Of a stretch of DNA of 64,000 nt, positions 1 to 64,000 are shown one piece after another (positions within the stretch are counted from its first letter, which is position 1; each line of letters begins with the position of its first letter). The stretch lies in sequence record NC_070991.1. The stretch is one strand, 5' to 3'. The position numbers were made by a program, and so were the translations under genes. Origin of the DNA: Escherichia phage vB_EcoP_WFI101126. Under the pieces are notes generated by a model. The model worked only from the letters and a program-made list of their open reading frames with translations, did not search any database and had not been told where the DNA came from.

Positions 1-64
1 AGCCTTTCTCTCACTCTCTAAAGGGGAACTAAATAAACGGGTAGCTAATGAATAGGATGGTATA

Positions 65-101
65 CACGGGGAAATAATTACGGGGAGTAGGCACGGGGAA
101 A
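65..101. repeat. Three closely spaced copies of YACGGGGAR (65-74, 79-87, 92-101) in the non-coding left end; ACGGGGA recurs at 323-329
   Basis: Read directly from sequence; 13-14 bp spacing. Confidence 0.5.
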
Positions 102-495
102 GGTGGAACGTTGAAAAGGAAGGTAAAGGCATTGCCAATAACCCTTTTTTAAATGAGGACTCCCCCTTTTTAGGAAACACGCGGGAAGCGGCTAGCCCCA
201 CTCGGTCAAATCAGAATTTTAAACTCTTATATATAAGGTTGAAAGAGAACTTATGTGGAAAATTAAGTTAATCATTAAGCAATTCAAATGTGATCACGAG
301 TACTATCGGATACGCAAAGCTTACGGGGATGAAAGAGTTCACACCCTTTATAAGTCCACTTGGAGATGTAGTAAATGTGGCAAGCTTAAACACAGCACAT
401 GGATGGACAGGCCTTAATGGAATGGATATTCTGGTTAGTAATAGTTTTCTGTTTATTCATCTGCTTCTCTATAGCGAGATGTATCAAGTATGACT

Positions 496-610
496 AATGA
501 CATGGCCTTAATGTGATAGTGCCTTTATGACATGCCCTTTACTTCAGCGTACACGGGTTGTTGGTGTGAGGGTGCCTTTACGGGTAGGTCTTATGATGTG
601 CCCTTTATAC
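496..610. repeat. Cluster of short direct repeats TGCCYTTTAY (520-528, 533-542, 573-581, 599-608) and ATGACATG (498-505, 527-534) upstream of first plus-strand gene
   Basis: Read directly from sequence. Confidence 0.5.
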
Positions 611-632
611 TCTTATTCAGAGGAGAAGAATT

Positions 633-899
633 ATGAATTTAGTATTAGACTTTTTATCAGAGATGGTGCCTCGGTTTAGAACGGAGAGATGTGCCTTCAT
701 TAAAGAATCCTCTGATAAGTATGGAGATGGTGAGATGATGGAACTCACTTGCATCGGTCGTCTAGTTGACTTGGATGACGATGAAGATTTTGATGTTACG
801 ATGGATGTTAGCAGTTTAGGTTGGCTATTCTTCAGAACATTCGTATCGTACAAATATGAAACATTTAAAGATTACAGTAAGGGAGAGACAGATGAATAA
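633..899 (+). CDS. hypothetical acidic protein (88 aa)
   Basis: ORF track; AGGAGAAG Shine-Dalgarno 5 nt upstream of ATG 633; stop overlaps next start (ATGAATAA). Confidence 0.45.
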   Translation: MNLVLDFLSEMVPRFRTERCAFIKESSDKYGDGEMMELTCIGRLVDLDDDEDFDVTMDVSSLGWLFFRTFVSYKYETFKDYSKGETDE

Positions 900-1587
900 T
901 CAAATAATCGCAGTTAATATGGAAGGTATTTATGGAGGTAGCTTCCCTTCTGGCTCTCCTTTCCACATCAAAGCAATGGACCTTAACGAGTATAATTCAC
1001 AGCTGTGTCGCTCTGGTTGTAGCTTACAACATTTAGAGACTATGGGAAATGTTTCAGGACTGGCTGTACAAGATTTATATAGTGGAAGTATTCTTAAACC
1101 AAATATTACGGAGAAGAAAGATATGATGAGTTTAGTAGAACAATACCGTGGACTTCAAGTCGGTACTATTGGTGATAAATATGAGAACTACTACAAAGAT
1201 CGCTCAAAAGTACTTGAAGAAGTTGCACGGGCTAAGCCTTCTACTCTGGAAGTAGTTGAATACGAATCTACTAAACATGATCACCTCCCTGACTATGCTC
1301 GTGCAATGATTGAGATGATTGAAGAAGCTGAATATGAAATGCTCCATGATTACATTACCTCCAAAGATGAATGGCATCGTGATGTTCGCATCGAAGAGGA
1401 TGGTACAGAAACAATTACGTGGATTCACAAGAGTGAGCTAGTAGACGACGCACTGCGAGACTACGAAAAATTTTTGGTCGACGGCTCTATTCTTTTAGAG
1501 GAAGAGAAGGGTGCAGAACTTCCGTGGGAAGGTGAGACGATTGCTCTAGGTAAGATGTTTAACCTGTCCGTTGGTGATTGTAAGTAA
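892..1587 (+). CDS. hypothetical protein (231 aa; track ORF starts at 856 in same frame)
   Basis: ORF track 856..1587; ATG 892 preferred because GGGAG precedes it and it overlaps the upstream stop. Confidence 0.5.
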   Translation: MNNQIIAVNMEGIYGGSFPSGSPFHIKAMDLNEYNSQLCRSGCSLQHLETMGNVSGLAVQDLYSGSILKPNITEKKDMMSLVEQYRGLQVGTIGDKYENYYKDRSKVLEEVARAKPSTLEVVEYESTKHDHLPDYARAMIEMIEEAEYEMLHDYITSKDEWHRDVRIEEDGTETITWIHKSELVDDALRDYEKFLVDGSILLEEEKGAELPWEGETIALGKMFNLSVGDCK

Positions 1588-1592
1588 TGTTT

Positions 1593-1614
1593 GCCTCCTT
1601 TGGGAGGCTTTTTG
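1593..1614 (+). terminator. intrinsic terminator: GCCTCC/GGAGGC stem, 4-nt loop, T-run
   Basis: Hairpin plus TTTTTG read directly, 6 nt after stop at 1587. Confidence 0.55.
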
Positions 1615-1643
1615 TGTTGTTGATAATGTAGAAGGAGTATAAA

Positions 1644-2117
1644 ATGTTTGGAGAAAACGGAGAACTCACGCCTGCACAGGTAGCTGAGGTTACAGGAAGA
1701 TTACCCGGAGTAACGGAAGAACTCGAAAGCCGTGGTATGAACCCAAGCAATGGGAAGTTTCAAAAGGGAAATAAATTCGGACGACCCAGAGGTAGTAGAG
1801 GTAAACTGACACAATTAATGTTGGACCGTGTTGCTGCAAGTCATTTGTCTCCTGATGAAGTGTTAATTCAAATTTACGAAGATCCTAATATTCCACCCGA
1901 TCTTAGATTCAAGGCTGCATCAAAAGTTGCAGATCTGGTATATCCTAAGGCGGCCTCTGTTGAAGTTAAGATTGAGGAAGAGAATGTAATCAACGAAGAA
2001 TCATTGAATGCACAAATCAAGGACTTCTTGACTGGAGCACTTGGTATCGACGTTATGCCTCCAGAAGAAGATAACTCTGAGGACGCTGAAAAGGGGGAGG
2101 AAGCGGACGAGAGTTAA
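1644..2117 (+). CDS. putative terminase small subunit (157 aa, acidic C-terminus)
   Basis: Position immediately upstream of large terminase; AAGGAG before ATG; no diagnostic motif. Confidence 0.4.
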   Translation: MFGENGELTPAQVAEVTGRLPGVTEELESRGMNPSNGKFQKGNKFGRPRGSRGKLTQLMLDRVAASHLSPDEVLIQIYEDPNIPPDLRFKAASKVADLVYPKAASVEVKIEEENVINEESLNAQIKDFLTGALGIDVMPPEEDNSEDAEKGEEADES

Positions 2118-2186
2118 GTAAAGGAAAGAAGGGGAGGTTCTTTGACGAAGGGACTTTCCCTTTTCTATTTTTAAACTGGAGGAAGT

Positions 2187-3728
2187 ATGTCATTAGATAA
2201 ACAAATTTATGAAGCTCTAACTGGTAACAATCTTAGTGTAGAGGAAAAGAAAGCACTATTGAATATGTTGAAAGAGCGTGACCAATGGAGGAAGTATAAT
2301 AAGATTTTGTCTTTCAAGGCGTATGACTTCCAAAAGAAATTTTATGCAGCAGGATTGAAGCATCGCTTTAGATTCTTGTGTGCAGCGAACCGTGTTGGTA
2401 AATCTTACAGCGAGGCATACGAGTTTGCTTGTCATGTCACAGGTCGCTACCCAACTTGGTGGACAGGATATAAATTTAAAAGACCTATCTTAGCATGGGC
2501 AGTTGGTATTACAGGGGATTCCACAAGGAAAGTATTGCAAAAGGAATTGTTTGGTACACCTATCGGAAAGGATACAAACTTATTGGGGACAGGTGTCATT
2601 CCTCGTGATGCTATCGTCATTGACACGATAGAACGAGATGGTAACAAACTTCAAATCGTACAAATTAAACATCAAAATGAAAGAGGAGAGTTTGACGGTT
2701 TAAGTACATTAGAATTCCGTTCAACCCAACAGGGTGAACATACATTGATGGGTGCAACAGTTGACTACATTTGGTTAGACGAAGAAGATCCATACGAGTC
2801 TATGGCTATATTCGCACAGTGCGTCACACGTACACTCACAACTAAAGGTCTAGTTACAATTACAGCTACACCAGAGAACGGTTTAACTGAACTGGTAGAT
2901 AAATTTATGAAAGGCGAAGGGGATGAGAACACAGGTTCTCTATATTTCCAAAATGCTTCTTGGTGGGATGCTCATGCAGACCTAGGTGGACACATCACTG
3001 ACCAAGATATAAAAGATATGACTGAAGGTATTCCAGCGTGGCAGTTAGAGATGCGTTCGAAAGGTATGCCATTGTTAGGAAGTGGTTTGATATATGATGT
3101 ATCGGATGACACAATTAAATGTGAACCATTCGAAATTCCGGATACGTGGAAACGTGTCTGCGCAATTGATATTGGTATCGATCACCCAACTGCTGCTGTT
3201 TGGACAGCTTACGATGCAAACACGGATACTATCTATGTTTACGACTCATATAAAGAAGGTGGCTTTACTCCAGTGTATCATGCTCCAGCTATTAATGGTC
3301 GTGGTCAGTGGATTCCTGTCATCCTACCGCACGATGCGGACAATATTGAGAAAGGTAGTGGCTCATCTGTTGCTCAATTCTATAAGAATGCAGGAGTTAA
3401 CGTACAGAGTGAGACCTTCTACAACAAAATTGGAATGGATGGTAAAAAGAACTTCTTTGTAGAACCGGGAATCACAGATATCCGAGAAAGAATGATGAGT
3501 GGACGCTTTAAAATCTTTAACACAGCCGCTAACGCTAAGCTATTCGAAGAGAAAGCTAGATATCACCGTAAGGTTGGTAAGATTATTAAAGAACATGATG
3601 ACTTAATGGATGCAATGCGCTATTCAGCGTGCTCTGTTACACATCGTGGTCGCTCTAAACATGATGTTAGCTACGGAAGTGCTTCTCTGTATGAGGCAAA
3701 CGTAAGCAGATGGAATCAGAGTTACTAA
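2187..3728 (+). CDS. terminase large subunit
   Basis: 513 aa; P-loop-like AANRVGKS, acidic WLDEEDPYE (Walker B-like), C-terminal nuclease-like region with conserved Asp (CAIDIGIDHP, HDDLMDA). Confidence 0.85.
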   Translation: MSLDKQIYEALTGNNLSVEEKKALLNMLKERDQWRKYNKILSFKAYDFQKKFYAAGLKHRFRFLCAANRVGKSYSEAYEFACHVTGRYPTWWTGYKFKRPILAWAVGITGDSTRKVLQKELFGTPIGKDTNLLGTGVIPRDAIVIDTIERDGNKLQIVQIKHQNERGEFDGLSTLEFRSTQQGEHTLMGATVDYIWLDEEDPYESMAIFAQCVTRTLTTKGLVTITATPENGLTELVDKFMKGEGDENTGSLYFQNASWWDAHADLGGHITDQDIKDMTEGIPAWQLEMRSKGMPLLGSGLIYDVSDDTIKCEPFEIPDTWKRVCAIDIGIDHPTAAVWTAYDANTDTIYVYDSYKEGGFTPVYHAPAINGRGQWIPVILPHDADNIEKGSGSSVAQFYKNAGVNVQSETFYNKIGMDGKKNFFVEPGITDIRERMMSGRFKIFNTAANAKLFEEKARYHRKVGKIIKEHDDLMDAMRYSACSVTHRGRSKHDVSYGSASLYEANVSRWNQSY

Positions 3729-3733
3729 AGTAA

Positions 3734-3763
3734 GGGGGAGGTTTGTCCTCCCTTCTTTTATTT
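3734..3763 (+). terminator. terminator-like hairpin GGGAGG/CCTCCC with T-rich tail between terminase and portal
   Basis: Read directly; may act as attenuator. Confidence 0.45.
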
Positions 3764-3789
3764 AAGCTATCAACCGAGGGAGAGAATCG

Positions 3790-6033
3790 ATGGCTAAGCA
3801 AAAATATAGTGAAGAGGTGTTGGACGAATTACGTGTTGACCTTCAACGTCGTTTTAATTACGCTCAAGGCTACGTAGATATGGCTGTTAAGGGCTATGCT
3901 CGTGAAGCTTGGGAATATTTCTATGGTAACTTACCTGCACCAGTAACTGCTGGCAGCTCTAGTTGGGTAGATCGTACTGTTTGGGAATCTGTTAACGGTA
4001 CATTGCAAGATATTATTAACGTATTCTGTTCTGGTGATGAAGCAGTTACTTTCGTAGCTGACAACCAACAGGATTCTGATGCTGCTGATGTAGCAACTAA
4101 ATTAGTTAACCAAATTCTTCTGCGTGACAATCCGGGATACAACATTATCTCTTCTGCTGCACAAGAATGTCTGGTTACTCGTAACTCTTTTATCAAGTAT
4201 TATTGGGATGAACAAACTTCTACTCAAACCGAAGAGGCTGAAGGTGTACCACCGGAAGCATTGGCTGCATATGTTCAGGGATTAGAAGCTGGTGGACTCA
4301 AGAATCTGGAAATCTTCACTGAAGAAAATGAAGACGGTACAGTCGATGTTAAAGTTACTTATGAACAAACTGTTAAACGTGTGAAAGTTGAATACGTTCC
4401 TTCAGAGCAAATCTTTGTTGATGAACATGCTACCTCTTTTGCAGATGCACAATACTTCTGTCACCGTGTACGTCGTTCTAAAGAAGATCTGGTTGCTATG
4501 GGCTTCCCTAAAGATGAGATTGAAGCATTCAACGACTGGACAGACACGATGGATACCACTCAATCTACAGTTGCTTGGTCTCGTACTGACTGGCGTCAGG
4601 ATATTGATGCTGATATTGGTACAGATACCGAAGACATTGCTTCTATGGTTTGGGTTTATGAGCACTACATCCGTACTGGTGTTCTAGATAAGAATAAAGA
4701 GTCTAAACTCTATCAAGTTATTCAAGCTGGTGAGCATATCCTTCACACTGAAGAAGTAACTCATATCCCGTTTGTAACCTTCTGTCCTTATCCGATTCCG
4801 GGTTCCTTCTATGGTCAATCAGTCTATGACATTACGAAAGATATTCAGGATTTACGTACCGCGTTAGTTCGTGGTTATATTGATAACGTCAACAATGCTA
4901 ACTATGGTCGATACAAAGCTCTTGTTGGTGCATATGACCGTCGCTCTCTGCTTGATAACCGTCCCGGTGGAGTGGTTGAAATGGAACGTCAGGACGCTAT
5001 TGACCTGTTCCCATACCATAACCTACCTCAAGGTATTGACGGACTCCTAGGTATGTCTGAGGAGCTTAAAGAGACACGTACAGGTGTAACTAAACTTGGC
5101 ATGGGTATCAACCCTGATGTGTTTAAGAATGATAACGCTTATGCAACTGTAGGCTTGATGATGAATGCTGCACAGAACCGTCTCCGTATGGTATGTCGTA
5201 ACATCGCTCACAACGGTATGGTTGAATTGATGCGTGGTATTTACAACCTTATCAGAGAGAACGGTGAAGTACCTATTGAGGTACAAACCCCTCGTGGTAT
5301 GATTCAGGTTAACCCGAAACAATTACCAGCTCGTCATAATCTTCAAGTTGTTGTAGCTATCTCCCCTAACGAGAAAGCAGAACGTGCACAGAAACTGATT
5401 AGCTTGAAACAGCTGATTGCAGCAGATGCACAGTTAGCACCTCTCTTTGGTTTGGAGCAAGACCGTTACATGACTGCACAGATCTTTGAGTTGATGGGTA
5501 TTAAGGACACACATAAATACCTTCTGCCTCTGGAACAGTATCAGCCTCCAGAACCTTCTCCGATGGAAATCCTCCAGCTTGAGATGACTAAAGCACAGGT
5601 TGAGAACGTACAGGCTTCTTCTCAGAAGATGATTGCTGATGCATTCGACCAACGTGAACGTACTACATTCGAACAGCAGAAAGCTGCGGATGAATTAAGT
5701 CTGCGTCAGGAAGAGTTGCAGTTCAAGCAAGAAAATGCAGCAGATGCTATGACTCTGGAAAACCGTAAAGAAGATAACAATGCTACTCTGGAACAAGCTA
5801 AACACAAATTAGCTCTTATGCAACAGCAGGTCCGTCAGTATGAATCTGTACTGAAAGAATTGCAGATGGTTATGTCTCATCAGGTAGACCAAGAGAAGAT
5901 TGTTCAGCAATCTCGTGTTCAGGATAAAACTTTGGAACTCCAAAAGAAAGAAGCTAATGTACCTAAGAAAGAGCAACAAGCTACTCTCAAAGATTCACGG
6001 ATTCCAGGCAAACGTCTTGGAAGTAAAAACTAA
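3790..6033 (+). CDS. portal protein
   Basis: 747 aa directly downstream of large terminase; Q/E-rich coiled-coil C-terminus; call by position and size. Confidence 0.7.
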   Translation: MAKQKYSEEVLDELRVDLQRRFNYAQGYVDMAVKGYAREAWEYFYGNLPAPVTAGSSSWVDRTVWESVNGTLQDIINVFCSGDEAVTFVADNQQDSDAADVATKLVNQILLRDNPGYNIISSAAQECLVTRNSFIKYYWDEQTSTQTEEAEGVPPEALAAYVQGLEAGGLKNLEIFTEENEDGTVDVKVTYEQTVKRVKVEYVPSEQIFVDEHATSFADAQYFCHRVRRSKEDLVAMGFPKDEIEAFNDWTDTMDTTQSTVAWSRTDWRQDIDADIGTDTEDIASMVWVYEHYIRTGVLDKNKESKLYQVIQAGEHILHTEEVTHIPFVTFCPYPIPGSFYGQSVYDITKDIQDLRTALVRGYIDNVNNANYGRYKALVGAYDRRSLLDNRPGGVVEMERQDAIDLFPYHNLPQGIDGLLGMSEELKETRTGVTKLGMGINPDVFKNDNAYATVGLMMNAAQNRLRMVCRNIAHNGMVELMRGIYNLIRENGEVPIEVQTPRGMIQVNPKQLPARHNLQVVVAISPNEKAERAQKLISLKQLIAADAQLAPLFGLEQDRYMTAQIFELMGIKDTHKYLLPLEQYQPPEPSPMEILQLEMTKAQVENVQASSQKMIADAFDQRERTTFEQQKAADELSLRQEELQFKQENAADAMTLENRKEDNNATLEQAKHKLALMQQQVRQYESVLKELQMVMSHQVDQEKIVQQSRVQDKTLELQKKEANVPKKEQQATLKDSRIPGKRLGSKN

Positions 6034-6042
6034 GGACGTCGA

Positions 6043-6279
6043 ATGAACATTAGACATCAATTTAATAAAGAGCACGCCGCCGCTTTGGCGGCTCTCAACC
6101 TTAACGGCAGTCTTGACGCAGCATTAGAGGCATTGAAAGAAAGACTCATGACAGAGATAGTTCAAACAGAACCTCATGAGAATAAGAAACGCGAAGATTG
6201 TTATCAAAAGTATAAAATGGTTGGTAGCTTAAAAGAGGTCATAAAAGCTGCTATCAATAGTGCAGGAGATGTTTCATAA
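6043..6279 (+). CDS. hypothetical protein (78 aa)
   Basis: ORF track; between portal and scaffold genes. Confidence 0.4.
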   Translation: MNIRHQFNKEHAAALAALNLNGSLDAALEALKERLMTEIVQTEPHENKKREDCYQKYKMVGSLKEVIKAAINSAGDVS

Positions 6280-7364
6280 TGCCACAAGATAATTATATTG
6301 ACCCGAACGATTTTAAATCTTTCCTCCAACTGGATGACCTGAAAGGTTCTTTCAAAGAAGAACTCGGTCGATTAGAATCTGAACAAGAACCAGAAGTGGA
6401 CATTGACGATGAGTTCCCGGAAAAAGACGGTGACGATTTCGACTTTGATACCGACCTTCTCGGTGAAAGCGATGTGCTTAAGTTCGAAGATGAAGATGGT
6501 TGGGAAGATCATGACGAGGAAGGCGAAGTCGAAGAAGATGAGGACGACTCCGATGAAGGTGCTGAAGACACTGAAGCAGATGAGGAAGACTCAAGCGATG
6601 CAGGATATGAAGATGATTCTGCTGACGGTGATGGTGAAGTCTTTGATGTAGACTACGAAACCGTTATCACCCTTCCTGATGGACGTGAGATGACTATTGA
6701 AGAACTTTCTAATGGCTATCTTACTGGTGCTGATATGACAGAACGAGAGACTACTCTTCAGCGTCATATGGAAGCATTCGAGGAACGTGTAGTAGGTTTG
6801 AAGGATGTATTAGAACTAGCGTCTTTAGAAGCAGACCGAGTAATTGAAGATTATAACGGTTTTGATTGGGACAAGCTTGCAGTAGAAGATCCTCAAGCGT
6901 ATGTTGAAAACAAACGTTTCCTAGAGAAGTACACAGCTCGCCGTCAACAGCTTGAACAGGCTCAGGTCCGTATTAAGCAGGAAGCAGCAGCTAAAGAGCA
7001 GGAAGCTTTCCAAGCCAAGAGCATTGAATGTGTTAATATTCTGAAACGTGAGATTCCAAATTGGGATGAAAACTTATATCAAAACTTAATGCAATACGCA
7101 ATTGACTTAGGTGCTACTGAAGAAGAAGTATTGAAGGAAAACCGTCCGTCTATTTTCCTAGCTCTCCATAAAGCATACCAATTTGATAAAGGTAAGCAAC
7201 AGGTGATGGCTAAGATTAAACGTCCCGGTGCTCCACGCAAGGTTGTGAAGTCTGATGCTGCAAAGTCTCGCACTTCCAATAAGCCAGACAACGCTAAGGT
7301 TGCCAAGGCATTCGCAGAGGGTCGCGTTAGTCACGAAGACGCATTCAAATTCCTCGTAGATTAA
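6279..7364 (+). CDS. scaffolding protein
   Basis: 361 aa; extremely D/E-rich N-terminal third, coiled-coil-like remainder, located between portal and capsid genes. Confidence 0.6.
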   Translation: MPQDNYIDPNDFKSFLQLDDLKGSFKEELGRLESEQEPEVDIDDEFPEKDGDDFDFDTDLLGESDVLKFEDEDGWEDHDEEGEVEEDEDDSDEGAEDTEADEEDSSDAGYEDDSADGDGEVFDVDYETVITLPDGREMTIEELSNGYLTGADMTERETTLQRHMEAFEERVVGLKDVLELASLEADRVIEDYNGFDWDKLAVEDPQAYVENKRFLEKYTARRQQLEQAQVRIKQEAAAKEQEAFQAKSIECVNILKREIPNWDENLYQNLMQYAIDLGATEEEVLKENRPSIFLALHKAYQFDKGKQQVMAKIKRPGAPRKVVKSDAAKSRTSNKPDNAKVAKAFAEGRVSHEDAFKFLVD

Positions 7365-7405
7365 TCGACAAATTAATTATTTAATAGTATAGGAGCTAAC
7401 ATAAC

Positions 7406-8464
7406 ATGGCTAATCCAACTTTATTTGTATCGTATGACCAGAATGGTAAAAAACTTTCTTTTGCTAACTGGATTTCTGTTCTGTCCCCTCAGGATACCCC
7501 GTTCGTATCCATGACCGGTAAAGAGTCTATCAACCAGACTATCTTTAGCTGGCAGACCGATGCATTGGCAAGCGTTGACGCTAATAACGCACACGTCGAA
7601 GGCTCTCGTGCTGAAGACGGCGAAATGAAACCGACTGTTATCAAATCTAACGTTACTCAGATTCTGCGTAAGGTTGTTCGTGTTTCTGATACTGCTAACA
7701 CCACCGCTAACTATGGTCGTGGTCGTGAACTGATGTATCAGCTGGAGAAGAAAGGTAAAGAGATCAAACGTGATCTCGAGAAGATCCTTCTGTCCGGTCA
7801 GGCTCGTACCGACGTTCTGGCTGACCAGTACCTGACTAACTCTGCAACTGATCCTGATGTTGTTGGTCTGAACGACACCCATGCAGCTCGTAAGACTGGT
7901 GCTTTCCAGTTCCTGTGTGCTCACGGCGGTCTGTCTGGTGGTTTTGTTGACAAGACCAAAAATGGTCCTGCTGACCCGGATACTGGTGCAGTAACTGTTA
8001 AAGTTGCACAGAATGCTTCTAACCCGACCACTAACATTGGTTTCGACGAAGCTGATATCTTTGATATGACTCTGCAACTGTACACCGCTGGTTCTGAAGC
8101 AGATATCATCATGATTAACCCGGCTCATGCTAAGATCTTCGCTGGCCTGCAAGAAAATACTCAGGGTTCACGTAAGCGTATCTTTGAGAACACCAAGCAG
8201 TTCATCTACGAAGTTAACAGCATCACTGACCCGCTGGGCCAGAGCTACAAAATCATCGTTAACCGTTGGATGCCTACCGATGCAGTTTACTTCTTCCGTA
8301 GCGCTGACTGGACCCAGATGGTTCTGCGTGCTCCGAAACGTACTGAACTGGCTAAAGATGGTTCTTACGAGAAGTGGATGATTGAGATGGAAGTTGGTCT
8401 GCGTCACCGCAACCCGTACGCTTCCGGCGTTCTGTTCACTGCTGCGGGAAAGGCGGCGGCGTAA
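7406..8464 (+). CDS. major capsid protein
   Basis: 352 aa; position after scaffold; followed by Ig-like ORF and strong terminator. Confidence 0.8.
   Translation: MANPTLFVSYDQNGKKLSFANWISVLSPQDTPFVSMTGKESINQTIFSWQTDALASVDANNAHVEGSRAEDGEMKPTVIKSNVTQILRKVVRVSDTANTTANYGRGRELMYQLEKKGKEIKRDLEKILLSGQARTDVLADQYLTNSATDPDVVGLNDTHAARKTGAFQFLCAHGGLSGGFVDKTKNGPADPDTGAVTVKVAQNASNPTTNIGFDEADIFDMTLQLYTAGSEADIIMINPAHAKIFAGLQENTQGSRKRIFENTKQFIYEVNSITDPLGQSYKIIVNRWMPTDAVYFFRSADWTQMVLRAPKRTELAKDGSYEKWMIEMEVGLRHRNPYASGVLFTAAGKAAA
8446..8452 (+). promoter_or_regulatory. candidate -1 ribosomal slippery heptamer G_GGA_AAG in capsid frame
   Basis: GGGAAAG with codon phasing G|GGA|AAG, 13 codons before capsid stop; -1 frame open into the 8476..8988 ORF. 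Confidence 0.5.
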
Positions 8465-8475
8465 CAGTAGACAGT

Positions 8476-8988
8476 GTGACTGTTAGCCCTGCGTCTTTAG
8501 CAAGTCTAGAGACAGGGGCTACTCGGCAGTTCACTGCAAGCGCGGAGAAAAGTGATGGTTCTACCGAAACAACTGGCTTTACTTGGTCAGTGACAGGCGG
8601 TGGTTCTATCACTCAGTCGGGTTTGTATACTGCTCCGAGTGCGTCTCAATCCACTGATGTATCCATTACTGCAACTTTAGAAGGTGTTTCTGGTACAGCA
8701 ACCATTTCTGAAATTGTTGCTCCTGCTCCTACTATTGTAGCTAAGGGTCCAATTACGGGTAAAACTGGTGGTTCCTCCACTAATTTCACTACCATGTTTA
8801 CTGTAACTAATTCTGCTGCTGCGGATTACACGTTTGTTGTAACTCCTACAGAAGCTGGTACAGTGAGCGCCGCTGGTGCGTTAACCTTAGATGCTGCTGC
8901 AAGTGGCGAAGTTACTGTTAAAGCAAGTCTGACAGCTGACCCATCCATCAATGCAACATGCACTTTTACTGGTGTAACACCTGCTTAA
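8476..8988 (+). CDS. Ig-like (Big_2-type) domain; predicted C-terminal extension of capsid protein via -1 frameshift rather than an independent gene
   Basis: GTG start with no Shine-Dalgarno; in -1 frame relative to capsid; VTVSPASLASLETGATRQFTA resembles Big_2 domain starts. Confidence 0.55.
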   Translation: MTVSPASLASLETGATRQFTASAEKSDGSTETTGFTWSVTGGGSITQSGLYTAPSASQSTDVSITATLEGVSGTATISEIVAPAPTIVAKGPITGKTGGSSTNFTTMFTVTNSAAADYTFVVTPTEAGTVSAAGALTLDAAASGEVTVKASLTADPSINATCTFTGVTPA

Positions 8989-8994
8989 AACTAG

Positions 8995-9019
8995 ACCCTG
9001 CCTTCGGGCGGGGTTTTTT
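8995..9019 (+). terminator. intrinsic terminator: 8-bp stem ACCCTGCC/GGCGGGGT, TTCG loop, T6
   Basis: Read directly, 7 nt after stop at 8988. Confidence 0.7.
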
Positions 9020-9047
9020 CGTTTTAAGACCTATACAAGCTAGTGTG

Positions 9048-9057
9048 TAATGTATAT
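9048..9057 (+). promoter_or_regulatory. TAATGTATAT motif, about 33 nt upstream of ATG 9090
   Basis: One of at least six near-identical copies upstream of gene starts on both strands. Confidence 0.4.
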
Positions 9058-9089
9058 TCTTTGTCTACATATAACAAGGAGGACAACCT

Positions 9090-9842
9090 ATGGCAATGCC
9101 AGATGTTCAATACCCCATCAATACCTATGGGTGGCTAAAGAAGGCCGTGGCCCTCTGGGCAGATAGGGACGATGACGAATTTGTTAATCAAATTCCAAAC
9201 TTTATTAACTTTGCAGAGAAAGAGATTTATCGTAACTTACGTATCCCTCCTCTGGAAAAAGAAGTATATCTCAGTATTAAAAATGGAGTGGCTTTTATCC
9301 CTCCGGATTATTTACAAGCTCAGTGGATGATGAGAGCTAAAGATGGAGCAATATTCCAAGTAACTTCTCCAGAAGAGATAAGCTATCGTAAACAGCATGG
9401 AACAATTAACCCCTCTCACTGGAATAATCAACCTGTTAATTTTGCTCGTTTCGGAAGTCGTTTCTTGTTCTATCCACTGATTGATGCTGATACCCCTGTT
9501 TACCCTGAAGATGGAAGTCCTGCTATTCCAGCAGAGAACTCTGTAATTCTAAGCTATTATGCAGATCCTCCGGAGTTTCACGCAGACGAAGATACTAGTG
9601 CAATACTTACGATTGCTCCAGAACTTCTTCTATACTTTACCCTTAGGCATGCATGTCTTTTTGTTCAGGATGATAACGGTGTTCAAAAATGGTCTGCGTT
9701 AGGTAAGGCTATTCTTGATGAGATGGTTGAGCAAGATAAGAAACAGGAGTACTCAGGCTCTCCTATTGCGATACCTAATAATATGACCAGACTTCAGAGT
9801 AGCCTACCGGATATTTATGGAATACGTACCTCTAGAGTATAA
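9090..9842 (+). CDS. virion structural protein (possible head-tail adaptor)
   Basis: 250 aa; AAGGAGG Shine-Dalgarno; position between capsid and tailspike. Confidence 0.5.
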   Translation: MAMPDVQYPINTYGWLKKAVALWADRDDDEFVNQIPNFINFAEKEIYRNLRIPPLEKEVYLSIKNGVAFIPPDYLQAQWMMRAKDGAIFQVTSPEEISYRKQHGTINPSHWNNQPVNFARFGSRFLFYPLIDADTPVYPEDGSPAIPAENSVILSYYADPPEFHADEDTSAILTIAPELLLYFTLRHACLFVQDDNGVQKWSALGKAILDEMVEQDKKQEYSGSPIAIPNNMTRLQSSLPDIYGIRTSRV

Positions 9843-9851
9843 GGAGATTTT

Positions 9852-12800
9852 ATGATCAGTTACAACAACTCAGCACCTAATGCAGTTAATAACGTAGGTC
9901 AGTTTGGTGCTACAGAAGGCTCTATCGGTGCTTACAAATCAGCAGCTGAATATGCATCTGATTCCAAGTATTGGGCGATGCTTTCTCAAAAGAACTATAA
10001 CAACATTGGTGAGATTCTTAAAGAAGTAGAAAGACTTTATGCAGAAGGTAATTTATTAAAAGAAGATATTGAACAACTCAAATCTGATTTTGAAAACCAA
10101 AACCAAATACTTCTCGGACTCATTCAGCAAACCGGTGAAGCCATTGACAACACTAATACTGCTATTGGCGAAGCTAATGCAGCAACAGATCGAGCTAACC
10201 AAGCAGTGCAAGATGTTCTTGCTCAATTAGATAAGATTTCTAACATGTCTGTTGTTGCTACAACCCTTCCTCCGGGAACCCCTGCAACTGGGAGTTTTGA
10301 TAACAGTACAGGTGTTTTCTCTTTTGGTATCCCCGAAGGACAACCCGGTAAAGACGGCAAAGATGGAACGGACGGTACAATCTCTGATATTGGGGATGTT
10401 GCCATAAGCACCCCTGTGTCTGATGATTACGGATTCTTTGTGGATAAAGATGATGGTGGTTTGTATCGAACTCCGATGAGTGAGATCGCTAAGTTAGTTC
10501 CGGCAGTGACCAGTTTCAATGGTCGTACTGGTCCTGTTGTTCCAGCTGCTGGAGACTACACAGTAAGTCAAGTTACTGGCGCAGCTGCTTCTGGTGTTAA
10601 CAACGATATTAACCAGATTCGCGGGTTAACCACTGCCTTATCTGTAGCTCAGGGTGGTACAGGTGCTAAGAATGCAGATGACGCTAGAACTAACCTATCT
10701 GCAATGCTTGACTCTAAAACAGGGCTTGACGGAACAACAAATCTCAATGACTTAAATGGATTAAAAGCTGGGTTTTATTACCAACCTGCTTCTGCTAATG
10801 CAAAACCAGAACTTAACTACCCTACACAACTGGCAGGTTCTTTAGTAGTAGTCAAGACAGGTGCAGGTACAGGATATTCATGTAAGCAGGTTTATAGTTT
10901 ATACAACAACCCTAACGTAACCTACTCTCGTGTACTTAACGCCAGTGCAGGCCCAACCTCTCCTTGGTCTGAATGGGTAAGACATGTGGCCCTAAGTAGA
11001 GTAGAAGAGGGATCTTCCGCTACTTACATGTACTCCTCTTACGCTCCGGATGCTCCTAGACTTCAGGTTTGGACTAGTGGTTTGTGGGGGTGTCATAACG
11101 GTACTAACTGGGTTCCTTTGTCCTTAGCTCAAGGTGGCACTGGAGCAACATCAGCAGCTGGTGCTCGAGCTATTTTAAACTTGGATAGGTTTGTAGCAAC
11201 AGCATCAGAAACTCAGATGCTCTCCTCTTCTGGAGACAAGAAGGTTTTCATTAACAGTAATAATAACACATGGGGATGTTATGACATTACCAACTCTCGC
11301 TTTATCCCACTAGGGATCAATCAGGGAGGTACTGGAGCAACCACTGCTGATGCAGCTCGTATGTCTCTTGTTGCTGCTAAGAGTGGTGCTAACTCTGACA
11401 TAACCTCTATGACTAATGTGGTTAATTTCACTCAGTCTCCAACAATCCCCGATGCAGTGTCTTCTAATGAGCCTGTTGCTCTTGGGCAACTTTCCACAGA
11501 AACTGCCGCTTTGGATACGAAGATAACAGAAGCTAAGGATGCTGCTGCTGCTGCTAACACTAATGCTAATAGCAGAGTTCTCACTTCACAACTATCAGAT
11601 ACATCTGAAGTTGCTCAAGGGGACGCTTTAGTGGGGGTTATGGCTCCTTTTACTGGTGCTACTGCTCGTACTCAGCATGATAAAAACCTTGATGTGATCT
11701 CTATAGCTGACTTTGGTGGTGGTACAAACTGGTCAGATAACGGTCCAGCTCTTCAGAGAGCAATCACATATGCAGCTTCTGCATCTGGTAACAACCGTGG
11801 TATGGTTTATATCCCTCCGGGAGTGTGGAATTTCACTTCTGGCGTAACTGTTCCGGGTAACGTTTCTATTAAAGGGGCTGGGGTTGGTTCAACCCAATTA
11901 AAAATAAATTCTGCTAACTTAGTTTTATTTGATGTTGGTAACGGAACCAATAACCCGAACAACGTCAGTATCTCTGATTTACATGTTCTTGTAAGTTCCA
12001 CTTGCACAGCAAACCCTTTATTCCGTTTTAGAAATGGATATAATTGTGGTATTGATAACATCCGTGTTGATGGGCCTTGGTATGACCTTATCCACTTCCG
12101 TGGTGGTGCTGCTCAGTTCGTCTACCGAGTCTCGGATAGTATCCTAAACGGTACTTCAGCTAGCCGTCATACGATTACCATTGGTGAATCTTCATCAGAC
12201 GGTGTTGTTCAAGATGTTTTCTTAACAAACTTAGTCCTTGGTGGAAGAACTACCGGATACGGTGTTTATGAAAAATACTCTTCTGGAGTTTATGCGACTA
12301 ATGTTGATTCTCTCAACGTTAACGTAGGTTGGGCTTGGGAACCTGCTACTGGATGTTACTGTAAAGGAAGTTTCTACACTGCAATTCTTGGTGATACTAA
12401 CTCTACAGCTGGTCTTAGAATTAGACCTCAGGCTGGTACAACAGTTAATGACTTAACTTTCAATGGATGTTGGGTAAGTTCCGCTGGGTCTAACAGTTCT
12501 CATCATGGTTTGATCATTGATAGTTCTGCTGGTACTGTAGCAAACATTAGCTTTAATGGTTTAACTGCTGTGAACAACAAAGGTCATGGTGTCTACATTA
12601 ATGGATCTACTACTGGATACGGTTATGAGTTCACAAACCTTAGTGTCTCTAATAACAGTCAAGCTGGTGCTTCTCTGTGTAGTGGTATGAAAATTGTAGC
12701 CGGTTCTTCTCACATAAACATTTCTAATGGTCATGCGGGTGGTACTCTTGGTTTAGGTACAAACAACCAAGCCTATGGTATTGACGTTGAGGCTGGTACT

Positions 12801-13142
12801 GGCAACTCTATTAAAATTGTAAACATGGAGATGCACAATAACAAGCTCGGGGCTATGAATTTTGGGGCAACCGGTCCTTACAACAGGATTGAAGGGTGTT
12901 CACCTTTTAGAACCAGGATGAAAGGGGCAGTAGAGCTTAAAAATGGTACATCCTCTATTACAGTAAACCCAGGTTTGAACAGACCATTTGGTGGTGCTGA
13001 TGTTCAGGTTACTCCTACTACAGATCTAGGCGCTTTGCGTTATTGGGTTACTCAGAGTGGTAACAGCTTTACTATCAACACCAACGCTAATGTCAGTGGG
13101 GGTCAATGGTTCTCTTGGGCTGTTGATGCATCTTATAGTTAA
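9852..13142 (+). CDS. tailspike / tail fiber with pectate-lyase-like beta-helix domain
   Basis: 1096 aa; N-terminal coiled coil; three repeats around QGGTGA (LSVAQGGTGAK, LSLAQGGTGAT, GINQGGTGAT); IADFGGGTNWSDNGPALQRAI...GMVYIPPGVW typical of beta-helix depolymerase tailspikes. Confidence 0.75.
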   Translation: MISYNNSAPNAVNNVGQFGATEGSIGAYKSAAEYASDSKYWAMLSQKNYNNIGEILKEVERLYAEGNLLKEDIEQLKSDFENQNQILLGLIQQTGEAIDNTNTAIGEANAATDRANQAVQDVLAQLDKISNMSVVATTLPPGTPATGSFDNSTGVFSFGIPEGQPGKDGKDGTDGTISDIGDVAISTPVSDDYGFFVDKDDGGLYRTPMSEIAKLVPAVTSFNGRTGPVVPAAGDYTVSQVTGAAASGVNNDINQIRGLTTALSVAQGGTGAKNADDARTNLSAMLDSKTGLDGTTNLNDLNGLKAGFYYQPASANAKPELNYPTQLAGSLVVVKTGAGTGYSCKQVYSLYNNPNVTYSRVLNASAGPTSPWSEWVRHVALSRVEEGSSATYMYSSYAPDAPRLQVWTSGLWGCHNGTNWVPLSLAQGGTGATSAAGARAILNLDRFVATASETQMLSSSGDKKVFINSNNNTWGCYDITNSRFIPLGINQGGTGATTADAARMSLVAAKSGANSDITSMTNVVNFTQSPTIPDAVSSNEPVALGQLSTETAALDTKITEAKDAAAAANTNANSRVLTSQLSDTSEVAQGDALVGVMAPFTGATARTQHDKNLDVISIADFGGGTNWSDNGPALQRAITYAASASGNNRGMVYIPPGVWNFTSGVTVPGNVSIKGAGVGSTQLKINSANLVLFDVGNGTNNPNNVSISDLHVLVSSTCTANPLFRFRNGYNCGIDNIRVDGPWYDLIHFRGGAAQFVYRVSDSILNGTSASRHTITIGESSSDGVVQDVFLTNLVLGGRTTGYGVYEKYSSGVYATNVDSLNVNVGWAWEPATGCYCKGSFYTAILGDTNSTAGLRIRPQAGTTVNDLTFNGCWVSSAGSNSSHHGLIIDSSAGTVANISFNGLTAVNNKGHGVYINGSTTGYGYEFTNLSVSNNSQAGASLCSGMKIVAGSSHINISNGHAGGTLGLGTNNQAYGIDVEAGTGNSIKIVNMEMHNNKLGAMNFGATGPYNRIEGCSPFRTRMKGAVELKNGTSSITVNPGLNRPFGGADVQVTPTTDLGALRYWVTQSGNSFTINTNANVSGGQWFSWAVDASYS

Positions 13143-13150
13143 TTCTAATA

Positions 13151-13169
13151 ACCCTCTTCGGAGGGTTTT
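13151..13169 (+). terminator. terminator-like hairpin CCCTC/GAGGG with TTCG loop and short T-run
   Basis: Read directly, after stop at 13142. Confidence 0.45.
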
Positions 13170-13238
13170 AGTAGTACTTAAGTGCTACAGCTAATGAATT
13201 CAATATGGATGAAAGGTTAATATATAGGAGACACTAAG

Positions 13239-13457
13239 ATGAAAATGATGAAACAAGCTGTATATGGTTTAGTTTGCTTAGGGGCTGGGGTTGCTGTATC
13301 AACAGCAGTTCCTGTTAGTGCAGTCCATCCATTAGTCACTACCCCTGCTCCAGTGGAGAAACTTAGTTCACAATGCAAGCAGCGAACCATTCAAAACAAC
13401 TTGGTTGTTATTTGCCCTGATGCTGAATCTAACGCTCTGAGAAAGATACTACCTTAA
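13239..13457 (+). CDS. small protein with N-terminal hydrophobic segment, directly upstream of endolysin (lysis-associated candidate)
   Basis: 72 aa; single hydrophobic stretch LVCLGAGVAVSTAVPVSAV; GGAG Shine-Dalgarno. Confidence 0.4.
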   Translation: MKMMKQAVYGLVCLGAGVAVSTAVPVSAVHPLVTTPAPVEKLSSQCKQRTIQNNLVVICPDAESNALRKILP

Positions 13458-13486
13458 TTTAAAGGGACCATGAAAGGAGGTTAGAA

Positions 13487-13978
13487 ATGGATAACGTCGC
13501 ATTGCCACCTGTACAACTAAACTTAAGCCCAGCTGGAATGGAATTCATCATGAAGCATGAGGGTATGAGAACCAAGGCTTATAAAGATTCCGCAGGTATC
13601 TGGACGATTTGTGTAGGGGCTACGCGCGATATGAATGGTTATCCGGTTAGGCAAGGATTAACATATTCTATAGAGGATTGTCTAGCTCTGCTAGATAGAG
13701 ACACACAAGACTCTGTTCGTGCTACTCAGAAAAATATAAAGGTTCCTTTGCTCATTCATGAGTTCGATGCACTCACCTCTTTCAACTTTAATGTTGGTAG
13801 TGGGGCACTGAGCACATCTAAGCTAAGGAAAGTTATCAATGGAGATGTTAAGGGTGATATATACTCAGAATTTCTACGTTGGGATAAAATTACGGTGAAA
13901 GGAGAGAAGCGGAGAAGTCAGGGTCTTCATAACAGAAGGGTTGCGGAAGCTGATCTTTATACCGAAGGTAAATATTAA
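13487..13978 (+). CDS. endolysin, T4-lysozyme-like (GH24) muramidase
   Basis: 163 aa; FIMKHEGMRTKAYKDSAGIWTICVGAT matches the lysozyme E...D...T catalytic region; no N-terminal signal-anchor. Confidence 0.85.
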   Translation: MDNVALPPVQLNLSPAGMEFIMKHEGMRTKAYKDSAGIWTICVGATRDMNGYPVRQGLTYSIEDCLALLDRDTQDSVRATQKNIKVPLLIHEFDALTSFNFNVGSGALSTSKLRKVINGDVKGDIYSEFLRWDKITVKGEKRRSQGLHNRRVAEADLYTEGKY

Positions 13979-13990
13979 TGGAGGTGCCTT

Positions 13991-14794
13991 TTGGCTATTG
14001 AAACTAATGCGGTCGTGATTACCGACCTGAACCCGCTCTATCCCAGAGATAGGGATTATATCTACGAAGGGGCGGCCCAAATCCGCCTCATTAAACAAAC
14101 ATTAAAGAACACATTCCCTAATGTCACTGAGCCTGTTGAGATTGATTCTGATACCTTTAAGATTATGTCAGAGAAACTCAAATTCACTGGTGATGCGATG
14201 GATGTTGGCGGTCTTATGATTAAGAATGCTGCTCCGGGAACTGGAGATAAAGATGTTGTTACTAAAGGCCAGATGGAGGCTTTTATGAACAACTGGATGG
14301 AAAATAAAGTATTCCGTATTGGGTCTTACTATATCACTGAAGAAGATGTTAATCCGGGTGATTCTATCTCTCTTGGGTTTGGCTCTTGGGCTAAAGTTAC
14401 TGGCGTTATCATGGGTACTGGTGTGGTCAACCCTGATGGTACAGTTCCTAATGCCTCTAGGGTTGAGTTTACTTCTGGGGCTACTGGTGGTAGGATCTTC
14501 AACACAGTTCAGACAGAGAACTTACCGTTGATGACTATTAATGGTTCGAGCTTTTCTGTTTCCAGTAACACTCACGCACACAACATTAACTTTGGTCGTG
14601 GGGATGCTAGCGGTCACAACAGTTCCCCTAACTGGTATAGTCCCGGTTCTGGATTTACCCACAGAACAGAGTCTGATACTCACACCCACACAATATCTGG
14701 TTCTGTTAGTTTTGGACGTGACGACATATCTCGTCAACCTATTAACACTTTGCCACCATTCAGAGCGGCTCACATTTGGAGACGTATTAGCTAA
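13991..14794 (+). CDS. tail fiber-like / tail-associated protein (TTG start)
   Basis: 267 aa; GGAGG 6 nt upstream of TTG; Gly/Ser/Thr/Asn-rich, fiber-like composition. Confidence 0.5.
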   Translation: MAIETNAVVITDLNPLYPRDRDYIYEGAAQIRLIKQTLKNTFPNVTEPVEIDSDTFKIMSEKLKFTGDAMDVGGLMIKNAAPGTGDKDVVTKGQMEAFMNNWMENKVFRIGSYYITEEDVNPGDSISLGFGSWAKVTGVIMGTGVVNPDGTVPNASRVEFTSGATGGRIFNTVQTENLPLMTINGSSFSVSSNTHAHNINFGRGDASGHNSSPNWYSPGSGFTHRTESDTHTHTISGSVSFGRDDISRQPINTLPPFRAAHIWRRIS

Positions 14795-14803
14795 GGAGGA
14801 ATT

Positions 14804-17800
14804 ATGGCGTTGTATCCAATAAAATCACTCGGTGCTGTCGGTGTTATTGCTGACCAAGCACCTACTGATTTAGCTCCTAATGCTTTCACTAACGCTATAA
14901 ACGCTCGGTTTGTTGAGCAGAGAGTTTTTAAGACGGGGGGCAACGCCCCTCTTTCTTACGTAGATGAAGATAAAGACTTAACCCCTCTGTCTTTCATATC
15001 TATGCCTTTCGATTACTATAGTGCAGGTAATAGCTTTCTTATTGTAGGCACTGACAAGAAGCTATATAAACTGACAGATGAAAGCTTGACTGATATCAGC
15101 AGAAAAGTCGCTACGGTGACTAAAAAAGCCTCTGCTACTATCAAAATATATCCTGTGGTCTCTAGGATTACTCCTAAAGAGTCTACTATTTCCATGAACT
15201 TCAATCAAACTAAATCTTTAGAAGTTACAATCTCTCCGGAAGATGCTAATAACCCTGAACTTGTTTGGAGTGTTAGTAACTCTTCTTACGGTCAGATTAC
15301 TGTAGACCCTACTGACTCCAAGAAAGCCTCTTTAACCTCTTTGAATAAAGAAGGCAATCTCGTAGTTACAGTTCAGACTAAAGACGAGTCTGTATCAGCT
15401 CAAATTGCTGTCAACATCATCGATGGAGATTCAGGTATCTTCTTGAGTCAAGATACTGTAACAGTTCGTAAAGGTGGTAATACCACAATAACTGCGGTGA
15501 CTGGTAAAACTCCTGTAAGTTGGTCCACTACTAACGGTTCTATCGTTTCTGTGACTCCTAATGCTAACACACTCACGGCAGTGCTTGTTGCTAATGGAGA
15601 AGGAACAGCAACTATCACAGCGGATAACGGAACTAAAACTGCATCATGCGTTGTTAATGTAATACCACAGATTGACAGTATCACTCTGAGTCAAACAGAT
15701 GTTACCATTAACAGAGGGACTCAATATATTCTTACAGCTACAGTATCTCCAACGAATGCTCCTAATAAAAACATAACATGGACTTCCTCTAACCCGAATA
15801 TTGCTACAATATCTGGTACAGGTACAGAGGCAACCATTACTGCGATTACAGCTGGCTTCACTGAGATTACCGCTACTACTCAAGAAGGCAGCAGAACCGC
15901 TGTCTGTACAGTTCGTGTAGATTTGTCTGGAAGGATGATGAGAACCTCTCTTATGGCTATGTCTTCTACTGAACCAGATGCTCCAGAAGTGGTTGAGGAT
16001 GTAGTAGTTCCTGAGTCAGAAGAGGTTTTGTATTTTGCATCACCTTCCTCTGGGATAGATACTACTGGAATGTCTGAAGGGAATAGCTTCTATGATTATT
16101 CAAACGTGGATGACATGGAGGGTTTTGCAAGAGCTTCTCTTTTTGCCACCCCTTTAGATTCTGTAACGTTAGATGTAGTTAGTGCTTCTTTGGATGTAGG
16201 AGAGGAGATTGTTATTACAGCTACAGCTTCTCCAGAGGGTGATTATTCTTACTTGTGGTCTGTTGATAAGACTGGGTATGTATCGACTACTTCTGTAACT
16301 GGCAAGTCTATCAAACTTACAGCTCTTCGTAAAGGTGAGATTAACATAACATGTTCTGTCAGTCAAATGACACAGAGGGATTATGATGCGTTTGATGATT
16401 ACCCTTGGTATCATGCTGTTATATCAAACTGTGTTGTTGCTACTACTCACTATGAAACCCCTCAAGTAAAAGAGTTCGAATCTGAATATTTTACCGATCT
16501 TCCGGGATGGGGAGAACAAACAGTAGTGGATAACGATGGGAACCCCTCGGTTAAGAAGTTCAACTGGAAGTGTGAAAGGGTTCGCTCTTTTAATAACAGA
16601 CTCTTTGCTCTGAATATGAGGGAGTCAAACGCTTCTGGTGTTACAACTAACTACCCGCTCCGTCTTCGTTGGTCTAATTTTGCTAATGAGAACAAAGCTC
16701 CTACACTGTGGGATGACTTTGCCTATGATCGTTTAGTAACATCTGACTTAGCTTCGAATATAGTGGGACAGACTGAGGCTCTGGAAAATGGTTATGCTGG
16801 TTACATTGATTTAGCAGACTCTAACGGGAGTTTAATTGATATCCTACCTCTTAAAGATTACTTGTTCGTTTACACAGAGTTTGAAACGTACATTGGTTCT
16901 CCAACTAATAACACGTATCAACCACTGATGTTCAAGAAACTCTTTAATGACTCTGGTATCCTTGCCCCTGAGTGTGTAGTAGAAGTTGAAGGCAGTCACT
17001 TCGTTGTTACTCAGAACGACGTGATTCTACACAACGGTGCAACTAAGAAGTCAATTGCTTCCAACCGTGTCAAGAATATGTTGATTAATGAGATATGTCT
17101 GGTCAACCCGTTAGCTACCAGAGTTCACTTACATCAAGATAAAAAAGAGGTTTGGATTCTTTATGTAGGTCCGGGAGAGCCTAAGGAAAGCTATGCTTGT
17201 ACTAAAGCTGCTGTATGGAATTACGAGTTTGATACTTGGTCTTTCCGTACAATACCTTACGCTCAGTGTATTGGTTTGGTTGATCCCCCTGTTCTTGAGA
17301 GAGGTCCAATCTGGGCTGATTTCCAAGAAATCTCTTGGGATGATCCGTCAATAAAAGAGCTAGTCTGGAGGAAAGATGCAACAAACTTCCGTCAGAGGAT
17401 AACCATAGTAGGTTCTTTCTTACGTGGATTCTATCAAGTGGATATTGGTGCTTTAGATTATTTCTATGATAGACTCAATGATACTGTTATAGAAAAACCC
17501 TTGGAGATGAGGTTAGAGAGAACAGGCATTGATTTTGATAATGTCACTAATGAATGGAATCAGAAGCATGTCAACAGATTCAGACCTCAAACAACAGGTT
17601 CTGGAACTTATGTATTCGAAGCAGGAGGCAGTCAATTCTCAAACGAATATGGTCATCCACACACATCTAAAACATACACAATCGGTGTTGATAGGCATGT
17701 CTCTGTGAGACTGAACCATCCATACCTTTTCTATAATGTTATAGATAATGATGTTAACAGTAATGCTGCTATCAATGGTTTAACGATAGAGTTTGCTGTT

Positions 17801-17815
17801 GGCGGGCGGAGATAA
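14804..17815 (+). CDS. large tail structural protein with multiple bacterial Ig-like (Big_2) domains
   Basis: 1003 aa; repeated Big_2-like segments (e.g. ITLSQTDVTINRGTQYILTATVSPTNAPNKNITWTSSNPNIATISGTGTEATITA). Confidence 0.65.
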   Translation: MALYPIKSLGAVGVIADQAPTDLAPNAFTNAINARFVEQRVFKTGGNAPLSYVDEDKDLTPLSFISMPFDYYSAGNSFLIVGTDKKLYKLTDESLTDISRKVATVTKKASATIKIYPVVSRITPKESTISMNFNQTKSLEVTISPEDANNPELVWSVSNSSYGQITVDPTDSKKASLTSLNKEGNLVVTVQTKDESVSAQIAVNIIDGDSGIFLSQDTVTVRKGGNTTITAVTGKTPVSWSTTNGSIVSVTPNANTLTAVLVANGEGTATITADNGTKTASCVVNVIPQIDSITLSQTDVTINRGTQYILTATVSPTNAPNKNITWTSSNPNIATISGTGTEATITAITAGFTEITATTQEGSRTAVCTVRVDLSGRMMRTSLMAMSSTEPDAPEVVEDVVVPESEEVLYFASPSSGIDTTGMSEGNSFYDYSNVDDMEGFARASLFATPLDSVTLDVVSASLDVGEEIVITATASPEGDYSYLWSVDKTGYVSTTSVTGKSIKLTALRKGEINITCSVSQMTQRDYDAFDDYPWYHAVISNCVVATTHYETPQVKEFESEYFTDLPGWGEQTVVDNDGNPSVKKFNWKCERVRSFNNRLFALNMRESNASGVTTNYPLRLRWSNFANENKAPTLWDDFAYDRLVTSDLASNIVGQTEALENGYAGYIDLADSNGSLIDILPLKDYLFVYTEFETYIGSPTNNTYQPLMFKKLFNDSGILAPECVVEVEGSHFVVTQNDVILHNGATKKSIASNRVKNMLINEICLVNPLATRVHLHQDKKEVWILYVGPGEPKESYACTKAAVWNYEFDTWSFRTIPYAQCIGLVDPPVLERGPIWADFQEISWDDPSIKELVWRKDATNFRQRITIVGSFLRGFYQVDIGALDYFYDRLNDTVIEKPLEMRLERTGIDFDNVTNEWNQKHVNRFRPQTTGSGTYVFEAGGSQFSNEYGHPHTSKTYTIGVDRHVSVRLNHPYLFYNVIDNDVNSNAAINGLTIEFAVGGRR

Positions 17816-17820
17816 CAACA

Positions 17821-17848
17821 AGGGGCTTCGTGCCCCTTTTATTGTTTT
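17821..17848 (+). terminator. intrinsic terminator GGGGC/GCCCC with T-rich tail
   Basis: Read directly, 6 nt after stop at 17815. Confidence 0.6.
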
Positions 17849-17858
17849 GGAGGAACTT

Positions 17859-18869
17859 ATGGGTGCAGGTGGTTTTCGTAAGAACACAGGTCGCAACAAC
17901 ACCACACTCCCGTACAACGTTGGGTTTCTCAATAATGTACAGGATACAGAAAATTATAACGTGGCTGTGTATGATGAACTACAGAAAGTAAGCACAGCTA
18001 CTAATCAGATGTTCCAAGCTATAGATGAGATTCATGATGAAATTGATGTTCGTATCAAAGCTCTAAATGCGATGAATCTACAGTTTGATGAACTTGAGAA
18101 TAGAATCACTACAGAGATTGAAACTGCTATTGCAGATATTCAAACACAGATGGGTAATCTATCCACTGATGACATTTGGGATAACTCAGTACAACCACCT
18201 GTCAAGCTTGAAAGTTCTATTTCAGGGATTAAGACGAGCATTGAAGGGAATGACTTAAAGATTCAAACTGTTCAAGGCATCGTCAATGATCAAGGGGAGG
18301 AGATAGCTCTAGTCCAAACAGAACTGACTTCACAGGGGCAACAGATTACAGATGTTGATGGAAGAGTTACTACAGTACAAAACTCTCTTTCTCAATATAT
18401 GAAGTTATCCGAATATGAAGCCACTTGGGGTGTCAACTCTTCTGTAAACGGAAAATATGCTGGGGTTAAATTGACTAACAATGGAGTTAACAGCAAGTTC
18501 CAAGTAACAGCAGATAAGTTTGTTGTTGGTAATGGAACAACAGGGAACACTCCTTTTGTTTTTGAAAATGGTAGAGCAAAGATGGAGTTTGCTGATATAA
18601 AAAATGTCAACATAACTACTGCTCAGGTCGCTAATGCTAGAATACAGTGGGCCCAAATTGATAATGTCAACATCACAAACGCACAAATTCAGAGTTTGTC
18701 CGCTGATAAAATTACAGCTGGTTCTATGAGTGGGTCTAATTGGAGACTAACTGTTGGTGGTGATTTTGTCTTGGGTGGTACGGGTGGTTCTCAATTATGG
18801 ATGAATGGAAGCAGAATGGATTTTTATGATGGAAGTGGTGTTCTCAGAATAAGAATAGGGAGTTGGTAA
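17859..18869 (+). CDS. tail fiber-like structural protein (start corrected from track 17793 to ATG 17859)
   Basis: GGAGGAA Shine-Dalgarno before ATG 17859; track start lies inside upstream gene and terminator; coiled-coil N-terminus. Confidence 0.5.
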   Translation: MGAGGFRKNTGRNNTTLPYNVGFLNNVQDTENYNVAVYDELQKVSTATNQMFQAIDEIHDEIDVRIKALNAMNLQFDELENRITTEIETAIADIQTQMGNLSTDDIWDNSVQPPVKLESSISGIKTSIEGNDLKIQTVQGIVNDQGEEIALVQTELTSQGQQITDVDGRVTTVQNSLSQYMKLSEYEATWGVNSSVNGKYAGVKLTNNGVNSKFQVTADKFVVGNGTTGNTPFVFENGRAKMEFADIKNVNITTAQVANARIQWAQIDNVNITNAQIQSLSADKITAGSMSGSNWRLTVGGDFVLGGTGGSQLWMNGSRMDFYDGSGVLRIRIGSW

Positions 18870-18870
18870 C

Positions 18871-19905
18871 ATGGCTTATGGAATATGGACAAGACCTGCT
18901 GGACCTGGACCTGCGGCAGCTTCTGACATTTATATTGACAGCAATACAACTTTCCCACAACTTAAGAATAGGGTTAGTGGTAATTATAACTTTAATGGGG
19001 GCAGTAGAGATTTCCCTATTTCTGGATGGGATGGCTCAGGCCAAATCGTTGTAGTCCCTACCGGCTCTTTGTGTTGGCAATGGGAAGTCCCTCCTAACCT
19101 CGTCCCTGATGTGTATGTTGTAAACAATATCAGTATTGTAAATAACTCAACTTTCAGGGTTAGCATAAACATGAATCCCGGAAGTAACCCGCTGTTTGAC
19201 GTGGCTTTCAATGTATATCAAATATGGCCTAGAGCCAATAGAAACTATGGTATAACCTTTTCAAACACAGCTGATTACTTCTCTATATCAGATGCTGGAG
19301 TTGTTGGTCAATGCATTTGGGCTTGGGAAGGAAATATTAATGGCTCTATGCAAGTTCCTGCCATTAGTGGTTTTGATATGTCAAGAGCTTCGGTATTTGC
19401 TAACTGGTCTGGAGGGCAAGGTTTACTATACGATGCAGGTAGTCGTAATATCAGAGTTTATCAAAATAGAACATACGACAATGGAAACAACAACCAAACA
19501 GGTACAATTAACAATGTTAGGGTTGCAGTATTCTGTGATGGGGCTGGAGTCCCTACGCACAACGGTGGATTGAATATCTACTCACCTAATGGTTCTCAAT
19601 GCGTATTTTCTACTTACAGGACGCCTTTTATAGTTGATCGTTTTATGGCTATGAGTGGAGGGGATACTGGATTATCATACCCTATGATTCCTCTGACAAA
19701 TGGGGCTGGTTCGATTAGAGGTCAAGCTGGTAGTTGGTATTTCCAACACGCAAGATCCCATATAATGAACGGGTCTTCTTTTGGCACAGGGTATGGTCGA
19801 TATATGTTCCAGTGGGATAGAAGTTACGATATGGGTGGTGGTGGAGCTATCTCCCTTCAGGTTCCAGTGCTAGATGCTAGGAAGATTTTTAGAAGCATAC
19901 AATAA
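18871..19905 (+). CDS. virion structural protein (possible receptor-binding/tail tip)
   Basis: 344 aa; Gly/Asn/Ser-rich; position within tail gene block. Confidence 0.45.
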   Translation: MAYGIWTRPAGPGPAAASDIYIDSNTTFPQLKNRVSGNYNFNGGSRDFPISGWDGSGQIVVVPTGSLCWQWEVPPNLVPDVYVVNNISIVNNSTFRVSINMNPGSNPLFDVAFNVYQIWPRANRNYGITFSNTADYFSISDAGVVGQCIWAWEGNINGSMQVPAISGFDMSRASVFANWSGGQGLLYDAGSRNIRVYQNRTYDNGNNNQTGTINNVRVAVFCDGAGVPTHNGGLNIYSPNGSQCVFSTYRTPFIVDRFMAMSGGDTGLSYPMIPLTNGAGSIRGQAGSWYFQHARSHIMNGSSFGTGYGRYMFQWDRSYDMGGGGAISLQVPVLDARKIFRSIQ

Positions 19906-19914
19906 GGAGAACTT

Positions 19915-20697
19915 ATGGCAATTAGAATGGGTATAGAAGAACTAGACCCGATGGTTCAACAGGCTTCAAAGAAGTATGGTATACCAGCTGCTTTGATTCA
20001 TGCTGTAATTCAAAGGGAGTCTAGTGGTCGTCCTAAGGTGGCTTCCGGAACTGGTCCTGTTGGTTTGATGCAGATCAGTAAAGGGTTAGCCAAAGATTAT
20101 GGTTACAAGCTAGAAGATAGGCTTGACCCAGCCAAGAATATCGATATGGGTGCTCGTTACATCAGAGATAACCTGAAAGCTTTTAATGGTGATGTTAGGA
20201 AGGCAATGGTTGGCTACTCAGAGGGAACTGGTGGTGCTAAGCAGATGTTCGCTGGTAAGAAAGGATTTACCCCTCAGGCTCTTGACTCAATGAACAACAA
20301 ACACTTTCTTCCTTTCTATGGTGATGCAGCTTCTCAGATTGCTAACCCTATTGGGGCTTTACAAGCTGTTCAACCAGTTAATCAGTTTAATCCTGACTTG
20401 TTAGACAGAGAGAAGGCTGCACAAGCTCCAACTCAGGCAGAGATTGCTGCTTCTAAGACAGGTGCTTTAGGAGGTAATCCTGTAGAGTTCTACTCTGATG
20501 AAGTGCAGGAAGGAGAAGATCAGAAGCCTCAACAGAACTTTGGTAATGCAGTATTAGGGGTAGCTGCTATGCTTGCTGGTAAACCTCCTACTTCTCAAAC
20601 AGTTCAGAGGGCAAGTGCACCACATGCAGCAGGTTCTCAGTACAGTCCACAAACACAAGCAGTGCTCAGACGTTTGGCTAGCATTGGTGTAAAGTAA
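19915..20697 (+). CDS. virion-associated lytic transglycosylase (SLT domain)
   Basis: ALIHAVIQRESSGRPKVASGTGPVGLMQI matches the SLT E-S...GLMQ catalytic motif. Confidence 0.8.
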   Translation: MAIRMGIEELDPMVQQASKKYGIPAALIHAVIQRESSGRPKVASGTGPVGLMQISKGLAKDYGYKLEDRLDPAKNIDMGARYIRDNLKAFNGDVRKAMVGYSEGTGGAKQMFAGKKGFTPQALDSMNNKHFLPFYGDAASQIANPIGALQAVQPVNQFNPDLLDREKAAQAPTQAEIAASKTGALGGNPVEFYSDEVQEGEDQKPQQNFGNAVLGVAAMLAGKPPTSQTVQRASAPHAAGSQYSPQTQAVLRRLASIGVK

Positions 20698-20716
20698 TAA
20701 TCTTTAAGGAGGACTT

Positions 20717-21769
20717 ATGTCTTTATTTGGAAAATCAGCTTCTAGCAAAACCACAGTGGCTCCTTCCTCTCAGGTTGATGCCCTGCTGAAGCAGATTGTT
20801 GCTAATGCTCAGAATATGCAGAACAACGATCCGGGATTCATTTCCCAACAGCTGGCTGGGTTTAATGGCAACCAACAGGGTGCTCTGAATAATTTGGCAG
20901 CTTCTACAACTCAGAAGCAACTAGCTGATATGTACACGCCTCGTACTCAGCAAGGGTTGGACCAACTAAACTCTCTTGCCCAACAGTATCAGGATATCAT
21001 AAACGGTGGCGGTATAACTGCTGATGGTGTTAATAACTTTAATAAAGGGTTGAATAATTCAGCTCTTGCTCAAGCCACTAGTAAAGCAGCTTCCAACGTA
21101 TCTCTCGGGAATGGCTCTGATTCAGGTTCTCTTCGTAGAGCTGCTGCTCAGGGTGCTGCTTTGAATGGTGCTAATACAAACCTAGCTCGAACTATCAATG
21201 GAAAGAATATGGGAATTAATGCCCTTCAACAAGACCAAAACTTCCAGAGAGGCTTACTTGGTGCTCAGTCGGGGTTAGCTGGACAGAACCTTAATCTTGG
21301 TGCACAAGGTGTTCAGGCAACCCAACAAGCTATCCAGAATCAACTCTTGGCTGGTAATTTACAACAGCTACAAGATCAAGCTCAAGCTGACATTAATTGG
21401 CAGAATGCTATTGGCTCTAGGCAGTATGGATGGAATCAGCTTAACAACCAGCTTAATGTATTAAACAGTGTAAGTCCAATGGCTGGATATACAATTAAGA
21501 ATGCCGCTCCGGGTGTTAACACAGGACAGCAGATTCTTGGTGCTGGTATTACCGGATTAGGTATTGCAGGTCGTATGGGCGCTTTCTCTCCTAACCAACA
21601 GACTCAAAATGCTTGGAGTTCCTATAACAACTCAGGTGGTCAATCTGGAATGGCTGGTCCTATGATTGGAGGTTCTAATCTCTCTCAACAGAGAAGTCAG
21701 TCTAACTGGTTATCCACAGCAGGTAGTAATATCTTAGGTGGCGTCTTAGGGGCATTCGGAGCAAACTAA
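20717..21769 (+). CDS. Q/N/G/A-rich internal virion protein
   Basis: 350 aa low-complexity; N-terminus MSLFGKSASSKTT similar to next gene. Confidence 0.5.
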   Translation: MSLFGKSASSKTTVAPSSQVDALLKQIVANAQNMQNNDPGFISQQLAGFNGNQQGALNNLAASTTQKQLADMYTPRTQQGLDQLNSLAQQYQDIINGGGITADGVNNFNKGLNNSALAQATSKAASNVSLGNGSDSGSLRRAAAQGAALNGANTNLARTINGKNMGINALQQDQNFQRGLLGAQSGLAGQNLNLGAQGVQATQQAIQNQLLAGNLQQLQDQAQADINWQNAIGSRQYGWNQLNNQLNVLNSVSPMAGYTIKNAAPGVNTGQQILGAGITGLGIAGRMGAFSPNQQTQNAWSSYNNSGGQSGMAGPMIGGSNLSQQRSQSNWLSTAGSNILGGVLGAFGAN

Positions 21770-21781
21770 AGGAGATTTAAT

Positions 21782-22750
21782 ATGGCTTTATTTGGAGGAG
21801 GGAATAGTAAAACTACTTCCCAAATGATTCGCCCTGAATACATTCAACAGTATATTGACCAGCTTAATAAGCAGATTGGTAATACCAGTTCAGGGGATTA
21901 TGTTTATCGAGACAATGTAGGGTTTAATAACAACCAGACGGAGGCACTTAACAACTTAGCACAATCTGGTGCTCTAGGAACTCTCTCACAGCAATATATG
22001 GATGCAGCAGGTCAAGGGTTAGGGTATCTGGATAATGCCTATAAAGGTTATCAGAGCCTCTCTGGACAAGGTGGGATTACTGGAGAACAGATTGGTGCTC
22101 TCGCTGGTCAACTGTATGATGACGATGCTGTGCAAGCAGCTATTACAGCTAATAATGAGCAGGTTCAACAGAACTTGGCACGTAATGCGCTTCCTCAGTT
22201 AGCTCAACAGTTTGCTGGTCAACAAGGCTCAGGTGCTCGTATGGCTAAGTCTTTTGCCCAAGGTGATGCTCTGAATCAGATGCAAGGGCAAGCAACAGAT
22301 ATTACCAATAGTGCCTATAACTCTGCTATTAGCCAAGCTGAAAGTATCCTCTCTGGTAATAGGCAGAATCAGGCAGCTGCTCTCTCAGGTCTTTCTAATA
22401 TTGGTTCTAACCTTTCTAACCTAGGTCAGCAGGGTGCTAATTTGTCTCAACAGCAAATGATGAATCAATGGAATGCAGGGTTGCAGCAACAACAGCAACA
22501 ACAGAATGAATATGATAATGCCTACCAGAATGCTCAGAACGCAGCTAATTGGGGATGGCAGGATATCAACAACCAACTCGGTGCAGCAGGTGTACTTAAC
22601 GGTGCTCTCGGACAAACTACAACTACTAAAACATCTGGTGGCAAAGGTGGTTTCCTTGGTGGAGCTATGAGTGGTGCAGCAGCAGGTTCTTCCTTTGGGC
22701 CTTGGGGTGCATTAGCTGGGGGTGTAATCGGTGGGTTGGCTAGTACTTAA
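21782..22750 (+). CDS. Q/N/G/A-rich internal virion protein, paralog of 20717..21769
   Basis: 322 aa; N-terminus MALFGGGNSKTT; shared LNNLA...Q motifs. Confidence 0.5.
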   Translation: MALFGGGNSKTTSQMIRPEYIQQYIDQLNKQIGNTSSGDYVYRDNVGFNNNQTEALNNLAQSGALGTLSQQYMDAAGQGLGYLDNAYKGYQSLSGQGGITGEQIGALAGQLYDDDAVQAAITANNEQVQQNLARNALPQLAQQFAGQQGSGARMAKSFAQGDALNQMQGQATDITNSAYNSAISQAESILSGNRQNQAAALSGLSNIGSNLSNLGQQGANLSQQQMMNQWNAGLQQQQQQQNEYDNAYQNAQNAANWGWQDINNQLGAAGVLNGALGQTTTTKTSGGKGGFLGGAMSGAAAGSSFGPWGALAGGVIGGLAST

Positions 22751-22763
22751 TTAGGAGATAAAT

Positions 22764-23855
22764 ATGCAACAGACAACTTACGCTCAGGTTAGAAGTCGTG
22801 ACCCGAGAAATACTTTCTATGGTGTTAATCCGGGAGCGGCTTCGGCCTCTCCTTATATGGCTAGACCGACTCAGACAGCAGACATTTCTATGTACCAACG
22901 TCCTGCTGTACCTTCATCTCTTGCGGGTCTTGTCTCTCAGGCAGAAGAAGATCAGAATGCTATGATTAATCCGGGATTTCAGCAACGCCTTATGGAACAG
23001 CAGAGTCAAGGAATCCCTACCAGTCTTCAGGGTATTGATATTGGAGCACCAGCCCCTGTAGCGGCTAATCCTAACCTATCCACTGATCAAGGTTTACAAG
23101 ATGCAGGGCTTATGCCTAGTGACCCTCTTCCGGTAACACCTCCCCCTAAACCACTAGAAGCCGGTCCTATGGAATTTACTCCTTCTCAGGTGGAACAGGC
23201 ACAAGGTGTGATTAACACTCTTGCTCAAGGACAAGACACTGGTGATGGGATGACTGCTGCTACTCGTGCTAAAGATCAGGAACGTGTTAACAACGATATC
23301 TTGCAAGTTGCGAAAGCTAAAGACCCTTCGGAAGCTTGGAACAAACTACAGAAAGAACCGTTCTATCAGAACTCTAGTTTCTATACAGGTTTGATGGGTG
23401 TAGGTCTTTCAATCATGTCAGATAAATCTCCTATCGAAGCTTTCCAGATTGGTCAGGGAATGGCTAATCAGGATGAGACTAAGAAGCAACTGGAAGCTAA
23501 CCGTGATGCCCTGATTGAACAAGGTTTCTCTCAAGACTCAATCGCAGCTGCTATTGCTAACGGAGATCCTTCTCTGCTGAAGATGAAAGCTGTAGACCCT
23601 GCTCAGAAAGAAGCGTTGTATGCTGCTCGTGAAGAACGACAGAATGCTGAATGGGACAGACGTCAACAGATTCAAGAGCAGACTATGCGTGAGCGTGCTG
23701 AGGAAACTCGTCGTGCCGCTGAAGAAAGAGCTAATATGAACTTTGAACGTCAGAAAGAGTTGATTGGATATCGTGATCAAGTTAAGGCTGAACGTGCTGA
23801 ACAAGCTGCTCAGAGTTTTAACTTCAACCCGAAAGAAGTCCGTCTTGCGTGCTGA
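22764..23855 (+). CDS. internal virion protein, N-terminal portion of a gene split by a 55-bp tandem duplication
   Basis: Stop TGA 23853-23855 lies in second repeat copy; shares AEQAAQSFNFNPKEVRLA with next ORF. Confidence 0.5.
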   Translation: MQQTTYAQVRSRDPRNTFYGVNPGAASASPYMARPTQTADISMYQRPAVPSSLAGLVSQAEEDQNAMINPGFQQRLMEQQSQGIPTSLQGIDIGAPAPVAANPNLSTDQGLQDAGLMPSDPLPVTPPPKPLEAGPMEFTPSQVEQAQGVINTLAQGQDTGDGMTAATRAKDQERVNNDILQVAKAKDPSEAWNKLQKEPFYQNSSFYTGLMGVGLSIMSDKSPIEAFQIGQGMANQDETKKQLEANRDALIEQGFSQDSIAAAIANGDPSLLKMKAVDPAQKEALYAAREERQNAEWDRRQQIQEQTMRERAEETRRAAEERANMNFERQKELIGYRDQVKAERAEQAAQSFNFNPKEVRLAC

Positions 23856-24474
23856 ACAAGCTGCTCAGAGTTTTAACTTCAACCCGAAAGAAGTCCGTCT
23901 TGCTCAGAATACAGCTGAAGGTACGGTTGCTAAGCAGTGGGCAGAGAAAGGTGGCTTGTTTAACCAGTCCAATAAAGACTTGGACTTGGCTGATAAAGCT
24001 GTTAAGGACAAAGATTATCAGACGGCCCGTTCTGCTTACATGCAGGCTATCATGAACTCCGCAAGGGCTGAAATCGGTGCTACTCGTTCTCTTACCGAAG
24101 AAGACTTGGGACACTTTGCAGAAGACCCATCAATCTTCGTTCGTGTTGGTAACAAGTTTGCACTTAAATCTGGATGGCGTCCTACTGATTCTGCTCTTGC
24201 TTATGCTCGTAAGCAGGCTAACGTTGGTCACACCTCTGCAATGAAAGGTGTTGCTGATGCTAAGAGAGCTACGATTGAAGCTTATATCGGTTCTGGTATG
24301 GATAAGAAGAGAGCTACTGCATTGGTCAACCGTGCAATCCCTTCTGGTGGTTTCTATGACCCTCTAGGTGTTTTCTCTGAACAAGCGGAGGAAGCAGTTG
24401 GTGGTGCAGCAACCAATCCTAAGCTTAATGGTGCTTTATCGGCTGTAGAAGATACTAGCTGGTTCACGCAATAA
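23764..24474 (+). CDS. C-terminal portion of the split internal virion protein (track ORF, TTG start; first ~47 codons probably not native)
   Basis: Frame continues from second repeat copy to 24474; would join upstream ORF if one copy were removed. Confidence 0.45.
   Translation: MDIVIKLRLNVLNKLLRVLTSTRKKSVLRAEQAAQSFNFNPKEVRLAQNTAEGTVAKQWAEKGGLFNQSNKDLDLADKAVKDKDYQTARSAYMQAIMNSARAEIGATRSLTEEDLGHFAEDPSIFVRVGNKFALKSGWRPTDSALAYARKQANVGHTSAMKGVADAKRATIEAYIGSGMDKKRATALVNRAIPSGGFYDPLGVFSEQAEEAVGGAATNPKLNGALSAVEDTSWFTQ
23794..23903 (+). repeat. perfect 55-bp tandem duplication (23794-23848 and 23849-23903)
   Basis: Read directly; the two units are identical base for base. Confidence 0.85.
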
Positions 24475-24481
24475 GACCTAA

Positions 24482-24516
24482 GTCCTGCCTTCTATAATGT
24501 ATATAGGGGGTAGGAC
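24482..24516 (+). promoter_or_regulatory. 8-bp stem hairpin (GTCCTGCC/GGTAGGAC) whose loop carries TAATGTATAT (24495-24504); T-rich tail follows
   Basis: Read directly; about 38 nt upstream of ATG 24542. Confidence 0.4.
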
Positions 24517-24541
24517 ATTTTTATTTATAAAAGGAGACGTT

Positions 24542-27500
24542 ATGGCTAACATTAAACCGTGGGAAGAAGCTTCCAAAGCTCCTGCGTATCTGAATGCCTC
24601 TCCGGAGCAACAAGCTCAAATGAGAGAACAATATAAGGCAGCAGGTGGCTCTATTCCTGAGGAACAACCAGTAGCACAACCACAACAAGAAGAACGTGGT
24701 GCTATAGGTGAGTTTGCTCAAGGTGTGTCAAATGCTCTTCAATCTGGTGGTGCAAATATTGCAGCTAGTGCTGCTAAAGGTATTGGTGGTTTAGTTGAGA
24801 TTGGTGAGAATCTAGCTGGAACACAAACTAGTTATGGTAAGCGTATCCAAGAGAACTCTCAGAACCTTCTGAAAGAACGTATGGATAAGATTGAGGATGG
24901 GGTTGGTAAAACTGTTGGTCAGTATGCTGGCGTTGCTGGTGATATTGGTATGACTGTTGCTAATCCATTGGCTGCTGCTGCTATCATCGCAGGTCGTGAG
25001 ACAGGTCGTGCGTATGCAGACCAAACACCTGAAGAGGGAGAAGATAAATCTATTCTAGATGCGGCCTTAGTTGGTGGTGCTAACTATGCGGCTCAGAGAA
25101 TCCTTCCGGGTGCTGTTGGTACAGCTGAGTCCACACTTGGACGTATCGGTCAGAACGTTGCTAGTAACGCAGTGGCTGGTGCTAAAGGTGGCGCTCTTGT
25201 AGGTGCTGCTGAAGCTCAGAACAAGCATGGAGATGATACAACCTTTGCTAATGTATTAGAGGGTGCTATCGAAGAAGGTGCTATGGGTGCTGCATTTGGT
25301 GGTGCAGTTGGTGGGGTTCATGGTTTGATTAGCCGTCCAGACTCTGCTGTCTTCAAGAATACTCCAGAGTATGCGAAGACTGATATTGCTGCTGATGACG
25401 AACTAATTCGCAGTGCTAAGAATATTGATGAATTGAAAGAAGCCTACTCTAAAGCTGAAACTGCTAACGCTGCTTCTGCTCTGAATCTTCTGGATGAGAA
25501 TGGATTCCGTATTACAGATGCTGTTGCTGTAGATTCTCCTGCTGCTCAGCGTATTCTCAATACTGACCAAGCTCGCGCTGAGAAAGCTGCTTCCATTCAG
25601 AAAGAACATTCCAACATTCCGGGCCTTAACCCTTTAGCTTCTCCTGCTAAGACTCGTGGTAAAGCATTCGCTGATAACGAGCACAACCAGAAGCAGGCTG
25701 TTGCTATGAAGGATGCAATGGCTGATTACACCAAAGACAACACGAAAGCTCTTACAGATGTTCTAGATAATCTAGACCGTGAATTAACATCTCTCCGAGC
25801 TTCTGGTGATTTTACTGGTAGTCCGATTGATATTAAGAATCGTACACAAGCCGACCGTGACTTCATTGATGCTTACAAGACTTTCTACAACGAAGCAAAT
25901 CGATTCAAAGCTCGTGATGGTGAAGACTTTAATAACTTTGTAGAGAAAGCTGCTGAACTACAGAAGATGGCTGATAATGTTTCTCCAGAGATGAAGAAAG
26001 CTATTGGTGGGTTGAAGAAACTGAAAGGTATGCCTGAAGGTTTTAATCCTATCCAAGATGCTTACACTCTGAACAATACAGCTAAGTTCATGAGCAACCA
26101 AGATCGTGGTTGGACTTCCCTGACTGATGATGGATTCCGTGAGGCTTCTTCACCTAGTCTGGTAATGAACACTCTTGGTGCTGCTAAGTATGCTCTGAAT
26201 CGCTTCTCTTCTCAGCGTGCTCGCTCTCAACGTGTTAAGCAACAAGAGTCTAACAGTGAAGCTATCCGCTCTCTTGCTCGTGGTGATTTGGAAGTTGCTC
26301 GTGCTAAATCTACTGCCGAGGAAGCTCGTGCTAGGATGGAAGAAGAACCAGTTGTTGATGACATTAAATTTAAGACGCAAAATGACGTAGAAACCGAACC
26401 GGTTCGGGAGCCTTCTTCTAGTACTGTGACGGAAGAAAATCTTCCTTCTTCTGCTCCTCAAGAAACTCCTCTTACAGCTCGTGATTTAGTTGCTCAAAGA
26501 CGTGCTATCCGTCAGGCTGAACAGCGTCGCGCTGAAGAAGAGGCATTGGCTGCTCAAGAAGCTCCGGTCGAACAAGCTCCACAGGCTGAACCTCTCCCTG
26601 CTCGTAACCCTTTAGAGGAACGTCGTGCAATGGAACAGCAACGTGCTCAAGAAGAGGCCGCACAGGCTCCAGAACCCACCGTAGAGGAACCAACAGTCAA
26701 AGCTGAGCCATTACCTGCCCGTGCTCCTAAAGCTCCTAAGGAGGCTGTACAGGACGTTAAACCGGCAAGTGGTGTAGAACGTTTAGCTGCTATGTCTAGT
26801 GCTGCTCGTCAGGCTACCAAAGATCGTGCAGAACGTTTTGCTCGTTCTCTGTACTCTAAGGCTGCTAAGGCTAAAGCTACTGCTGAAAACTTCTTGGCTT
26901 ATAAAGGTGATCCTAAGGAATTGATGCGTCGTATTCGTCAGGAAGATAATGCTATCAACACTGAACGTCATGAAGAAATGGCTCGTAACCAGCTGGCTTC
27001 TCAGCAAGGTATTGCTACTGCTAAGAACAACACTGTACGAACTAATTTTGCTGAATGGGTTAAAGAACGTGGTCTGCCAGAAGACATTGCTACTAAGGCA
27101 TTACGTGCTGAAGAGAAAGGTTTAGGTGGGAACGTAACTAACTTGGATAGTCTGAAACGTCGTGCTGAAAGGTTGTATCAGAAGCAGCGTGAGGATGAGT
27201 TTGATAGACTGTACCAACAAGCTCTAGAAGAGAATAAAGCTTTCGATAACAAGAATGCTCCTAAGCTGGCTGACCAGAAGAAAGAGCTTCAGTCTGAGAT
27301 TGATGCTTTGATTGATTCAGAACCTTTACGTCCTGCTCAGAAAGATGCTATGCGTAAGCTGATGAATGATTTTGTAGATGGGAAGTTTAAATCTTCAGAG
27401 AAGGCTGGTAGGGAAGAGGCTTTGGAAGTTGGTCAGATGAAGGATATTTGGGATGGGTTTATTAATACCTATAACAGAGAGGTGAATGCCTTCAACAAAG

Positions 27501-28963
27501 CTAACAAGAACTCTCAGTACGAAGCTGCTGCTAAGCATTTACAGGCTCGTGAAGAACGTCTTGCTACACTCAGGAAAAAGGCTCAGGCTCGTTCGGATGC
27601 TAAAGCTGCTGTTGAGAATGAACGTAAAACTCTAGAGGCTATTGCAGCTCAGAAGAGTGAGATTGAGAAGATGATGGAGGGTTTACCTAAACCTGTTCGT
27701 GAGGCTCAGGAATCTCGTACACTGAAACAGTTGGCTGCTCACCACGATAAGAACTCTCCAGTTCCTCCAGAGAAGTTCCGTAGTTATATTGAACGTATTC
27801 ACAACGCCGAGTCAGATTACCTTGATCGTCAGCGTCGTTTAACTGATGCAGAGGAAGATGCTCGTCAGGCTAAGTGGAATAAGATGTATGAGCAAGCGGA
27901 AGAGATGAACCGTAAGTTTGATGTGGACAAGAGAGTTAAGCGCAGTGAAGAGCTTAAAGCGGCCCAAGAACGTGAGAATGACCTTATGGCAGTACAACGT
28001 CAACGTGATGACATTCATCGCCGCCTGATGCGTACTATGGAAGATAAGGGCATATCTAGAGAGGATGCTGAAGCGTTTGCTGGTTCCTACATGGATAACC
28101 GTTATGCACTTCTCGAGAAGCCTATGACTCCAACTGAACATCAGAATGCTCGCTCTCGTATTGAAGCTGATGTTGAGAAGTTCGCTAAGAAGTATGAATC
28201 AATGACTCCTATCGAGAAAGAGATTGTTAAGGTTACTGGAGATACTGAAGGTAAGCTTGATAACTTGGATGCGGATACTAGGAAGGCTATTGAGGAGGCT
28301 CAGAAGGTTGACTCTGATATTAAGAAACTGCAAGAGGAAGAGATGGAGATGGAGAAGATTCGTTCTGCTCTGCCTGATGATGAAAGATCTCAAGCAAATT
28401 CTGATATCTTGGAAAGCATTAAACAACAGGAAGAGGTCTTTGCTGATAAAGTAGAGAAAGCTTTCTTGAGTGGGAAAAGCTTGGATGAGTTGGTTAGTGT
28501 GGCTGAAGTTTTAGACAGGGTTCATGGTGCAGATAAGGCTGGTAACAACCGTCGCTTTGTACGTGCATTGCAGACTGCTGCTGAAAACAAGAAGAAGTAT
28601 GGTGATAATCCAGTAGCTTGGTTTAGTGCTGATGATTACTCTGCCATTGCTAAACTTGGTGCTTCTTCCGCAGGTGGTAACAAATCCAGAGCACTGGAGA
28701 AGATCTTTGGTTCTACAGCTGAACAGGCTAAGAGTAAGTTGCTTGGTAGGGATGATGTAGCGAAGATGAGACGTGTGATTGAAGAAAACCCTGATATCAA
28801 GATTCCTTCTTACAAGACAACGAATCGTACTGAGTACTTGCAGTTCTTGGAGAAGTTTAATGACGAAGGGAAGCCGAAGATTAAACGTGGCTCATTGTCA
28901 GAGAAGCTTGAACGCAGTAAGCGTCAATCGAGACTCCGTGTAAGAGTTCGACCTAAGGAGTGA
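24542..28963 (+). CDS. large internal virion / ejection protein (1473 aa; start corrected from track 24497)
   Basis: AAAGGAG before ATG 24542; Ala/Glu/Lys/Arg-rich, long coiled-coil-like regions; last gene of virion block. Confidence 0.6.
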   Translation: MANIKPWEEASKAPAYLNASPEQQAQMREQYKAAGGSIPEEQPVAQPQQEERGAIGEFAQGVSNALQSGGANIAASAAKGIGGLVEIGENLAGTQTSYGKRIQENSQNLLKERMDKIEDGVGKTVGQYAGVAGDIGMTVANPLAAAAIIAGRETGRAYADQTPEEGEDKSILDAALVGGANYAAQRILPGAVGTAESTLGRIGQNVASNAVAGAKGGALVGAAEAQNKHGDDTTFANVLEGAIEEGAMGAAFGGAVGGVHGLISRPDSAVFKNTPEYAKTDIAADDELIRSAKNIDELKEAYSKAETANAASALNLLDENGFRITDAVAVDSPAAQRILNTDQARAEKAASIQKEHSNIPGLNPLASPAKTRGKAFADNEHNQKQAVAMKDAMADYTKDNTKALTDVLDNLDRELTSLRASGDFTGSPIDIKNRTQADRDFIDAYKTFYNEANRFKARDGEDFNNFVEKAAELQKMADNVSPEMKKAIGGLKKLKGMPEGFNPIQDAYTLNNTAKFMSNQDRGWTSLTDDGFREASSPSLVMNTLGAAKYALNRFSSQRARSQRVKQQESNSEAIRSLARGDLEVARAKSTAEEARARMEEEPVVDDIKFKTQNDVETEPVREPSSSTVTEENLPSSAPQETPLTARDLVAQRRAIRQAEQRRAEEEALAAQEAPVEQAPQAEPLPARNPLEERRAMEQQRAQEEAAQAPEPTVEEPTVKAEPLPARAPKAPKEAVQDVKPASGVERLAAMSSAARQATKDRAERFARSLYSKAAKAKATAENFLAYKGDPKELMRRIRQEDNAINTERHEEMARNQLASQQGIATAKNNTVRTNFAEWVKERGLPEDIATKALRAEEKGLGGNVTNLDSLKRRAERLYQKQREDEFDRLYQQALEENKAFDNKNAPKLADQKKELQSEIDALIDSEPLRPAQKDAMRKLMNDFVDGKFKSSEKAGREEALEVGQMKDIWDGFINTYNREVNAFNKANKNSQYEAAAKHLQAREERLATLRKKAQARSDAKAAVENERKTLEAIAAQKSEIEKMMEGLPKPVREAQESRTLKQLAAHHDKNSPVPPEKFRSYIERIHNAESDYLDRQRRLTDAEEDARQAKWNKMYEQAEEMNRKFDVDKRVKRSEELKAAQERENDLMAVQRQRDDIHRRLMRTMEDKGISREDAEAFAGSYMDNRYALLEKPMTPTEHQNARSRIEADVEKFAKKYESMTPIEKEIVKVTGDTEGKLDNLDADTRKAIEEAQKVDSDIKKLQEEEMEMEKIRSALPDDERSQANSDILESIKQQEEVFADKVEKAFLSGKSLDELVSVAEVLDRVHGADKAGNNRRFVRALQTAAENKKKYGDNPVAWFSADDYSAIAKLGASSAGGNKSRALEKIFGSTAEQAKSKLLGRDDVAKMRRVIEENPDIKIPSYKTTNRTEYLQFLEKFNDEGKPKIKRGSLSEKLERSKRQSRLRVRVRPKE

Positions 28964-28970
28964 TAAAAGA

Positions 28971-28998
28971 AAAGCCCCAACCGAAAGGAAGGGGCTTT
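28971..28998. terminator. bidirectional terminator at the convergence of the two gene blocks
   Basis: AGCCCC/GGGGCT stem with T-rich tracts on both sides. Confidence 0.6.
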
Positions 28999-29153
28999 AT
29001 TTGTTTCTAAGTTTTAAAAACCATCAAATTCGTCATACATCCCAATTTTCTTCAGAGGTCTGGACGTTCATCTTCAAAGCACCCTGAGATTCCTCCGTAG
29101 AACCAATCTGATTTACTTCCAAGAATAACAACCTATTCATTCATATAACCCCC

Positions 29154-29315
29154 TTAGATTGTGTTTATAAAATTAATAAGCTTCTCTTCACTTTCATCAA
29201 AAGCTTTTCCAGCTGCTTCCATCTCCCAAGTATTGGCATTGTCAATAAAGCTCTGAGCTTCTAATAGATCGTGGATTAAGTCGAAGAGTTTATTTTTATC
29301 TGCTTGTGTGATCAT
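29154..29315 (-). CDS. hypothetical small protein (53 aa)
   Basis: Hand-translated; AGGAA Shine-Dalgarno; below ORF-track size cut-off. Confidence 0.3.
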   Translation of the reverse strand: MITQADKNKLFDLIHDLLEAQSFIDNANTWEMEAAGKAFDESEEKLINFINTI

Positions 29316-29323
29316 GTCAGTTC

Positions 29324-29551
29324 CTAGATTAAATCGTAATACTGAATAATGTCAGAGAGTTTGAACTCTCGAATCTCATCTTTCTCTACATCTATCGCTG
29401 TCATAATCCAACAAGGTTTGCCACCGTTATGAAAACGGGAGCTAGCAACGGAGGTTCGGAGTGGAATAACGGACCGGTCAGCAACCTCGCCTCTCCAATT
29501 GCGATAGCGAAAGCGAAGCACTTGTTGCGTAGATTTTTGATCATCACTCAT
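29324..29551 (-). CDS. hypothetical protein (75 aa; internal start of track ORF 29324..29692)
   Basis: ATG 29551 is 2 nt upstream of the HNH stop codon (8-nt gene overlap); longer track version would overlap the HNH gene by 149 nt. Confidence 0.4.
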   Translation of the reverse strand: MSDDQKSTQQVLRFRYRNWRGEVADRSVIPLRTSVASSRFHNGGKPCWIMTAIDVEKDEIREFKLSDIIQYYDLI

Positions 29552-29945
29552 TTCCTTTTTTGAATTGTTTTCTTGCATCATTCTCTTCTTTTGTTTTAAT
29601 CTTATGACAAGGGTCTTTACACAGAACCTGAAAACCTTCTTTCTCACACAGAGCACGAGAGATGATTTCATCCCAAGTTGCTTCATGGTCAAGAGGAACT
29701 ATAGGCTCTATGTGGTCAATAGCCATATCCTTTACAGGGTGGTCAGAACCACACATGGCACACTTAAAGTGCATTGCCAGTCTACCTGTCTTTGGATTAA
29801 TCTTCTGCTCTGTCTTGGCGTCTGCTAGTGCATCGAACATGGGCTTCCACTTTCTAGTCAGAGAACGAATCCCTGACTTGATGAAAGAATTATAACGAGC
29901 TTCAGTCCACATTCCACTACAGCGAGTCTTCTCAGACTTCGCCAT
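29544..29945 (-). CDS. HNH endonuclease
   Basis: CAMCGSDHPVKDMAIDHIEPIV...CKDPCHKIK: Cys pairs flanking H-N-H core. Confidence 0.7.
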   Translation of the reverse strand: MAKSEKTRCSGMWTEARYNSFIKSGIRSLTRKWKPMFDALADAKTEQKINPKTGRLAMHFKCAMCGSDHPVKDMAIDHIEPIVPLDHEATWDEIISRALCEKEGFQVLCKDPCHKIKTKEENDARKQFKKGNE

Positions 29946-30111
29946 AATCAGCTTCTTCCCAAACTCGTTTGTTTACACGATGGCTCACCTTACCCTCACG
30001 AGGAATACGACCAGTTCTCTGATCAAACAGTTGATGCTTGATCTTTTGATCTTTACGAGATTCACGATTGGAAGAGTTTTCATCATATGAACGATAATCA
30101 AATTTACCCAT
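29932..30111 (-). CDS. hypothetical small basic protein (59 aa)
   Basis: Hand-translated; AAGGA Shine-Dalgarno; overlaps HNH start by 14 nt. Confidence 0.3.
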   Translation of the reverse strand: MGKFDYRSYDENSSNRESRKDQKIKHQLFDQRTGRIPREGKVSHRVNKRVWEEADYGEV

Positions 30112-30124
30112 TATAATATCCTTA

Positions 30125-30943
30125 TTACCAAGATTTATCTAACCATGTCCAGTCGAACAGGTCTTCCGGAGTCTGACCAACAAAGAGCAGACGAGCATTC
30201 TCAAGCATCTTCTCTTCATCTTCAGTATCGAACTTCTTATAATATTCCATTCGTACTATATGATACATGGTCCACTTATCTGTAACACCAGCTAGTAATT
30301 TAGCTGCTGCCTTCTTCCCTATGCCTTGACGTCGAAGCTGAAGCTTACCGCCCCACATAACCTCTTTACGTTCCCCACATCCGGGGATATTATCCGTACC
30401 GTCTCCAATCAACATTTGATAGAAGAAATTTTGCCATGAAACTAAATCGGATACGTAGTGAGGGGGAACCTCTTTTTGCCTTTCTCCACAAGCCCAACGA
30501 TAATGCCATCCGGGAGTTATCAACAAATCTTTGTCTCTAGTACAGATGATAGTGTTCTTATCCCTACGTTGCCTTTCAGCTAGTGCATCATCAGCCTCTC
30601 TCCCAAATACATCTATGTATTCATATTTACCTTTAATGTAATCACCAACGTTTTGCCAGTGAAAAGGTCTTTCTCCGGGAGGTCTGTTTGCCTTGTAGTC
30701 TTGCTGTTTAGCAACATCGAAACGGAAGTTACCACCTTCGCTGAAGTAGAACACGATCTTGCTACAACCCGAGCGAGCTATGATTGTATCAATCTTATAC
30801 TGAAGTCGTTCAATCATGAAATTGTAATCAACTGGAACACGTCCTGTGTCAAGGAAGGGATGCTCCTGAGTAAGAGCACCTACTTCATATCGAAGAACGT
30901 CAGCATCCACTATAGCTACTTCAGGGAGCTTAACGTCTTCCAT
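30125..30943 (-). CDS. 5'-3' exonuclease / flap endonuclease
   Basis: FGREADDALA (classic GxEADD active-site motif) and LIGDGTDNIPG helix-hairpin-helix. Confidence 0.8.
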   Translation of the reverse strand: MEDVKLPEVAIVDADVLRYEVGALTQEHPFLDTGRVPVDYNFMIERLQYKIDTIIARSGCSKIVFYFSEGGNFRFDVAKQQDYKANRPPGERPFHWQNVGDYIKGKYEYIDVFGREADDALAERQRRDKNTIICTRDKDLLITPGWHYRWACGERQKEVPPHYVSDLVSWQNFFYQMLIGDGTDNIPGCGERKEVMWGGKLQLRRQGIGKKAAAKLLAGVTDKWTMYHIVRMEYYKKFDTEDEEKMLENARLLFVGQTPEDLFDWTWLDKSW

Positions 30944-30944
30944 A

Positions 30945-31471
30945 TTATTCTCCTAACAGCTTACGTATTCCATTGCGGAAATTATCGTACTCTTCAGGGT
31001 ATTCAAACCCACACTCAAGAAGAGCATAGTGAACAACCTTCAACAAATCCTGAACCTTATTCTTATCTTTGTGTCGATAAGCATATTTGATCATATTGGT
31101 TTGTTGGAAGTTCAACTGTGGGTTTGCATGATAAAACTCAATAGGTTGAATGATTTTAGATTCCGGGTTATAGTGTGCACCGCCAACCATAGTGTCTAAA
31201 GCTGGACTTCTTTTGCTGGTTTGTTTAGTTGTGGACTTAAAACTGACCACAGGAACAGAAGAGTAAACTATATACTCTTCCCCTACTGGTGGTTTTATTC
31301 TTAGTCCGCGCATGGCATATTCAATCTTCGTGTCAGTGGAACCTGAAGCAATCTCTTCAACAGACTTGCGATAGCTGTCAATAACTGCCCGTAGCATAGA
31401 GATTGTTTTGGTCATATCTTTTACTTTCTCATTAAGTACAACAACCTCTGATTCTTTGAAATCAAACAAAT

Positions 31472-31481
<10 letters not shown>
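30945..31481 (-). CDS. hypothetical phage protein, DUF3310-like
   Basis: GGAHYNPESKIIQPIEFY...NMIKYAYRHKDK...DLLKVVHYALL fits remembered DUF3310 pattern; recollection only. Confidence 0.45.
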
Positions 31482-32765
<1,284 letters not shown>

Positions 32766-33058
32766 AATGCATCTCTTTATAAACAGTTTCCGTGTTCTTC
32801 TTCCAGTTAGATAAACCGGTAAGAACTCTCTGAGCAACTTCATCAGCTGCCCTACTTCTTTCAATCTCTAACTCTTGTTGATGCTTTTCTTTATCCAGAT
32901 TGTTACTGTCTGTTCTGTACTCATTAAACTTCATGCCACCAAAGAATACAAGAGCTGAAAAGATAACAAATCCTAGATTATCACTTAAAGTGCTTTGCAT
33001 ATTGACTCCAACGAAAAAAGCCACCCGGAGGTGGCTAAGCTATAACAAGGAGAGTTAT

Positions 33059-33472
33059 TTATATGAATTTCTGCATACCTTTGATACGAGGGTTATCATC
33101 ACCAACTCTCGATTTACAGTAAGCGATAAAAGATTCAGTATTGAGGTTATCCTTTTGAGAACCCCACTGGAGATTGTCTGCTCTATTGTTGCTCGGATTA
33201 TCATCCAGATGCATAACAACAGCGTTAGGAAAAGGTTTCTCACCATGAAAAATCTCACACACTAAGATATGAATCCTTTTCTTAAACTTTCTTTTCCTGT
33301 TTACAAACACCATTCTTCCATCTTTCTCTCTATATCCGCTATATGGTTTTCCTACGAAAAGCCTAACTCCACCATTATTCGTTATGGCTGTGAAAGGCTT
33401 AATCTTAACTCTACCAAAAGATGATACGGAAAGGAAATCATAATAGGGGTGATCTTTCCAGACTTCTTCCAC
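33059..33472 (-). CDS. HNH homing endonuclease (NUMOD4-like N-terminus)
   Basis: HLDDNPSNNRADNLQWGSQKDNLN matches HNH_3 homing endonuclease core. Confidence 0.65.
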   Translation of the reverse strand: MEEVWKDHPYYDFLSVSSFGRVKIKPFTAITNNGGVRLFVGKPYSGYREKDGRMVFVNRKRKFKKRIHILVCEIFHGEKPFPNAVVMHLDDNPSNNRADNLQWGSQKDNLNTESFIAYCKSRVGDDNPRIKGMQKFI

Positions 33473-33481
33473 TATCTATCC

Positions 33482-34228
33482 TCAAAATGGGCTATCGTTG
33501 TCGTCTTCGTAAGTAGAGGCAGGCTCTTTATCAATCGTAGGGATTGAAGGAGTAGCTTCTTTCTGCTCTGTTTCAGAAGCACGAGTAATTTCACGACCAG
33601 CCAGAGGCATGTTCTTAGCGTCATTAGCTTGAGTAAGCAGGTTGCGCTGGAACGGGAACATCAGTTGATAAGATGCTACGTTCTCATCGGTTTCAGCATA
33701 CGGTTCGAAGAATACCAGAGGACTACGAGCTTCACCAACTGCTGCACGATATTTGGTTGGGATTGGAGAAATGGTCTTGATGGAGTTTTTAACTTCACCA
33801 GCTTTGTTAGTATAAGAGTTAACCAGAATGTTAACAGGCTGGCCTAACAGAACATCCTTGAACCAAGACAGATCACCTTTCAGTGCTTGAATACTTGGGT
33901 CAATCATCTTGCAAAGATCAAGAATACCAGAGTTCTTAGCTCGTGGGTTTACATCATAGCTCTTGAACTGGCAAGCCGGACGTGGTTCTAATGCCTTACC
34001 ATCGGAATCTTTACCAGTAGCATCAACACCAATCAGCTCGAAAGCTAAATCCATACGGAAAGCTGGATTCTTAGGAGTTACTGCTTTGGTCTTCGGGTCA
34101 ATCCAAGGGTCACGATTGTGAACACCCAAACCTACTACACGAACGATACGTGCTTCGTACTCACCATCAGGGATTACATCGTAGTTGGATTTACGGGAAG
34201 CAGTTGCGATAGTTGGAATCATAGACAT
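33482..34228 (-). CDS. single-stranded DNA-binding protein
   Basis: 248 aa; acidic C-terminal tail ending DDNDSPF, typical of phage SSBs. Confidence 0.6.
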   Translation of the reverse strand: MSMIPTIATASRKSNYDVIPDGEYEARIVRVVGLGVHNRDPWIDPKTKAVTPKNPAFRMDLAFELIGVDATGKDSDGKALEPRPACQFKSYDVNPRAKNSGILDLCKMIDPSIQALKGDLSWFKDVLLGQPVNILVNSYTNKAGEVKNSIKTISPIPTKYRAAVGEARSPLVFFEPYAETDENVASYQLMFPFQRNLLTQANDAKNMPLAGREITRASETEQKEATPSIPTIDKEPASTYEDDNDSPF

Positions 34229-34279
34229 ATTTTAATTTCCTTATTTAATTTGAAAGATTGTTGCTCTCTTTGAGCGGTT

Positions 34280-34296
34280 ATGTATAGTATACATTA
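34280..34296 (-). promoter_or_regulatory. palindrome ATGTATAGTATACAT containing TAATGTATAC on the minus strand (34296-34287), about 60 nt upstream of the SSB gene
   Basis: Read directly. Confidence 0.4.
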
Positions 34297-34359
34297 CGCT
34301 TATACCGATAAGAGTACTATATAATATAAGTATCTTTGGTAGTAGATATAACACACTAG

Positions 34360-34369
34360 TAATGTATAT
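34360..34369 (+). promoter_or_regulatory. plus-strand TAATGTATAT copy in the 416-bp intergenic region
   Basis: Read directly; no plus-strand gene nearby. Confidence 0.3.
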
Positions 34370-34464
34370 ATTGTATAGCTGATAAAGTTATTGCAGGCTT
34401 GTATATTGGGCAATTCACAGAATCCCTTGCAAGTACCGAAGGGCAGGAGCCACCTGCGAGATAA

Positions 34465-34530
34465 AAATAGAGAATTAAGGAATCCTTGATTTAGGTTGTA
34501 GGGACTCCTAGGGACTTTGATTCTCTATTT
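34465..34530. repeat. 11-bp inverted repeat (AAATAGAGAAT / ATTCTCTATTT) enclosing 44 nt that include a direct repeat TAGGGACT x2
   Basis: Read directly; no clean U-tail on either strand. Confidence 0.5.
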
Positions 34531-34774
34531 AAAAGAATATTAATTACTTATTACCTAAATAATTAACTAACTTACTTAAACCAAATTCAAGAATAATAGA
34601 TAAAAAGATTATTCCTAAGAAAGCTAAAAAGTAAAGGATATAAGTTACCATTCAAGTAAACCTTTAAAGTTAGTTTGTTCTACTATCCTCTGATAACGAA
34701 GATTAGAATCAGCTTGTTTCTTTAACATCTCATTATATTGATCTCTGATAGAGTCTTTATATACTACAGGTTCT

Positions 34775-35278
34775 TTAAATAATGAGATCTTGTTCTTTTC
34801 TTCTTTCATCAAAGACCTTCCTAATCTCTTGCAGAGAAACAGCTTTATAGTTAATTTGCTCCATTGATGTACAGAAATATCTCCAATCATCAATTACATG
34901 GTTATGAGTATGAGCATAAATATTAAACTTCCCTCTCATCTCGTCAGTGTGAATAGGAATATGAGTTACCCAAAACTCTTTATATTTATAATCACCAGAG
35001 ATTCTACGGAATACTTTCATCATATCGGGGAGAAGTTCTAACCTGTCATGGTTCCCCAAGACCAGATGCTTCTCTCCTTTTACTTCAGCGATGATATCAA
35101 GGGCATACTTTTCAAACACCCAATCACCGGTAAAGAAGATTTTATCACGCTTAGTTACATGATCAAATGCAGCTAGGATTGCTTTGTCATGCTCTTCAAT
35201 GTTTTTAAATTGCTTACGAAAACTACAGATGTTGCGATGACCTAAGTGACCATCTCCTGCAAAATAAACTTCAGCCAT
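34775..35278 (-). CDS. calcineurin-like metallophosphatase
   Basis: GDGHLGH...FTGDW...VLGNHD...HTHNH metallophosphoesterase motifs. Confidence 0.7.
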   Translation of the reverse strand: MAEVYFAGDGHLGHRNICSFRKQFKNIEEHDKAILAAFDHVTKRDKIFFTGDWVFEKYALDIIAEVKGEKHLVLGNHDRLELLPDMMKVFRRISGDYKYKEFWVTHIPIHTDEMRGKFNIYAHTHNHVIDDWRYFCTSMEQINYKAVSLQEIRKVFDERRKEQDLII

Positions 35279-35287
35279 AAAGACCTC

Positions 35288-35503
35288 TTAGATAGTGCAC
35301 CCGTCACAAGTTAAATCACCTAGAAGGGATAGAGAAAGTAATCTGGATTGCTCATCACTGTATAGTTGATCAATCTCTTCTTTAAGTTTTGCCAACTCCA
35401 TGAAATTGATAAGTTGACCATGTTCAAGACAGTCTGTTTTTAGTATAAACAAAACTTCAGCGTCTGTTGAATCTTCACTTGAATATTTATCAATGTATTC
35501 CAT
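35288..35503 (-). CDS. hypothetical acidic protein (71 aa)
   Basis: ORF track. Confidence 0.4.
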   Translation of the reverse strand: MEYIDKYSSEDSTDAEVLFILKTDCLEHGQLINFMELAKLKEEIDQLYSDEQSRLLSLSLLGDLTCDGCTI

Positions 35504-35518
35504 TTTTACTCCTATTAA

Positions 35519-35662
35519 TTATGACCAAGATTTAGCTTTCACTTCGACGTATGTTTTAACTTCACCTTTCAAAACTTCCTGAGAAGCATTTGCACTTTCC
35601 TCAGAGTGATGTACAACGGTGATCTCTTTCTTTCCAATCTTATAAGTGTGAATCCAAATCAT
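35519..35662 (-). CDS. hypothetical small protein (47 aa)
   Basis: Hand-translated; ATGA start/stop overlap with upstream gene; AAGGAAG Shine-Dalgarno. Confidence 0.35.
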   Translation of the reverse strand: MIWIHTYKIGKKEITVVHHSEESANASQEVLKGEVKTYVEVKAKSWS

Positions 35663-35826
35663 ACTTCTTCCTTATATTCCCAATTTCTTTCATAATATCC
35701 AGAGTTATAGTTTAGGGCGCACTTCTCGGCCTCTTCTATGTCGTCAGTGTTTAGGATATTTACCCATCCTCCAACTTCATCAAAACCTTCCTCTACTTCG
35801 TTAAACCATACACTATATTTCTTCAT
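35659..35826 (-). CDS. hypothetical small acidic protein (55 aa; internal start of track ORF)
   Basis: ATG 35826 overlaps stop of upstream small gene (ATGA). Confidence 0.4.
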   Translation of the reverse strand: MKKYSVWFNEVEEGFDEVGGWVNILNTDDIEEAEKCALNYNSGYYERNWEYKEEV

Positions 35827-35999
35827 CGAGAAGTTCTTCCCCAATCTTTTACATAGCATCGACCGTTAACCCACTTCGTCTCTGACTTAAATTCTTGAGA
35901 CAATCTCACTTCACAGTCTTCTCTACTGGCATCCCCTCCGATATCAATCAGATATAGGAATAGAGCTATACCTAAAGCCCAAAGAATTATCTTCTTCAT
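35823..35999 (-). CDS. small protein with N-terminal hydrophobic segment (58 aa)
   Basis: Hand-translated MKKIILWALGIALFLYLIDIGG...; ATGA overlap with upstream gene stop. Confidence 0.4.
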   Translation of the reverse strand: MKKIILWALGIALFLYLIDIGGDASREDCEVRLSQEFKSETKWVNGRCYVKDWGRTSR

Positions 36000-36388
36000 C
36001 GAATCACCAAAGGCTCCTCAGAGTACACAGGAGCGGCTATTTCTACAGGAGGTGCTGCCCTAAGGTCATTAAGTCTTACACCCTTCAGCATCCCATCTAG
36101 GTGGTCCTTTTGGGGGATTCCAACAGGGAAGTCGTCAATCCAGATATCTACAAAGAAACCTAGCTGCCGACATACCTCATCCTTTTGTACACCATTGCAA
36201 AAGATGATAGGAATCTGCAAACACTCTGCATCAATCTTAATATCGTGATTATCATACCCATTAGGCTCTGCAAAGCGATAAGTTACAAAACGTACATCAT
36301 AGCCCTTTTCTTGCATTAAAGCCACCACAGAGCGCCACAGCTTTTTATCTGAGGTGTAAGTGTCATCGTAATCTAAGCCAATATTCAT
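35996..36388 (-). CDS. hypothetical protein (130 aa; track gives TTG start at 36406)
   Basis: ATG 36388 with AAGGA Shine-Dalgarno; TTG start would sit inside the upstream terminator hairpin. Confidence 0.45.
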   Translation of the reverse strand: MNIGLDYDDTYTSDKKLWRSVVALMQEKGYDVRFVTYRFAEPNGYDNHDIKIDAECLQIPIIFCNGVQKDEVCRQLGFFVDIWIDDFPVGIPQKDHLDGMLKGVRLNDLRAAPPVEIAAPVYSEEPLVIR

Positions 36389-36402
36389 GTCAAATCCTTT
36401 AG

Positions 36403-36428
36403 ACAAGAAAAGCCGCCCGAAGGCAGCT
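36403..36428 (-). terminator. minus-strand intrinsic terminator: GCTGCC/GGCGGC stem, UUCG loop, U-rich tail
   Basis: Read directly from reverse complement. Confidence 0.55.
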
Positions 36429-36434
36429 TCTTAT

Positions 36435-36632
36435 TTAACTGTTCACTTTAGCTTCAAGTGTTTCGTTTTCAATACTCAAGTCAATCACTACACCAGTAAG
36501 CTCAACGACTGCTTGGCGAAGGGCATCTTTACCCATAGAGTGTACTTGAGATAAGAAGAAAGCTTTACCTTCTTCAGTGGATAGGGTTTCTTTCAGTTCA
36601 GTTGCAGTCATTCTTTTCCTCTCTCTTTCCAT
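36435..36632 (-). CDS. hypothetical protein (65 aa)
   Basis: ORF track. Confidence 0.4.
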   Translation of the reverse strand: MERERKRMTATELKETLSTEEGKAFFLSQVHSMGKDALRQAVVELTGVVIDLSIENETLEAKVNS

Positions 36633-36788
36633 AGTTCAGCCAGTTCTAAATAATATTGTGCTTCATCAGCACGTCCTTGTTCACTACAGATGGCGCTTTG
36701 ACGATAACACCAATCCGATGGCATCTCTTCCACTTCAATCTCCTTGTTACGAACCAATCAATAAGAATAGTTCATTCGTCTTATTTGT

Positions 36789-37025
36789 TCACTCTGCCAA
36801 TGCAGGTATCTCTAATCTCTTAATTGTGAATGCTTTGTCTGGAAACTTTCGAACTAGCTCCACTGCTTTGCTAATTGCTAAGTTCTCTGTTTCAAAGATA
36901 CAGAATTGACCATTCAGCGCGGTAATAGTGGAGCCACCACTGAAGATGGCCCAAGATTTATAATAACCACGAACGCTCATAACCCACCTTAGTGCGTATG
37001 CATCCAGTTTAGTCCAATCTGACAA
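36789..37025 (-). CDS. hypothetical protein (78 aa)
   Basis: ORF track. Confidence 0.4.
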   Translation of the reverse strand: MSDWTKLDAYALRWVMSVRGYYKSWAIFSGGSTITALNGQFCIFETENLAISKAVELVRKFPDKAFTIKRLEIPALAE

Positions 37026-38833
37026 TCAGAAGCCAGAGGACATTCCATGTTCAAATATTCACCCGCTTTCTTAACACAAAGCTCAGTGTGTTCTTTGAGT
37101 TTCTGTACATCATTACGATTCACTGAGAATTGGCCCTCATCGTGCATATCAATTACCTTAGCACAACGAACCCTATCCCTCTCAATCCACTTGTTTAGGA
37201 ACATCATAGCATATTTCATAACAACAGCACCAGCACATTGCAGGAGAGTGTTAAGTGCTTTATGAACCATAACCTTACCAGTGGCATCTCGTCTCATTGT
37301 AATCTTACGACCATCAACACCAATCAAGTATCCTTGAGCAGCTTTCTCTGTCATACGATCAATGAGGATTGCAATACATGGGTTCTCTGCCAAGAAACGT
37401 GCTCGCATCACTGAACCTTCGTCAGCCCCACCACCTACAATTGAACCAAGCTTAGCGTCTCCAGCACCGTAGTTGAATGCATAGATAAACGTTTTAGCAT
37501 TGTCACGAGTAGGAAGACCAGCAAGTTTCTGGTTGTGGGAGTGGATATCGCCTTCAAGGAGGATATCACGATACATAATAGCAGAAGCTAAACCACGTTC
37601 TGCCAGAGCTTTCTTAGCTGGATTGTTTTCTTCTATCGCTTCAGCAAGCATATCCCTACACTCTTTAATGAGGTAGTGAGCGAGCATACGAAGCTCAAGT
37701 CCAGAACCATCATACCCTAAGAATACTTCTTTACCAGCGGGTATGTAATATTTGTAAGCACCTACAGGTTTGTCTTTCTTCCCCGGCTTACCTTTCTCGT
37801 AAATTACGTTAGTACCTTTTCGTATATAACAACCATCAGGAACAACGTTAGTAATAACGAAAGGACGAGAATGATCACTGTCTGAGTTATAGTCAGACTC
37901 AAACAGACTGCGACACTCGTGACCAAACAGACCACGGGAGGGAATATTAACCACGATACGATGTTTGAATCGAAAAGTCGGAGTAGCGCAGCTGTTAGCT
38001 TCTGCCGAAAGTTTACCATCTTCGCGTTCCTTTGCTATGAGTCCACTGATAAGACCTAGCCTGTGAGCCGCTACAACGCGTCTCTTAAGCAAACTTCCGA
38101 CACTCCCTAGCTCACCCCCTAGCCCCTCTTCAAGAGTCTCCTCGAGGTTTGTAGGAGCTGTAGGCCACTTGTTTGATGTGGCTAGTGCTTTCTTAATCTC
38201 ATCAAACGTTACAGGATTACGACGATTAGGGTTCAATCCCAAACCAAATACGTAAGCCTTCATATAGTTCTTAGTCTTAAACCTGAAATGCTTTTCTAAG
38301 AACTTCTTAATATCAGCGTCAACCATCTCGGCTGTCTGCTTCTGTTTAGCATTGCCTCGCATCCAAGCAGTGTACCATGCTTGATACGTTCCATACTTTC
38401 TCATATCTTTCTTAATTTCGAAAGTATTCCAAGGCTTCTTAGATACATTAAACTCTGGAGGAAGAAAGCCCTCATCCATAAGAGCTTCTTTAACTCGAGC
38501 ATCTTTCGATGGGTCAAAGTCTACGTATTCAACACAGGTGAAAGCTCCACCAATATCTTCTCTTTTCAGCCCAACCCTATCACAATAGGCTTGAGGCCAC
38601 TTCTGTAAAGCTCCAGACTTCTTAAACGGCTTCATATAAGTAGAGCCGTCTAATCTCATCTTAGGTAAGAGAGGAATCAACTCTCTGTCAATATTAACAA
38701 TAATCTCTTTAAGGAGGTGAACATACCACCGAGCATTTCTTCGGTTGAAACTCACTCCGTGCTTTGCTTGCTTAGAGATTATATCAGCGACAGTCATCTC
38801 TGTCAAAAATGGAAGAGCGTCCGGGTTGCTCAC
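36989..38833 (-). CDS. DNA polymerase, family A, polymerase domain only
   Basis: 614 aa; RDNAKTFIYAFNYGAGDAKLG (motif B) and VIDMHDEGQF (motif C); no exonuclease motifs in this ORF. Confidence 0.85.
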   Translation of the reverse strand: MSNPDALPFLTEMTVADIISKQAKHGVSFNRRNARWYVHLLKEIIVNIDRELIPLLPKMRLDGSTYMKPFKKSGALQKWPQAYCDRVGLKREDIGGAFTCVEYVDFDPSKDARVKEALMDEGFLPPEFNVSKKPWNTFEIKKDMRKYGTYQAWYTAWMRGNAKQKQTAEMVDADIKKFLEKHFRFKTKNYMKAYVFGLGLNPNRRNPVTFDEIKKALATSNKWPTAPTNLEETLEEGLGGELGSVGSLLKRRVVAAHRLGLISGLIAKEREDGKLSAEANSCATPTFRFKHRIVVNIPSRGLFGHECRSLFESDYNSDSDHSRPFVITNVVPDGCYIRKGTNVIYEKGKPGKKDKPVGAYKYYIPAGKEVFLGYDGSGLELRMLAHYLIKECRDMLAEAIEENNPAKKALAERGLASAIMYRDILLEGDIHSHNQKLAGLPTRDNAKTFIYAFNYGAGDAKLGSIVGGGADEGSVMRARFLAENPCIAILIDRMTEKAAQGYLIGVDGRKITMRRDATGKVMVHKALNTLLQCAGAVVMKYAMMFLNKWIERDRVRCAKVIDMHDEGQFSVNRNDVQKLKEHTELCVKKAGEYLNMECPLASDCQIGLNWMHTH

Positions 38834-38849
38834 TTTATACTCCTTTGAA

Positions 38850-39272
38850 TTATTGGTAAAGTAAATCTGTAAATGCTTGGTTATCTTCTACCACACCTAA
38901 CATGGTAGCTTCATCACTATAAGCTCTAACCGACCCATTGACAACTGTCCAAGGAGGGGGCGGAGGAGGTATATGTGTAGCTCTGGCTTCACGAGGTTGT
39001 TCTCGTACCAGATGAGCCACAACTCTCTGATTAGCAACCTCTTCCCTTTCTCGAATAGCTCTTTGAATGTAAGCCAGCTTCATACCCCAAGCTTCTTCAA
39101 ATTCTTGAGGGTGCTTATCGCTGATAACCACATACTGACGTTCAGGAATACCAGAGCGAATCTCTGATAATAATTCATGGAACAGGTCCAGTTCGTGCTC
39201 AGTGAGATTCATTTCAATATCATCCCACTTGAGAACTAGGAAACGGTTTTGGTGTCTAGCTGGTAATGGCAT
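38850..39272 (-). CDS. hypothetical protein (140 aa)
   Basis: ORF track. Confidence 0.45.
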   Translation of the reverse strand: MPLPARHQNRFLVLKWDDIEMNLTEHELDLFHELLSEIRSGIPERQYVVISDKHPQEFEEAWGMKLAYIQRAIREREEVANQRVVAHLVREQPREARATHIPPPPPPWTVVNGSVRAYSDEATMLGVVEDNQAFTDLLYQ

Positions 39273-39435
39273 CCTACTCCACCTCTACTTCAATGTAAGT
39301 TCTCTCGCCAACATCGTCTTTTAAGACCCATGACTTGGCATCTTCTTCCGACTTAAAAGCTTTCACAACGCTGTATCCGCCTTCCCATTCATCACCGAAC
39401 CAGCGCTGTCCTACGTAAATGTATTCTTTCATCAC

Positions 39436-39720
39436 TCAACCTTTCGGGAATGGCATTAAAAATTCTACAGCAGATTTGATTTCGTTATTGATTCGTGAAT
39501 CACGGTAAGAGATAAACTTACCTTTGCTGTCACGTAACATCACATGGGTTCTGGCTGTTTTGTGAGGAAGCAAAGTGATACTGGTTGGGATAGTATCAAT
39601 TCCTACAGAGAATGAATTAATAGTCTTACTTTCTACTAGCAGATAAGACCAAGTACGGGGTTTCTGCTCCGGGCGGTTGGGGTATGTATCTCTAATCTGA
39701 ACCATAGCTAACTTATTCAT
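39436..39720 (-). CDS. hypothetical protein, tandem paralog A
   Basis: Shares ARTxVxLRxxxGKFxSYxxxxxxxxxxxAxExLxPFPKG with adjacent gene. Confidence 0.5.
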   Translation of the reverse strand: MNKLAMVQIRDTYPNRPEQKPRTWSYLLVESKTINSFSVGIDTIPTSITLLPHKTARTHVMLRDSKGKFISYRDSRINNEIKSAVEFLMPFPKG

Positions 39721-39721
39721 A

Positions 39722-39976
39722 TTAAACTCCTTTAGGGAATGGGATGAGGTTTTCTATTGCAACACGGAAAGATTTTTCTACATCTTTGTTTTTATAAGAA
39801 AGGAATTTACCATCAGCGCCACGAAGGATTACGTTAGTGCGAGCTGTATTTGGGTTTTGTTGAATCATAGAACGAATGATGTTCTCTGAACCTCTGTGTT
39901 TATTGGTGAATTTCCAACTGATAGTTTTACCGGTACGAGTTACATCAATGATATTTACAGATTTTACAATAGACAT
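39722..39976 (-). CDS. hypothetical protein, tandem paralog B
   Basis: See paralog A. Confidence 0.5.
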   Translation of the reverse strand: MSIVKSVNIIDVTRTGKTISWKFTNKHRGSENIIRSMIQQNPNTARTNVILRGADGKFLSYKNKDVEKSFRVAIENLIPFPKGV

Positions 39977-40045
39977 ATTTATTACCTAAGAAGTTTAATT
40001 TGGTTTATATAAAAGAAAAGGCCACCTGATTAGGCAGCCTTTGTT

Positions 40046-40339
40046 CTAGAGACGAAGACAAGTTTGGTAGTCGGCTTCAGTGTAATGGTTATTTCGAGAA
40101 TCGTTTTTCATTTCCTTAAGAGTAGCCCTCAAGTCAATGTTACGCTCTCTCCTTGTCCTATTCGGGTCTGTATCTTCTAATAGATGGGAGTGATCACTAC
40201 AAGAGTAGTGCTTATAGTGGTCCCTGTATCCCCTACTTGGAGAATACTTGGTCATTAAAGTTGCAACTCTTTTTACACCCTCTGATTTACAGAATTTACA
40301 ATAAGTGTGAATTGTACATCTTTTTGTTTCTGCTGACAC
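40046..40339 (-). CDS. Cys/His-rich small protein
   Basis: ORF track; CTIHTYCKFCK...HYSCSDHSH. Confidence 0.45.
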   Translation of the reverse strand: MSAETKRCTIHTYCKFCKSEGVKRVATLMTKYSPSRGYRDHYKHYSCSDHSHLLEDTDPNRTRRERNIDLRATLKEMKNDSRNNHYTEADYQTCLRL

Positions 40340-40349
40340 TATAACCTCT

Positions 40350-40664
40350 TTATGAGCTTAAAGCTCCTTTGCGTGCTCCAGCTGCTTTTCCAGCTCGATC
40401 ACCACTTTTGCCGCCGTTTGAACGGTTTGAGCTGACTGATTCAACACGTAAGTTGCTTGACGCATTAGAACCTTCAGACTTGACAGCTCGTTTGTGTCCA
40501 ACATCTTTACCTCTGACAGCAGCTTTTCCATCGCGCTTTTCAACGATGCGACGTGCACGGTGGCGCTGAGCATCTCCGCTCTTGCTCCCAACGCCTGTCT
40601 CACCACGGGCAATTGCGGTACGTCTTTCTTGTGCATAATCTCTCTTTCCTACATGATCTGCCAT
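40350..40664 (-). CDS. basic Gly/Lys/Arg-rich protein (104 aa)
   Basis: AAGGAG 6 nt upstream of ATG 40664; a second overlapping ORF (40358..40636) is open in another frame. Confidence 0.4.
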   Translation of the reverse strand: MADHVGKRDYAQERRTAIARGETGVGSKSGDAQRHRARRIVEKRDGKAAVRGKDVGHKRAVKSEGSNASSNLRVESVSSNRSNGGKSGDRAGKAAGARKGALSS

Positions 40665-40699
40665 TTAAAACTCCTTAATATATCAGTGTACACTAAGGA

Positions 40700-40709
40700 G
40701 TATACATTA
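40700..40709 (-). promoter_or_regulatory. TAATGTATAC motif, 35 nt upstream of ATG 40664
   Basis: Read directly. Confidence 0.4.
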
Positions 40710-40718
40710 TGAATGGTG

Positions 40719-40967
40719 TTAAAACTCTGCTAAGTACTTAATATCAGAGGCATATACCTCATCAAAGGAAATAGGCTCTCCGTTGTAGAGGAGTTCTATT
40801 TTCAGTATACCAGAGCATTTAGTGTCTTTAGAGTCAACTCTGATAGAGAGTTTATCAACTATCTGAGCTTTAATCTCTTCTATTACTGACTCTTGAGTAT
40901 TACTCACTCCACCCTCCCGGTGGTACAAAATCATCAGGAACGTCAATGATAGTAGGTTCTCCATCAT
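40719..40967 (-). CDS. hypothetical protein (82 aa)
   Basis: ORF track. Confidence 0.4.
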   Translation of the reverse strand: MMENLLSLTFLMILYHREGGVSNTQESVIEEIKAQIVDKLSIRVDSKDTKCSGILKIELLYNGEPISFDEVYASDIKYLAEF

Positions 40968-41081
40968 TCATGCAGGTGTCTTCATTGAACTCTTCACACT
41001 CAAAACATGCTCGTTCGATATTTTTGTAGAAGTCGATGGTTGCTGAACCATCACCACAATCTCGAATAACTAGAGCTACTT

Positions 41082-41825
41082 TCATTTATCTTGTTCCTTT
41101 TCCATAGCCTTAACAATAGCTTTACAGAAACCAGAACGAACAATGTCATCCGATTCGCCGTCTACAATCTCAGCGAACTCATACAGATCATGTTCATCAA
41201 TAAAGTTGGTAGCCCAAGTAAGACCGCTCTCACGACCACGCATATCATGCTGGTTAGTATCACCCATGCAGAACAGCTGAGAGGTTTCTCCCAATCGAGT
41301 CATGATTGAGAAGGCTTCATCTTTAGTGGTGTTCTGGAACTCATCAACAATAACAATAGCATCATTGAAAGAACGACCACGGAGATACTCCAGAGGTACA
41401 AATTCAATGTTACCATTTCCGATTTGGCATTCATAAAACCCTTTACCATATCGCTGAGTAATAACATCAATGATAGGCATCAGGTAGGGTTCAAACTTCT
41501 CACGCATCCCTCCCGGAAGCAACCCAAGAGAGTTGCCCATACCGACTGAAGGACGACTCAGGATAATCTTCTGAATCTTACCACTCTTCAGTGCATCAAT
41601 AACTGTGGAAGTGATTACAAAGGTCTTACCACAGCCCGCAGGAGCGTCTGTGAACACAACTTGTTTAGTCTTGATAGCATTTAGTAGTTCAGACTGAAAC
41701 TGGTTCTGAGGGACTACAGGCTTCGCTAAAACCACTTCTTCAAACTCTCGCTTACCTTTACGAGTGACAAGTGCTTCCCGACGAAGATCTTTCCGTGATT
41801 CTTTCCGTGATTGACGACGACTCAT
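41082..41825 (-). CDS. phoH: PhoH-like ATPase
   Basis: DAPAGCGKTF Walker A, PLEYLRGRSFNDA, IVIVDEFQN Walker B; PhoH family pattern. Confidence 0.8.
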   Translation of the reverse strand: MSRRQSRKESRKDLRREALVTRKGKREFEEVVLAKPVVPQNQFQSELLNAIKTKQVVFTDAPAGCGKTFVITSTVIDALKSGKIQKIILSRPSVGMGNSLGLLPGGMREKFEPYLMPIIDVITQRYGKGFYECQIGNGNIEFVPLEYLRGRSFNDAIVIVDEFQNTTKDEAFSIMTRLGETSQLFCMGDTNQHDMRGRESGLTWATNFIDEHDLYEFAEIVDGESDDIVRSGFCKAIVKAMEKEQDK

Positions 41826-42019
41826 TTACGCTCTCCAATTTCTTCGTAATGACATTCAGTAGTTAAACAATCTTTACAGATTGCTGTGTAAACTCTGACG
41901 TTAGTAAATCGTTTGTTCTTCCCTTTGGTTGGAGAGCCTTTGGCAAGCTCTCTGATAACCTTGTTACTTAAGTGAAGGTTTGTCCCTTCACATTTAGAGC
42001 ACTTCACCACAAAGTCCAT
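41822..42019 (-). CDS. small zinc-ribbon protein
   Basis: CSKCEG...CKDC Cys pairs. Confidence 0.45.
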   Translation of the reverse strand: MDFVVKCSKCEGTNLHLSNKVIRELAKGSPTKGKNKRFTNVRVYTAICKDCLTTECHYEEIGERK

Positions 42020-42204
42020 TCAGTAAGAGACCACAGAGAGTCACCTATGTTGGCATTGTCATTCCTGATGAGGTCTTTGATTTTATCAACATCAGTTAAG
42101 TGAGTCACATTCAAAATATCCTCAACATCCGGGGCATATTTAAATATGGCAACAATACTGTTGTGATCTTCAGCATATCTTTCTAGAACATAAACTGAAC
42201 TCAT
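42004..42204 (-). CDS. hypothetical protein (66 aa)
   Basis: ORF track. Confidence 0.4.
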   Translation of the reverse strand: MSSVYVLERYAEDHNSIVAIFKYAPDVEDILNVTHLTDVDKIKDLIRNDNANIGDSLWSLTEWTLW

Positions 42205-42345
42205 TTGAAATCCTCTAACTTAGTAGAGAGTTTAATGATGCTGTTAATACTAATAATCTGATCTTGAGAAAGAGTTCTACCTTTCATTTTACGGGACATC
42301 TTTCTTTTTGATTGTCTTTCTTGATAGAATCGGTTCTTTAAAGTC

Positions 42346-42669
42346 TTAACCATGACGTACACCTGTTTTAAGTCTGTAAACAGATAGGGCCATACAGGCC
42401 ACTGTTTCATTGTGTGGGAGATGCATTCCTGTAGAACCATCCCAATCTTTGAACTCGTTGTCAAAAACTCCGGTAGGTTCTGGATAGAGGTCTTGCAACT
42501 CAACCAAATCGTTAGCAACTTGTTGCCATTTATCATCAGACCAGATAGGGTCATCCAACCAGTAATACAAATAGGAATGGATGATCAATTGCCTTCTATG
42601 CCGATTGATTACTTCAGCGGGACTTATCTCACTTCCATTTGAAGTCCTAAATGTATTACTGTCAATCAT
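42346..42669 (-). CDS. hypothetical protein (107 aa)
   Basis: ORF track; overlapping 42201..42554 ORF judged less likely. Confidence 0.4.
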   Translation of the reverse strand: MIDSNTFRTSNGSEISPAEVINRHRRQLIIHSYLYYWLDDPIWSDDKWQQVANDLVELQDLYPEPTGVFDNEFKDWDGSTGMHLPHNETVACMALSVYRLKTGVRHG

Positions 42670-42920
42670 TTCACAACCTTAAATTTGAATGTTGTTGGGT
42701 GATAATAGTGCAACCTGTTAATGGTGTGCTTTGTTTCAAGATATATCCTACAAGAGTGACACATAACATGAGATAAACCAGTCACAGGGTTGGGTTTGAA
42801 GTTGGCGATAGGCTTCTCTTTCTTACAGAAACTACAGACTTTCTTTTCCATCTTTTCTCCAGTGGTCAACGAATTGCTGAAACACTTTATGGTCGAATGT
42901 GAAACCTCGAGCAATCCCAC
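42666..42920 (-). CDS. hypothetical Cys-rich protein
   Basis: CSFCKKEK...CHSCRIY. Confidence 0.4.
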   Translation of the reverse strand: MGLLEVSHSTIKCFSNSLTTGEKMEKKVCSFCKKEKPIANFKPNPVTGLSHVMCHSCRIYLETKHTINRLHYYHPTTFKFKVVK

Positions 42921-43214
42921 ACTCTATGAAAGTAGAAGGCATATAGTCTACATCATCTTTAGATGTATGACCATAAACTTGAATAAGCTTTTTAATCCTA
43001 TCCTTCTCTCTTCGAGGAAGCATTCTAAATGCCTCCTGAATATCTGTAATGTGTTTGATTTTCATCAGAAATTCCTGCTAATCCTCTGAGTTGTGGGAAC
43101 AGCAATATTCACATACTCCACAACAAGGGCAAATATCTACACTTGGGTCGTATGCATCATCAACTGTCATCCCACACTTGGTGCAGAACACATCATCATC
43201 TTCCTCTTCCAATA

Positions 43215-43469
43215 TTAGCCCTCCAAACAAGAACCATTAGACAGTAATTCCACGCTGTCAAGTGTGTAATAATAACCAAAGAATGGGGATGTTAACTTGG
43301 AAACCTTTTTATCAAAAAGAGATTGAGAAACACTCTCTTCTACTCCAACATCTTCAAGCTGTTGTTTTGTAGGATAGTCAGTGAAAGAGCAAAGCACTTC
43401 TATGTCCTCCCCTATGTCCGTGTCTTCAACACGGCTCAGAATCCAAATATCCTTCTTAACCATTTCCAC
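43215..43469 (-). CDS. hypothetical acidic protein (84 aa)
   Basis: ORF track. Confidence 0.4.
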   Translation of the reverse strand: MEMVKKDIWILSRVEDTDIGEDIEVLCSFTDYPTKQQLEDVGVEESVSQSLFDKKVSKLTSPFFGYYYTLDSVELLSNGSCLEG

Positions 43470-44121
43470 TCTCCAAAGTTTTCTTCAGAGCTGCCCACGA
43501 GATAGGGTAGAGCTTCGCCATCTCTTCGTCTACGGATTTAGCAAATACTCGAACTTCGTATTGAGCGTGAGAGGAGAGTCGCTGACGACACAACTCAAAC
43601 CATCCATACAAAGAACCAGTCCACACCCACTCAGTGATCATCCCCTGAGGGAGTACAAATCGGGCTTGCTCTGGTGCAATAAATTCAATCAACTTGTCAT
43701 ATGCTGCTAGAGAAGCTTCATATGCATCGTTAATTAACATTAATGCTTCAGCTCGCTCTCCGTCGATGAGCTGAACCCCTGAACCTGCATGGAGGTCCGA
43801 AGGTCTCGCAAAAATCTCTTTAGGGATGAAGACTTCAACTGCTCCATCTTTATACCGCCGGGACATTTCGTTCCACGAGAATCCAACCTGATGCTTGCCC
43901 AGCTGTCTCGCAATTGCGATAGGTGCTTTGCATCGGAAACTGACTTGCGGGTGTCGGAATGGGGTAACATGCTTCTCTCTTGCGAGGAAGTTGATGAGAC
44001 GTTCATCACGTTCATTTAAATCACCTTCACGGGTTACGCCAAAGGAAACTCGAGCTGCGTTTACTACGCTACGATCACTTCCCATAGCTTCGATTAATGT
44101 TGCTTGTAATTGTTCATTCAT
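43456..44121 (-). CDS. thyX: flavin-dependent thymidylate synthase (ThyX family), divergent motif
   Basis: AARVSF...TPFRHPQVSFRCKAPIAIARQ...NEMSRRY...SHAQYE resembles ThyX; canonical RHR appears as KHQ. Confidence 0.65.
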   Translation of the reverse strand: MNEQLQATLIEAMGSDRSVVNAARVSFGVTREGDLNERDERLINFLAREKHVTPFRHPQVSFRCKAPIAIARQLGKHQVGFSWNEMSRRYKDGAVEVFIPKEIFARPSDLHAGSGVQLIDGERAEALMLINDAYEASLAAYDKLIEFIAPEQARFVLPQGMITEWVWTGSLYGWFELCRQRLSSHAQYEVRVFAKSVDEEMAKLYPISWAALKKTLESGNG

Positions 44122-44136
44122 CCGTGAATTTCCTTA

Positions 44137-44346
44137 TTAATATTCCTTGATTGGGGATACCACAAAACCACCAAGAGGTGAGGTAAAAGATTTATGTAAG
44201 CTTATTTTGCTATAAATCTTTGGAGCCATCTTAAGAGCCTTCTTAAAACGACGAGCATCTTTACGAGTAGCAAAATGCTCTGTAACAGGTATAGAATGGT
44301 CTTGGTAGATATAATACATCACCGTCCAGTATTTTCCCATAATCAA
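44137..44346 (-). CDS. small basic protein, member of a 4-gene paralog family
   Basis: Shares F.TR..AR..KK ... S.H ... KV.Y pattern with 46201..46816 genes. Confidence 0.5.
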   Translation of the reverse strand: MIMGKYWTVMYYIYQDHSIPVTEHFATRKDARRFKKALKMAPKIYSKISLHKSFTSPLGGFVVSPIKEY

Positions 44347-44615
44347 ACACCTAGTGCAGTAGTTAAAAATGCTTTCAGGTTTGCCTCAGTCTGCATACCA
44401 GAGAGGCTGTAGTGTGCACCACTGTTACGGTCAGGTACGACGAAAGCAGGTATGCTTCGTACACCATATTTAACAGCTTGTTCACGACCATCTCCTTCAA
44501 GGATGTTAATCTCTTCCACTTCTACATCAAACTCCCTAACAACCTTCTCAAAGGTAGGAGCCATTGCTTTACATGGAGCACACTGATCACTATAAAACTT
44601 AATTACTTTACTCAT
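44343..44615 (-). CDS. thioredoxin (start trimmed to ATG 44615)
   Basis: FYSDQCAPCKAMAP: CxxC active site in thioredoxin-fold context. Confidence 0.7.
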   Translation of the reverse strand: MSKVIKFYSDQCAPCKAMAPTFEKVVREFDVEVEEINILEGDGREQAVKYGVRSIPAFVVPDRNSGAHYSLSGMQTEANLKAFLTTALGV

Positions 44616-44805
44616 TCTATTCCTTGTTAATAAACAGATTGATATGACGCTGGGTAGCAGGAACAACAATAAAAGATTTATACTGACCTTTTGCTAAGTC
44701 ATGAGCAATCTTCTTTGTCTGACCAAGACCCATCACACAGCCACTAACGATAATGGCATGTGCTTGTAATTCTTCAGGTAGGTTTAGTTTCACTCTTTGG
44801 GTTCC

Positions 44806-44991
44806 TTATAGCATACAAAGAATAATAACAAGAGGTAGTGTTATAGCAAAATGTACCAGAACAACACTACCTAGCTTGATAGCTTTAACATCCTCTTCTG
44901 CTGGGTTTTCTTTAATTGCTAAATTTCGAGCTTTATATATAACAGTACCAACTATTAACGACCACACGGCCCACACAATCAGTGAAATCAT
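44806..44991 (-). CDS. small two-TM membrane protein (61 aa)
   Basis: MISLIVWAVWSLIVG...; paralogous to 45001..45180. Confidence 0.45.
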   Translation of the reverse strand: MISLIVWAVWSLIVGTVIYKARNLAIKENPAEEDVKAIKLGSVVLVHFAITLPLVIILCML

Positions 44992-45000
44992 ATCAAATCC

Positions 45001-45180
45001 TTATGCAGTCAGGAGGTGAAGCAGGAATGGGATAACAACAGCTACGATAACCATGATAGTTGATGCTGTTTGAATCTCACCTTTCTTATCAGGAGTTTCT
45101 TCAATAAGCTTACCAGAAGCCCAATAAATACCACCACCAATAAAGATAGCCCAAATACCCCATACGATTGCTGATAACAT
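45001..45180 (-). CDS. small two-TM membrane protein (59 aa), paralog of 44806..44991
   Basis: Hand-translated MLSAIVWGIWAIFIGGGIYWA...; AAGGA Shine-Dalgarno. Confidence 0.45.
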   Translation of the reverse strand: MLSAIVWGIWAIFIGGGIYWASGKLIEETPDKKGEIQTASTIMVIVAVVIPFLLHLLTA

Positions 45181-45241
45181 ATATCTATATCCTTATAAAT
45201 AAGTTCGCCCCACCTCGGGTTAGGAGACAGGGCGGAGGTTT

Positions 45242-45853
45242 TTAGTAAGACACGTCACCACTTGAATGGGACATGTTGCTCTTGACGAAGTAGCAATACT
45301 TGCCAAGACCTTCATTAATTTCTTGAAGCATACTCTGATCGACAGGGTAGGATGCTAAATCGCCATCAAACTCATCCATCTTCTCAATAATACACATCAA
45401 GGTCATGCACATATCAGAGAGCATACCGTCCATATCCAGATCAGCATTACCCTCTGAGAACCAAGCATGGGAGAGGTAGTTAGCTGCTGTAGCATCCACC
45501 TTAACACAATGGTATCGCATACGCTCAGCAATACGATCTCCTACTTGTCGTGCGTAATCTTCCAGCTCATCAAACATACCATGAACACCCTGAAATCCTG
45601 CACCAGAGACATTCCAGTGGTAGTTCTTAGCTTTGATATGCAAGAGTTCCATGTTAGTTTGTAAGCAGCTTAGGATGTGTTCTAGGCTGTTTCCACTAAT
45701 CATACCCTGCATAGTTTCAAGGCGAGAGATTGAAAGCTCAGACCGGTCTAACATGTTATATTCTGCACGACCCATCTCAGGTAAATCAAAGACATTCTTA
45801 TGCATTTGGGTTTTCTCCATCAAGTTCAACTGAGTTAGCAACGTTACGTGCAA
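45242..45853 (-). CDS. Dps/ferritin-like protein (true start possibly 45820 or 45805)
   Basis: HWNVSGAGFQGVHGMFDELEDY matches the Dps ferroxidase-site pattern HWN..G..F..H..DE. Confidence 0.6.
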   Translation of the reverse strand: MHVTLLTQLNLMEKTQMHKNVFDLPEMGRAEYNMLDRSELSISRLETMQGMISGNSLEHILSCLQTNMELLHIKAKNYHWNVSGAGFQGVHGMFDELEDYARQVGDRIAERMRYHCVKVDATAANYLSHAWFSEGNADLDMDGMLSDMCMTLMCIIEKMDEFDGDLASYPVDQSMLQEINEGLGKYCYFVKSNMSHSSGDVSY

Positions 45854-46127
45854 TATTATCCATTACCTGCTGGGTAATTACGATGCAGTTCTGTGGGTCT
45901 ACTGACTTAGAACGCCCCATTTCAGGGTCATACACCTTAACTCGCTTAGCAGTTGAACCTGTAACCTGAAGAACCTTCAACAGATATCCCTGATTACCAA
46001 TAGACCAAGCAACAACATCACGATTCTTGATAAAGCGACCAAGCATATCACGATGATAAAACTGTTGCATCACCTTGGATTTTGTAATCTCTTCAGTGGG
46101 CGGGGCCACTTTACTCAAATCTAACAT
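45798..46127 (-). CDS. hypothetical protein (109 aa)
   Basis: ORF track. Confidence 0.45.
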   Translation of the reverse strand: MLDLSKVAPPTEEITKSKVMQQFYHRDMLGRFIKNRDVVAWSIGNQGYLLKVLQVTGSTAKRVKVYDPEMGRSKSVDPQNCIVITQQVMDNIARNVANSVELDGENPNA

Positions 46128-46165
46128 AACTCTCTCCTGTAAAAATACAAATTCTTATTGTACTC

Positions 46166-46175
46166 TATATACATT
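46166..46175 (-). promoter_or_regulatory. AAATGTATAT motif variant, about 39 nt upstream of ATG 46127
   Basis: Read directly. Confidence 0.35.
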
Positions 46176-46200
46176 TGAGAGTTACCATATCTACTACCAA

Positions 46201-46410
46201 TCAGTAATAAATTACTTTAGACATAAAAGAACCCGAGCTAGGGTCTTCGTACCAGCGATGAATGTCAGCACTTTTAACAGTTCCTATTAGAGCTTTCATG
46301 TTCTTTTTAGCGACACGAGCCTCTTTGCGAGTGTTAAACAGTTTGATATTATCTTTACCTAAGTGTTGTTTCTGTTCCCAAACAACACGAACAGCCCACA
46401 TCTTTTTCAT
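46201..46410 (-). CDS. small basic protein, paralog family member
   Basis: Tandem with two further copies; conserved TR..AR..KK and C-terminal KV.YY. Confidence 0.5.
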   Translation of the reverse strand: MKKMWAVRVVWEQKQHLGKDNIKLFNTRKEARVAKKNMKALIGTVKSADIHRWYEDPSSGSFMSKVIYY

Positions 46411-46619
46411 TAGTAATGTACCTTTCCGCTGATATAAATACGACCAGAAGAATACTCTTTGGCCTTATGGATACTGATACTGTTGACCACGTCACCAATA
46501 AGCATAGTCTTTTTAAAATCTCTAGCTTGTTGGCGAGTGGGCAGTGCAGTCATAGTCATACCACCTGATGCCCACTTAATCTTTGCTAACCAAAATTGTC
46601 TCATAGTGATTGGTCTCAT
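46410..46619 (-). CDS. small basic protein, paralog family member
   Basis: As above; 1-nt overlaps between consecutive genes. Confidence 0.5.
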   Translation of the reverse strand: MRPITMRQFWLAKIKWASGGMTMTALPTRQQARDFKKTMLIGDVVNSISIHKAKEYSSGRIYISGKVHY

Positions 46620-46816
46620 TAATAATAAACCTTGCTGTTGGCAAAAAGAGCACCTTCGTTATTCACAATAGCTTTTCCTATTGTAATCTTACCTGACAGA
46701 CCTATCCCCTTAAAAAGCTTCTTAATTCGACGGGCGTGCTCTCGAGTATTAACAAAATCTACAGATTTTATATCACCTGTCTTGTTATCATGTACACGAA
46801 CAATCCACTTTTTCAT
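46619..46816 (-). CDS. small basic protein, paralog family member
   Basis: As above. Confidence 0.5.
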   Translation of the reverse strand: MKKWIVRVHDNKTGDIKSVDFVNTREHARRIKKLFKGIGLSGKITIGKAIVNNEGALFANSKVYY

Positions 46817-47019
46817 TTTACTAAACCTTTCATATAATCATAAAGAGCATTAGAAGCTTTACCCCATTCAAGGTGCTTCTTATCCATATAACTCTTACAG
46901 GTTTCTTTACTGCTTTCATCACAAATATCAAATCGATGACATGCTCGACCAAATACCATGGCTTTTAACTGAACATCGGTAGTTAGATATTTAAGTTCTT
47001 GAAACTCTTCTTTAGTCAT
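46813..47019 (-). CDS. hypothetical protein (68 aa)
   Basis: ORF track. Confidence 0.4.
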   Translation of the reverse strand: MTKEEFQELKYLTTDVQLKAMVFGRACHRFDICDESSKETCKSYMDKKHLEWGKASNALYDYMKGLVK

Positions 47020-47553
47020 TTACACACCTTTAGATGCAACTACACCTTCAGAGTTATTATAACGACCCTTCACTGCATAGGAGTGTTCCCCTGCATGAGA
47101 GTGCTCAAACATGACCATCTGACCAACACGCATACCAGCACGAACTCGTAAGCTATGATGCTTGGTTACGTTATGGAACTCAAATGTCAGCTTACTGCTG
47201 TTAAACCCTGCGTCTGCCCACCCGGCGTGGAGATGGTTCAAACCACAACGAGCCATAGACGAACGCAGAACAAACAGACTTGAGATGTTATCTGGAAGAT
47301 TAAACTCCTCCATAGAGTGAGCCAAGAAAAACTGACCCGGAGTGATAACCAAACCCTCTTCAGGAATCTTTACTTCTTTCCACTGAAGATTCTCTTTCGC
47401 ATCAATATCAACGATGCCATCAGCCTGTTCTTCAACAAGGATAGTATCACCAATACGGATATCCACACTAGCAGCGTTAACATACTTATGCTCCGCATCC
47501 AGATAGCCATTGTCAATTACATCGTGCAGTTCAACACTTCCTAGTAAACTCAT
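47020..47553 (-). CDS. dCTP deaminase / dUTPase-family enzyme
   Basis: ASVDIRIGD...HAGWADAGFNSSKLTFEFHN...RVGQMVMF matches dCTP deaminase/dUTPase trimer fold motifs. Confidence 0.7.
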   Translation of the reverse strand: MSLLGSVELHDVIDNGYLDAEHKYVNAASVDIRIGDTILVEEQADGIVDIDAKENLQWKEVKIPEEGLVITPGQFFLAHSMEEFNLPDNISSLFVLRSSMARCGLNHLHAGWADAGFNSSKLTFEFHNVTKHHSLRVRAGMRVGQMVMFEHSHAGEHSYAVKGRYNNSEGVVASKGV

Positions 47554-47562
47554 TCTTATTCC

Positions 47563-48873
47563 TTAGTTATTTGTTTCCATGTCAAAAGAGATTCCACGAC
47601 CCGCTTCATCGGCAAACCGATCATCGAGACTGTGACTGACAGTATCAGCAAGTTCTTCATGAGAGGGAATGTCAAGACTACCTACCACATCTTGAGCAGA
47701 AGCTTCATCAGTCCAGATAACACGAGAAGGGGCGTTGATATCACCAACAGCAAAACCCTGACCAGAGAACTGGTGACGGCTAACAGTCAAACCATTTGAT
47801 CGACTACGAGAAGGACTAGACATCCATCTCTCCATAGAATCACTTGTAATGCCAAGAGCTTCTTCAAAAGATGTTCTACGAGAAGAGCTTAGATTTCGTG
47901 CTTCATTTGCTCGGCGTCTTGTAGGGGCTACAAACACCCCTTCGATTGCGTTATGACGACTAGGCTCTTCTTCTCTACCAAGCAAATCACCACCCGTGTT
48001 AGTCGTTAAATTTGTCAACCCTTCAGACCAATACGCATAAATTTGACCAGACCCATGAAGACTTGACATAATCTGAATCTCTTCATAGGGGATTCCAAAG
48101 AATCGACTCATGTCACGGTTAACGCAATACTGAGCACTTGTTGTATCCTCAATAAGAGAAACCTGACCTAATCCATTAACCAGATGACTAACTGGCTGAG
48201 GTGTAGGAAGGTATCGAGTTTGGGCCATATATTGATATGCAACAGATGGAGCTGAGAATCTTAACACTTGTGAATTAGGCCACTTTTTGTGAACGTATCT
48301 GATTTCACGACTAGAAACAACCACAGGGCAAGGAGCGGTCATAGCTAAATACCCATGAGGGGTCATGAATAAGTTGTCAAGAGTCATCGCACCACGGCAC
48401 ATCATAGGAAAATTATCCAGAACCTCTTCAATAGAAGTAGGATAATTAAACATGAATTGGATACGAACCCCATTCCACTGAAACTCAATAATATCAGTGA
48501 ATGTTAATTGAGAACCCCCAGCATAGGACTCGTTTGTAGCCTCAGCAAGAAGAGATGAATACTCAATATCTTGTGACTCAAGCCATTCCTTCACGTTACT
48601 TTCAATTTCTCTTCCAAGAGCTTGCCAATGATCAGTTGATGTGAAAGTATTTTGGGTTCTTGGTGTTTGTCCTCTGACAATAAAGATATCAATGTCATGT
48701 GGAGCTGTGTTGTTAAGGACAGCATCACGAACAGCCCCACCAGTAATGATGGGACAGATACCGTCTGGAATCAAGTTGTTGTTAATCAACTGTTCAATGA
48801 AGTGACGACCAACAGTGATATCAGGTTGTTGAGCAACCTTATCTTCAATTCGGTTAATCGGGATAACAATCAT
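47563..48873 (-). CDS. pol-beta superfamily nucleotidyltransferase with CCA-adding-enzyme-like head motif
   Basis: ITGGAVRDAVLNNTAPHDIDIFIV (GGxVRD...DxD); remainder has no recognisable CCA body; start set to ATG 48873. Confidence 0.55.
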   Translation of the reverse strand: MIVIPINRIEDKVAQQPDITVGRHFIEQLINNNLIPDGICPIITGGAVRDAVLNNTAPHDIDIFIVRGQTPRTQNTFTSTDHWQALGREIESNVKEWLESQDIEYSSLLAEATNESYAGGSQLTFTDIIEFQWNGVRIQFMFNYPTSIEEVLDNFPMMCRGAMTLDNLFMTPHGYLAMTAPCPVVVSSREIRYVHKKWPNSQVLRFSAPSVAYQYMAQTRYLPTPQPVSHLVNGLGQVSLIEDTTSAQYCVNRDMSRFFGIPYEEIQIMSSLHGSGQIYAYWSEGLTNLTTNTGGDLLGREEEPSRHNAIEGVFVAPTRRRANEARNLSSSRRTSFEEALGITSDSMERWMSSPSRSRSNGLTVSRHQFSGQGFAVGDINAPSRVIWTDEASAQDVVGSLDIPSHEELADTVSHSLDDRFADEAGRGISFDMETNN

Positions 48874-48874
48874 T

Positions 48875-49432
48875 TTACATTTTCCAATATAATGAAGGTG
48901 GGTCGTAAGGGTCAAATCCTGTGAGTTCACACAAGAAAAGATAAACCTTAACAGTTAAGTTAACGTCCTGTTCACAATAAGTAAACATATCTTCAGTGAA
49001 AGCATCCCATGCTTCCTCTTGCTCGCCATAATCGCCCTTAAGTTCTCCTAAGAACTCACCCCACTGCTTCAAACCATGACCTCTTGGGCCACGTCTAGGG
49101 TCGCCTTTCGGATACTCAGGACTGTCACCAATACGGTCAGGTTTAAGATATCGACTAAGACATAAAGTGTCAAAGACGTTAAAACGATATTCAATTAGAT
49201 TAGGATACATTTTCTTCAGAGCACAAAGGTCGAAGTCAATAATATTATGACCCACGAGCACATCTGCTTCTGTCAGTTTACGAATCCCGTCTTCGATTTG
49301 GTGAGGCCGATAGCCCCACCTTTCACCAGTTTCAACATCGAAGATATAAATACACCATACTTTAGTTATGTCATCGTACAGTGCATTACTCTCGATATCG
49401 AATGCAAACACTTTCTTCTTTTTCTTTACCAC
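48875..49432 (-). CDS. DEDDy 3'-5' exonuclease, separate from polymerase
   Basis: [10 protein letters not shown] (Exo I), HNIIDFDL (Exo II), YCEQD (Exo III). Confidence 0.75.
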
Positions 49433-59619: not shown

Positions 59620-60813
59620 TTATTTTCCTAAAAATAATCCGCTCATAACACCATCCCACTCAGAGGACGGAATCACTGAATACTCCGAACTTTGGTCCAG
59701 AGTTCCACTACTAAATCGCTGAACAATGTTGTAGATGTTGAACAGGTCTTTAGCCTCGGCACGAATGCCGTAGATTAACCTGTTAGCTGTTCTCTCATTT
59801 TTAGACACGCGACGGGTAAAGTTAACCAAAAGATTATCACCTTTAAGTATCTCTGACCCATCTTTTACTAGATCGGGGTGCATCACTGGCAAGAACATTG
59901 AGTTGTTAACTCGCAATTCTGCTGTTTCGTCGTTCTCATAATGAATCCACTTAAAGTCTTCATCACGAAAGTGACCGCATCCATCTCTGTATGACTGTTG
60001 ACGCCAAGGCACTTGAAATGCTTCAGCGTATTTATCAGCCATGCCAACCGTAAATAGTGACGCTGGGAAAATACAAGCATCCCAATCGTTACCAACCAGA
60101 GTTGCTTTCGTTTCTCCCAAGAGGTTGGTGTAAGTGCTAACCATTCGTGAATAAACGTAAGCCTGAAGAATTGTCCAGCCTTCAACCAACCATTTATGAA
60201 GGAAGGTTTCAACTTGACTCTCTTCATCTTCACAATAGAAGGTTCGATCTAACATCAAATAGAACAGACAACGATCAGCAGGAACATTCTCAGTTGCTAC
60301 CCCCATAAAACCTTTCTCGTGCCAGCGTAAACAGGAGGGACGATCTTTGTCCACAAATGCTTCCATAGCTTCCAGTACAGCACGAGGTGTGGTTCGATGT
60401 TCAGGGTTTTTGTCGTTCCAACGTTCGATGTTATTTTTAAGCTCGCCTTCGTAATCAATAGCACCCCAACCTAAAGCTTCGGATACATGCTCTGCGTCAC
60501 GCCAACGTCTAAAACCTAACATCTTCATGTGAGTTCCGGAGTTCCAGATATGCTTGATTTTACACATATCCATCTCTCGGCTTAACAGGAACTCTTCCCC
60601 ATCAGCACTACGAACGTTAGCTTCTTCATGCCACACTCGAACGTGCATATTCCACCCATGAGTTGCCTCATACATGTTAGGGTCGAAGTATTCATCTTCG
60701 TCATCATCTTTATCAACGCCACCGTTATAGTTGCGAAGCTGAAGGAACCCATAACAAGGAGGGTTGACCGTTAAAACATTACCTTCAGTATCTTCTAATG
60801 TTACTGGAAACAT
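59620..60813 (-). CDS. hypothetical protein (397 aa), first large gene of the ligase operon
   Basis: ORF track. Confidence 0.45.
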   Translation of the reverse strand: MFPVTLEDTEGNVLTVNPPCYGFLQLRNYNGGVDKDDDEDEYFDPNMYEATHGWNMHVRVWHEEANVRSADGEEFLLSREMDMCKIKHIWNSGTHMKMLGFRRWRDAEHVSEALGWGAIDYEGELKNNIERWNDKNPEHRTTPRAVLEAMEAFVDKDRPSCLRWHEKGFMGVATENVPADRCLFYLMLDRTFYCEDEESQVETFLHKWLVEGWTILQAYVYSRMVSTYTNLLGETKATLVGNDWDACIFPASLFTVGMADKYAEAFQVPWRQQSYRDGCGHFRDEDFKWIHYENDETAELRVNNSMFLPVMHPDLVKDGSEILKGDNLLVNFTRRVSKNERTANRLIYGIRAEAKDLFNIYNIVQRFSSGTLDQSSEYSVIPSSEWDGVMSGLFLGK

Positions 60814-60824
60814 TATACCAACCT

Positions 60825-61187
60825 CTATTGGTTTTTAATCAACTCAATCGACTTACGGATATAAAGGATATCTCGGAAATTTCGATAGTTGTTCATAAAT
60901 TGATGCTTCTGGAAAGTAGCTTCTTCCAGAGCTTTCTTTGCTTCTGCGTAGTTTTTACGGGCAAGATGTACAACCCGCTCGGGTAACACATTTGCATGAC
61001 GGATGACATACTTGTGAGCTTTCATGTTGCTTTGCTCACGAGCAATCTTACCTTTAGCAACTTTGATACCATTTGCAATCCAAGCAAGTTCTTGCTCAAG
61101 CTCATCGTTGGACATTCCACCGAGATTTGATGCAACCTTGTTCAGAGTTTCAATATTAACGTTGCCCTTAATGGGACGTGTATTCAT
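60825..61187 (-). CDS. hypothetical coiled-coil protein (120 aa)
   Basis: ORF track. Confidence 0.45.
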   Translation of the reverse strand: MNTRPIKGNVNIETLNKVASNLGGMSNDELEQELAWIANGIKVAKGKIAREQSNMKAHKYVIRHANVLPERVVHLARKNYAEAKKALEEATFQKHQFMNNYRNFRDILYIRKSIELIKNQ

Positions 61188-61189
61188 AC

Positions 61190-61342
61190 TTACTCCTGTT
61201 GTTTACACTCGTCAATAACCCACTGATAAGTGGATTGCCCAGAAAAGAAACACTGAATAAATCCAGATGTTCTCTGCGTTACCAGTGCTAGTGCACAAAT
61301 CACTACCGCTGCTGCTAGCAGTTTTAAATCTAATTTAGACAT
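61190..61342 (-). CDS. small protein with signal-peptide-like N-terminus (50 aa; internal start of track ORF)
   Basis: MSKLDLKLLAAAVVICALALV; GAGG Shine-Dalgarno before ATG 61342. Confidence 0.35.
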   Translation of the reverse strand: MSKLDLKLLAAAVVICALALVTQRTSGFIQCFFSGQSTYQWVIDECKQQE

Positions 61343-61578
61343 ATTTCCTCTCATTGAATTTAAAAAAGGACTCTCCGAAAAGAGCCAAGCTTTAAATCCA
61401 AAAAAGATATTACCCAATATCTGTGGATAACCTGCTCTTAAAATATCTATCCGACGGATGTTCGAGGATTGTTCCTCTCCCTAGCATCGGCCCCATACGG
61501 GAAATATATTAAGATTAGGTTAGTTGAGTCAGAATAACTCACATAGCCCTCCGAAGAAGGCTATAGGCGTTACTACAA

Positions 61579-61794
61579 CTAAAAATCACTTGATTTTACA
61601 AAATCATCACTAAGGATTTCGTCAATCTCTTTGCTAGTCAAATCTTTCCTGAACCAGCAACAAGGAACATCCACCCATTGACCAGAGTTGTTTTCTACAG
61701 AGCATCTATTGCCTGTCTTACTCTTGCACTTATAGGTTTTCCCTTTGTCTAGACGATAGTGTATTCTGTAAACGATCGACACAAGTGCTATCAT
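61579..61794 (-). CDS. hypothetical Cys-containing protein (71 aa)
   Basis: ORF track. Confidence 0.4.
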   Translation of the reverse strand: MIALVSIVYRIHYRLDKGKTYKCKSKTGNRCSVENNSGQWVDVPCCWFRKDLTSKEIDEILSDDFVKSSDF

Positions 61795-62051
61795 TACTCT
61801 ATCCTAACTGAAGGGCAGTATTTCTCTTTCTTGCTGCGATACATCACAACAATCCAGTTTGAATCACGACGCTCTTTCTTACGTCGTTTCTTTTCAGCAC
61901 GAGTTTCATATGTGCTAGTTCGGTGGTCACGGTATATTCCACGAAGTTCATGAAATGCCCAACTACCACCAAACACTACACCAGCCAAAGCAGCCAAAGG
62001 TAAGGCACCAAGAGCAGGGGCAGTGAACCATGTCCACCAATTGAATGACAA
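61794..62051 (-). CDS. membrane protein (TTG start), possibly the 3' part of a frameshifted gene
   Basis: Hydrophobic N-terminus; overlaps 61976..62257 in a different frame around a T5 run. Confidence 0.4.
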   Translation of the reverse strand: MSFNWWTWFTAPALGALPLAALAGVVFGGSWAFHELRGIYRDHRTSTYETRAEKKRRKKERRDSNWIVVMYRSKKEKYCPSVRIE

Positions 62052-62257
62052 AAATTCTCATGTCCAAGGAGAGAGCCACCAATCATGGATAGTGCAGCGT
62101 ATACAATCCCTAACAGCAGCGTCAGTGCAATGAAGTGCATCACTGTACGCCAGAAGTATTCGCAAAAGTTAGTCATATTATCCCAATGAGGGTTGGGTAA
62201 ACCTGACATGGTTTTGTTTAACTTATGCAACCATCCGTTCTTGTTAATCTTGATCAT
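61976..62257 (-). CDS. membrane protein (93 aa)
   Basis: ORF track; hydrophobic segment HFIALTLLLGIVYAALSMIGG. Confidence 0.4.
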   Translation of the reverse strand: MIKINKNGWLHKLNKTMSGLPNPHWDNMTNFCEYFWRTVMHFIALTLLLGIVYAALSMIGGSLLGHENFCHSIGGHGSLPLLLVPYLWLLWLV

Positions 62258-62490
62258 TACTCACCTTTCTTGGCACGATCTTTGGCAGTTTTACCAGTGC
62301 GGATGCGATGGGAAACGTTAACCAGAGTACCACCATCAACTACGGTAACGCTCTTGTTTTTAGCCAGATCAAACACAGTCTTCTCTGTGCCACCCAAGCG
62401 AATTTGCTTAGGCTCACTGAAGGTTTGGGTTGATTTAGATTGGAACTGGAACGGTTGACGGATTGCATCGATTGCGCTTACTTTAGACAT
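62257..62490 (-). CDS. hypothetical protein (77 aa)
   Basis: ORF track. Confidence 0.45.
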   Translation of the reverse strand: MSKVSAIDAIRQPFQFQSKSTQTFSEPKQIRLGGTEKTVFDLAKNKSVTVVDGGTLVNVSHRIRTGKTAKDRAKKGE

Positions 62491-62724
62491 AGGGGAAATT
62501 CCTTAAAAAGTTATGGCTGCGTAGAGGGAATTCCCTACGCAAATTGGGACGCCCACAGAGAGGCGTCATAGTACTAAAAGGAGGAGAGAAGAGGGATTAT
62601 TTAGCTACCTTTTTCTGTCCATTTACGAACCAGATAATTGAACCGTCAGGCTGTCGTTGACCGAAGCCTTTTTGGTTAATCATATCGTCATAAGAATATG
62701 CTTTACGTCTCATTTGTTTTCCTA

Positions 62725-62937
62725 TTAACAGGCGTAGTTACGTAGGTATACATGCCGATCTCTCAGCACCTCACCAAGAAAAGATTTGTAATCTTCTGTT
62801 ATGCCAGAATAAAACTTCTCTTTAGCTTCTTCTTCGGACACTTTCCACAACTTAGAAAGTTGGTTGAACAAGATTTCCTCTGAGGAAAACAGTAGATAGG
62901 CATTCTGTATGAGTATGTCTTTCTCTTCTTGAGTCAT
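62725..62937 (-). CDS. hypothetical early protein (70 aa)
   Basis: ORF track. Confidence 0.4.
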   Translation of the reverse strand: MTQEEKDILIQNAYLLFSSEEILFNQLSKLWKVSEEEAKEKFYSGITEDYKSFLGEVLRDRHVYLRNYAC

Positions 62938-62946
62938 AGACCACCC

Positions 62947-63192
62947 TTACATTAGAGTTAAGATGATCTCTGCTTTGGCAAACTTCTCACCAACTTCAAG
63001 AGTGTCAGAAACAGGACGAGGTTCGCCTGTGCCTAAATTAACTGCTCTGCGATATCCACCAGATAGAGGCATCATCAAATAAATGACCTGACTGTCATCA
63101 TCTTTTAAAGTAAAGATGTCAGCGGTTGACAGATCTTTAACAAAGAGTTTCTTTTCTTCTTTGTTGTGAACCTTGATATGTATCGTGCTCAT
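62947..63192 (-). CDS. small early protein, possible member of paralog set
   Basis: ORF track; loose similarity to neighbours. Confidence 0.45.
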   Translation of the reverse strand: MSTIHIKVHNKEEKKLFVKDLSTADIFTLKDDDSQVIYLMMPLSGGYRRAVNLGTGEPRPVSDTLEVGEKFAKAEIILTLM

Positions 63193-63194
63193 AC

Positions 63195-63446
63195 CTACTC
63201 CTGAACCACAGACATACGAATCATCTCTACCTGATCATCAAGACTTTTAACAGATAGTACACCTGTAAAAAGGTTTACCACAGGAACCCAACCACTAGCT
63301 ATACGGATGTTACCAGAAGCATTTTCAACCCTCATATAATATTGAGGAGAAGCACTTCCGTTCTGAACTACGAAGGGGTTTCCGGGAATGATTGTTTCCA
63401 ATCGTACCGTATTATCCTTTTTCTTAGGGATGATTTTCATTAGCAA
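63195..63446 (-). CDS. small early protein, possible member of paralog set
   Basis: ORF track. Confidence 0.45.
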   Translation of the reverse strand: MLMKIIPKKKDNTVRLETIIPGNPFVVQNGSASPQYYMRVENASGNIRIASGWVPVVNLFTGVLSVKSLDDQVEMIRMSVVQE

Positions 63447-63515
63447 TCACTCACTAAAAGTTCTGCCGACACAGGAATAACTTGGCACCAGCTAGACGGT
63501 GCTGTTACGTTACCA

Positions 63516-63686
63516 TCAGATAGACGGAGAGAGTACTCGATCAGAGTTAACGGTTACATTAGGACTTTCAGATACAGTCCCTTTGACATAGAGAGTAGCA
63601 CTCTCGGGGAATTTAAATACTGCTCCGCTGGGAAGGGTGTTGAGATCAACCTTGGTCACTTCTTCTTTCTTGTGAGTAATCTTCAT
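63516..63686 (-). CDS. small early protein (56 aa), paralog of 63683..63937
   Basis: Hand-translated MKITHKKEEVTKVDLNTLPSGAVFKF...; ATGA overlap with upstream gene stop. Confidence 0.4.
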   Translation of the reverse strand: MKITHKKEEVTKVDLNTLPSGAVFKFPESATLYVKGTVSESPNVTVNSDRVLSPSI

Positions 63687-63937
63687 TTAGAATCCTTAAT
63701 AACGTTAGCTTCAACCTTAACAGGAATAACAGAGATGCCCTCAACGGGGCCACTTAAGTGTCCATCTTCCAGTCTGACACACACGACTCGATCTCGTGCA
63801 ACTTCTACCCAATTAGTAGATGCCGCAGTACAGACCATATGAATTGGACCGTTCTCTTCCAGCCGGAAGGTAGCGCCCTTCTTCAGAGTGTGGAGTTTCA
63901 CAGTCTTGATAGTTTTGTTCAATTCGTTAACTTTCAT
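63683..63937 (-). CDS. small early protein (84 aa)
   Basis: ORF track; MKVNELNKTIKTVKLHTLKKGATFRL similar to 63516..63686 product. Confidence 0.45.
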   Translation of the reverse strand: MKVNELNKTIKTVKLHTLKKGATFRLEENGPIHMVCTAASTNWVEVARDRVVCVRLEDGHLSGPVEGISVIPVKVEANVIKDSK

Positions 63938-64000
63938 ATTGATTCCTATTTAAGTTTCAGGCTAATATTAAGGTGCATACATGCCCTGTTCTGTACAGCA

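Follow-up and report, generated by a model that had tools for sequence, protein, structure and literature searches.

The repeat-rich left end of the window (the whole stretch of DNA analysed here, 64,000 nucleotides of Escherichia phage vB_EcoP_WFI101126, record NC_070991.1) is best explained as part of the control region spanning the concatemer junction of a podophage resembling phiEco32, of which it would form the left half. Two classes of short repeat, termed A (A[CT]GGG[GT]A, or AYGGGKA) and B (GCC(C)TTTA or GCCTTAA), are clustered there. The repeats are real and far from chance, and their setting is largely known. The clusters are most likely protein-binding signals for the cutting and packaging of the genome, much like the ends of phage T7. 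The specific proposal that the A and B repeats act as cis signals for concatemer cutting and packaging at the junction is rated somewhat short of an even chance. We infer the binding of proteins to the repeats, the pairing of each motif with a protein and the role in cutting and packaging from the sequence comparisons described below.

Left genome end and direct terminal repeat

Escherichia phage phiEco32 and related phages (Kuravirus, Gordonclarkvirinae) matched the first 3 kb of the window with ~96% identity, and base 1 of the window aligned with base 1 of the phiEco32, SU10, YF01, Paul and IMEP8 records. Judged from these alignments, the window belongs to a phiEco32-like (Kuravirus) podophage and position 1 is the physical left end of its genome. 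The YF01 and Paul records give 1-193 as the direct terminal repeat (DTR), and an alignment of 17 sequences spans 1-193, giving homology from end to end. The published evidence for the terminus comes from SU10, YF01 and Paul. According to the SU10 paper, the repeat measures 193 bp, its ends are blunt and it contains an internal direct repeat, CCCTTTTTTA-10 nt-CCCTTTTTTA, with a T-run that was heterogeneous in length between reads. The YF01 paper likewise gives 193 bp and blunt ends, and lists DTRs of 192-193 bp for 30 phages of this group. The terminus is thereby identified, and the suggestion in the initial annotation that the repeats could mark proximity to a genome terminus is fully borne out.

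The window covers the first 64 kb of a genome of ~77 kb, and the right DTR copy is known from phiEco32, in which positions 77362-77554 repeat the DTR of positions 1-193. The Kuravirus DTR is an already known feature, and the first repeat cluster lies inside it. PhiEco32, SU10 and YF01 share with the window the same homologous 193-bp DTR, the internal CCCTTTTTTA repeat and the downstream gene order, with no difference for the DTR itself. In the literature searched, which did not include Savalia 2008 and Pavlova 2012, the T-run repeat and a conserved block at 130-170 were the only such elements found described; no mention was found there of the A and B arrays, of the right-end array, of the CT^AG boundaries (the caret marks the DTR boundary) or of the B unit shared across families. 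The features of the left end are as follows.

1-193, plus strand: left copy of the 193-bp DTR (alignment from base 1; DTR annotation in relatives)
1-8, plus strand: invariant terminal octamer AGCCTTTC, the start of the left DTR copy
37-43, plus strand: A copy 1, ACGGGTA within AAACGGGTAGC (entropy 0.05 bits in the 17-sequence alignment)
65-100, plus strand: A copies 2-4, CACGGGGAA, TACGGGGAG and CACGGGGAA (motif search and alignment)
124-130, minus strand: inverted B core GCCTTTA, in the conserved block GTAAAGGCATTGCCAAT (entropy 0.05 bits)
142-172, plus strand: internal direct repeat CCCTTTTTTA - 10 nt - CCCCCTTTTTA (as described for SU10; kept in all relatives)
190-197, no strand: 8-bp palindrome GGCT^AGCC, GGCTAGCC, centred exactly on the DTR boundary 193/194
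204-237, plus strand: block GGTCAAATCAGAATTTTAAACTCTTATATATAAGG just past the DTR, conserved in the alignment
253-417, plus strand: gene 1, 54 aa with a CxH...CxxC pattern, conserved and annotated in relatives
403-417, plus strand: B unit 0, the last five codons of gene 1 (repeat analysis)
417-497, plus strand: possible hydrophobic 26-aa ORF MEWIFWLVIVFCLFICFSIARCIKYD, with TAATG coupling to gene 1
497-607, plus strand: B-unit array, with units at 497-511, 512-527, 527-541, 565-580 and 592-607
633-899: gp4 homolog
892-1587: gp5 homolog
1644-2117, plus strand: small-terminase candidate of 157 aa (weak profile matches; directly upstream of the large terminase)
2187-3728: large terminase

The GC content of the DTR in the window was 0.46. 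Folding of the DTR as single-stranded DNA (z = +1.6) did not suggest a structured element. A 7-bp complementarity between A copy 3 and ACTCCCC (159-165) was considered and dropped, as it is lost in phages LAMP and Bas93.

The sequences at the two DTR boundaries were compared in ten relatives; as many database records are circularly permuted, the right end could be seen joined to the DTR in such records. The left boundary was CT^AGCCTTTC in 10 of 10, and the right boundary was (G/C)CT^AGCCCCA in most, the exceptions being phiEco32, with AGGCACA after the cut, and 172-1, with CC^AGCC. Bas87 and NC-B carried GAGGCT^AG at both DTR edges. In the window, CTAGCC is present on both strands at 190-197, and we infer that this palindrome is a site at which the terminase cuts or nicks. 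A further nine copies of CTAGCC occur elsewhere in the window, so the ends cannot be fixed by this sequence by itself, and accessory recognition sites would be needed.

Anatomy of the two repeat classes

The A motifs were located at 37, 66, 80, 93, 323 and 580, with a shorter ACGGGT at 553, all on the plus strand. Their density was 8.6 per kb in positions 1-700 against 0.30 per kb elsewhere (p = 2.5 × 10−7). The three YACGGGGAR copies within 40 bp that had initially been noted were confirmed, these being the only matches on both strands of the 64 kb (65-73, 79-87 and 92-100). The core ACGGGGA had four matches in the window, all within 66-329, and the probability of such clustering by chance was ~1 × 10−6 to 3 × 10−7. 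The DTR holds four A motifs on the same strand, of which the first cluster (65-100) comprises three. Copy 2 follows copy 1 by 29 bp, and copies 2 to 4 are spaced 14 and 13 bp from start to start. Outside the DTR, the ACGGGGA at 323-329 lies in gene 1, where it encodes YGD, and the A-like motifs ACGGGT (553-558) and ACGGGTA (580-586) are interleaved in the B array.

Copy 1 was near-invariant in the 17-sequence alignment, with a single variant at window position 43. The column entropy was 0.18 bits for the A cores and 0.41 bits for the rest of the DTR, and the conservation excess of the A cores alone was not significant in this alignment (permutation p = 0.13). That the A cores are just modestly better conserved than the rest of the DTR was counted against the packaging reading.

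The B cores were located at 411, 505, 521, 534, 574 and 600 on the plus strand, and five of the seven GCC(C)TTTA matches in the window fell in positions 1-700 (binomial p = 3 × 10−9). Each core belongs to a unit of 15-16 bp, composed of ATGACATG followed by GCC(C)TTTA, with the consensus ATGAYRTG-GCC(C)TTWA over six copies. Four TGCCYTTTAY copies had been noted initially; two are strict matches (533-541 and 599-607), whereas the others (520-528 and 573-581) are one base shorter, TGCCTTTAY. The two reported copies of ATGACATG, which forms the 5' half of the unit, were found as described, at 497 and 527, although the octamer was not enriched across the window (5 found against 3.1 expected). Tandem Repeats Finder returned nothing for positions 1-1000, the B units being too short and too diverged, and a search of the same interval against Rfam gave no match at E ≤ 1. 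RNA folding of 418-640 (z = −0.89) did not suggest a structured element. An ORF at 527-679, in which the B units would encode a CPL/VPL peptide, was rejected, as a 20-nt indel in relatives breaks its frame.

The region had been described as non-coding, which is partly right, the conserved 54-aa gene 1 and the possible 26-aa ORF occupying 253-497. The CxH...CxxC pattern of gene 1 may represent a zinc ribbon. The 26-aa ORF lies on an insert of ~90 bp, flanked on both sides by GGCCTTAATG and present in some relatives only. The stated position upstream of the first plus-strand genes and the packaging module is right in outline, as the array is followed by gp4, gp5 and the terminase genes. In Kuravirus, two genes (633-1587) lie between the B array and the small-terminase gene, an arrangement that was counted against the packaging reading.

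The assignment of the 157-aa protein as a small terminase is weak, which was also counted against the packaging reading. A profile search against PDB placed the small terminases of NV1 (E = 0.002) and PaP3 (E = 0.042) as its top two matches, and the authors of the YF01 paper obtained an HHpred match to PaP3 TerS. Pfam gave no match above threshold for this protein, and its AF2 model had a pLDDT of 68, with PaP3 TerS found by Foldseek only at rank 12 (E = 4). Searches of the neighbouring proteins against Pfam and PHROGs yielded no informative function. A known gp36 promoter element, TAATGTAGA, precedes the small-terminase candidate at 1624-1632.

Conservation in close and distant relatives

The comparison with relatives proposed in the initial annotation was carried out, and the repeats were present in all of those examined: the DTR, the A motifs and the B array occurred in 20 of 20 relatives (Kuravirus and Suseptimavirus). 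Between the B units, small ORFs are inserted differently by lineage; the spacers vary and the repeat cores are kept. The relatives also carry two to six more A motifs ~250-410 bp before the right DTR, beside AT-rich DNA. Most Kuravirus have three, ~29 bp apart (77013, 77042 and 77071 in phiEco32), and the count is four in SGF2, two in Bas93 and five or six in Bas87 and SU7. The ACGGGTAG form opens the right-end array in most relatives, and each A array begins with it in most lineages. In phiEco32, the right-end array forms an island of GC 0.54 between tracts of GC 0.29 and 0.27 and is followed by the DTR. The position of this array beside AT-rich DNA (GC 0.27-0.29) looks origin-like, an observation that speaks against the packaging reading.

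The A-motif variants change in concert between the DTR and right-end arrays across the aligned lineages. The variant was ACGGGGA in both arrays of Kuravirus, ACGGGA in both arrays of Bas93, and ATGGGTA(G/A) in both arrays of the Suseptimavirus phages SU7, Bas87 and NC-B, the last of which has a DTR of 250 bp. LAMP, a relative of Bas93, carries ACGGGA-type variants in its DTR, the comparison here covering the DTR array only.

Phage IME267 is a natural chimera. Its right 2 kb and DTR positions 1-128 are Kuravirus-like, with 86% identity to phiEco32 and SGF2, and from 129 onward it is 95% SU7-like; the breakpoint (~129) falls just beside the inverted B core at 124-130. The A arrays are of the Kuravirus type at both places, and the B array and the small-terminase candidate, inherited together, are of the Suseptimavirus type. 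The A arrays thus go with the early-gene block of the right end, the B units with the packaging block. Since a Suseptimavirus-type small terminase occurs alongside Kuravirus-type A motifs, this candidate protein either would not read the A motifs or would not distinguish their variants, a point counted against the packaging reading.

In distant relatives, the small-terminase homolog is preceded by a long non-coding region, and de novo repeat detection there gave the following arrays in several lineages.

7-11: TATGACCTCCCATC, 3 copies, 1301-1581; small-terminase gene start at 1750
GAP52: AGTATGACCTCGCATC, 3 copies, 1492-1590; small-terminase gene start at 1712
Privateer-like L037 and L038: TATGACATGGCATCAAC, 5-7 copies, 3203-3911; small-terminase start at ~3980
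L040: ATGATATCCCATC type, 3 copies, 831-1062; small-terminase start at ~1128

These B-like arrays (TATGAC.T..CAT) precede the small-terminase homolog by 80-800 bp, run on the same strand as it and share ATGAC.T..C with the B unit of the window. The small-terminase identity to the window protein was only 45-51% in 7-11, GAP52, the Privateer-like contigs and L040. A pattern derived from the window only, TATGACATGSC with up to two mismatches, was found nine times in L038 against 3.6 expected, and eight of the nine matches lay within 3100-3905. On this comparison, B-like arrays stand upstream of putative small-terminase homologs in five or more lineages, indicating that the B unit long predates the genus and goes with the small-terminase gene. 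In the intermediate relatives L034-L036 (66-67% small-terminase identity), A and B arrays were not found upstream of the small-terminase gene; these phages have one palindromic B-like copy downstream of it, together with other lineage-specific repeats.

Further lineage-specific repeats stand upstream of the B-like arrays, namely TGTATGGATAG in 7-11 and ACTATGGRAT in L038. In GAP52, the corresponding non-coding stretch holds five perfect DnaA boxes within 190 bp, ahead of the B-like array, a number reached in 0 of 200 shuffles, and 7-11 has near-consensus DnaA-box-like repeats. The GAP52 boxes look origin-like, and this too was noted against the packaging reading.

Proposed cutting and packaging signals and competing readings

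Comparison lends support to the initial view of the repeats as protein-binding iterons, through their clustering, their orientation on one strand, their presence in 20 relatives, their concerted variants and the B-like units of distant phages. Under the favoured reading, the terminase would be positioned on replicating concatemers by these short, oriented protein-binding repeats and would cut or nick at CT^AG on both sides of the DTR; the DTR would be duplicated and the unit genome then packaged. The B units (403-607, with the inverted core at 124-130) would most likely be the recognition sites of the small terminase, comparable to lambda cosB or to pac, and the candidate encoded at 1644-2117 is their most plausible reader. 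The A motifs would mark the junction and may be read by a different, early-expressed protein. The likeness of the B units to cosB and pac extends to the placing of repeats near the predicted cut site and the terminase genes and to their joint conservation with the putative small terminase.

Among known systems, T7 shows a matching layout. Its CCTAAAG repeat has three copies in the 160-bp DTR (17, 41 and 60), eight just to the right of the DTR (175-332, in 13-bp steps) and two before the right DTR (39671 and 39700; 29 bp apart), with all copies on one strand. Dunn and Studier are said to have named these arrays SRL and SRR in 1983. The architecture is the same in this phage, with short one-strand repeats inside the DTR and on both unique sides. 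However, CCTAAAG is unrelated to AYGGGKA and GCC(C)TTTA, and the likeness is architectural only. T7 has one motif class, in contrast to the two found here, and belongs to another family; the present phage has a host-RNAP/phage-sigma transcription strategy, and a small gene separates its DTR from the second array. To our knowledge, the function of the analogous T7 repeats was never established, which was counted against the packaging reading.

The lambda cosQ-cosN-cosB region and the P22 and SPP1 pac sites likewise have short repeated sites on the terminase-gene side of the cut, an element upstream of the cut and terminase genes nearby, a likeness of anatomy only. Unlike in those phages, the ends here are blunt direct repeats and not cohesive ends or headful cuts, and two cut or nick positions 193 bp apart are needed. 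Pseudomonas phage tf, of the LUZ24/PaP3 group, has a 186-bp DTR with a palindromic core shared by both boundaries. It resembles the present phage in its short DTR, and its palindromic core has been proposed as the terminase site; the small terminases of PaP3 and NV1 are those most similar to the window's candidate. Nevertheless, the tf core is GATATCcc as opposed to CT^AGCC, tf has one 3'-protruding end, and no repeat arrays are reported for it, unlike here. In T7, the concatemer junction is the known packaging substrate (Chung and Hinkle 1990).

The main rival interprets the A arrays as iterons belonging to a replication origin, or to a site for end replication or priming, and we regard it as unlikely yet the most serious of the alternatives. 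In the concatemer, the two direct-repeat arrays would flank an AT-rich unwinding tract and serve as binding sites for an early phage protein whose gene lies near the right end, with the DTR copies acting in replication and not in packaging. The 29-bp spacing of the phiEco32 right-end copies, the GC island between AT-rich tracts with the DTR array beyond, and the DnaA boxes of GAP52 and DnaA-box-like repeats of 7-11 fit this reading, as does the inheritance of the IME267 A arrays with the right-end early-gene block and not the terminase block. The ends of T7 also bear the origin-associated promoters phiOL and phiOR. However, the analogous repeats of T7 are not known to be its primary origin, which was counted against this rival. 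Furthermore, positions 1-700 of the window contain no cluster of DnaA boxes, no initiator gene was found, and the GC skew tracks the direction of transcription without pointing to an origin. The AT-rich tract and the right-end array on which the reading draws are known from relatives only and lie outside the window, and the B array is left unexplained by it.

The repeats had also been proposed as a cluster of early promoters or operators. As transcription control sites for the early rightward unit (gene 1, gp4 and gp5), or as signals in its leader RNA, they appear quite improbable. In SU10, genes 1-3 were classed as early by its authors, who also placed a putative sigma-70 promoter directly behind the DTR; the conserved block at 204-237 (GGTCAAATCAGAATTTTAAACTCTTATATATAAGG) is the one they proposed for gene 1 (their Table S2), and it fell below the consensus threshold of our promoter scan. 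The B units lie in the leader between gene 1 and gp4, and their TAATG/TTATG loosely resembles the gp36 element tAATGTAtA. Against this, a scan for TTGACA-N17-TATAAT gave four matches in 2.3 kb where 4.8 were expected, none of them on the A or B motifs, and one-mismatch matches to the gp36 element TAATGTATA occurred at chance frequency (21 found against 19.3 expected). Nor do the A and B motifs cluster at the other early promoters of phiEco32; no Rfam match was obtained, and the sequence folded no better than shuffled sequence. The sigma factor of 7-11 recognises a different, bipartite promoter, and B-like units are kept in the 7-11 group despite it. A gp36-promoter-like TAATGAATA at 46-54 was given no weight, one-mismatch matches being at chance frequency.

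A last reading, which takes the B array for a by-product, that is, decayed tandem copies of the 3' end of gene 1 providing short homologies for the gain and loss of morons, is consistent with unit 0 being the final five codons of gene 1, with the GGCCTTAATG borders of the ~90-bp insert and with the different small ORFs inserted between units in other lineages, but is a poor candidate, as the unit is kept across families whose non-coding DNA is otherwise unalignable, which contradicts a recombination scar, always lies upstream of the small-terminase gene on its strand, has an inverted core in one of the most conserved parts of the DTR, and keeps its cores while its spacers vary.

The packaging reading could be extended to a two-part junction code common to the elongated-head podophages of the C3 morphotype (Gordonclarkvirinae and Grimontviridae), although we consider this generalisation doubtful. 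In such a code, an ancient B unit (TATGAC.T..C.T) would be read by the small terminase, and an early protein would recognise the A iterons, which differ by lineage and would have given way to host DnaA boxes in GAP52. These iterons would border an AT-rich tract and link a replication origin with the cut sites used in packaging, and the IME267 breakpoint (~129 of the DTR) would be the seam between the two functional modules.

A 2026 review describes concatemer recognition and cutting in phages with short exact terminal repeats as poorly understood. The arrays described here add to the short-repeat arrays already known from the termini of DTR phages, and the present group provides a clean set of data for comparison, with two motif classes, defined cut-site sequences, a natural chimera and a conserved unit that appears to track the small terminase across families. 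Should the B units prove to be the site recognised by the terminase, they would provide a portable packaging signal for Kuravirus-based therapeutic or transducing particles and would help to set the start coordinates of permuted database records. Recognition of the B unit by the small terminase would also give short-DTR packaging systems their first defined recognition site outside T7 and T3.

Small reading frames adjoining the repeats

Two small reading frames lie beside the repeats at the left end.

Window 253-417: gene 1, whose 54-aa product contains a CxH...CxxC pattern
Window 417-497: a strongly hydrophobic 26-aa ORF (MEWIFWLVIVFCLFICFSIARCIKYD), starting within a TAATG stop/start overlap with gene 1

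The cysteine and histidine pattern of the gene 1 protein is a possible zinc ribbon, and the protein (family phrog_7696) is conserved across Kuravirus and Suseptimavirus. As it is small and early, and as its gene adjoins the repeats, it is considered a candidate DNA binder. The 26-aa ORF is carried by an insert of ~90 bp that has GGCCTTAATG at its flanks and is present in only some of the relatives (IMEP8, XT32, ECBP2). This ORF may represent a small membrane-protein moron.

Promoter-like elements and product names

Two elements were identified upstream of the small-terminase candidate.

Window 1593-1608: a hairpin resembling a terminator (GCCTCCTTTGGGAGGC, with a T run after it)
Window 1624-1632: TAATGTAGA, 3' of the hairpin, at the published position of a late promoter for the phage sigma factor gp36

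Within the direct terminal repeat (DTR), TAATGAATA at window 46-54 (TAATGTATT in other relatives) has one mismatch to the gp36 promoter element tAATGTAtA. As matches of this quality are about as frequent in the window as chance predicts, no significance was given to this one.

The gp5 homolog (window 892-1587) is labelled 'ABC transporter', and phi32_125, a 121-aa protein near the right end of phiEco32 (L022 44732-45097), is labelled 'terminase'. A Pfam search gave no match above threshold for either protein; the two names derive from PHROG or RefSeq labels only, and look unreliable.

Repeats in related phages

Cronobacter phage GAP52 (L028) carries five perfect DnaA boxes (TTATCCACA) in 190 bp (443-631), as part of a 1.7-kb non-coding region upstream of its small-terminase homolog. 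None of 200 shuffles reached this count. The clustering is suggestive of an origin that depends on host DnaA, or of DnaA titration, in GAP52.

In a metagenomic relative (L036, small-terminase identity of 66%), a perfect tandem array with a 10-bp period, in which ACTTTACA alternates with ACTTGACA, was present at 2365-2444, with the small-terminase gene ~1.5 kb downstream. Its repeat units look like the -35 elements of sigma-70 promoters. The 9-mer with which both arrays of the AYGGGKA motif open, ACGGGTAGC, has two further copies in phiEco32 (L022 71844, minus strand, and 71968, plus strand). These two copies, inverted relative to each other and 124 bp apart, flank the start of phi32_124, outside the window.

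A breakpoint within the terminal repeat

Phage IME267 (L017, L025) is Kuravirus-like over the 2 kb at its right end and over DTR positions 1-128, and the remainder is 95% SU7-like (SU7 being a Suseptimavirus relative). By this sequence comparison, IME267 is a natural chimera. The switch in similarity at DTR position ~129, adjoining the inverted GCC(C)TTTA core, places the recombination breakpoint inside the terminal repeat.

Follow-up and report, generated by a model that had tools for sequence, protein, structure and literature searches.

Kuraviruses are prolate C3 podophages of Escherichia coli, and frameshifting at the end of their major capsid gene has been described before. The genome paper of phage SU10 reported 'a potential ribosomal slippage (GGGAAAG)' by which, 'as in phage phiEco32', the Ig-like CDS10 would be joined to the major head protein, and mass spectrometry recovered two forms, of 38.5 and 55.4 kDa, the longer of which was called '9+10' (PMC4281155). 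The same signal was reported for phage Privateer, where SDS-PAGE gave both expected capsid bands and mass spectrometry detected the minor form in virions; according to the same paper, the product of the frameshift had been seen in both phiEco32 and SU10 (PMC7881722). A 2023 survey of the Kuravirus group found the heptamer together with a -1 extended isoform, mostly about 500-550 aa long and, for YF01 and Paul, about 890 aa (PMC9965538). Among the deposited records, the RefSeq entry of Privateer carries a joined capsid CDS, and so does the GenBank entry of Paul, with the note 'Frameshift at GGGAAAG; Frameshift in PhiEco32 major capsid protein product as well (PMID: 18294652)'. The capsid frameshift has been published as a trait of the whole family of Kuravirus and Privateervirus capsid genes and is already known. 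What we add here is small, namely a comparative case against a GTG start for the Ig-like reading frame, support from synonymous sites for a hairpin after the heptamer, and a note on the modular nature of the tail.

Capsid locus and slip site

The DNA analyzed here (the window) is a 64,000-nt stretch of Escherichia phage vB_EcoP_WFI101126 (NC_070991.1), an E. coli podophage and, with phiEco32 and SU10, a Kuravirus; all features given below lie on the plus strand. Positions 7406-8988 show 99.5% DNA identity to Escherichia phage Ptacy1532 and 97-98% identity to phiEco32, SU10, IMEP8, and dozens more Kuravirus genomes. The ORF at 7406..8464 is the 0-frame major capsid protein gene (352 aa, 38.75 kDa; HK97 fold). 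Its product matches Pfam SU10_MCP (E = 5.5e-77; 259.6 bits, cut-off 24.1) and is near-identical to the SU10 major head protein resolved by cryo-EM (PDB 7z45, E = 1.6e-233). Neighbors of the gene match Pfam SU10_portal and SU10_adaptor, and the order portal-scaffold-MCP-adaptor is present. An intrinsic terminator at 8993..9026, consisting of a 10-bp GC-rich stem (8993-9016) and a T run, lies directly 3' of the stop codon of the Ig-like frame, and the SU10, Paul, and Privateer records likewise annotate a terminator there. Scanning the whole window for Rfam families and tRNA genes returned no matches.

The slippery heptamer G_GGA_AAG (X_XXY_YYZ) occupies 8446..8452 and is read as G/GGA/AAG by the capsid ORF, as the preliminary description of this DNA had stated, so that the 0-frame codons are XXY and YYZ. 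The 0 frame ends with GGA AAG GCG GCG GCG TAA. The earlier placement of the site 13 codons before the capsid stop was an overestimate: GGA is the fifth codon before the stop, and 9 nt separate the heptamer from the TAA at 8462..8464 that ends the short, major form. The -1 frame has a TGA at 8383-8385, is open from 8386, and stops at 8986-8988; it thus runs without interruption from the slip site into the ORF at 8476..8988, again as described. Translation of the -1 frame from the heptamer gives an extension of 178 codons plus stop (8452..8988). The predicted trans-frame junction reads ...GVLFTAAGK/GGGVTVDSVTVSPAS..., and the predicted fusion comprises 349 capsid and 178 extension residues (527 aa, 55.7 kDa), against 38.75 kDa for the normal product; an earlier estimate of about 349 plus about 180 residues was close to this. 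The predicted mass compares with the 55.4 kDa reported for SU10.

GGGAAAG was not enriched in the window (5 copies against 7.5 expected). Across the ORFs of 100 aa or more on either strand, 48 in-frame XXXYYYZ heptamers were found, and the number of open -1 codons after the heptamer was 178 at this site, with a runner-up of 38. The sequence context of GGGAAAG at 8446-8452 is unique within the window; the heptamer itself is not.

We give a probability of roughly 90% to the reading that this locus, like the Kuravirus major capsid gene in general, uses a programmed -1 ribosomal frameshift by tandem slippage. Most ribosomes would read through GGA AAG GCG GCG GCG TAA and produce the 352-aa major capsid protein. 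A minority would undergo a tandem -1 slip on G_GGA_AAG, in which the P-site tRNA-Gly would re-pair from GGA to GGG and the A-site tRNA-Lys from AAG to AAA, probably aided by a downstream hairpin whose core stem lies 9 nt past the heptamer. Slipped ribosomes would then translate 178 codons in the -1 frame, yielding a 527-aa, 55.7-kDa capsid protein with two C-terminal Big_2-type Ig-like domains. For this phage we infer both the slip frequency and the role of the hairpin.

The tail assembly chaperone gene pair G/GT of phage lambda uses the identical heptamer G_GGA_AAG and the same E. coli tRNAs, and slips at a rate of a few percent. The rate cited in the Kuravirus-group survey is about 3.5% (PMC9965538). 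The lambda site, however, lies in a tail assembly chaperone gene whose product is not a virion component, whereas the present one lies in a capsid gene. In the 10A/10B system of T7 and T3, ribosomes that shift to the -1 frame close to the 3' end of the major capsid gene make a longer minor form, which is dispensable and co-assembles into the head, and a strong terminator follows the gene. The capsid family is unrelated at the sequence level, and the slippery sequence differs, that of T7 being of the G_GUU_UUC type. In T3, the capsid extension adds an Ig-like domain (PMC9965538).

Conservation of the probable recoding signal

Capsid loci gathered from IMG/VR and GenBank comprised 16 Kuravirus-group sequences and two Privateervirus sequences (Privateer and vB_CsaP_009). 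GGGAAAG and its frame were kept in all 18 relatives, at a distance of 0-12 nt from the capsid stop, and 169-545 codons were open in the -1 frame after the heptamer in 17 of them, the exception being the SU10 record. Identity of the major capsid protein to the Kuravirus relatives was 93-99.7%. The slip site was retained even where capsid protein identity falls to 57%, as in Proteus phage Privateer and Cronobacter phage vB_CsaP_009.

Relative to the other Kuravirus capsid frameshifts, namely those of phiEco32 (gp11-gp12), SU10 (gp9+gp10), Paul, and YF01, which share the same capsid gene, the same GGGAAAG position, and a homologous first Ig domain, there is no substantive difference, and the present locus is one more isolate. 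With 178 codons and two domains its tail is of the phiEco32 type, whereas the tails of Paul and YF01 have about 540 codons. The two Privateervirus loci share with it a homologous capsid protein, the same heptamer at the gene end, and a predicted downstream hairpin followed by a terminator, and the join to their 169-codon extension with Ig domains is annotated. In Privateervirus, however, the heptamer adjoins the stop (G_GGA_AAG_TAA) instead of preceding it by 9 nt, and the cargo, an I-set plus a Big_2 domain, is not homologous to the present tail.

How the Ig-like frame is reached

Of the competing explanations, the one that survives best is that the Ig-like ORF is a separate gene begun at GTG 8476, by initiation or by reinitiation after the capsid TAA, and encodes a free decoration protein; we regard this as very unlikely. 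Its product would have 170 aa and roughly 16.6 kDa, with the N-terminal peptide (M)TVSPASLASLETGATR. A GTG does exist at this position here and in the phiEco32-type clade, and reinitiation is conceivable with the capsid TAA 12 nt upstream. Many records are annotated accordingly, the usual practice in GenBank being a separate 'Ig domain containing protein' from GTG 8476 (e.g. phiEco32 and Ptacy1532), and the structural paper on SU10 considers that gp10 may be a minor capsid protein in its own right (PMC9509320).

These points are outweighed by the comparison among relatives. As had been noticed earlier, the 18 nt before GTG 8476 (GGCGTAACAGTAGACAGT) lack a Shine-Dalgarno motif (GGAG, GAGG, or AGGA). 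The position of the GTG is occupied by ATA in NJ01 and XT18, and by GTA in ECBP2, KBNP1711, Ptacy1479, Paul, EP335, Bas87, E20-1, and EK010. In five relatives, the earliest start codon past the slip site is an ATG located 33 codons inside the Ig domain, likewise without a Shine-Dalgarno sequence. Conversely, the stretch G(S)GGVTVDS, which is coded 5' of GTG 8476, is conserved as protein, residues G2, V4, T5, and V6 of the extension being invariant, and the Big_2 profile begins there; the predicted first beta-strand of the first Ig-like domain, VTVDSVTVSP, also starts upstream of the GTG. The Ig-like frame strictly keeps its register with the capsid gene, also across the sole indel that the alignment of the relatives shows between heptamer and Ig domain, which is 3 nt long, a multiple of three. 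A start that is not conserved, upstream protein that is, and an indel of 3 nt only are together a strong argument that the tail is reached from the capsid frame. In addition, a fused species of 55.4 kDa was reported from SU10 mass spectrometry (PMC4281155). We rejected independent initiation at GTG 8476 because of the ATA and GTA codons in other clades, the lack of a Shine-Dalgarno sequence, and the conserved upstream protein.

The comparative evidence thus favors frameshifting over independent initiation, and in our judgment the -1 extension is very probably translated only after a slip at the heptamer. The predicted tryptic peptide GGGVTVDSVTVSPASLASLETGATR begins with residues coded upstream of GTG 8476. 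In these respects, namely the heptamer and its frame in 18 of 18 relatives, the non-conserved GTG, the conserved upstream residues, and the literature on relatives, the frameshift interpretation put forward in the preliminary description is supported.

It could also be that frameshifting is negligible or the long form unassembled in this isolate, the extension being a silent, dispensable relic, and here the case for doubt comes from SU10. In its deposited genome, a 1-nt insertion and clustered substitutions bring a stop into the -1 frame after 11 codons, an exception already noted in the Kuravirus-group survey (PMC9965538). Density for gp10 or the extension was not seen in the cryo-EM head of SU10 (PMC9509320), and the larger capsid band was not seen either (PMC9509320; PMC9965538). 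A head without extension density fits the interrupted -1 frame in that stock, and the two observations together indicate that the extension is dispensable. In the present sequence, by contrast, the frame is intact over 178 codons, as it is in the 17 relatives with 169 to 545 codons. Moreover, 35 of the 45 codons for invariant residues in the first Ig domain (78%) vary synonymously, and such abundant synonymous change at conserved extension residues indicates purifying selection on the protein. The heptamer and the hairpin stem are invariant as well. We consider the chance that the extension is silent to be slim, slightly more so than that of a separate gene. Transcriptional slippage by RNA polymerase as the origin of the two capsid forms, for which nothing specific speaks beyond the fact that either mechanism should give the same protein, is hardly credible, because the only homopolymer runs here are G3 and A3, whereas transcriptional slippage is known to require about 7 or more identical bases in a row, and because the motif fits, in the right frame, the X_XXY_YYZ rule for tandem slips.

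Predicted downstream stem-loop

If the two forms arise by programmed frameshifting, a stimulatory structure may be expected about 5-9 nt after the heptamer, and a small hairpin had been proposed at about 8471-8483. A conserved stem-loop is indeed predicted downstream, but with other borders. Folding, conservation, and synonymous-site constraint point to a stem-loop at 8453..8492. Its 7-bp core stem, which begins 9 nt past the heptamer, would pair UAACAGU (8462-8468) with ACUGUUA (8479-8485) across a 10-nt loop, and a lower stem of GGC/GCC plus GCGG/CUGC would extend the hairpin to 8453-8492. The 40 nt 3' of the heptamer fold into this interrupted stem-loop with -18.1 kcal/mol (z = -1.9); fold z-scores of the downstream hairpins were modest throughout (-1.2 to -2.1). 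The 4-bp hairpin at 8471-8483 (ACAG/CUGU) was rejected, as it sits in the loop of the conserved structure, which is variable among relatives.

Across the 16 relatives, the core stem was invariant, the 10-nt loop varied freely, and changes in the lower stem converted G-C to G-U pairs. All four codons with their third base in the stem were synonymously invariant, compared with 10 of the 45 conserved-residue codons overall (hypergeometric P about 0.0014; 0.006 without the codon that overlaps the capsid stop). Compensatory double changes in the stem were absent among the relatives aligned, so that coding constraint is not fully separable from RNA constraint in these figures. Taken together, it is plausible that the hairpin at 8453-8492 is a frameshift stimulator. 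Privateer has an unrelated hairpin, 6 nt past its heptamer.

A different stem-loop, in which the heptamer is enclosed, was proposed in the SU10 genome paper (PMC4281155). The corresponding structure in the present sequence, CUGCUGC...GCGGCGG at 8439-8459, has a folding energy of -11.3 kcal/mol (z = -1.0). We rejected it as a stimulator in the usual sense, because its stem is impossible while the ribosome occupies the heptamer.

The Ig-like extension

The extension matches PHROG 13745, 'Ig domain containing protein', with E = 1.2e-80. A Big_2-like Ig domain had been recognized here before, and the whole tail indeed scores 26.2 bits against Pfam Big_2 (PF02368; curated cut-off 22.8). Its two halves, however, match Big_2 separately, at residues 6-83, which cover profile positions 2-75, and at about residues 105-158, so that two domains rather than one are predicted. 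Homologous tails in relatives match Big_2 down to E = 6e-15. A profile built from the tails of the relatives matches the Ig repeats of teneurin-like proteins (E = 7e-7), which together with the Pfam match supports a Big_2-like domain 1 at 8461..8730. A second match of this profile is to pb6, the tail tube protein of T5, in a C-terminal region spanning residues 362-459 (E = 8.6e-4), and this, again with the Pfam match, supports a Big_2-like domain 2 at 8731..8985. A single-sequence AlphaFold2 model of the 178-aa tail had a pLDDT of 49 and scattered strands only, a confidence too low for use; the Ig fold of the tail is a predicted one, assigned from profile matches only.

The cargo appears to be modular. 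Among the Kuravirus sequences, its length varies between 178 and 545 codons while the rest of the capsid protein stays at least 93% identical, and the repeat number of the unit that forms domain 2 visibly varies in the alignment.

Ig-like modules are found on other phage structural proteins as well. The survey of Fraser et al. (2006) described such domains, sometimes attached via frameshifts, and proposed weak adhesion to carbohydrates. The C-terminal domain of T5 pb6 and T4 Hoc are further examples, but Hoc is a separate decoration protein and the pb6 domain is fused in frame, whereas here the module would be made sub-stoichiometric through recoding. The long form is expected to enter the prolate head at low copy, with its Ig domains displayed outside, where they would likely contribute weak adhesion to carbohydrates on cells or in mucus. 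We infer both the surface display and the weak glycan adhesion from the analogy to T7 10B, T4 Hoc, and the systems surveyed by Fraser et al. The locus would then be one more case in which a phage uses recoding to place on its head an Ig-like adhesion module that is sub-stoichiometric and evolves fast, with possible relevance to the behavior of therapeutic coliphages in mucus.

Two further, modest proposals are that the downstream hairpin (8462-8485, extending to 8453-8492) is the real stimulator and that the swappable Ig cargo tunes the adherence of gut coliphages to mucus or host glycans. We regard this combination as speculative and rather unlikely to hold in full. If it did, the Ig cargo might contribute to the mucin binding of Kuravirus ES17, which has been reported and was credited solely to the tail fiber.

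The practical value of the analysis lies in annotation, in that the correct product would be a joined capsid CDS. Roughly 100 Kuravirus genomes have been deposited, and most of them, that of the closest relative among them, list the Ig ORF separately, as 'hypothetical' or 'Ig domain'; some records start it at the non-conserved GTG, and some omit it altogether.

Codon usage differs between the two parts of the predicted fusion. The capsid gene has an Fop of 0.80 and a GC3 of 0.48, with CTG accounting for 18 of its 23 Leu codons, whereas the tail has an Fop of 0.66 and a GC3 of 0.28, with Leu mostly encoded by TTA. The drop is abrupt at the slip site, as would suit a product of low abundance or a mobile module.

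We compared the -1 frame extension of the capsid gene (the tail; window 8452-8985) with the corresponding tails at the capsid loci of relatives L020-L026. Judged from these sequences, the tail is built of modules and has evolved far more rapidly than the capsid protein: between the window and these relatives, tail identity ranged from 42 to 100%, whereas that of the capsid protein was 93-99.7%. Tail length varied from 178 to 545 codons across the window and L020-L026, and the compared tails carried one to four repeats of the second type of Ig unit, with an extra Big_2 insert in some relatives and an additional C-terminal domain of ~130 aa in some. In phage vB-EcoP-XT18, an inserted HNH endonuclease gene (L025:2806-3318) separates the Ig ORF from the adaptor gene; this gene was absent from the window and the other relatives examined.

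Codon usage, compared between the capsid (window 7406-8461) and the tail (8452-8985), broke sharply at the slip site. Fop fell from 0.80 upstream to 0.66 downstream and GC3 from 0.48 to 0.28, and the predominant Leu codon changed from CTG to TTA.

Two relatives without the slippery heptamer, Salmonella phage SE131 and Aeromonas phage APT65, show gene duplication in place of frameshifting. In SE131 (L018:2485-5261), the gene after a plain capsid gene encodes a 586-aa in-frame fusion of a second SU10_MCP paralog with Big_2 domains. APT65 (L019:1569-5763) has four SU10_MCP paralogs in tandem, the last of which (428 aa, annotated as hypothetical) bears a C-terminal extension.

In the deposited SU10 sequence, the hairpin loop differs from that of the window by clustered substitutions and a 1-nt insertion (ACACTGTCTAC at L003:2566-2580 vs ACAGTGT-GAC at window 8471-8484), which together create a TAG in the -1 frame, 11 codons in. 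Yet a fused form of 55.4 kDa was described when SU10 was first published (PMC4281155), and the early TAG in the record therefore reflects either a sequencing error or a mutation that arose later in the stock.

The DNA of Kuravirus ES17 (MN508615), which binds mucin and heparan sulfate, was 95.5% identical to window 7406-8988. The ES17 paper credits this binding to a tail fibre, which it describes as having no Ig-like fold, and does not mention a frameshifted capsid-Ig product; the ORF of this product is annotated as "hypothetical" in the ES17 genome.

A strong intrinsic terminator (window 8993-9026) lies directly 3' of the extension's stop, and the capsid gene and tail thus appear to close a transcription unit, much as T7 gene 10 is followed by its terminator. 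Across window 1-64000, we found no tRNA genes and no Rfam matches at gathering thresholds.

Capsid and Ig sequences of Kuravirus (90-98% identical at the DNA level) were also present in GenBank records MZ417522.1 ("Mycolicibacterium phage J1", 24.9 kb) and PP350014.1 ("phage PH444", 114.9 kb), which are probably chimeric or mis-assigned assemblies.

Follow-up and report, generated by a model that had tools for sequence, protein, structure and literature searches.

The promoter motif and its setting

The window, i.e. the whole 64-kb stretch of DNA that was analyzed, is organized like phiEco32: the structural genes occupy the + strand as far as ~29 kb, and the - strand carries the replication and early genes. 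A 6-kb segment surrounding the gene for the sigma-like protein shares 99.7% identity with Escherichia phage Ptacy1532 (Kuravirus) and matches 97 phiEco32-type coliphages in total; judged from these similarities, the window is that of a phiEco32-type Kuravirus coliphage. The sigma-like ORF itself (31861..32505, - strand) encodes a protein identical to the phage sigma factor gp36 of phiEco32 (214/214 residues), matches chain F of 9m7y in the PDB (E=1e-145) and shows a weak Sigma70_r2 match in Pfam. The gene for gp79 (52107..52355, - strand) likewise encodes exactly the phiEco32 protein (82/82 residues).

A pattern scan with the decamer WAATGTATAY identified six exact matches, at 9048-9057, 24495-24504 and 34360-34369 on the + strand and at 34287-34296, 40700-40709 and 46167-46176 on the - strand. 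An earlier note on this DNA had listed near-identical copies at six sites; all of them were found, except that the last one, placed at 46175-46166, was off by one base. Dinucleotide-preserving shuffles of the 64-kb window yield a mean expectation of 0.65 matches and none of 100 shuffles attained six, so the motif proved commoner than chance. The hexamer AATGTA alone exhibits no enrichment in the window (44 observed vs 43.4 expected), hence the signal resides in the 9-10-mer together with its placement. Every WAATGTATAY copy is intergenic, and the gaps between genes make up ~4-6% of the sequence (a hand estimate from the gene table). One of two weaker variants pointed out earlier, at 1624-1633 (TAATGTAGAA), is also real and corresponds to the published P6 sequence TAATGTAgA, which brings the copies to seven. 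The other variant (63975-63984, GCATGTATGC) lacks the AATGTA core, equals no published promoter and was rejected as a promoter candidate.

Equivalents of the phiEco32 promoters

The phiEco32 sigma factor promoters have the experimental consensus TAATGTATA and lie upstream of genes 6, 13, 26, 40, 58 and 68 (Guzina and Djordjevic 2015, PMC4331800). Six gp36 promoters with the consensus tAATGTAtA are also given for phiEco32 by Lavysh et al. (2022, PMC8948821), whose Table S2, covering the phages phiEco32, NJ01, ECBP2, KBNP1711, SU10 and 172-1, has TAATGTAgA for P6, TAATGTATA for P13, P26, P40 and P58, and aAATGTATA for P68; the identical set of six sequences appears in the SU10 paper (PMC4281155). 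The promoter mapping in phiEco32 (Pavlova et al. 2012) is used here as relayed by later citing papers, according to which transcription from the gp36 promoters starts 6-8 bp downstream of the motif (PMC8948821).

Matches to the published promoters were identified at 1624 (P6), 9048 (P13) and 24495 (P26) on the + strand and at 34287 (P40), 40700 (P58) and 46167 (P68) on the - strand. Alignment with phiEco32 confirmed that all six lie upstream of the respective homologs of genes 6, 13, 26, 40, 58 and 68, and the promoter regions, including the gene starts, are near base-for-base identical. Besides TAATGTAGA at 1624, the window contains six exact copies of the -10-type element tAATGTAtA, in agreement with Table S2 of PMC8948821, and the deviant sequences of the window, TAATGTAGA and AAATGTATA, are the very ones published for P6 and P68, respectively. 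The recurring motif TAATGTATA is the gp36 promoter element published for phiEco32-type coliphages and is, as such, already known. The phage-specific promoter proposed in the earlier note thus agrees with the published gp36 promoters in its motif, its six sites and their gene positions; the accompanying comparison with phiEco32-type late promoters was right about the type of phage but too narrow about the class, as the set comprises both middle (P40, P58, P68) and late (P6, P13, P26) promoters. The motif, the six sequences, the gene neighborhoods, the sigma factor and gp79 are all common to the window and phiEco32 (Pavlova 2012; Lavysh 2022; Xu 2025), with no difference of substance beyond the isolate, that of the window being nearest to Ptacy1532. 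The value of the motif finding is therefore that of confirmation, in that a well-studied promoter class and its sigma factor were recovered from raw sequence. Its practical use lies in the annotation of Kuravirus records: the promoters are unannotated in most of the deposited ones, including the closest relative, and the SU7 record has generic predicted promoter features only.

The seven copies were aligned in the register of the cryo-EM numbering, with the first A of AATGTA as -14. T-38 and A-34 are then invariant (7/7), and positions -38..-34 read T-R-R-N-A throughout. A-34 is one of the contacts made in the -35 region of P68; the other, G-37, is present in only three copies (P6, P68 and 34360(+)) and is replaced by A in the remaining four, so the reading of the -35 region varies between promoters. 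KBNP1711, which belongs to another genus, retains the TRRNA pattern even where the flanks differ, and across three genera the motif blocks are invariant and the spacers variable. Three intragenic AATGTAKA copies, at 12599(-), 19210(+) and 31639(-), lack the T-38/A-34 pair and were rejected as promoters; the one at 19210(+) is also missing from phiEco32. From their sequence they are read as chance occurrences; the seven sites picked out by the TRRNA pattern are also those that defined it, which makes its apparent specificity partly circular.

Among the late promoters, the P6 equivalent (1601..1632, + strand) exhibits TGGGA at -38..-34 and TAATGTAGA at -15..-7, and ends 11 nt before the ATG of the gene 6 homolog at 1644. 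Its region is identical to the P6 region of phiEco32, and the upstream element shares bases with a terminator-like hairpin (1593-1608). A Shine-Dalgarno sequence (GGAG, 1634-1637) precedes the predicted transcription start at ~1639(+), so that P6 transcripts would have a leader of only ~5 nt before ATG 1644; transcripts reading through P6 would retain the ribosome-binding site, unlike those started at P6. The equivalents of P13 (9025..9056, + strand; gene start 9090) and P26 (24472..24503, + strand) both combine a TAAGA(CCTA) upstream element with TAATGTATA and share the block TAAGACCTA at -38..-30 (9025-9033 and 24472-24480). A terminator-like hairpin (8993-9016) is located directly upstream of P13, and P26 has its -10 element in the loop region of a terminator-like hairpin of 15 bp (~24481-24515) with a T-run behind it. 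The latter hairpin could form in transcripts arriving from upstream and not in those started at P26, which would begin inside its 3' arm.

The middle promoters are all on the - strand. The P40 equivalent (34288..34319) reads TAGTA ... TAATGTATA, drives the operon containing the sigma gene itself and is invariant in 12 phages of three genera; that of P58 (40701..40732; gene start 40664) reads TAGCA ... TAATGTATA, with TGGCA in the same register in KBNP1711 despite different flanks; and that of P68 (46168..46199; gene start 46127) reads TGGTAGTAGATAT ... AAATGTATA. P68 has the block TTGGTAGTAGATAT (46186-46199) in common with the unlisted copy at 34360(+) (34337-34350). Both this block and that of the late promoters P13 and P26 are retained in KBNP1711, and such class-specific upstream elements could underlie the middle vs late timing.

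The distance between the end of the motif and the start codon is 33 nt for P13, 34 nt for P26, 59 nt for P40, 36 nt for P58 and 40 nt for P68, and the range of 33-60 nt previously assigned to most copies describes these five well (33-59 nt); it does not describe P6, with its 11 nt, or 34360(+), which has no downstream gene. Similarly, the hairpin said to stand just before the motif is seen at P6 and P13 and weakly at P68, but not at P40, P58 or 34360(+), while the hairpin of P26 encloses the motif.

The reader proposed earlier, i.e. the sigma-like protein encoded at 31861..32505, is 100% identical to phiEco32 gp36, for which the mode of promoter recognition is known from the open complex of RNA polymerase, gp36, gp79 and P68 solved by Xu et al. 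(2025, PMC12276001). In this cryo-EM complex P68 is contacted at -14..-11, -37G and -34A: the N-terminal domain of gp36 reads A-14, A-13, T-12 and G-11, and its C-terminal domain makes contact with G-37 as well as with the T that lies opposite A-34. The gp79 protein displaces region 4 of sigma-70 and stabilizes gp36, thereby inhibiting the sigma-70 holoenzyme and co-activating the gp36 holoenzyme; P26 is transcribed in vitro by the latter, and gp79 stimulates transcription 4-fold from P26 and 3-fold from P68 (PMC12276001). We consider it highly probable (about 0.95) that the motif of the window is a -10-type element (tAATGTAtA, -15 to -7) of promoters for E. coli core polymerase with gp36. The mechanism, the start sites and the gp36 dependence have been established for phiEco32 and are carried over to the window by sequence identity. 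Transferred in this way, the scheme would run from the host sigma-70 holoenzyme, which would read the early genes, these including, or leading to, gp36 and gp79, to the displacement of sigma-70 region 4 by gp79, which would also stabilize gp36 in its C-terminal domain. The N-terminal domain would read A-14, A-13, T-12 and G-11, with the DNA opened from -11, the C-terminal domain would contact the -35 region at -37 and -34, and transcription would begin 6-8 nt past the motif. On the + strand, P6, P13 and P26 would serve as late promoters for the packaging, head and tail genes; on the - strand, P40, P58 and P68 would serve as middle promoters for the replication and nucleotide-metabolism genes, P40 being located upstream of the sigma gene itself.

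Two other phage systems resemble this scheme. Salmonella phage 7-11 possesses a related sigma factor, gp47, and a similar promoter layout over its late genes, but its promoters have their own, explicitly two-part consensus (GTAAtg-N16-aCTA; PMC4331800, PMC8948821), and it has neither a gp79 homolog nor a middle gene class (PMC8948821). The analogy to the T4 middle promoters (AsiA/MotA) is drawn by the authors of PMC12276001 themselves: in both cases a small phage protein disables region 4 of sigma-70 and a phage specificity factor redirects the host polymerase. In T4, however, sigma-70 is kept and MotA is added, whereas here a separate phage sigma factor replaces sigma-70.

Might these promoters instead be read by the host sigma-70, or by both sigma factors, and so not be specific to gp36? 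The authors of the SU10 paper regarded TTGGTA in P68 as a sigma-70-like -35 element and the middle genes as possibly read by both holoenzymes (PMC4281155), and our sigma-70 scan over the 34360(+) copy revealed a weak 9/12 match (TAGATA-18-TATATT). Nonetheless, a good TATAAT/TTGACA pair is present in none of the copies, and AATGTA, their conserved core, does not constitute a -10 element for sigma-70; moreover, as far as recounted in PMC8948821 and PMC12276001, the six promoters of phiEco32 were identified with the gp36 holoenzyme, and transcription by sigma-70 is shut off by gp79. We regard recognition by sigma-70, alone or beside gp36, as very improbable. The alternative raised in the earlier note, i.e. 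an operator for a phage DNA-binding regulator with no promoter element, gained no support and has hardly any chance of being correct: it would explain a short, conserved and intergenic motif, but the motif is non-palindromic, agrees in orientation with the downstream gene in 6 of the 7 copies, keeps a fixed distance to a second conserved element and to the published start sites, and contains the very bases contacted by sigma in the cryo-EM structure (PMC12276001).

The unlisted copy at 34360(+)

Beyond the equivalents of the six published promoters, the sole new lead is the seventh copy (Panti; 34337..34368, + strand), which consists of a TGGTA(GTAGATAT) upstream block, a 10-nt spacer and TAATGTATA. 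It is located in the 315-bp gap between the homologs of genes 40 and 41, diverges from P40 and runs antisense to the middle genes. Its 14-nt upstream block and its 10-nt spacing are the same as in P68, G-37 and A-34 included, i.e. the bipartite sequence is present in the correct register, and it is conserved in relatives. The copy is shared by phiEco32 (36704-36713) and KBNP1711 and is conserved in 7 of 8 sequences from metagenomes and other sources. Among 12 phages of the genera Kuravirus, Suseptimavirus and Nieuwekanaalvirus, the spacer varies, the -10 block is invariant, and the upstream block is conserved apart from a single G-to-T change, in ES17. The copy appears in none of the three published promoter lists (PMC4331800, PMC8948821, PMC4281155), and the literature search on phiEco32-type phages revealed no origin and no antisense promoter, the 2012 mapping being represented in both cases by the papers that cite it. 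A scan of IMG/VR with the degenerate pattern TGGTAGTA-N13-17-AATGTATA identified mostly chance matches in unrelated contigs. Given its bipartite sequence and conservation, the 34360(+) copy is probably a seventh gp36 promoter. In an ES17-like metagenome contig (ERZ1034915 NODE-75) the equivalent site exhibits a G-11 to A substitution that yields a perfect TATAAT, and this particular promoter may have switched to the host sigma-70.

The conserved noncoding stretch and the AT-rich tract

The 34360(+) copy is followed by a conserved noncoding stretch (34375..34535, + strand) comprising a 5' stem-loop, an exchangeable module in the middle, a core of nearly constant sequence with two copies of TAGGGACT, and a long hairpin (34465-34530); the region ~34440-34530 is nearly invariant, more so than the adjoining coding sequence. 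The stem-loop begins at the predicted +2 of the 34360(+) copy and has compensatory changes in two base pairs, U-A/G-C in one and C-G/U-A/A-U in the other. This covariation is thin, being limited to one 5-bp helix and 8 distinct sequences, and its power is low because scans with segments of the conserved core identified no more than 5 relatives among viruses and 6 in metagenomes, almost all of them close ones. The G-U pairs are consistent with an RNA of the + strand, and folding compared with shuffled sequence gives z = -2.3 for the + strand vs z = -1.25 for the - strand. The middle module (34396-34437) occurs in two unrelated forms, one of 42 nt and one of ~68 nt with its own TCTCTCA/TGAGAGA hairpin (MN05, ECBP2 and ES17 compared), which are distributed as a mosaic across genera, as if swapped by recombination. 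The two TAGGGACT direct repeats are 10 nt apart (34499-34516), and in ECBP2, EK010, Bas87 and XT32 both of them lack the same G and read AGGACT; this coordinated loss suggests that the repeats are putative tandem binding sites.

There is no credible ORF downstream of the 34360(+) copy. A coding interpretation was rejected, as it would have to rely on TTG-start ORFs of 21-32 aa, which are disrupted by the alternative module of the relatives. The Rfam scan of the conserved stretch, at gathering and relaxed thresholds, revealed no credible family, and the tRNA scan revealed no tRNA gene. The search of the window for base-pairing targets of the putative RNA identified only 10-11-mers, in about the number expected by chance according to our own estimate.

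Could the undescribed seventh promoter make, from ~34375, a conserved noncoding RNA of ~160 nt, which would be either an sRNA or a transcript that activates or primes an origin? We put this forward tentatively, at somewhat less than an even chance. A competing explanation, itself doubtful and still to be reckoned with, is that the 34360(+) copy is a non-functional by-product, for example a relic of a P68 duplication or a sequence preserved through its overlap with upstream elements of P40, and that the conserved stretch acts on the - strand, either terminating the P58 operon or binding a protein. It would agree with the absence of the copy from the three published lists, with the terminator-like appearance of the - strand (a long hairpin, then TTTTTAT), with the loss of G-11 in one metagenomic relative and with the narrow base of the covariation. 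Against it stands the conservation of both blocks around a variable spacer in 12 phages of three genera. Moreover, in ES17-type phages an insertion of 130 nt parts the copy from P40, while its link to the downstream element is kept, and the position of the covarying stem-loop at the predicted +2, the fit of the G-U pairs to the + strand and the stronger folding signal of that strand likewise speak against a by-product.

The conserved hairpin is directly followed by a very AT-rich tract (34520..34609, GC 0.15-0.18). In phage T7 the primary origin consists of the phage promoters 1.1A and 1.1B followed by an AT-rich region. The 34360(+) copy, alone among the seven, is placed in the same way, as a phage-specific promoter (34337-34368) leading into an AT-rich region beside replication genes. 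The two arrangements differ in that the promoter here is sigma-dependent and not one of a single-subunit polymerase, and in that the promoter is separated from the AT-rich tract by ~160 nt of conserved structured sequence. On the model of T7, the transcript from 34360(+) is a candidate activator of a putative origin at this tract. A seventh promoter, if real, would mean a further noncoding transcript or an origin in this phage, the transcription program of which is deemed fully mapped. The AT-rich tract also wholly contains a doubtful ORF of 35 aa annotated as 'gene 41' (34544-34651, - strand). This ORF is missing in ECBP2, EK010, Bas87 and XT32, in which the sequence differs and is still AT-rich, and it may not be a real gene.

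Follow-up and report, generated by a model that had tools for sequence, protein, structure and literature searches.

What does the kuravirus Escherichia phage vB_EcoP_WFI101126 carry at the tip of its long tail fibre, a domain that holds host polysaccharide or one that cuts it? The question is raised by the gene next to the adaptor gene in the window analysed here, the whole 64,000-nucleotide stretch of record NC_070991.1. A preliminary description placed at this locus, at 9852-13142, a tailspike with a pectate-lyase-like beta-helix and three QGGTGA repeats. The coordinates are exact, being those of an open reading frame with an ATG start. The frame encodes a mosaic, with an adaptor-binding end (aa 1-242), a shaft (aa 243-580) and a tailspike module (aa 586-1096).

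9852..13142, plus strand: long tail fibre with a tailspike tip (ATG start, 1096 aa, from the list of open reading frames)

By exact-sequence look-up the product is QBQ76440.1 / YP_010674194.1 / UniProt A0A482MTH6, which databases list as 'tail fiber protein' or 'Pectate lyase superfamily protein', and its top BFVD match is 100% identical and of equal length. The gene is already catalogued and the same prediction is already public. Inside the frame, the only candidates for an overlapping or antisense gene, two minus-strand frames of 62 and 84 aa, are both unsupported and were rejected. Around the gene, predicted promoter and terminator sites are no commoner than in shuffled sequence.

One gene in the place of two

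The window shares 96-97% identity with Ptacy1532 and Ptacy1479, two other kuraviruses, and about 91% with phiEco32. Its genes run in the order adaptor, fibre, holin, endolysin, short fibre, nozzle, and the fibre gene has the following neighbours:

9090..9842, plus strand: adaptor protein gene, directly 5' of the fibre gene, annotated 'adaptor protein' in Ptacy1479
13239..13978, plus strand: holin (13239..13457) and endolysin (13487..13978), directly 3' of the fibre gene (list of open reading frames, synteny)
13991..17815, plus strand: short tail fibre (13991..14794, 267 aa) and nozzle (14804..17815, 1003 aa), which serve the second stage of attachment

In SU10, the adaptor is the docking site of the long tail fibres, and residues 1-90 of the proximal fibre protein dock on it (PMC9509320). 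Two features of the kuravirus long-tail-fibre proximal protein are found here, a homologous adaptor-binding N-terminus and a position right after the adaptor gene. SU10 gp12 (PDB 7z47) matches the whole chain with an E-value of 1.2e-73, the best stretch pairing aa 1-242 with residues 1-229; phiEco32 gp14 is 53% identical across 1-230, and phrog_10305 matches the same end (E 4e-74). This homology identifies the first ~240 aa as the end of the fibre, conserved among kuraviruses, by which it docks on the adaptor ring. A short run of collagen-like triplets lies within it, its match to collagen being weak (E 0.51).

9852..10577, plus strand: virion-anchoring end and proximal shaft, aa 1-242 (homology to SU10 gp12 / phiEco32 gp14)
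10338..10376, plus strand: collagen-like Gly-X-Y triplets, aa 163-175, GQPGKDGKDGTDG (read from the translation)

The likeness to SU10 gp12 and phiEco32 gp14 covers this N-terminus, the position after the adaptor gene and shaft units of the type 'WGC...QGGTGA...AR.NL'; the other end of the chain differs. SU10 and phiEco32 end their proximal fibre in PF25670 and add a second, distal protein with an S74 chaperone (in phiEco32, gp14 and gp15), whereas here a beta-helix module on the one chain takes the place of both, and the shaft houses an inserted pyocin-knob-like domain. PF25670 (Phage_tail_C_2) was not found in the WFI101126 protein by Pfam scans, and no distal-fibre gene separates the fibre gene from holin and endolysin. 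The protein therefore represents a variant architecture of the kuravirus fibre family, common to FH3 and the Ptacy phages, in which a single gene stands for the two of phiEco32 and SU10 (proximal and distal fibre). Korf et al. noted that WFI101126 has one tail-fibre gene fewer; in the set that they tested, the phage plaques on a single strain (their Fig. 4 spans 64 strains) (PMC6563267).

QGGTGA repeats belong to the shaft

Three QGGTGA repeats had been described ahead of the beta-helix domain, and they are found at aa 267-272, 427-432 and 491-496 (nt 10650, 11130 and 11322), against 0.0005 occurrences expected by chance from the protein's own composition. Similarity reaches past the hexamer: local alignments of the flanks exceed shuffled sequence by z = 5.5 to 15, and the highest-scoring one, between copies 2 and 3 (z = 15), reads WGCxxxTNxxxPLxxxQGGTGATxAxxARxxL. 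DNA identity among the copies is only 64-74%, so the repeats are old and maintained at the protein level and do not stem from recent duplication.

10581..10700, plus strand: repeat unit 1, aa 244-283, GAAASGVNNDINQIRGLTTALSVAQGGTGAKNADDARTNL, with QGGTGA at nt 10650-10667 (motif search)
11007..11186, plus strand: repeat unit 2, aa 386-445, a small beta unit ending in LWGCHNGTNWVPLSLAQGGTGATSAAGARAILNL, with QGGTGA at nt 11130-11147
11187..11381, plus strand: repeat unit 3, aa 446-510, ending in TWGCYDITNSRFIPLGINQGGTGATTADAARMSLVA, with QGGTGA at nt 11322-11339 (z = 15 against unit 2)
10749..11006, plus strand: pyocin-knob-like domain, aa 300-385, between repeat units 1 and 2 (profile match)
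11490..11579, plus strand: predicted long helix, aa 547-576 (helix 323-352 of the low-pLDDT mid-region model)

Unit 1 matches SU10 gp12 457-507 (E 2.9e-8) and also PhiM1 gp47 280-325, and a unit like the second is present in phiEco32 gp14 487-572. QGGTGA shaft motifs thus recur in SU10 gp12, phiEco32 gp14 and PhiM1 gp47, and also in lambdoid side tail fibres. Since the motif occurs in fibres without a beta-helix, an assignment of QGGTGA to the spike was rejected; it is a generic tail-fibre shaft repeat. The shaft (aa 243-580) consists of repeated modules, each made of a small beta unit, QGGTGA and a short helix, with the pyocin-knob-like domain inserted among them.

An AF2 monomer model of aa 225-603 has low confidence (pLDDT 56.4). 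Its PDB fold matches (WD40 and antibody-like, TM < 0.12) are meaningless, and the model was dropped except for hints of secondary structure. These include a helix directly after the motif of unit 1, itself of low confidence, and the long helix at aa 547-576, which is probably a trimeric coiled-coil neck joining shaft to spike. By analogy with SU10 gp12, and given how poorly the shaft models as a monomer, the protein is expected to form a homotrimer.

The knob-like assignment comes from sequence and profile similarity. A side-tail-fibre protein of an E. coli prophage (UniRef 'pyocin knob domain-containing') is 58% identical to aa 263-446. A four-sequence profile of aa 284-405 matches R1/R2 pyocin fibres over aa ~304-375 (6cl5, E 4e-5; 6ct8, 7e-4; 6cl6, 2e-3); searched as a single sequence, the region gives no pyocin-fibre match. 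In the R-type pyocin fibre (PDB 6cl5, 6cl6) the knob lies at the distal end, whereas here it is internal to the shaft, where it is possibly a second, lectin-like glycan-binding site.

A tailspike module with a predicted beta-helix fold

Pfam and NCBIfam scans of the full-length protein gave nothing useful, PF12708 being unreported there, and three pieces taken from the N-terminal and middle parts matched Pfam only at the level of sub-threshold noise. With aa 575-1096 scanned alone, PF12708 (Pect-lyase_RHGA_epim) covers aa 616-828 with 32.9 bits, the cut-off being 27, and E 7e-8. The same family is matched by 46 of 63 homologues of the C-terminal module. The PF12708 fold takes in epimerases as well, such as AlgE4 and AlgE6.

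11607..11912, plus strand: tailspike neck, cap helix and first rungs, aa 586-687 (homology to Sf6 tailspike 131-234)
11697..12896, plus strand: predicted right-handed parallel beta-helix of ~10 rungs, pectate-lyase-like (PF12708), aa 616-1015 (Pfam, AF2, Foldseek)
12909..13139, plus strand: C-terminal all-beta domain, aa 1020-1096 (strands 448-518 of the model)

An AF2 monomer of the C-terminal 520 aa is a right-handed parallel beta-helix (pLDDT 93.3, pTM 0.89). The hallmarks read earlier in the sequence, IADFGGG (aa 618) and YIPPGVW (aa 653), delimit a stretch (aa 618-659) that opens this predicted helix and lies inside the PF12708 match. Both the HMM score, above the gathering cut-off, and the predicted fold place the module in the pectate-lyase-like superfamily. 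The body at aa 616-1015 is presumed, on the model, to bind and cleave polysaccharide, and the following domain, with conserved W1065, F1073 and W1089, is probably a trimerisation or cap domain.

Foldseek returns 169 PDB matches of the model at E ≤ 1e-3, led by the tailspikes of Sf6 (E 1.5e-13) and HK620 (E 2e-11), both at TM 0.5-0.64, and including AlgE4/6, CBA120 TSP3 and Det7. Among the matches listed, each whose fold is familiar is a beta-helix carbohydrate enzyme or a tailspike. The BFVD fold search gives 'pectate lyase superfamily' tailspikes. In sequence, Sf6 residues 131-234 align with aa 586-687 (phmmer E 6e-11; hhalign probability 97.7%). As in tailspikes of the P22/Sf6/HK620 type, a virion anchor is followed by a neck and a beta-helix body, and a C-terminal beta domain comes after the helix, as it does in Sf6 and HK620. 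Identity to these two over the helix is only 13-18%, however, and the anchor here is a 580-aa fibre shaft in place of a P22-type head-binding domain. The tailspike label stands for the C-terminal module and falls for the protein as a classical short tailspike; the protein is a long-tail-fibre shaft of ~580 aa tipped by a tailspike module.

The beta-helix fold, the Sf6 homology and the place directly after the adaptor gene together bear out the view of a receptor-binding protein with a pectate-lyase-like beta-helix. It sits in the kuravirus receptor-binding position, and its best fold matches are the O-antigen-cleaving Sf6 and HK620 tailspikes; Sf6 gp14 is an endorhamnosidase (PDB 2vbk, 4urr).

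A modification of polysaccharide without cutting, by an epimerase or esterase for example, is very improbable. The A-modules of the mannuronan C5-epimerases AlgE4 and AlgE6 are among the better matches (TM 0.65-0.70, target-normalised; profile E 1e-20), but their profile homology is limited to profile positions 152-262, which correspond to the cap at the N-terminal side and the initial rungs. The active-site motif of AlgE enzymes, YG(F/I)DPH(D/E), is not seen in the fibre translation, and no phage tailspike of this fold is known to be an epimerase.

Binding or cutting

Four acidic residues of the module stand out by conservation.

12213..12452, plus strand: candidate catalytic acids D788, D819, D848 and D867 (codons at nt 12213, 12306, 12393 and 12450; conservation)

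D848 is invariant in 63 homologues, down to 24% identity, and an acidic residue is kept at D788 in 52, at D819 in 56 and at D867 in 46 of the 63. The four positions have a rung-like spacing and would fall on successive rungs. A catalytic role is suggested for them by this conservation, and the fold, taken with the invariant Asp848 and its acidic neighbours, points to depolymerase activity of the module. The catalytic residues of Sf6, E366 and D399, are unmappable onto the fibre because the profile alignment with the Sf6 tailspike ends at Sf6 residue 243.

That no catalytic residues are mapped by alignment would suit a beta-helix that is a non-catalytic adhesin, binding host polysaccharide or another glycan reversibly without cleaving it. 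Such behaviour has precedent among relatives: for the K5-lyase-like fibre domain of ES17, glycan binding (heparan sulfate) was detected and cleavage was not (PMC7885116), and SU10-type kuravirus fibres are described as without any enzymatic activity (PMC10743462). An adhesin is nevertheless unlikely here, as an invariant Asp and three conserved rung-spaced acids across 63 homologues are hard to square with differing glycans, and the closest structural neighbours are all active enzymes. A single-chain kuravirus long fibre whose tailspike module binds and cleaves a strain-specific surface polysaccharide is, on sequence and model, the probable reading. The term 'halo' is absent from the source paper of WFI101126 (Korf et al., PMC6563267). 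Among other kuraviruses, ES17 and vAPECPW12 have depolymerase-like fibre domains, and vAPECPW12 makes halos.

A module shared across phage types

The module has 1219 relatives at E ≤ 1e-3, and its homologues carry various N-termini: T7-tail (PF03906), TSP1/Gp66 (PF18668), endosialidase-N (PF12218) and P22 head-binding. Judged from these sequences, aa 586-1096 is a portable tailspike module that T7-like, Drulisvirus and TSP-type phages carry as well. Ptacy1479 and Ptacy1532 have the same module at 98% and 96% aa identity, respectively. With other kuravirus fibres there is a recombination junction at about aa 623. FH3, 1-6af and 1-6bf, whose long fibres are likewise products of a single gene, have, of the C-terminal part, only aa 574-623 in common with the WFI101126 fibre. 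The FH3 fibre, which lacks the knob domain, is otherwise collinear to aa 623 and unrelated beyond, where endosialidase-like and S74 chaperone signals appear. The published ES17 fibre (ES17-TFP) has a depolymerase-like domain of K5-lyase-like type (PMC7885116), and this domain is absent among the relatives listed for the WFI101126 module.

Rather than an O-antigen endoglycosidase, the module could be a capsule (K-antigen/exopolysaccharide) depolymerase, possibly a lyase, for which the chances are appreciable but short of even. The closest named non-kuravirus relative is the tailspike of the Drulisvirus Minorna, a 'pectate lyase superfamily protein' of 506 aa that is a spike alone and whose gene, in this T7-like phage, follows the lysis cassette; it is 43% identical over 95% of the C-terminal module, and its predicted structure nearly superposes (TM 0.90, rmsd 1.9). 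Most phages of the genus Drulisvirus target capsules. An endosialidase N-terminal extension is present in 7 of 63 homologues, the fold search also gives K1 and K64 capsule lyases or depolymerases, and the sister phages Ptacy1479 and Ptacy1532 were isolated on an avian pathogenic strain. Avian pathogenic E. coli strains are often capsulated. A literature search on Ptacy1479, Ptacy1532 and the host APEC40 found no relevant paper. Against a capsular substrate, the best structural matches, Sf6 and HK620, are O-antigen hydrolases. Furthermore, all tested Gordonclarkvirinae needed O-antigen, and ES17-resistant mutants had lost it (PMC11990801).

A proposed route from polysaccharide to outer membrane

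For a fibre that cleaves, the following course may be proposed. Six trimeric fibres per virion would hold the beta-helix out to a strain-specific polysaccharide, O-antigen or capsule, which would be bound along the groove of the beta-helix and then cleaved by acids on neighbouring rungs, for which D819 and D848 are the candidates, with D788 and D867 to either side. Repeated cycles of binding and cutting would lower the virion to the outer membrane, where the tail needle, short tail fibres and nozzle would take over, as in SU10. The tailspike module would set a narrow host range.

It is tempting, if rather speculative, to view the fibre as a two-site receptor-binding device, in which an internal knob-like lectin and a distal catalytic tailspike act together and, in this kuravirus lineage, enzymatic descent replaces the reversible binding by a two-protein fibre of the SU10 type. 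If so, enzymatic descent through the polysaccharide would position the tail needle and trigger nozzle formation, and depolymerase-driven penetration would be tied to the kuravirus tail-extension mechanism.

A shaft fused to a tailspike-type beta-helix is an ordinary phage host-range device, here one that, from sequence and predicted fold, most likely binds and cuts host surface sugar. Current understanding is unchallenged, kuravirus fibres with depolymerase-like domains being already published. The protein could supply a serotype-specific depolymerase or provide a scaffold on which kuraviruses are retargeted. It probably determines the host range, a narrow one, of this E. coli kuravirus, and it illustrates plainly how unrelated phage types exchange receptor-binding modules at a junction in a conserved neck.

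The fibre gene and its anchor

The gene under study encodes a virion-anchored fibre whose tailspike-type beta-helix belongs to the pectate-lyase-like superfamily. It is listed here with its neighbours and its parts.

9090..9842, adaptor gene, immediately upstream of the fibre gene
9852..13142 (+), fibre gene
13991..14794, short fibre gene
14804..17815, nozzle gene
aa 1-242, N-terminal anchor
aa 243-580, shaft
aa ~300-385, pyocin-knob-like domain, between repeat units 1 and 2
aa 586-1096, tailspike module

The coordinates given in the preliminary description agree exactly with the ORF list, in which the gene starts with ATG on the + strand and codes for 1096 aa. By exact-sequence look-up the protein is identical in every residue to QBQ76440.1/YP_010674194.1 ('tail fiber protein', vB_EcoP_WFI101126). 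Its UniProt entry, A0A482MTH6, reads 'Pectate lyase superfamily protein' and recurs in the BFVD fold library at 100% identity, and this exact protein is thus already public under tail-fibre and pectate-lyase-superfamily annotations. WFI101126 is a podovirus of C3 morphotype that forms plaques on only one strain of the tested set (Fig. 4 of the genome paper covers 64 strains; PMC6563267).

The fibre is anchored by aa 1-242, which correspond to gp12, the proximal long-tail-fibre protein of SU10 (PDB 7z47; whole-chain E 1.2e-73), share 53% identity with phiEco32 gp14 and contain a brief stretch of Gly-X-Y triplets (aa 163-175). In SU10 the gp12 trimer attaches to the adaptor dodecamer through its first 90 residues (PMC9509320).

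Repeat units, shaft and knob

The three QGGTGA repeats reported from the sequence are present at aa 267, 427 and 491, against 0.0005 occurrences expected from the protein's own composition. The similarity reaches past the hexamer: WGCxxxTNxxxPLxxxQGGTGATxAxxARxxL is common to units 2 and 3, whose alignment scores z = 15 over shuffles, and unit 1 aligns with either of them at z = 5.5-7.5. The copies are only 64-74% identical as DNA, which marks them as old repeats kept at the protein level. The units are not peculiar to this fibre: G-ANSDI-..-GLTT-LS--QGGTGA----AR-NL occurs in SU10 gp12 (residues 457-541), phiEco32 gp14 (residues 465-572), Pectobacterium phage PhiM1 gp47 (PDB 8vbx) and side tail fibres of E. 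coli lambdoid prophages. By tblastn the shaft region matches 304 phage records, some by the motif and others by the knob region, including T5-like, rV5-like, Dhillonvirus, Acinetobacter and Campylobacter phages. The poor AlphaFold2 monomer model of the shaft (pLDDT 56) places a short helix right after each GGTGA, small beta units in between and a long helix (aa 547-576) after the units, which are probably general-purpose modules of a trimeric fibre shaft.

The knob domain shares 58% identity with a prophage fibre protein (UniRef name 'pyocin knob domain-containing'), and a small profile built from it hits R1/R2 pyocin fibres in their knob region (6cl5, E 4e-5). It is absent from the otherwise collinear fibre of kuravirus FH3.

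The tailspike module and its probable substrate

The motifs IADFGGG (aa 618) and YIPPGVW (aa 653) stand as first described. Residues 586-687 are homologous to residues 131-234 of the Sf6 tailspike (E 6e-11; hhalign probability 97.7%), and in a scan limited to the C-terminal part aa 616-828 score above the gathering threshold of Pfam PF12708, a family that a Pfam scan of the full-length fibre did not report. An exhaustive HMMER search found 1219 relatives at E <= 1e-3. The AlphaFold2 model, built with a 63-sequence alignment (pLDDT 93.3, pTM 0.89), shows a cap helix, about 10 short-stranded rungs and an all-beta domain at the C-terminus. The predicted fold is thus the beta-helix that had been claimed for this protein, and not another fold. 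Its top Foldseek match in the PDB is the Sf6 tailspike (E 1.5e-13), followed by HK620 and then the AlgE4/6 A-modules; further matches are the Det7, CBA120 TSP3, LKA1 and phi297 tailspikes and the K1 and K64 capsule depolymerases. In BFVD the matches are 'pectate lyase superfamily' tailspikes, and the tailspike of Drulisvirus Minorna nearly superposes on the module (TM 0.90). An epimerase-like modifying role, as the AlgE matches might suggest, is unlikely, since that similarity is limited to the cap and first rungs.

The beta-helix would bind and cleave a strain-specific surface polysaccharide. Across 63 homologues, with identity down to 24%, D848 is invariant, and an acidic residue occupies D819 in 56, D788 in 52 and D867 in 46. 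In the model and alignment, D819 and D848 lie 29 residues apart, near the ends of long strands on consecutive rungs. The catalytic pairs of the P22, Sf6 and HK620 tailspikes are spaced by roughly 33 residues, which the D819/D848 spacing resembles. It is possible that the beta-helix binds without cleaving, binding alone having been detected for kuravirus ES17 (PMC7885116), but the conserved row of acidic residues speaks against this.

The favoured substrate of the putative cleavage is O-antigen, since all tested Gordonclarkvirinae need it, ES17-resistant mutants have lost it (PMC11990801) and the best fold matches are Sf6 and HK620. These same points weigh against capsule, a real though less probable alternative kept in play by the Drulisvirus relative and by endosialidase-type N-termini among the homologues. 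Once the virion has descended through the polysaccharide layer, its needle, short fibres and nozzle would take over as in SU10.

Neighbouring genes

The short fibre (267 aa, TTG start) carries two His-x-His motifs (SNTHAHNINF, SDTHTHTISG), which fit the histidine pairs proposed as Fe2+ ligands in the short tail fibre of SU10 (PMC9509320). Upstream, 11 nt separate the major capsid gene (7406..8464) from an ORF of 170 aa (8476..8988) that begins with GTG and lies in the -1 frame with respect to the capsid gene; its phiEco32 annotation is 'Ig domain containing protein'. A kuravirus paper describes normal and extended isoforms of the capsid protein, arising by ribosomal slippage (PMC9965538), and this ORF may therefore be that extension, not a gene of its own. 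A hairpin resembling a terminator lies just behind it (8993-9016). In FH3 and Escherichia phage 1-6af an additional 513-nt ORF lies after the Ig-like ORF and ahead of the adaptor gene; the window and phiEco32 have none there.

A very large ORF (24497..28963, 1488 aa) closes the structural module and presumably encodes an ejection or internal virion protein of the kind described for SU10. At ~29000..30100 both the coding strand and the GC skew change over: ORFs >= 150 aa are all + up to 28963 and all - from 30125, except 7421..8152 (-) within the capsid gene, and the cumulative skew has its maximum near 30 kb. This is presumably the border between late structural genes and early/middle modules. 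ARAGORN found no tRNA genes in the 64-kb window; the one tRNA given for WFI101126 in a published table may lie in the ~13 kb of genome beyond it.

One fibre gene and module exchange

Between its adaptor and holin genes phiEco32 has two long-fibre genes, gp14 (880 aa, ending in Phage_tail_C_2) and gp15 (722 aa, with an S74 intramolecular chaperone), whereas WFI101126 has one, directly followed by the holin gene. Already in 2019 this phage was noted to have a fibre gene missing: it 'seems to harbor one less' than other phiEco32-like phages (PMC6563267). The elbowed 700 Å fibre of SU10 is made of gp12 and gp13 (PMC9509320). FH3 shares the single-gene layout (1236 aa). In 1-6af the long-fibre gene (4501..8210), a single gene in FH3 and the window, stands in the annotation as two ORFs of 549 nt and 3123 nt with 38 nt between them; the gene may truly be split, or the cause may be a frameshift or a sequencing error.

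Published work already covers halo-forming kuraviruses and kuravirus fibres with depolymerase-like domains. The additions made here are a domain map, a junction at ~aa 623, the inserted knob and a set of candidate catalytic residues: useful annotation and no discovery.

The first 25 kb of the window are 96-97% identical to the sister kuraviruses Ptacy1532 and Ptacy1479 and ~91% to phiEco32. The fibre gene falls to 88.9% nt against Ptacy1532 and 92.3%, in two pieces, against Ptacy1479; within it the shaft diverges most (85.8% aa against Ptacy1532), the spike being 96-98% identical. This divergence beyond the flanks points to mosaic exchange within the gene even between sister phages. Among homologues the same beta-helix module occurs on T7-type (PF03906) and TSP1/Gp66 (PF18668) N-termini, behind endosialidase N-terminal extensions (PF12218) and on a P22 head-binding domain; in Minorna it stands alone (43% identity). 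The FH3 fibre is collinear with that of WFI101126 to aa 623 (DFGG motif) and unrelated beyond, and FH3, 1-6af and 1-6bf have only aa 574-623 of the C-terminal part in common with it. This makes the conserved neck the exchange junction.

Follow-up and report, generated by a model that had tools for sequence, protein, structure and literature searches.

Proteins gp20-24 of phage SU10 were detected by mass spectrometry in virions and are missing from genome-release intermediates, and for this reason they are considered ejection proteins (PMC9509320). In this study, we analysed a window of 64,000 nt, one continuous stretch of the genome record MK373770 (77,307 bp, genus Kuravirus, coverage 97.9x; Table S4, PMC6563267) of Escherichia phage vB_EcoP_WFI101126, in which a gene inside the corresponding block is split by a 55-bp tandem duplication. 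Judged by its sequence, the split gene is orthologous to phiEco32 gp25 (phi32_25) and SU10 gp23 (SU10_023), with DNA about 93% identical and the same synteny in the gp20-24 ejection block. While the phiEco32 and SU10 genes are intact, the gene in vB_EcoP_WFI101126 is recorded as a 363-aa CDS followed by an out-of-frame remainder.

Identical k-mers at the two ends of a contig are routinely taken as circularity (PMC7077304), because a de Bruijn cycle that is written out as a linear sequence shares one k-mer between its ends. In coliphage 132 (PMC8483715), assembled with SPAdes 3.12.0, the contig carried a perfect 55-bp end overlap and was reopened to match T4 after one end had been trimmed, whereas in vB_EcoP_WFI101126 the overlap was evidently left untrimmed, giving an internal tandem duplication. 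The Phage Annotation Guide (PMC8785237) describes the same general class of problem, in which linear phage genomes that have been circularised keep redundancies 'located internally within the contig', but these are genuine terminal repeats that have been misplaced, whereas the repeat in vB_EcoP_WFI101126 would be a k-mer overlap without biological counterpart. The feature falls in this known class of assembler end-overlap or circularisation artefacts and represents no new biology. We consider it very probable that the 55-bp duplication arose during genome finishing and is not a feature of the phage; the true gene is almost certainly a single 1,656-nt ORF encoding a 551-aa ejection protein.

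The duplicated unit and the broken reading frame

The 363-aa product is identical in sequence to QBQ76450.1 / YP_010674204.1, annotated as 'hypothetical protein PQC57_gp022' of vB_EcoP_WFI101126, and the two proteins encoded upstream likewise match this phage exactly. In a profile search, the protein obtained after deletion of one copy of the unit (hereafter the repaired protein) matched phrog_12130 over residues 1-551 of 551 (E = 0, 1,186 bits). The neighbouring genes have the same lengths as SU10_020-024, and the split gene lies inside the gp20-gp24 ejection block (Table 1). The description of the locus as a virion protein gene in an earlier note, which was made from the letters alone, is borne out by its orthologue SU10 gp23, a virion ejection protein (PMC9509320). 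If it behaves like SU10 gp23, the repaired protein would travel in the phage head and leave it during genome delivery. For the giant ORF downstream, the mechanical start at ATG 24497 gives 1,488 aa, and ATG 24542 follows an AAGGAG motif. Positions 1-1473 of the phrog_14629 profile match residues 16-1488 of the mechanical ORF and SU10_024 is 4,422 nt long, thus ATG 24542 was taken as the start of this gene.

The two 55-bp units showed no mismatch in direct comparison, and Tandem Repeats Finder described 23793-23903 as a repeat of period 55 with 2.0 copies, 100% matches and 0% indels, in agreement with the identity claimed in the earlier note. The identity at period 55 spans 56 bases, corresponding to both copies plus one additional base. 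This is the sole exact tandem duplication of period 15-400 inside the window; a separate repeat scan covered periods 4-599 and runs of at least 25 bases. Since a perfect 55-bp repeat is impossible by chance, it is truly present in the deposited record. The microhomology at the duplication boundary is 1 nt, and a direct repeat of several bp at the boundaries, as expected for natural slippage or microhomology, is absent, which is weak evidence when taken alone. Near-zero microhomology fits an arbitrary contig start, unlike typical products of slippage.

As 55 is not divisible by 3, the duplication causes a frameshift, a premature TGA and the truncated 363-aa call. The ORF list agrees with the earlier reading that the upstream ORF ends at this TGA within the second copy while another frame runs on to the end of the gene; this second frame is free of stops over 23764-24474. 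The truncated product equals the intact protein up to residue 362 and then ends in Cys-stop. The translations of both frames have a peptide of 19 residues in common, RAEQAAQSFNFNPKEVRLA, and the 55-bp unit encodes residues 344-362; the peptide had been recognised before as shared, although it was listed one residue short. Deletion of one 55-bp copy, with 22764-23848 joined to 23904-24474, leaves 1,656 nt and a single ORF of 551 aa with one terminal stop, so that the predicted length of about 551 aa was reproduced by computation. No ATG or good Shine-Dalgarno start was found ahead of codons 363-551, which lack a convincing independent start; close ahead of the TGA at 23853, overlapping the stop region, there is an in-frame TTG (23845).

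Table 1. Features of the split gene and its neighbours in the 64,000-nt window of vB_EcoP_WFI101126
Feature	Position	Strand	Remarks
SLT transglycosylase, SU10 gp20 type	19915-20697	+	Upstream ejection-protein gene
phrog_4287 'DNA ejection protein', gp21 type	20717-21769	+	Upstream
phrog_4287 'DNA ejection protein', gp22 type	21782-22750	+	Upstream
Whole gene	22764-24474	+	1,656 nt / 551 aa minus one copy; phrog_12130
Truncated CDS as recorded, ORF1	22764-23855	+	363 aa; from the ORF list
55-bp unit, copy 1	23793-23847		Sequence CGTGCTGAACAAGCTGCTCAGAGTTTTAACTTCAACCCGAAAGAAGTCCGTCTTG; equivalent register 23794-23848
Junction of copy 1 and copy 2			GTCCGTCTTG / CGTGCTGAAC
55-bp unit, copy 2, surplus	23848-23902		Base 23903 (C) lengthens the identity by 1; equivalent register 23849-23903
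Premature TGA	23853-23855	+	Inside copy 2; made by the +55 frameshift
Codons 363-551 and stop of the true gene	23905-24474	+	Out of frame with ORF1
Giant ejection protein, SU10 gp24 type	24542-28963	+	1,473 aa; phrog_14629, SU10_024

Single-copy relatives and the predicted architecture of the intact protein

In a phage collection that does not contain MK373770 itself, 84 Kuravirus records matched the 1,711-nt gene region, and 61 of these 84 cover at least 80% of it. In all 40 of the matching Kuravirus records listed, the query aligned in two pieces over 1,656-1,659 nt, the value of 1,659 nt occurring in one listed record; as 1,656 equals 1,711 minus 55, the Kuravirus records listed carry a single copy. 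Alignment with Ptacy1532, phiEco32 and SU10 placed a clean gap of 55 columns in all three. Ptacy1532 is 98% identical across the gene, its unit differing by one base, and a 70-nt probe for the junction folded onto one 56-nt unit in 15 of the 15 records listed, including Ptacy1532. The three annotations inspected, including phiEco32 phi32_25 and SU10_023, each give one 1,656-nt CDS. At the protein level, each of the 32 homologues aligned, with identities as low as 34%, is a single chain of about 545-593 aa, and homologue P0001 is 98% identical to the repaired protein. The comparison with orthologues that the earlier note had suggested thus detected no extra 55 nt in the orthologues inspected, each of which is one uninterrupted ORF. 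The one-ORF architecture of the family, with about 543-593 aa, is absent from the genome as recorded and was restored only after one 55-bp copy had been deleted. As the Kuravirus orthologues are single-copy and single-ORF, the gene is not naturally two genes, an arrangement that had been named among those that would overturn the reading of a split gene; the relatives listed measure 1,656-1,659 nt and were found as single CDSs and single chains.

Searches of broader collections added little. An exact-pattern search for the two-copy junction in IMG/VR, JGI metagenomes and GTDB genomes gave no match, and these negatives are uninformative because the single-copy control pattern was also missing from IMG/VR and the metagenomes. 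An exact look-up in a collection of 15 billion proteins gave no entry for the repaired protein of 551 aa or for the candidate downstream fragments starting at TTG 23764 and TTG 23845; the exact proteins of vB_EcoP_WFI101126 occur on a single NCBI contig only, and none in the Logan or ENA assemblies. A later comparative paper on Kuravirus lists the genome and leaves the split gene uncommented. A Kuravirus record from another laboratory holds a shortened protein, myPSH2311 PSH2311_018 (P0042, 416 aa), which matches 75% of the query at 99% identity; the start site or the sequencing of that genome may be at fault.

The repaired protein was modelled with AlphaFold using 32 homologues, at a mean pLDDT of 68.5. 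The N-terminus, about residues 1-135, is predicted to be disordered and is rich in Pro and Gln; it is followed by a conserved predicted helical region at about 199-223 with the invariant motif PFYQNSSFYTGLMGVGLSIMSGKSP and by a predicted long helix of 72 residues (279-350). The pLDDT reaches 82-94 over about residues 300-520, mostly a compact helical C-terminal domain, in which 14 residues are invariant among the 32 aligned homologues, within K386...W548. According to this model, the frameshift would strip nearly all of the conserved and confidently predicted C-terminal domain from ORF1. The repaired gp23-type protein had no match in Pfam and no sequence relative in the PDB, its model had no significant match in Foldseek (best E about 0.8), and no hydrophobic segment was strong enough for a transmembrane helix.

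Two homologues of the phage SR02 type (P0060 and P0089, 559 aa) are 90% identical to the repaired protein over residues 1-321, while the C-terminal region of about 240 residues is unrelated in sequence. On these alignments, the gp23-type ejection protein is a natural mosaic with an exchangeable C-terminal module, the breakpoint lying within the predicted long central helix.

Probable assembly origin of the duplication and rival explanations

The source study sequenced its phages by 'either Illumina or PacBio', the platform not being broken down by phage, and assembled the Illumina genomes with SPAdes 3.12.0 '(55kmer)', yielding one contig per phage; the ends of vB_EcoP_WFI101126 were set to those of phiEco32 and SU10, and its terminal repeat length is given as '-' in Table S4 (PMC6563267). 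The length of the repeat is exactly the SPAdes k used for the Illumina genomes of that study. From the 55-bp signature and the low coverage of 97.9x, we infer that vB_EcoP_WFI101126 was among the genomes assembled from Illumina reads with SPAdes. Base 1 of the window aligns with base 1 of phiEco32 and with base 1 of SU10, showing that the contig had been rotated. In addition, the duplication sits in the middle of an ORF and breaks its frame, without regard to gene structure.

The sequence of events could be reconstructed as follows. Collapse of the terminal repeat in the short-read assembly would have produced a cyclic graph, which SPAdes would have written as a linear contig with the same k-mer as its first and last 55 bases, starting at an arbitrary position inside the gp23-like gene. 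If this contig was then cut at the start of the reference and its old ends were joined without trimming the overlap, two adjacent 55-mers would result, the former contig ends meeting at about 23847/23848. The annotation pipeline would subsequently have read a frameshift and called a 363-aa protein, and without the surplus copy the true unique genome would measure 77,252 bp. A short direct terminal repeat is known from phiEco32. From base 1 onward, the window corresponds to the left end of phiEco32 and SU10, AGCCTTTCTCTCAC (window 1-260), and the right-hand copy of the terminal repeat may be missing from the record, of which the window represents 64,000 of 77,307 bp.

Sibling genomes of the same study bear on this reconstruction. 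vB_EcoM_G9062 (MK373779), of which the first 99.4 kb were scanned, carries an exact duplication of 55 bp x 2 at about 93,652-93,761 of the record, with a microhomology of 0 nt and an identity run of exactly 55 bases. It truncates the neck-protein CDS G9062_00175 (gp14 type) and leaves an unannotated gap of 310 nt before the next gene. Among the matches listed of 505 phage records matching this region, a one-piece match was found only in MK373779 and its RefSeq copy NC_054920, and in the 13 other matches listed (13/13) the 889 nt aligned onto 834 nt, i.e. one copy; six of these 13 single-copy records belong to siblings of that study whose flanks are 100% identical. The two genomes share the pipeline, the reference-arranged ends, the 55-bp x 2 duplication and the splitting of a structural gene, but G9062 is a T4-like Tequatrovirus with the lesion in a neck protein and no extra base, whereas vB_EcoP_WFI101126 is a Kuravirus with the lesion in an ejection protein and one extra base. 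The G9062 duplication is probably also an artefact of SPAdes at k = 55. The recurrence of the match to k = 55 in an unrelated sibling is predicted by an artefact and is very hard to explain biologically. Of the three readings offered in the earlier note, an assembly artefact is thus the one favoured by the length equal to the SPAdes k, the rotated contig and the sibling with the 55-bp signature.

The error was not universal in the study, as five further siblings, MM01, PTXU06 (first 42.3 kb), WFI, WF5505 and HdSG1, contained no exact tandem duplication beyond a 15-bp repeat in HdSG1. A perfect duplication of 168 bp x 2.0 was identified in vB_EcoP_R4596 (MK373771) at 19870-20205, immediately before the head-tail connector gene and reaching into its start. 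SPAdes does not use a k of 168, and one copy was present in 11 of 11 relatives, which are up to 99.2% identical. This repeat is likely another leftover of a contig join. The locus tags of this genome read 'R4596rev' and its coverage is 953x, which may indicate PacBio/HGAP. In vB_EcoS_HdSG1 (MK373795), a tail fibre assembly gene at 31398-31978 was deposited as two CDSs with a 'putative frameshift'. Tandem duplication is absent from this site, which points to another kind of event, either real or a sequencing error.

A finishing artefact has to be weighed against a real and recent duplication that became fixed in the stock, truncating or inactivating the ejection protein, with the loss tolerated or the C-terminal part made separately. 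In favour of the latter, the record holding the sequence is deposited and of RefSeq grade, and according to its authors the coverage of the final genomes was checked in IGV (PMC6563267); however, coverage checked on a two-copy reference need not reveal a surplus of 55 bp. The modular nature of the gene, as exemplified by P0060, would allow the N-terminal module to act somewhat independently, and TTG 23845 is a candidate for re-initiation because it overlaps the stop region, but the downstream part has neither an ATG nor a good Shine-Dalgarno sequence and the region lost contains the 14 invariant residues. Plaque formation by a phage whose conserved virion ejection protein carries such a lesion is conceivable but unlikely. 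Moreover, the duplication has no copy in the matching relatives listed and is bordered by only 1 nt of microhomology, and its length would have to equal the assembler k by coincidence, a coincidence recurring in the neck-protein gene of an unrelated phage from the same study. Gene 14 of T4 is essential. Taken together, we regard a fixed duplication as very improbable. If it were real, either the N-terminal module would suffice to deliver the genome or re-initiation at TTG 23845 would provide the C-terminal domain, making this domain dispensable or functional in trans.

Heterogeneity can occur in phage lysates, and a minority or a majority of the population could carry the duplication, with the assembler reporting that variant. 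The coincidences of k = 55 and of the sibling apply here equally, though, such a variant would require a de Bruijn assembler with k = 55 to resolve a loop whose length is exactly k, and there is no independent sign of heterogeneity; a mixed population therefore appears even more improbable than a fixed duplication. Finally, structural genes of phages are known to use programmed frameshifts, one example being the gp9/gp10 capsid fusion of SU10 (PMC4281155), but a programmed frameshift or a natural two-gene arrangement with two products has a negligible chance at this locus and was ruled out by the comparison with relatives, as the split is not conserved and the inspected orthologues are uninterrupted and without the extra 55 nt.

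Consequences for databases and for the gene family

If the duplication is a finishing artefact, as is very probable, its effects reach beyond a single record. The truncated 363-aa product is present in GenBank, RefSeq and UniRef (QBQ76450.1, YP_010674204.1 and UniRef100_A0A482MTI6), and at 90% identity it clusters with the mosaic 559-aa family and not with its true orthologues, which is explained by the SR02-type mosaicism over residues 1-321. Through such mis-clustering, an error made once in finishing is passed on to protein clusters and to the counts of 'core genes' in pangenomes. The signature lends itself to screening, namely a perfect two-copy repeat that is unique to one record and has the length of a k in common use by assemblers (21, 33, 55, 77, 99 or 127). 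Both vB_EcoP_WFI101126 and G9062 (NC_054920) stand in RefSeq with a truncated structural protein, and the value of the finding lies in curation, the underlying biology of the phage being ordinary.

Follow-up and report, generated by a model that had tools for sequence, protein, structure and literature searches.

The non-coding DNA upstream of gene 40 in Escherichia phage vB_EcoP_WFI101126 is probably a control region between two middle operons, built around two promoters that lie back to back and depend on the phage sigma factor gp36, with a structured non-coding RNA transcribed rightward from one of them. Promoter activity, transcript start, RNA length, and function are inferred here from motif identity, spacing, the pattern of conservation, covariation in a 5′-terminal hairpin (H1), and the absence of ORFs. 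The window analyzed (NC_070991.1, 64,000 nt) derives from a Kuravirus, a phiEco32-like podophage, and carries all of its genes from ~28.5 kb to the window end on the minus strand, including that of gp36 (31861..32505). Over a 2-kb stretch around the gap, identity is 99.8% to Escherichia phage Ptacy1532 and 96–98% to SU10, NJ01, and others. The left neighbor of the gap is gene 40 (33482..34228, minus strand), a homologue of phi32_40 that one record annotates as an ssDNA-binding protein (SSB-like). Sequence searches of Pfam, PHROGs, and the PDB returned no function for its product (no match in Pfam or the PDB), the C-terminus of which is acidic (...EDDNDSPF). The neighborhood is made up of replication genes, namely the SSB-like gene 40, a 5′-3′ exonuclease, and the DNA polymerase. 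By homology, this locus lies in the middle-gene block of phiEco32-type phages and not in an early block, where a preliminary description had placed it. For comparison, the gap was aligned from 21 phages (of 97 GenBank relatives) that span 74–100% identity; protein-guided searches of IMG/VR and metagenomes added few further relatives.

The gap is shorter than the 416 bp of non-coding DNA first described. Positions 34229–34543 (315 bp) are indeed non-coding: no conserved ORF is present on either strand of this interval in the 21 phages, and frame-breaking indels occur among the variants. Positions 34544–34651 on the minus strand, in contrast, are the 35-aa ORF of gene 41 (phi32_41 homologue), an accessory gene for a hydrophobic peptide that is annotated in relatives including phiEco32. 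The gap is nonetheless the largest real one of the minus-strand block, as had been claimed, since the sole larger annotated gap (55734–56154) is actually coding. All of the motifs listed in the preliminary description are present at their given coordinates. These include two opposed copies of TAATGTATA, the 15-bp palindrome ATGTATAGTATACAT (34280–34294), TAATGTATAT on the plus strand (34360–34369), the palindrome CTTGCAAG (34426–34433), a GCAGG/CCTGC pair (34443–34447/34453–34457), an 11-bp inverted repeat (34465–34475/34520–34530) that extends to 14 nt at 93% complementarity, and two copies of the direct repeat TAGGGACT (34499–34506 and 34509–34516). By themselves, the 15-bp palindrome and the 11-bp inverted repeat are unexceptional for AT-rich DNA.

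The phiEco32 sigma factor gp36 acts with the host core RNA polymerase, aided by gp79, and phiEco32 is a model for host-polymerase redirection. Its promoters have been described by a single consensus, tAATGTAtA, with the start located 6–8 nt downstream, and six of them, before genes 6, 13, 26, 40, 58, and 68, were reported as experimentally detected. In the cryo-EM structure of the gp79-dependent P68 open complex, AATGTA occupies positions −14 to −9, and the C-terminal domain of gp36 touches −37G and the T opposite −34A, positions at which mutations abolish transcription. The sigma factor encoded in the window has every named DNA-contact residue (E79, H80, Y83, R84, W90, S91, S94, N95, Y186, and R187). 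Exact TAATGTATA is found five times in the window, relative to 1.3 expected from base composition: ahead of late genes on the plus strand (9048 and 24495), ahead of middle genes on the minus strand (34296..34288 and 40709..40701), and on the plus strand of the gap (34360–34368), the last being the sole exact copy that opposes its local genes. The number of matches that allow one mismatch is not above that in shuffled sequence. The combined pattern GGTA-N19-AATGTA occurs exactly twice in the window, at P68 and at the plus-strand gap site, compared with 0.2 expected. A sigma-70 promoter/terminator scan gave counts, including the overall promoter count, that did not exceed those of shuffled sequence. 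In IMG/VR, a degenerate promoter pattern proved too unspecific, with at least 120 chance matches.

The minus-strand copy of TAATGTATA (34288..34296) is, judged by its sequence, the counterpart of the phiEco32 promoter P40, a gp36-dependent middle promoter of gene 40 that is already known from the literature. The identical element is located at 36640 in phiEco32, before phi32_40, and thus shares the same gap and the same downstream gene in sequence that is 97.9% identical, with no material difference between the two. All nine columns of this −10 element are invariant in 21/21 phages. At both −34 and −37, P40 has an A (AGTA), which leaves one mismatch to GGTA-N19-AATGTA. Based on placement of AATGTA at −14 to −9, transcription is predicted to start at A34281, giving gene 40 a 52-nt 5′ leader (34229..34281, minus strand) that runs to the ATG at 34228. 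A small hairpin (GCUC-AAAGA-GAGC) lies within the leader, which also carries the Shine-Dalgarno sequence AAGGAA (34242..34237); 75% of the leader columns are invariant in the 21 phages, and 34257–34279 is wholly invariant. The 15-bp palindrome consists of the P40 element and the start of the P40 transcribed region. In a clade that includes MLP3, SU7, and ECBP2, GGTATACTATATACATTAC stands in place of ATGTATAGTATACAT, such that the left arm is gone whereas the P40 half is kept. The dyad symmetry expected of a palindromic operator is therefore not conserved among the 21 phages; with the left arm lost from a whole clade and the P40 half invariant, the symmetry is incidental, and the proposal of an operator is not upheld.

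The opposing copy of TAATGTATA is probably part of an active gp36 promoter, referred to here as P-right, as suggested by the match of its sequence to P68. The −10-like element TAATGTATATA (34360..34370, plus strand) contains AATGTA at 34361–34366, corresponding to −14 to −9, and a 10-nt spacer (34350–34359) separates it from the −35 region GGTAGTAGATAT (34338..34349), which spans −37 to −26. On this numbering, +1 is predicted at A34375, −37 is G34338, and −34 is A34341. Elsewhere in the 64 kb, GGTAGTAGATAT has one exact copy, at 46198..46187 on the minus strand, with 10 nt between it and the P68 −10 element AAATGTATA downstream. This site is P68, since it lies in the gene 69–68 gap, it precedes a gene whose product is identical to phi32_68, and the same sequence is found in phiEco32. 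The arrangement GGTAGTAGATAT-N10-TAATGTATA of P-right hence parallels GGTAGTAGATAT-N10-AAATGTATA of P68: 24/35 positions match at identical spacing, and the probability of finding the 12-mer at that fixed offset by chance is ~1e-7. P-right carries the −10-like element (T/A)AATGTATATA in common with P6, P13, P26, P40, P58, and P68, and it shares with P68 the identical −35 block TTGGTAGTAGATAT, including −37G and −34A, as well as the length of the 10-nt spacer, which places both gp36 contacts at the P68 spacing.

Conservation in the 21 phages follows the same layout. Within P-right, the −35 block is invariant in 9/12 columns (75%) and the −10 block in 11/11 columns (21/21 phages), and the spacer between them has 0/10 invariant columns at a length fixed at 10 nt. 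This is the signature of a bipartite promoter: both blocks are conserved, and the spacer between them varies in sequence but keeps its length. The DNA between P40 and P-right is invariant in 1/19 columns; the two predicted starts are back to back and 94 bp apart, and phages of the EcK-vB/ES17 group have a ~120-bp insertion between the promoters. The suggestion of divergent promoters in this gap is thus supported, with the P40 counterpart facing one way and a copy with both gp36 recognition blocks and promoter-like conservation facing the other. The known gp36 promoters face genes; as known here from sequence, P-right opposes all neighboring genes and has no ORF downstream. Sense orientation upstream of a middle or late gene is accordingly seen for P40 and not for P-right, which has no conserved plus-strand ORF behind it, although facing a gene merely characterizes the six members known so far and is not a recognition requirement. 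In more distant relatives, the SSB-like genes of which are 67–70% identical, the gap upstream is short and unrelated and has no opposite promoter. The corresponding gaps in phages 7-11 and Privateer are ~75–100 bp and contain only P48-type elements, again with no opposite promoter. The lack of this arrangement in distant relatives indicates that the rightward element is lineage-specific.

The RNA predicted to start at P-right would begin with H1 (34375..34391, plus strand), a 6-bp hairpin of sequence AUAGCU-GAUAA-AGUUAU that spans +1 to +17. Pairing in H1 is retained in 98% of cells across nine haplotypes, compared with 21–58% in slid controls. Compensatory changes are found in two of its pairs (CG/UA/AU and UA/GC), and a GC pair changes to GU in one. 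As this G-U pair corresponds to an A-C mismatch on the minus strand, a plus-strand RNA is favored. H1 is followed by a variable cassette (34399..34436), which in allele A forms a hairpin that includes CTTGCAAG and in MN05, EcK-vB, ECBP2, and others is replaced by an unrelated ~66-nt cassette, allele B. In a search against all phages, allele B was found in 12 GenBank records and at this locus alone. A 32-codon plus-strand ORF with a TTG start was considered as a gene and ruled out by a 1-nt indel in the SU7-type allele A together with the cassette swap in allele B; no plus-strand ORF of at least 20 codons is conserved.

Downstream of the cassette is a 94-nt domain (34437..34530) composed of a GC hairpin (GCAGG-AGCCA-CCTGC, 34443–34457), an A5 run (34463–34467), and a longer hairpin, H3. 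Conservation in the gap peaks in this domain, where 89–93% of columns are invariant, and the domain is more conserved than gene 40, being 93–100% identical where gene 40 DNA is only 82–84% identical. The fold of 34375–34530 is ~10 kcal/mol better on the plus strand than on the minus strand, with modest z-scores for both (−1.97 vs −1.56), and the plus strand of this interval is G-rich (38 G, 26 C), the opposite of the neighboring DNA. The proposal of a structured non-coding RNA, which was to be checked by covariance analysis against relatives, is partly supported, with covariation confined to the 17-nt H1 and its compensatory changes. The remainder is conserved in sequence with no covariation signal, and the predicted pairs outside H1 never vary, which speaks neither for nor against structure. 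No match to Rfam 15 is found in the gap; within 33000–36000, there are only three weak matches outside it (E 4.8–9.3), far below gathering scores. ARAGORN predicts no tRNA or tmRNA in the gap, and a BLAST search of the predicted RNA for a host target in E. coli genomes gave no match. The terminator scan called no intrinsic terminator on the plus strand downstream of P-right.

H3 (34465..34530) is a 66-nt imperfect hairpin built from the 11-bp inverted repeat and its extension, and encloses the TAGGGACT repeat (34499–34516). In every variant, its plus-strand fold is 4–8 kcal/mol more stable than its minus-strand fold. Directly after its stem, the minus strand reads UUUUUAU (34467..34461), a U-tract of the kind found in intrinsic terminators, whereas the plus strand has only UUUAAAAG or UUAAAAUC. 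The stem is not G+C-rich and the loop is not short, as only two of the 11 bp in the basal stem are G-C and the structured interior measures 44 nt. On the minus strand, H3 looks like a terminator or a 3′-end element that may terminate or stabilize the upstream operon, although it is atypical for a terminator.

In the proposed mechanism, P40 (start ~34281) would drive gene 40 leftward via the 52-nt leader. P-right (start ~34375), as a near copy of the P68 recognition elements with no gene behind it, would fire in the middle phase and yield a non-coding RNA consisting of the covarying H1, the variable cassette, and the 94-nt domain that ends in the 66-nt H3, with a length of ~156 nt if it is ended or trimmed there. 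This RNA would lie antisense to the upstream operon, over its 3′ end and its terminator-like hairpin. Convergent transcription, along with pairing of the RNA to read-through transcripts at the hairpin, may seal the operon boundary, such that gene 40 would form a separate expression unit reaching from P40 to a terminator at 33036..33019. The P-right transcript could also open or prime the AT-rich DNA just downstream. A cis-acting antisense or insulating role of the RNA at the operon boundary is put forward tentatively, as a possible function that we favor over a role in an origin. Lambda oop and P22 sar are short cis-antisense RNAs made by sigma-70 polymerase that have clear intrinsic terminators. 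The P-right RNA would be similar to these in that its promoter is directed against the flanking genes and its untranslated, structured transcript extends over the 3′ end of the upstream unit. It differs from them in the lack of a plus-strand terminator and in that the overlapped gene varies between phages, and it has no sequence or Rfam relationship to either. It speaks against an insulating role that such a role has no obvious need for the 94-nt domain to be so conserved in sequence.

An alternative explanation for a middle-type, P68-like promoter with no gene behind it is a transcription-activated origin, in which the P-right RNA opens the DNA or primes at an AT-rich tract past H3. The primary origin of T7 comprises the promoters phi1.1A/B and an AT-rich region and is co-directional with genes; T4 oriF and oriG combine a middle promoter with an unwinding element and act through an R-loop, and ColE1 RNA II is a further primer parallel. 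In the T7 and T4 origins, as would be the case here, a phage promoter that is active no later than the start of replication is followed by easily melted AT-rich DNA, and the phage studied here has a T7-like replisome gene set. Nowhere in the 64-kb window is the DNA more AT-rich or the duplex less stable than in the tract in question (34514..34619, 83% AT). Its 100-bp free energy is −103 kcal/mol for a start at 34514–34520, whereas the window averages −131.5 (sd 5.9); the promoter core ranks second in instability. From the P-right start to the tract is ~140 nt, and AT content in the first 60 bp past H3 is 78–85% in 21/21 phages despite three unrelated sequence classes at that position. A G-rich non-template strand and the location among replication genes would also fit an origin, and the strongly conserved sequence of the 94-nt domain would be suited to a protein or primase site. 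However, the tract is mostly coding sequence for the hydrophobic gene 41 peptide, which is enough to explain its composition, and the pairing of a promoter with an AT-rich unwinding region, as expected of an origin, is confounded by this gene. In contrast to the T7 and T4 origins, the tract begins ~140 nt from the RNA start and is largely occupied by a small gene, and P-right would be antisense to the operon, unlike the co-directional promoters of the T7 origin. Cumulative GC skew is monotonic with no inflection at 34.3 kb, a weak test because skew here follows transcription direction. There are no iterons besides the one two-copy repeat TAGGGACT, the G triplets of which are not conserved, distant relatives do not have the element, and the covarying H1 suggests a stable RNA and not a transient primer. 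Taken together, it is unlikely that P-right, the 94-nt domain, and the AT-rich tract form an R-loop-type replication origin of phiEco32-like phages. If they did, the origin would work through an R-loop in the style of T4 and ColE1, with the structured RNA made by host polymerase under the direction of a phage-encoded sigma factor.

Two further explanations require no function for the rightward RNA. In one, P40 alone matters, and the plus-strand blocks are a second docking site for RNA polymerase-gp36 or a source of supercoiling that boosts or buffers P40, with the RNA as a by-product. The short distance of 94 bp between the back-to-back starts is consistent with such an arrangement, as is the lack of −37G in P40 (AGTA), which may make this promoter weaker and in need of help, and most of the rightward RNA shows no covariation. 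Yet the compensatory changes in H1 (+1 to +17) argue for selection on the RNA 5′ end, the ~120-bp insertion in the EcK-vB/ES17 group indicates that close spacing is dispensable, and the best conserved part of the gap is the 94-nt domain located downstream of P-right, all of which make this explanation improbable. Still less probable is an ordinary terminator-promoter junction at which H3 terminates, P40 restarts, and the plus-strand motif and symmetries reflect chance or an operator palindrome. This would account for the UUUUUAU after H3 on the minus strand, and AT-rich DNA should contain palindromes of such size by chance. The overall promoter-scan count and the one-mismatch TAATGTATA count do not exceed those of shuffles. 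The plus-strand −10 and −35 blocks, however, show no or almost no variation in the 21 phages, with a variable spacer between them, and they match P68 at 24/35 positions with the same spacing, the probability of the 12-mer at that fixed offset by chance being ~1e-7. In addition, H3 was not called by the terminator scan, the SU7 record annotates no terminator feature in this gap, the four terminators of the SU10 paper are placed elsewhere, and conservation of the palindrome is lacking.

Of the two promoters, P40 has been described before, whereas P-right appears to be unreported. In secondary descriptions of the phiEco32 promoters, P-right is not among the six listed and no plus-strand 5′ end is mapped here, and no paper was found that mentions antisense transcription or a replication origin at this gap. 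One bioinformatic promoter study scanned intergenic regions on the gene-sense strand only. The phiEco32 promoter set is quoted as six, all before genes; P-right would be the seventh and is conserved across the genus. Given that P-right has the full P68 recognition code, its activity would mean that gp36 also drives non-coding, antisense transcription. A single change of −11G or −37G is expected to silence P-right and leave P40 untouched, and mutants of this kind could help to distinguish insulation of gene 40, regulation of the upstream operon, and origin roles in phages that are used therapeutically.

Finally, the annotation of this region is corrected in two respects: ~100 bp of what had been taken for non-coding DNA belongs to a small gene, and the 15-bp palindrome should not be read as an operator. 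The product of this small gene, gene 41, matches PHROG 24970 (E 2.7e-24). The gene is intact, as a full-length ATG ORF with conservative substitutions, in 11/21 phages, and its start is GTG in PAS59. It is truncated in FH3 and EcoN5, replaced in LAMP, and missing from eight phages. This mode of evolution resembles that of a small membrane peptide.

Transcription of gene 40, which encodes an SSB-like product, initiates at P40, a minus-strand promoter dependent on the phage sigma factor gp36. A canonical intrinsic terminator (33019-33036, minus strand), consisting of AGCCACC-TCCG-GGTGGCT followed by a T run, is located directly 3' of an HNH endonuclease ORF (33059..33472, minus strand). Gene 40 and the HNH insert, which is absent from several of the relatives examined, therefore constitute a short transcription unit that extends from P40 to this terminator. 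The product of gene 40 (33485-34228, minus strand) has an acidic C-terminal tail with a terminal Phe (...EDDNDSPF), resembling the tails of bacterial and T7 SSBs. Pfam and PDB sequence searches with this product returned no match, and its PHROG family is one of unknown function. The 52-nt leader of gene 40 is nearly invariant, a property that would suit translational autoregulation.

In EcK-vB, an insertion of ~120 bp sits between the elements of P40 and those of P-right, the predicted rightward gp36 promoter, and parts the two divergent promoters. This insertion carries inverted repeats of its own as well as a partial copy of GGTAGTAGG. The same two-piece match as in EcK-vB is observed for ES17, myPSH2311 and EcP-vB. 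Within the direct repeat TAGGGACT (34499-34516), one G is lost from both copies together in Paul, XT18, NC-B, E20-1, TH34, TH43 and ECBP2, which leaves a repeat spacing of 9 bp instead of 10. In IMG/VR relatives with a gene 40 homologue of 67-70% identity, the short upstream gap contains GGTAC-N17-TAATGGATA (positions ~2350-2500 in their sequences), and a structured leader that is conserved comes after it. Such an arrangement suggests a related sigma factor with the same -37G/-34A rule and G replacing T at -10.

Elsewhere in the window, TAAGACCTA is common to the two late-type gp36 promoters of the plus strand (9003-9056 and 24450-24503), where it spans roughly -38 to -30. In contrast, P-right and the known middle promoter P68 have a GGTAG-type -35 block, a difference that may mark the late and middle promoter classes.

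Finally, the minus-strand region 55734-56154 is coding, although the annotation leaves it as a gap, the largest in the minus-strand block. Its translated frame matches Pfam GATase_6 (E 1e-14). An in-frame TAG (56038..56036, minus strand) is followed by the codons AAA ATT TGT GGC ATC, which lead into C-G-I-V-L-A-G-G, the N-terminal sequence of a class-II glutamine amidotransferase. This GlmS-like gene probably starts at the non-canonical ATT immediately 5' of the catalytic Cys codon, and its annotated start lies too far downstream.
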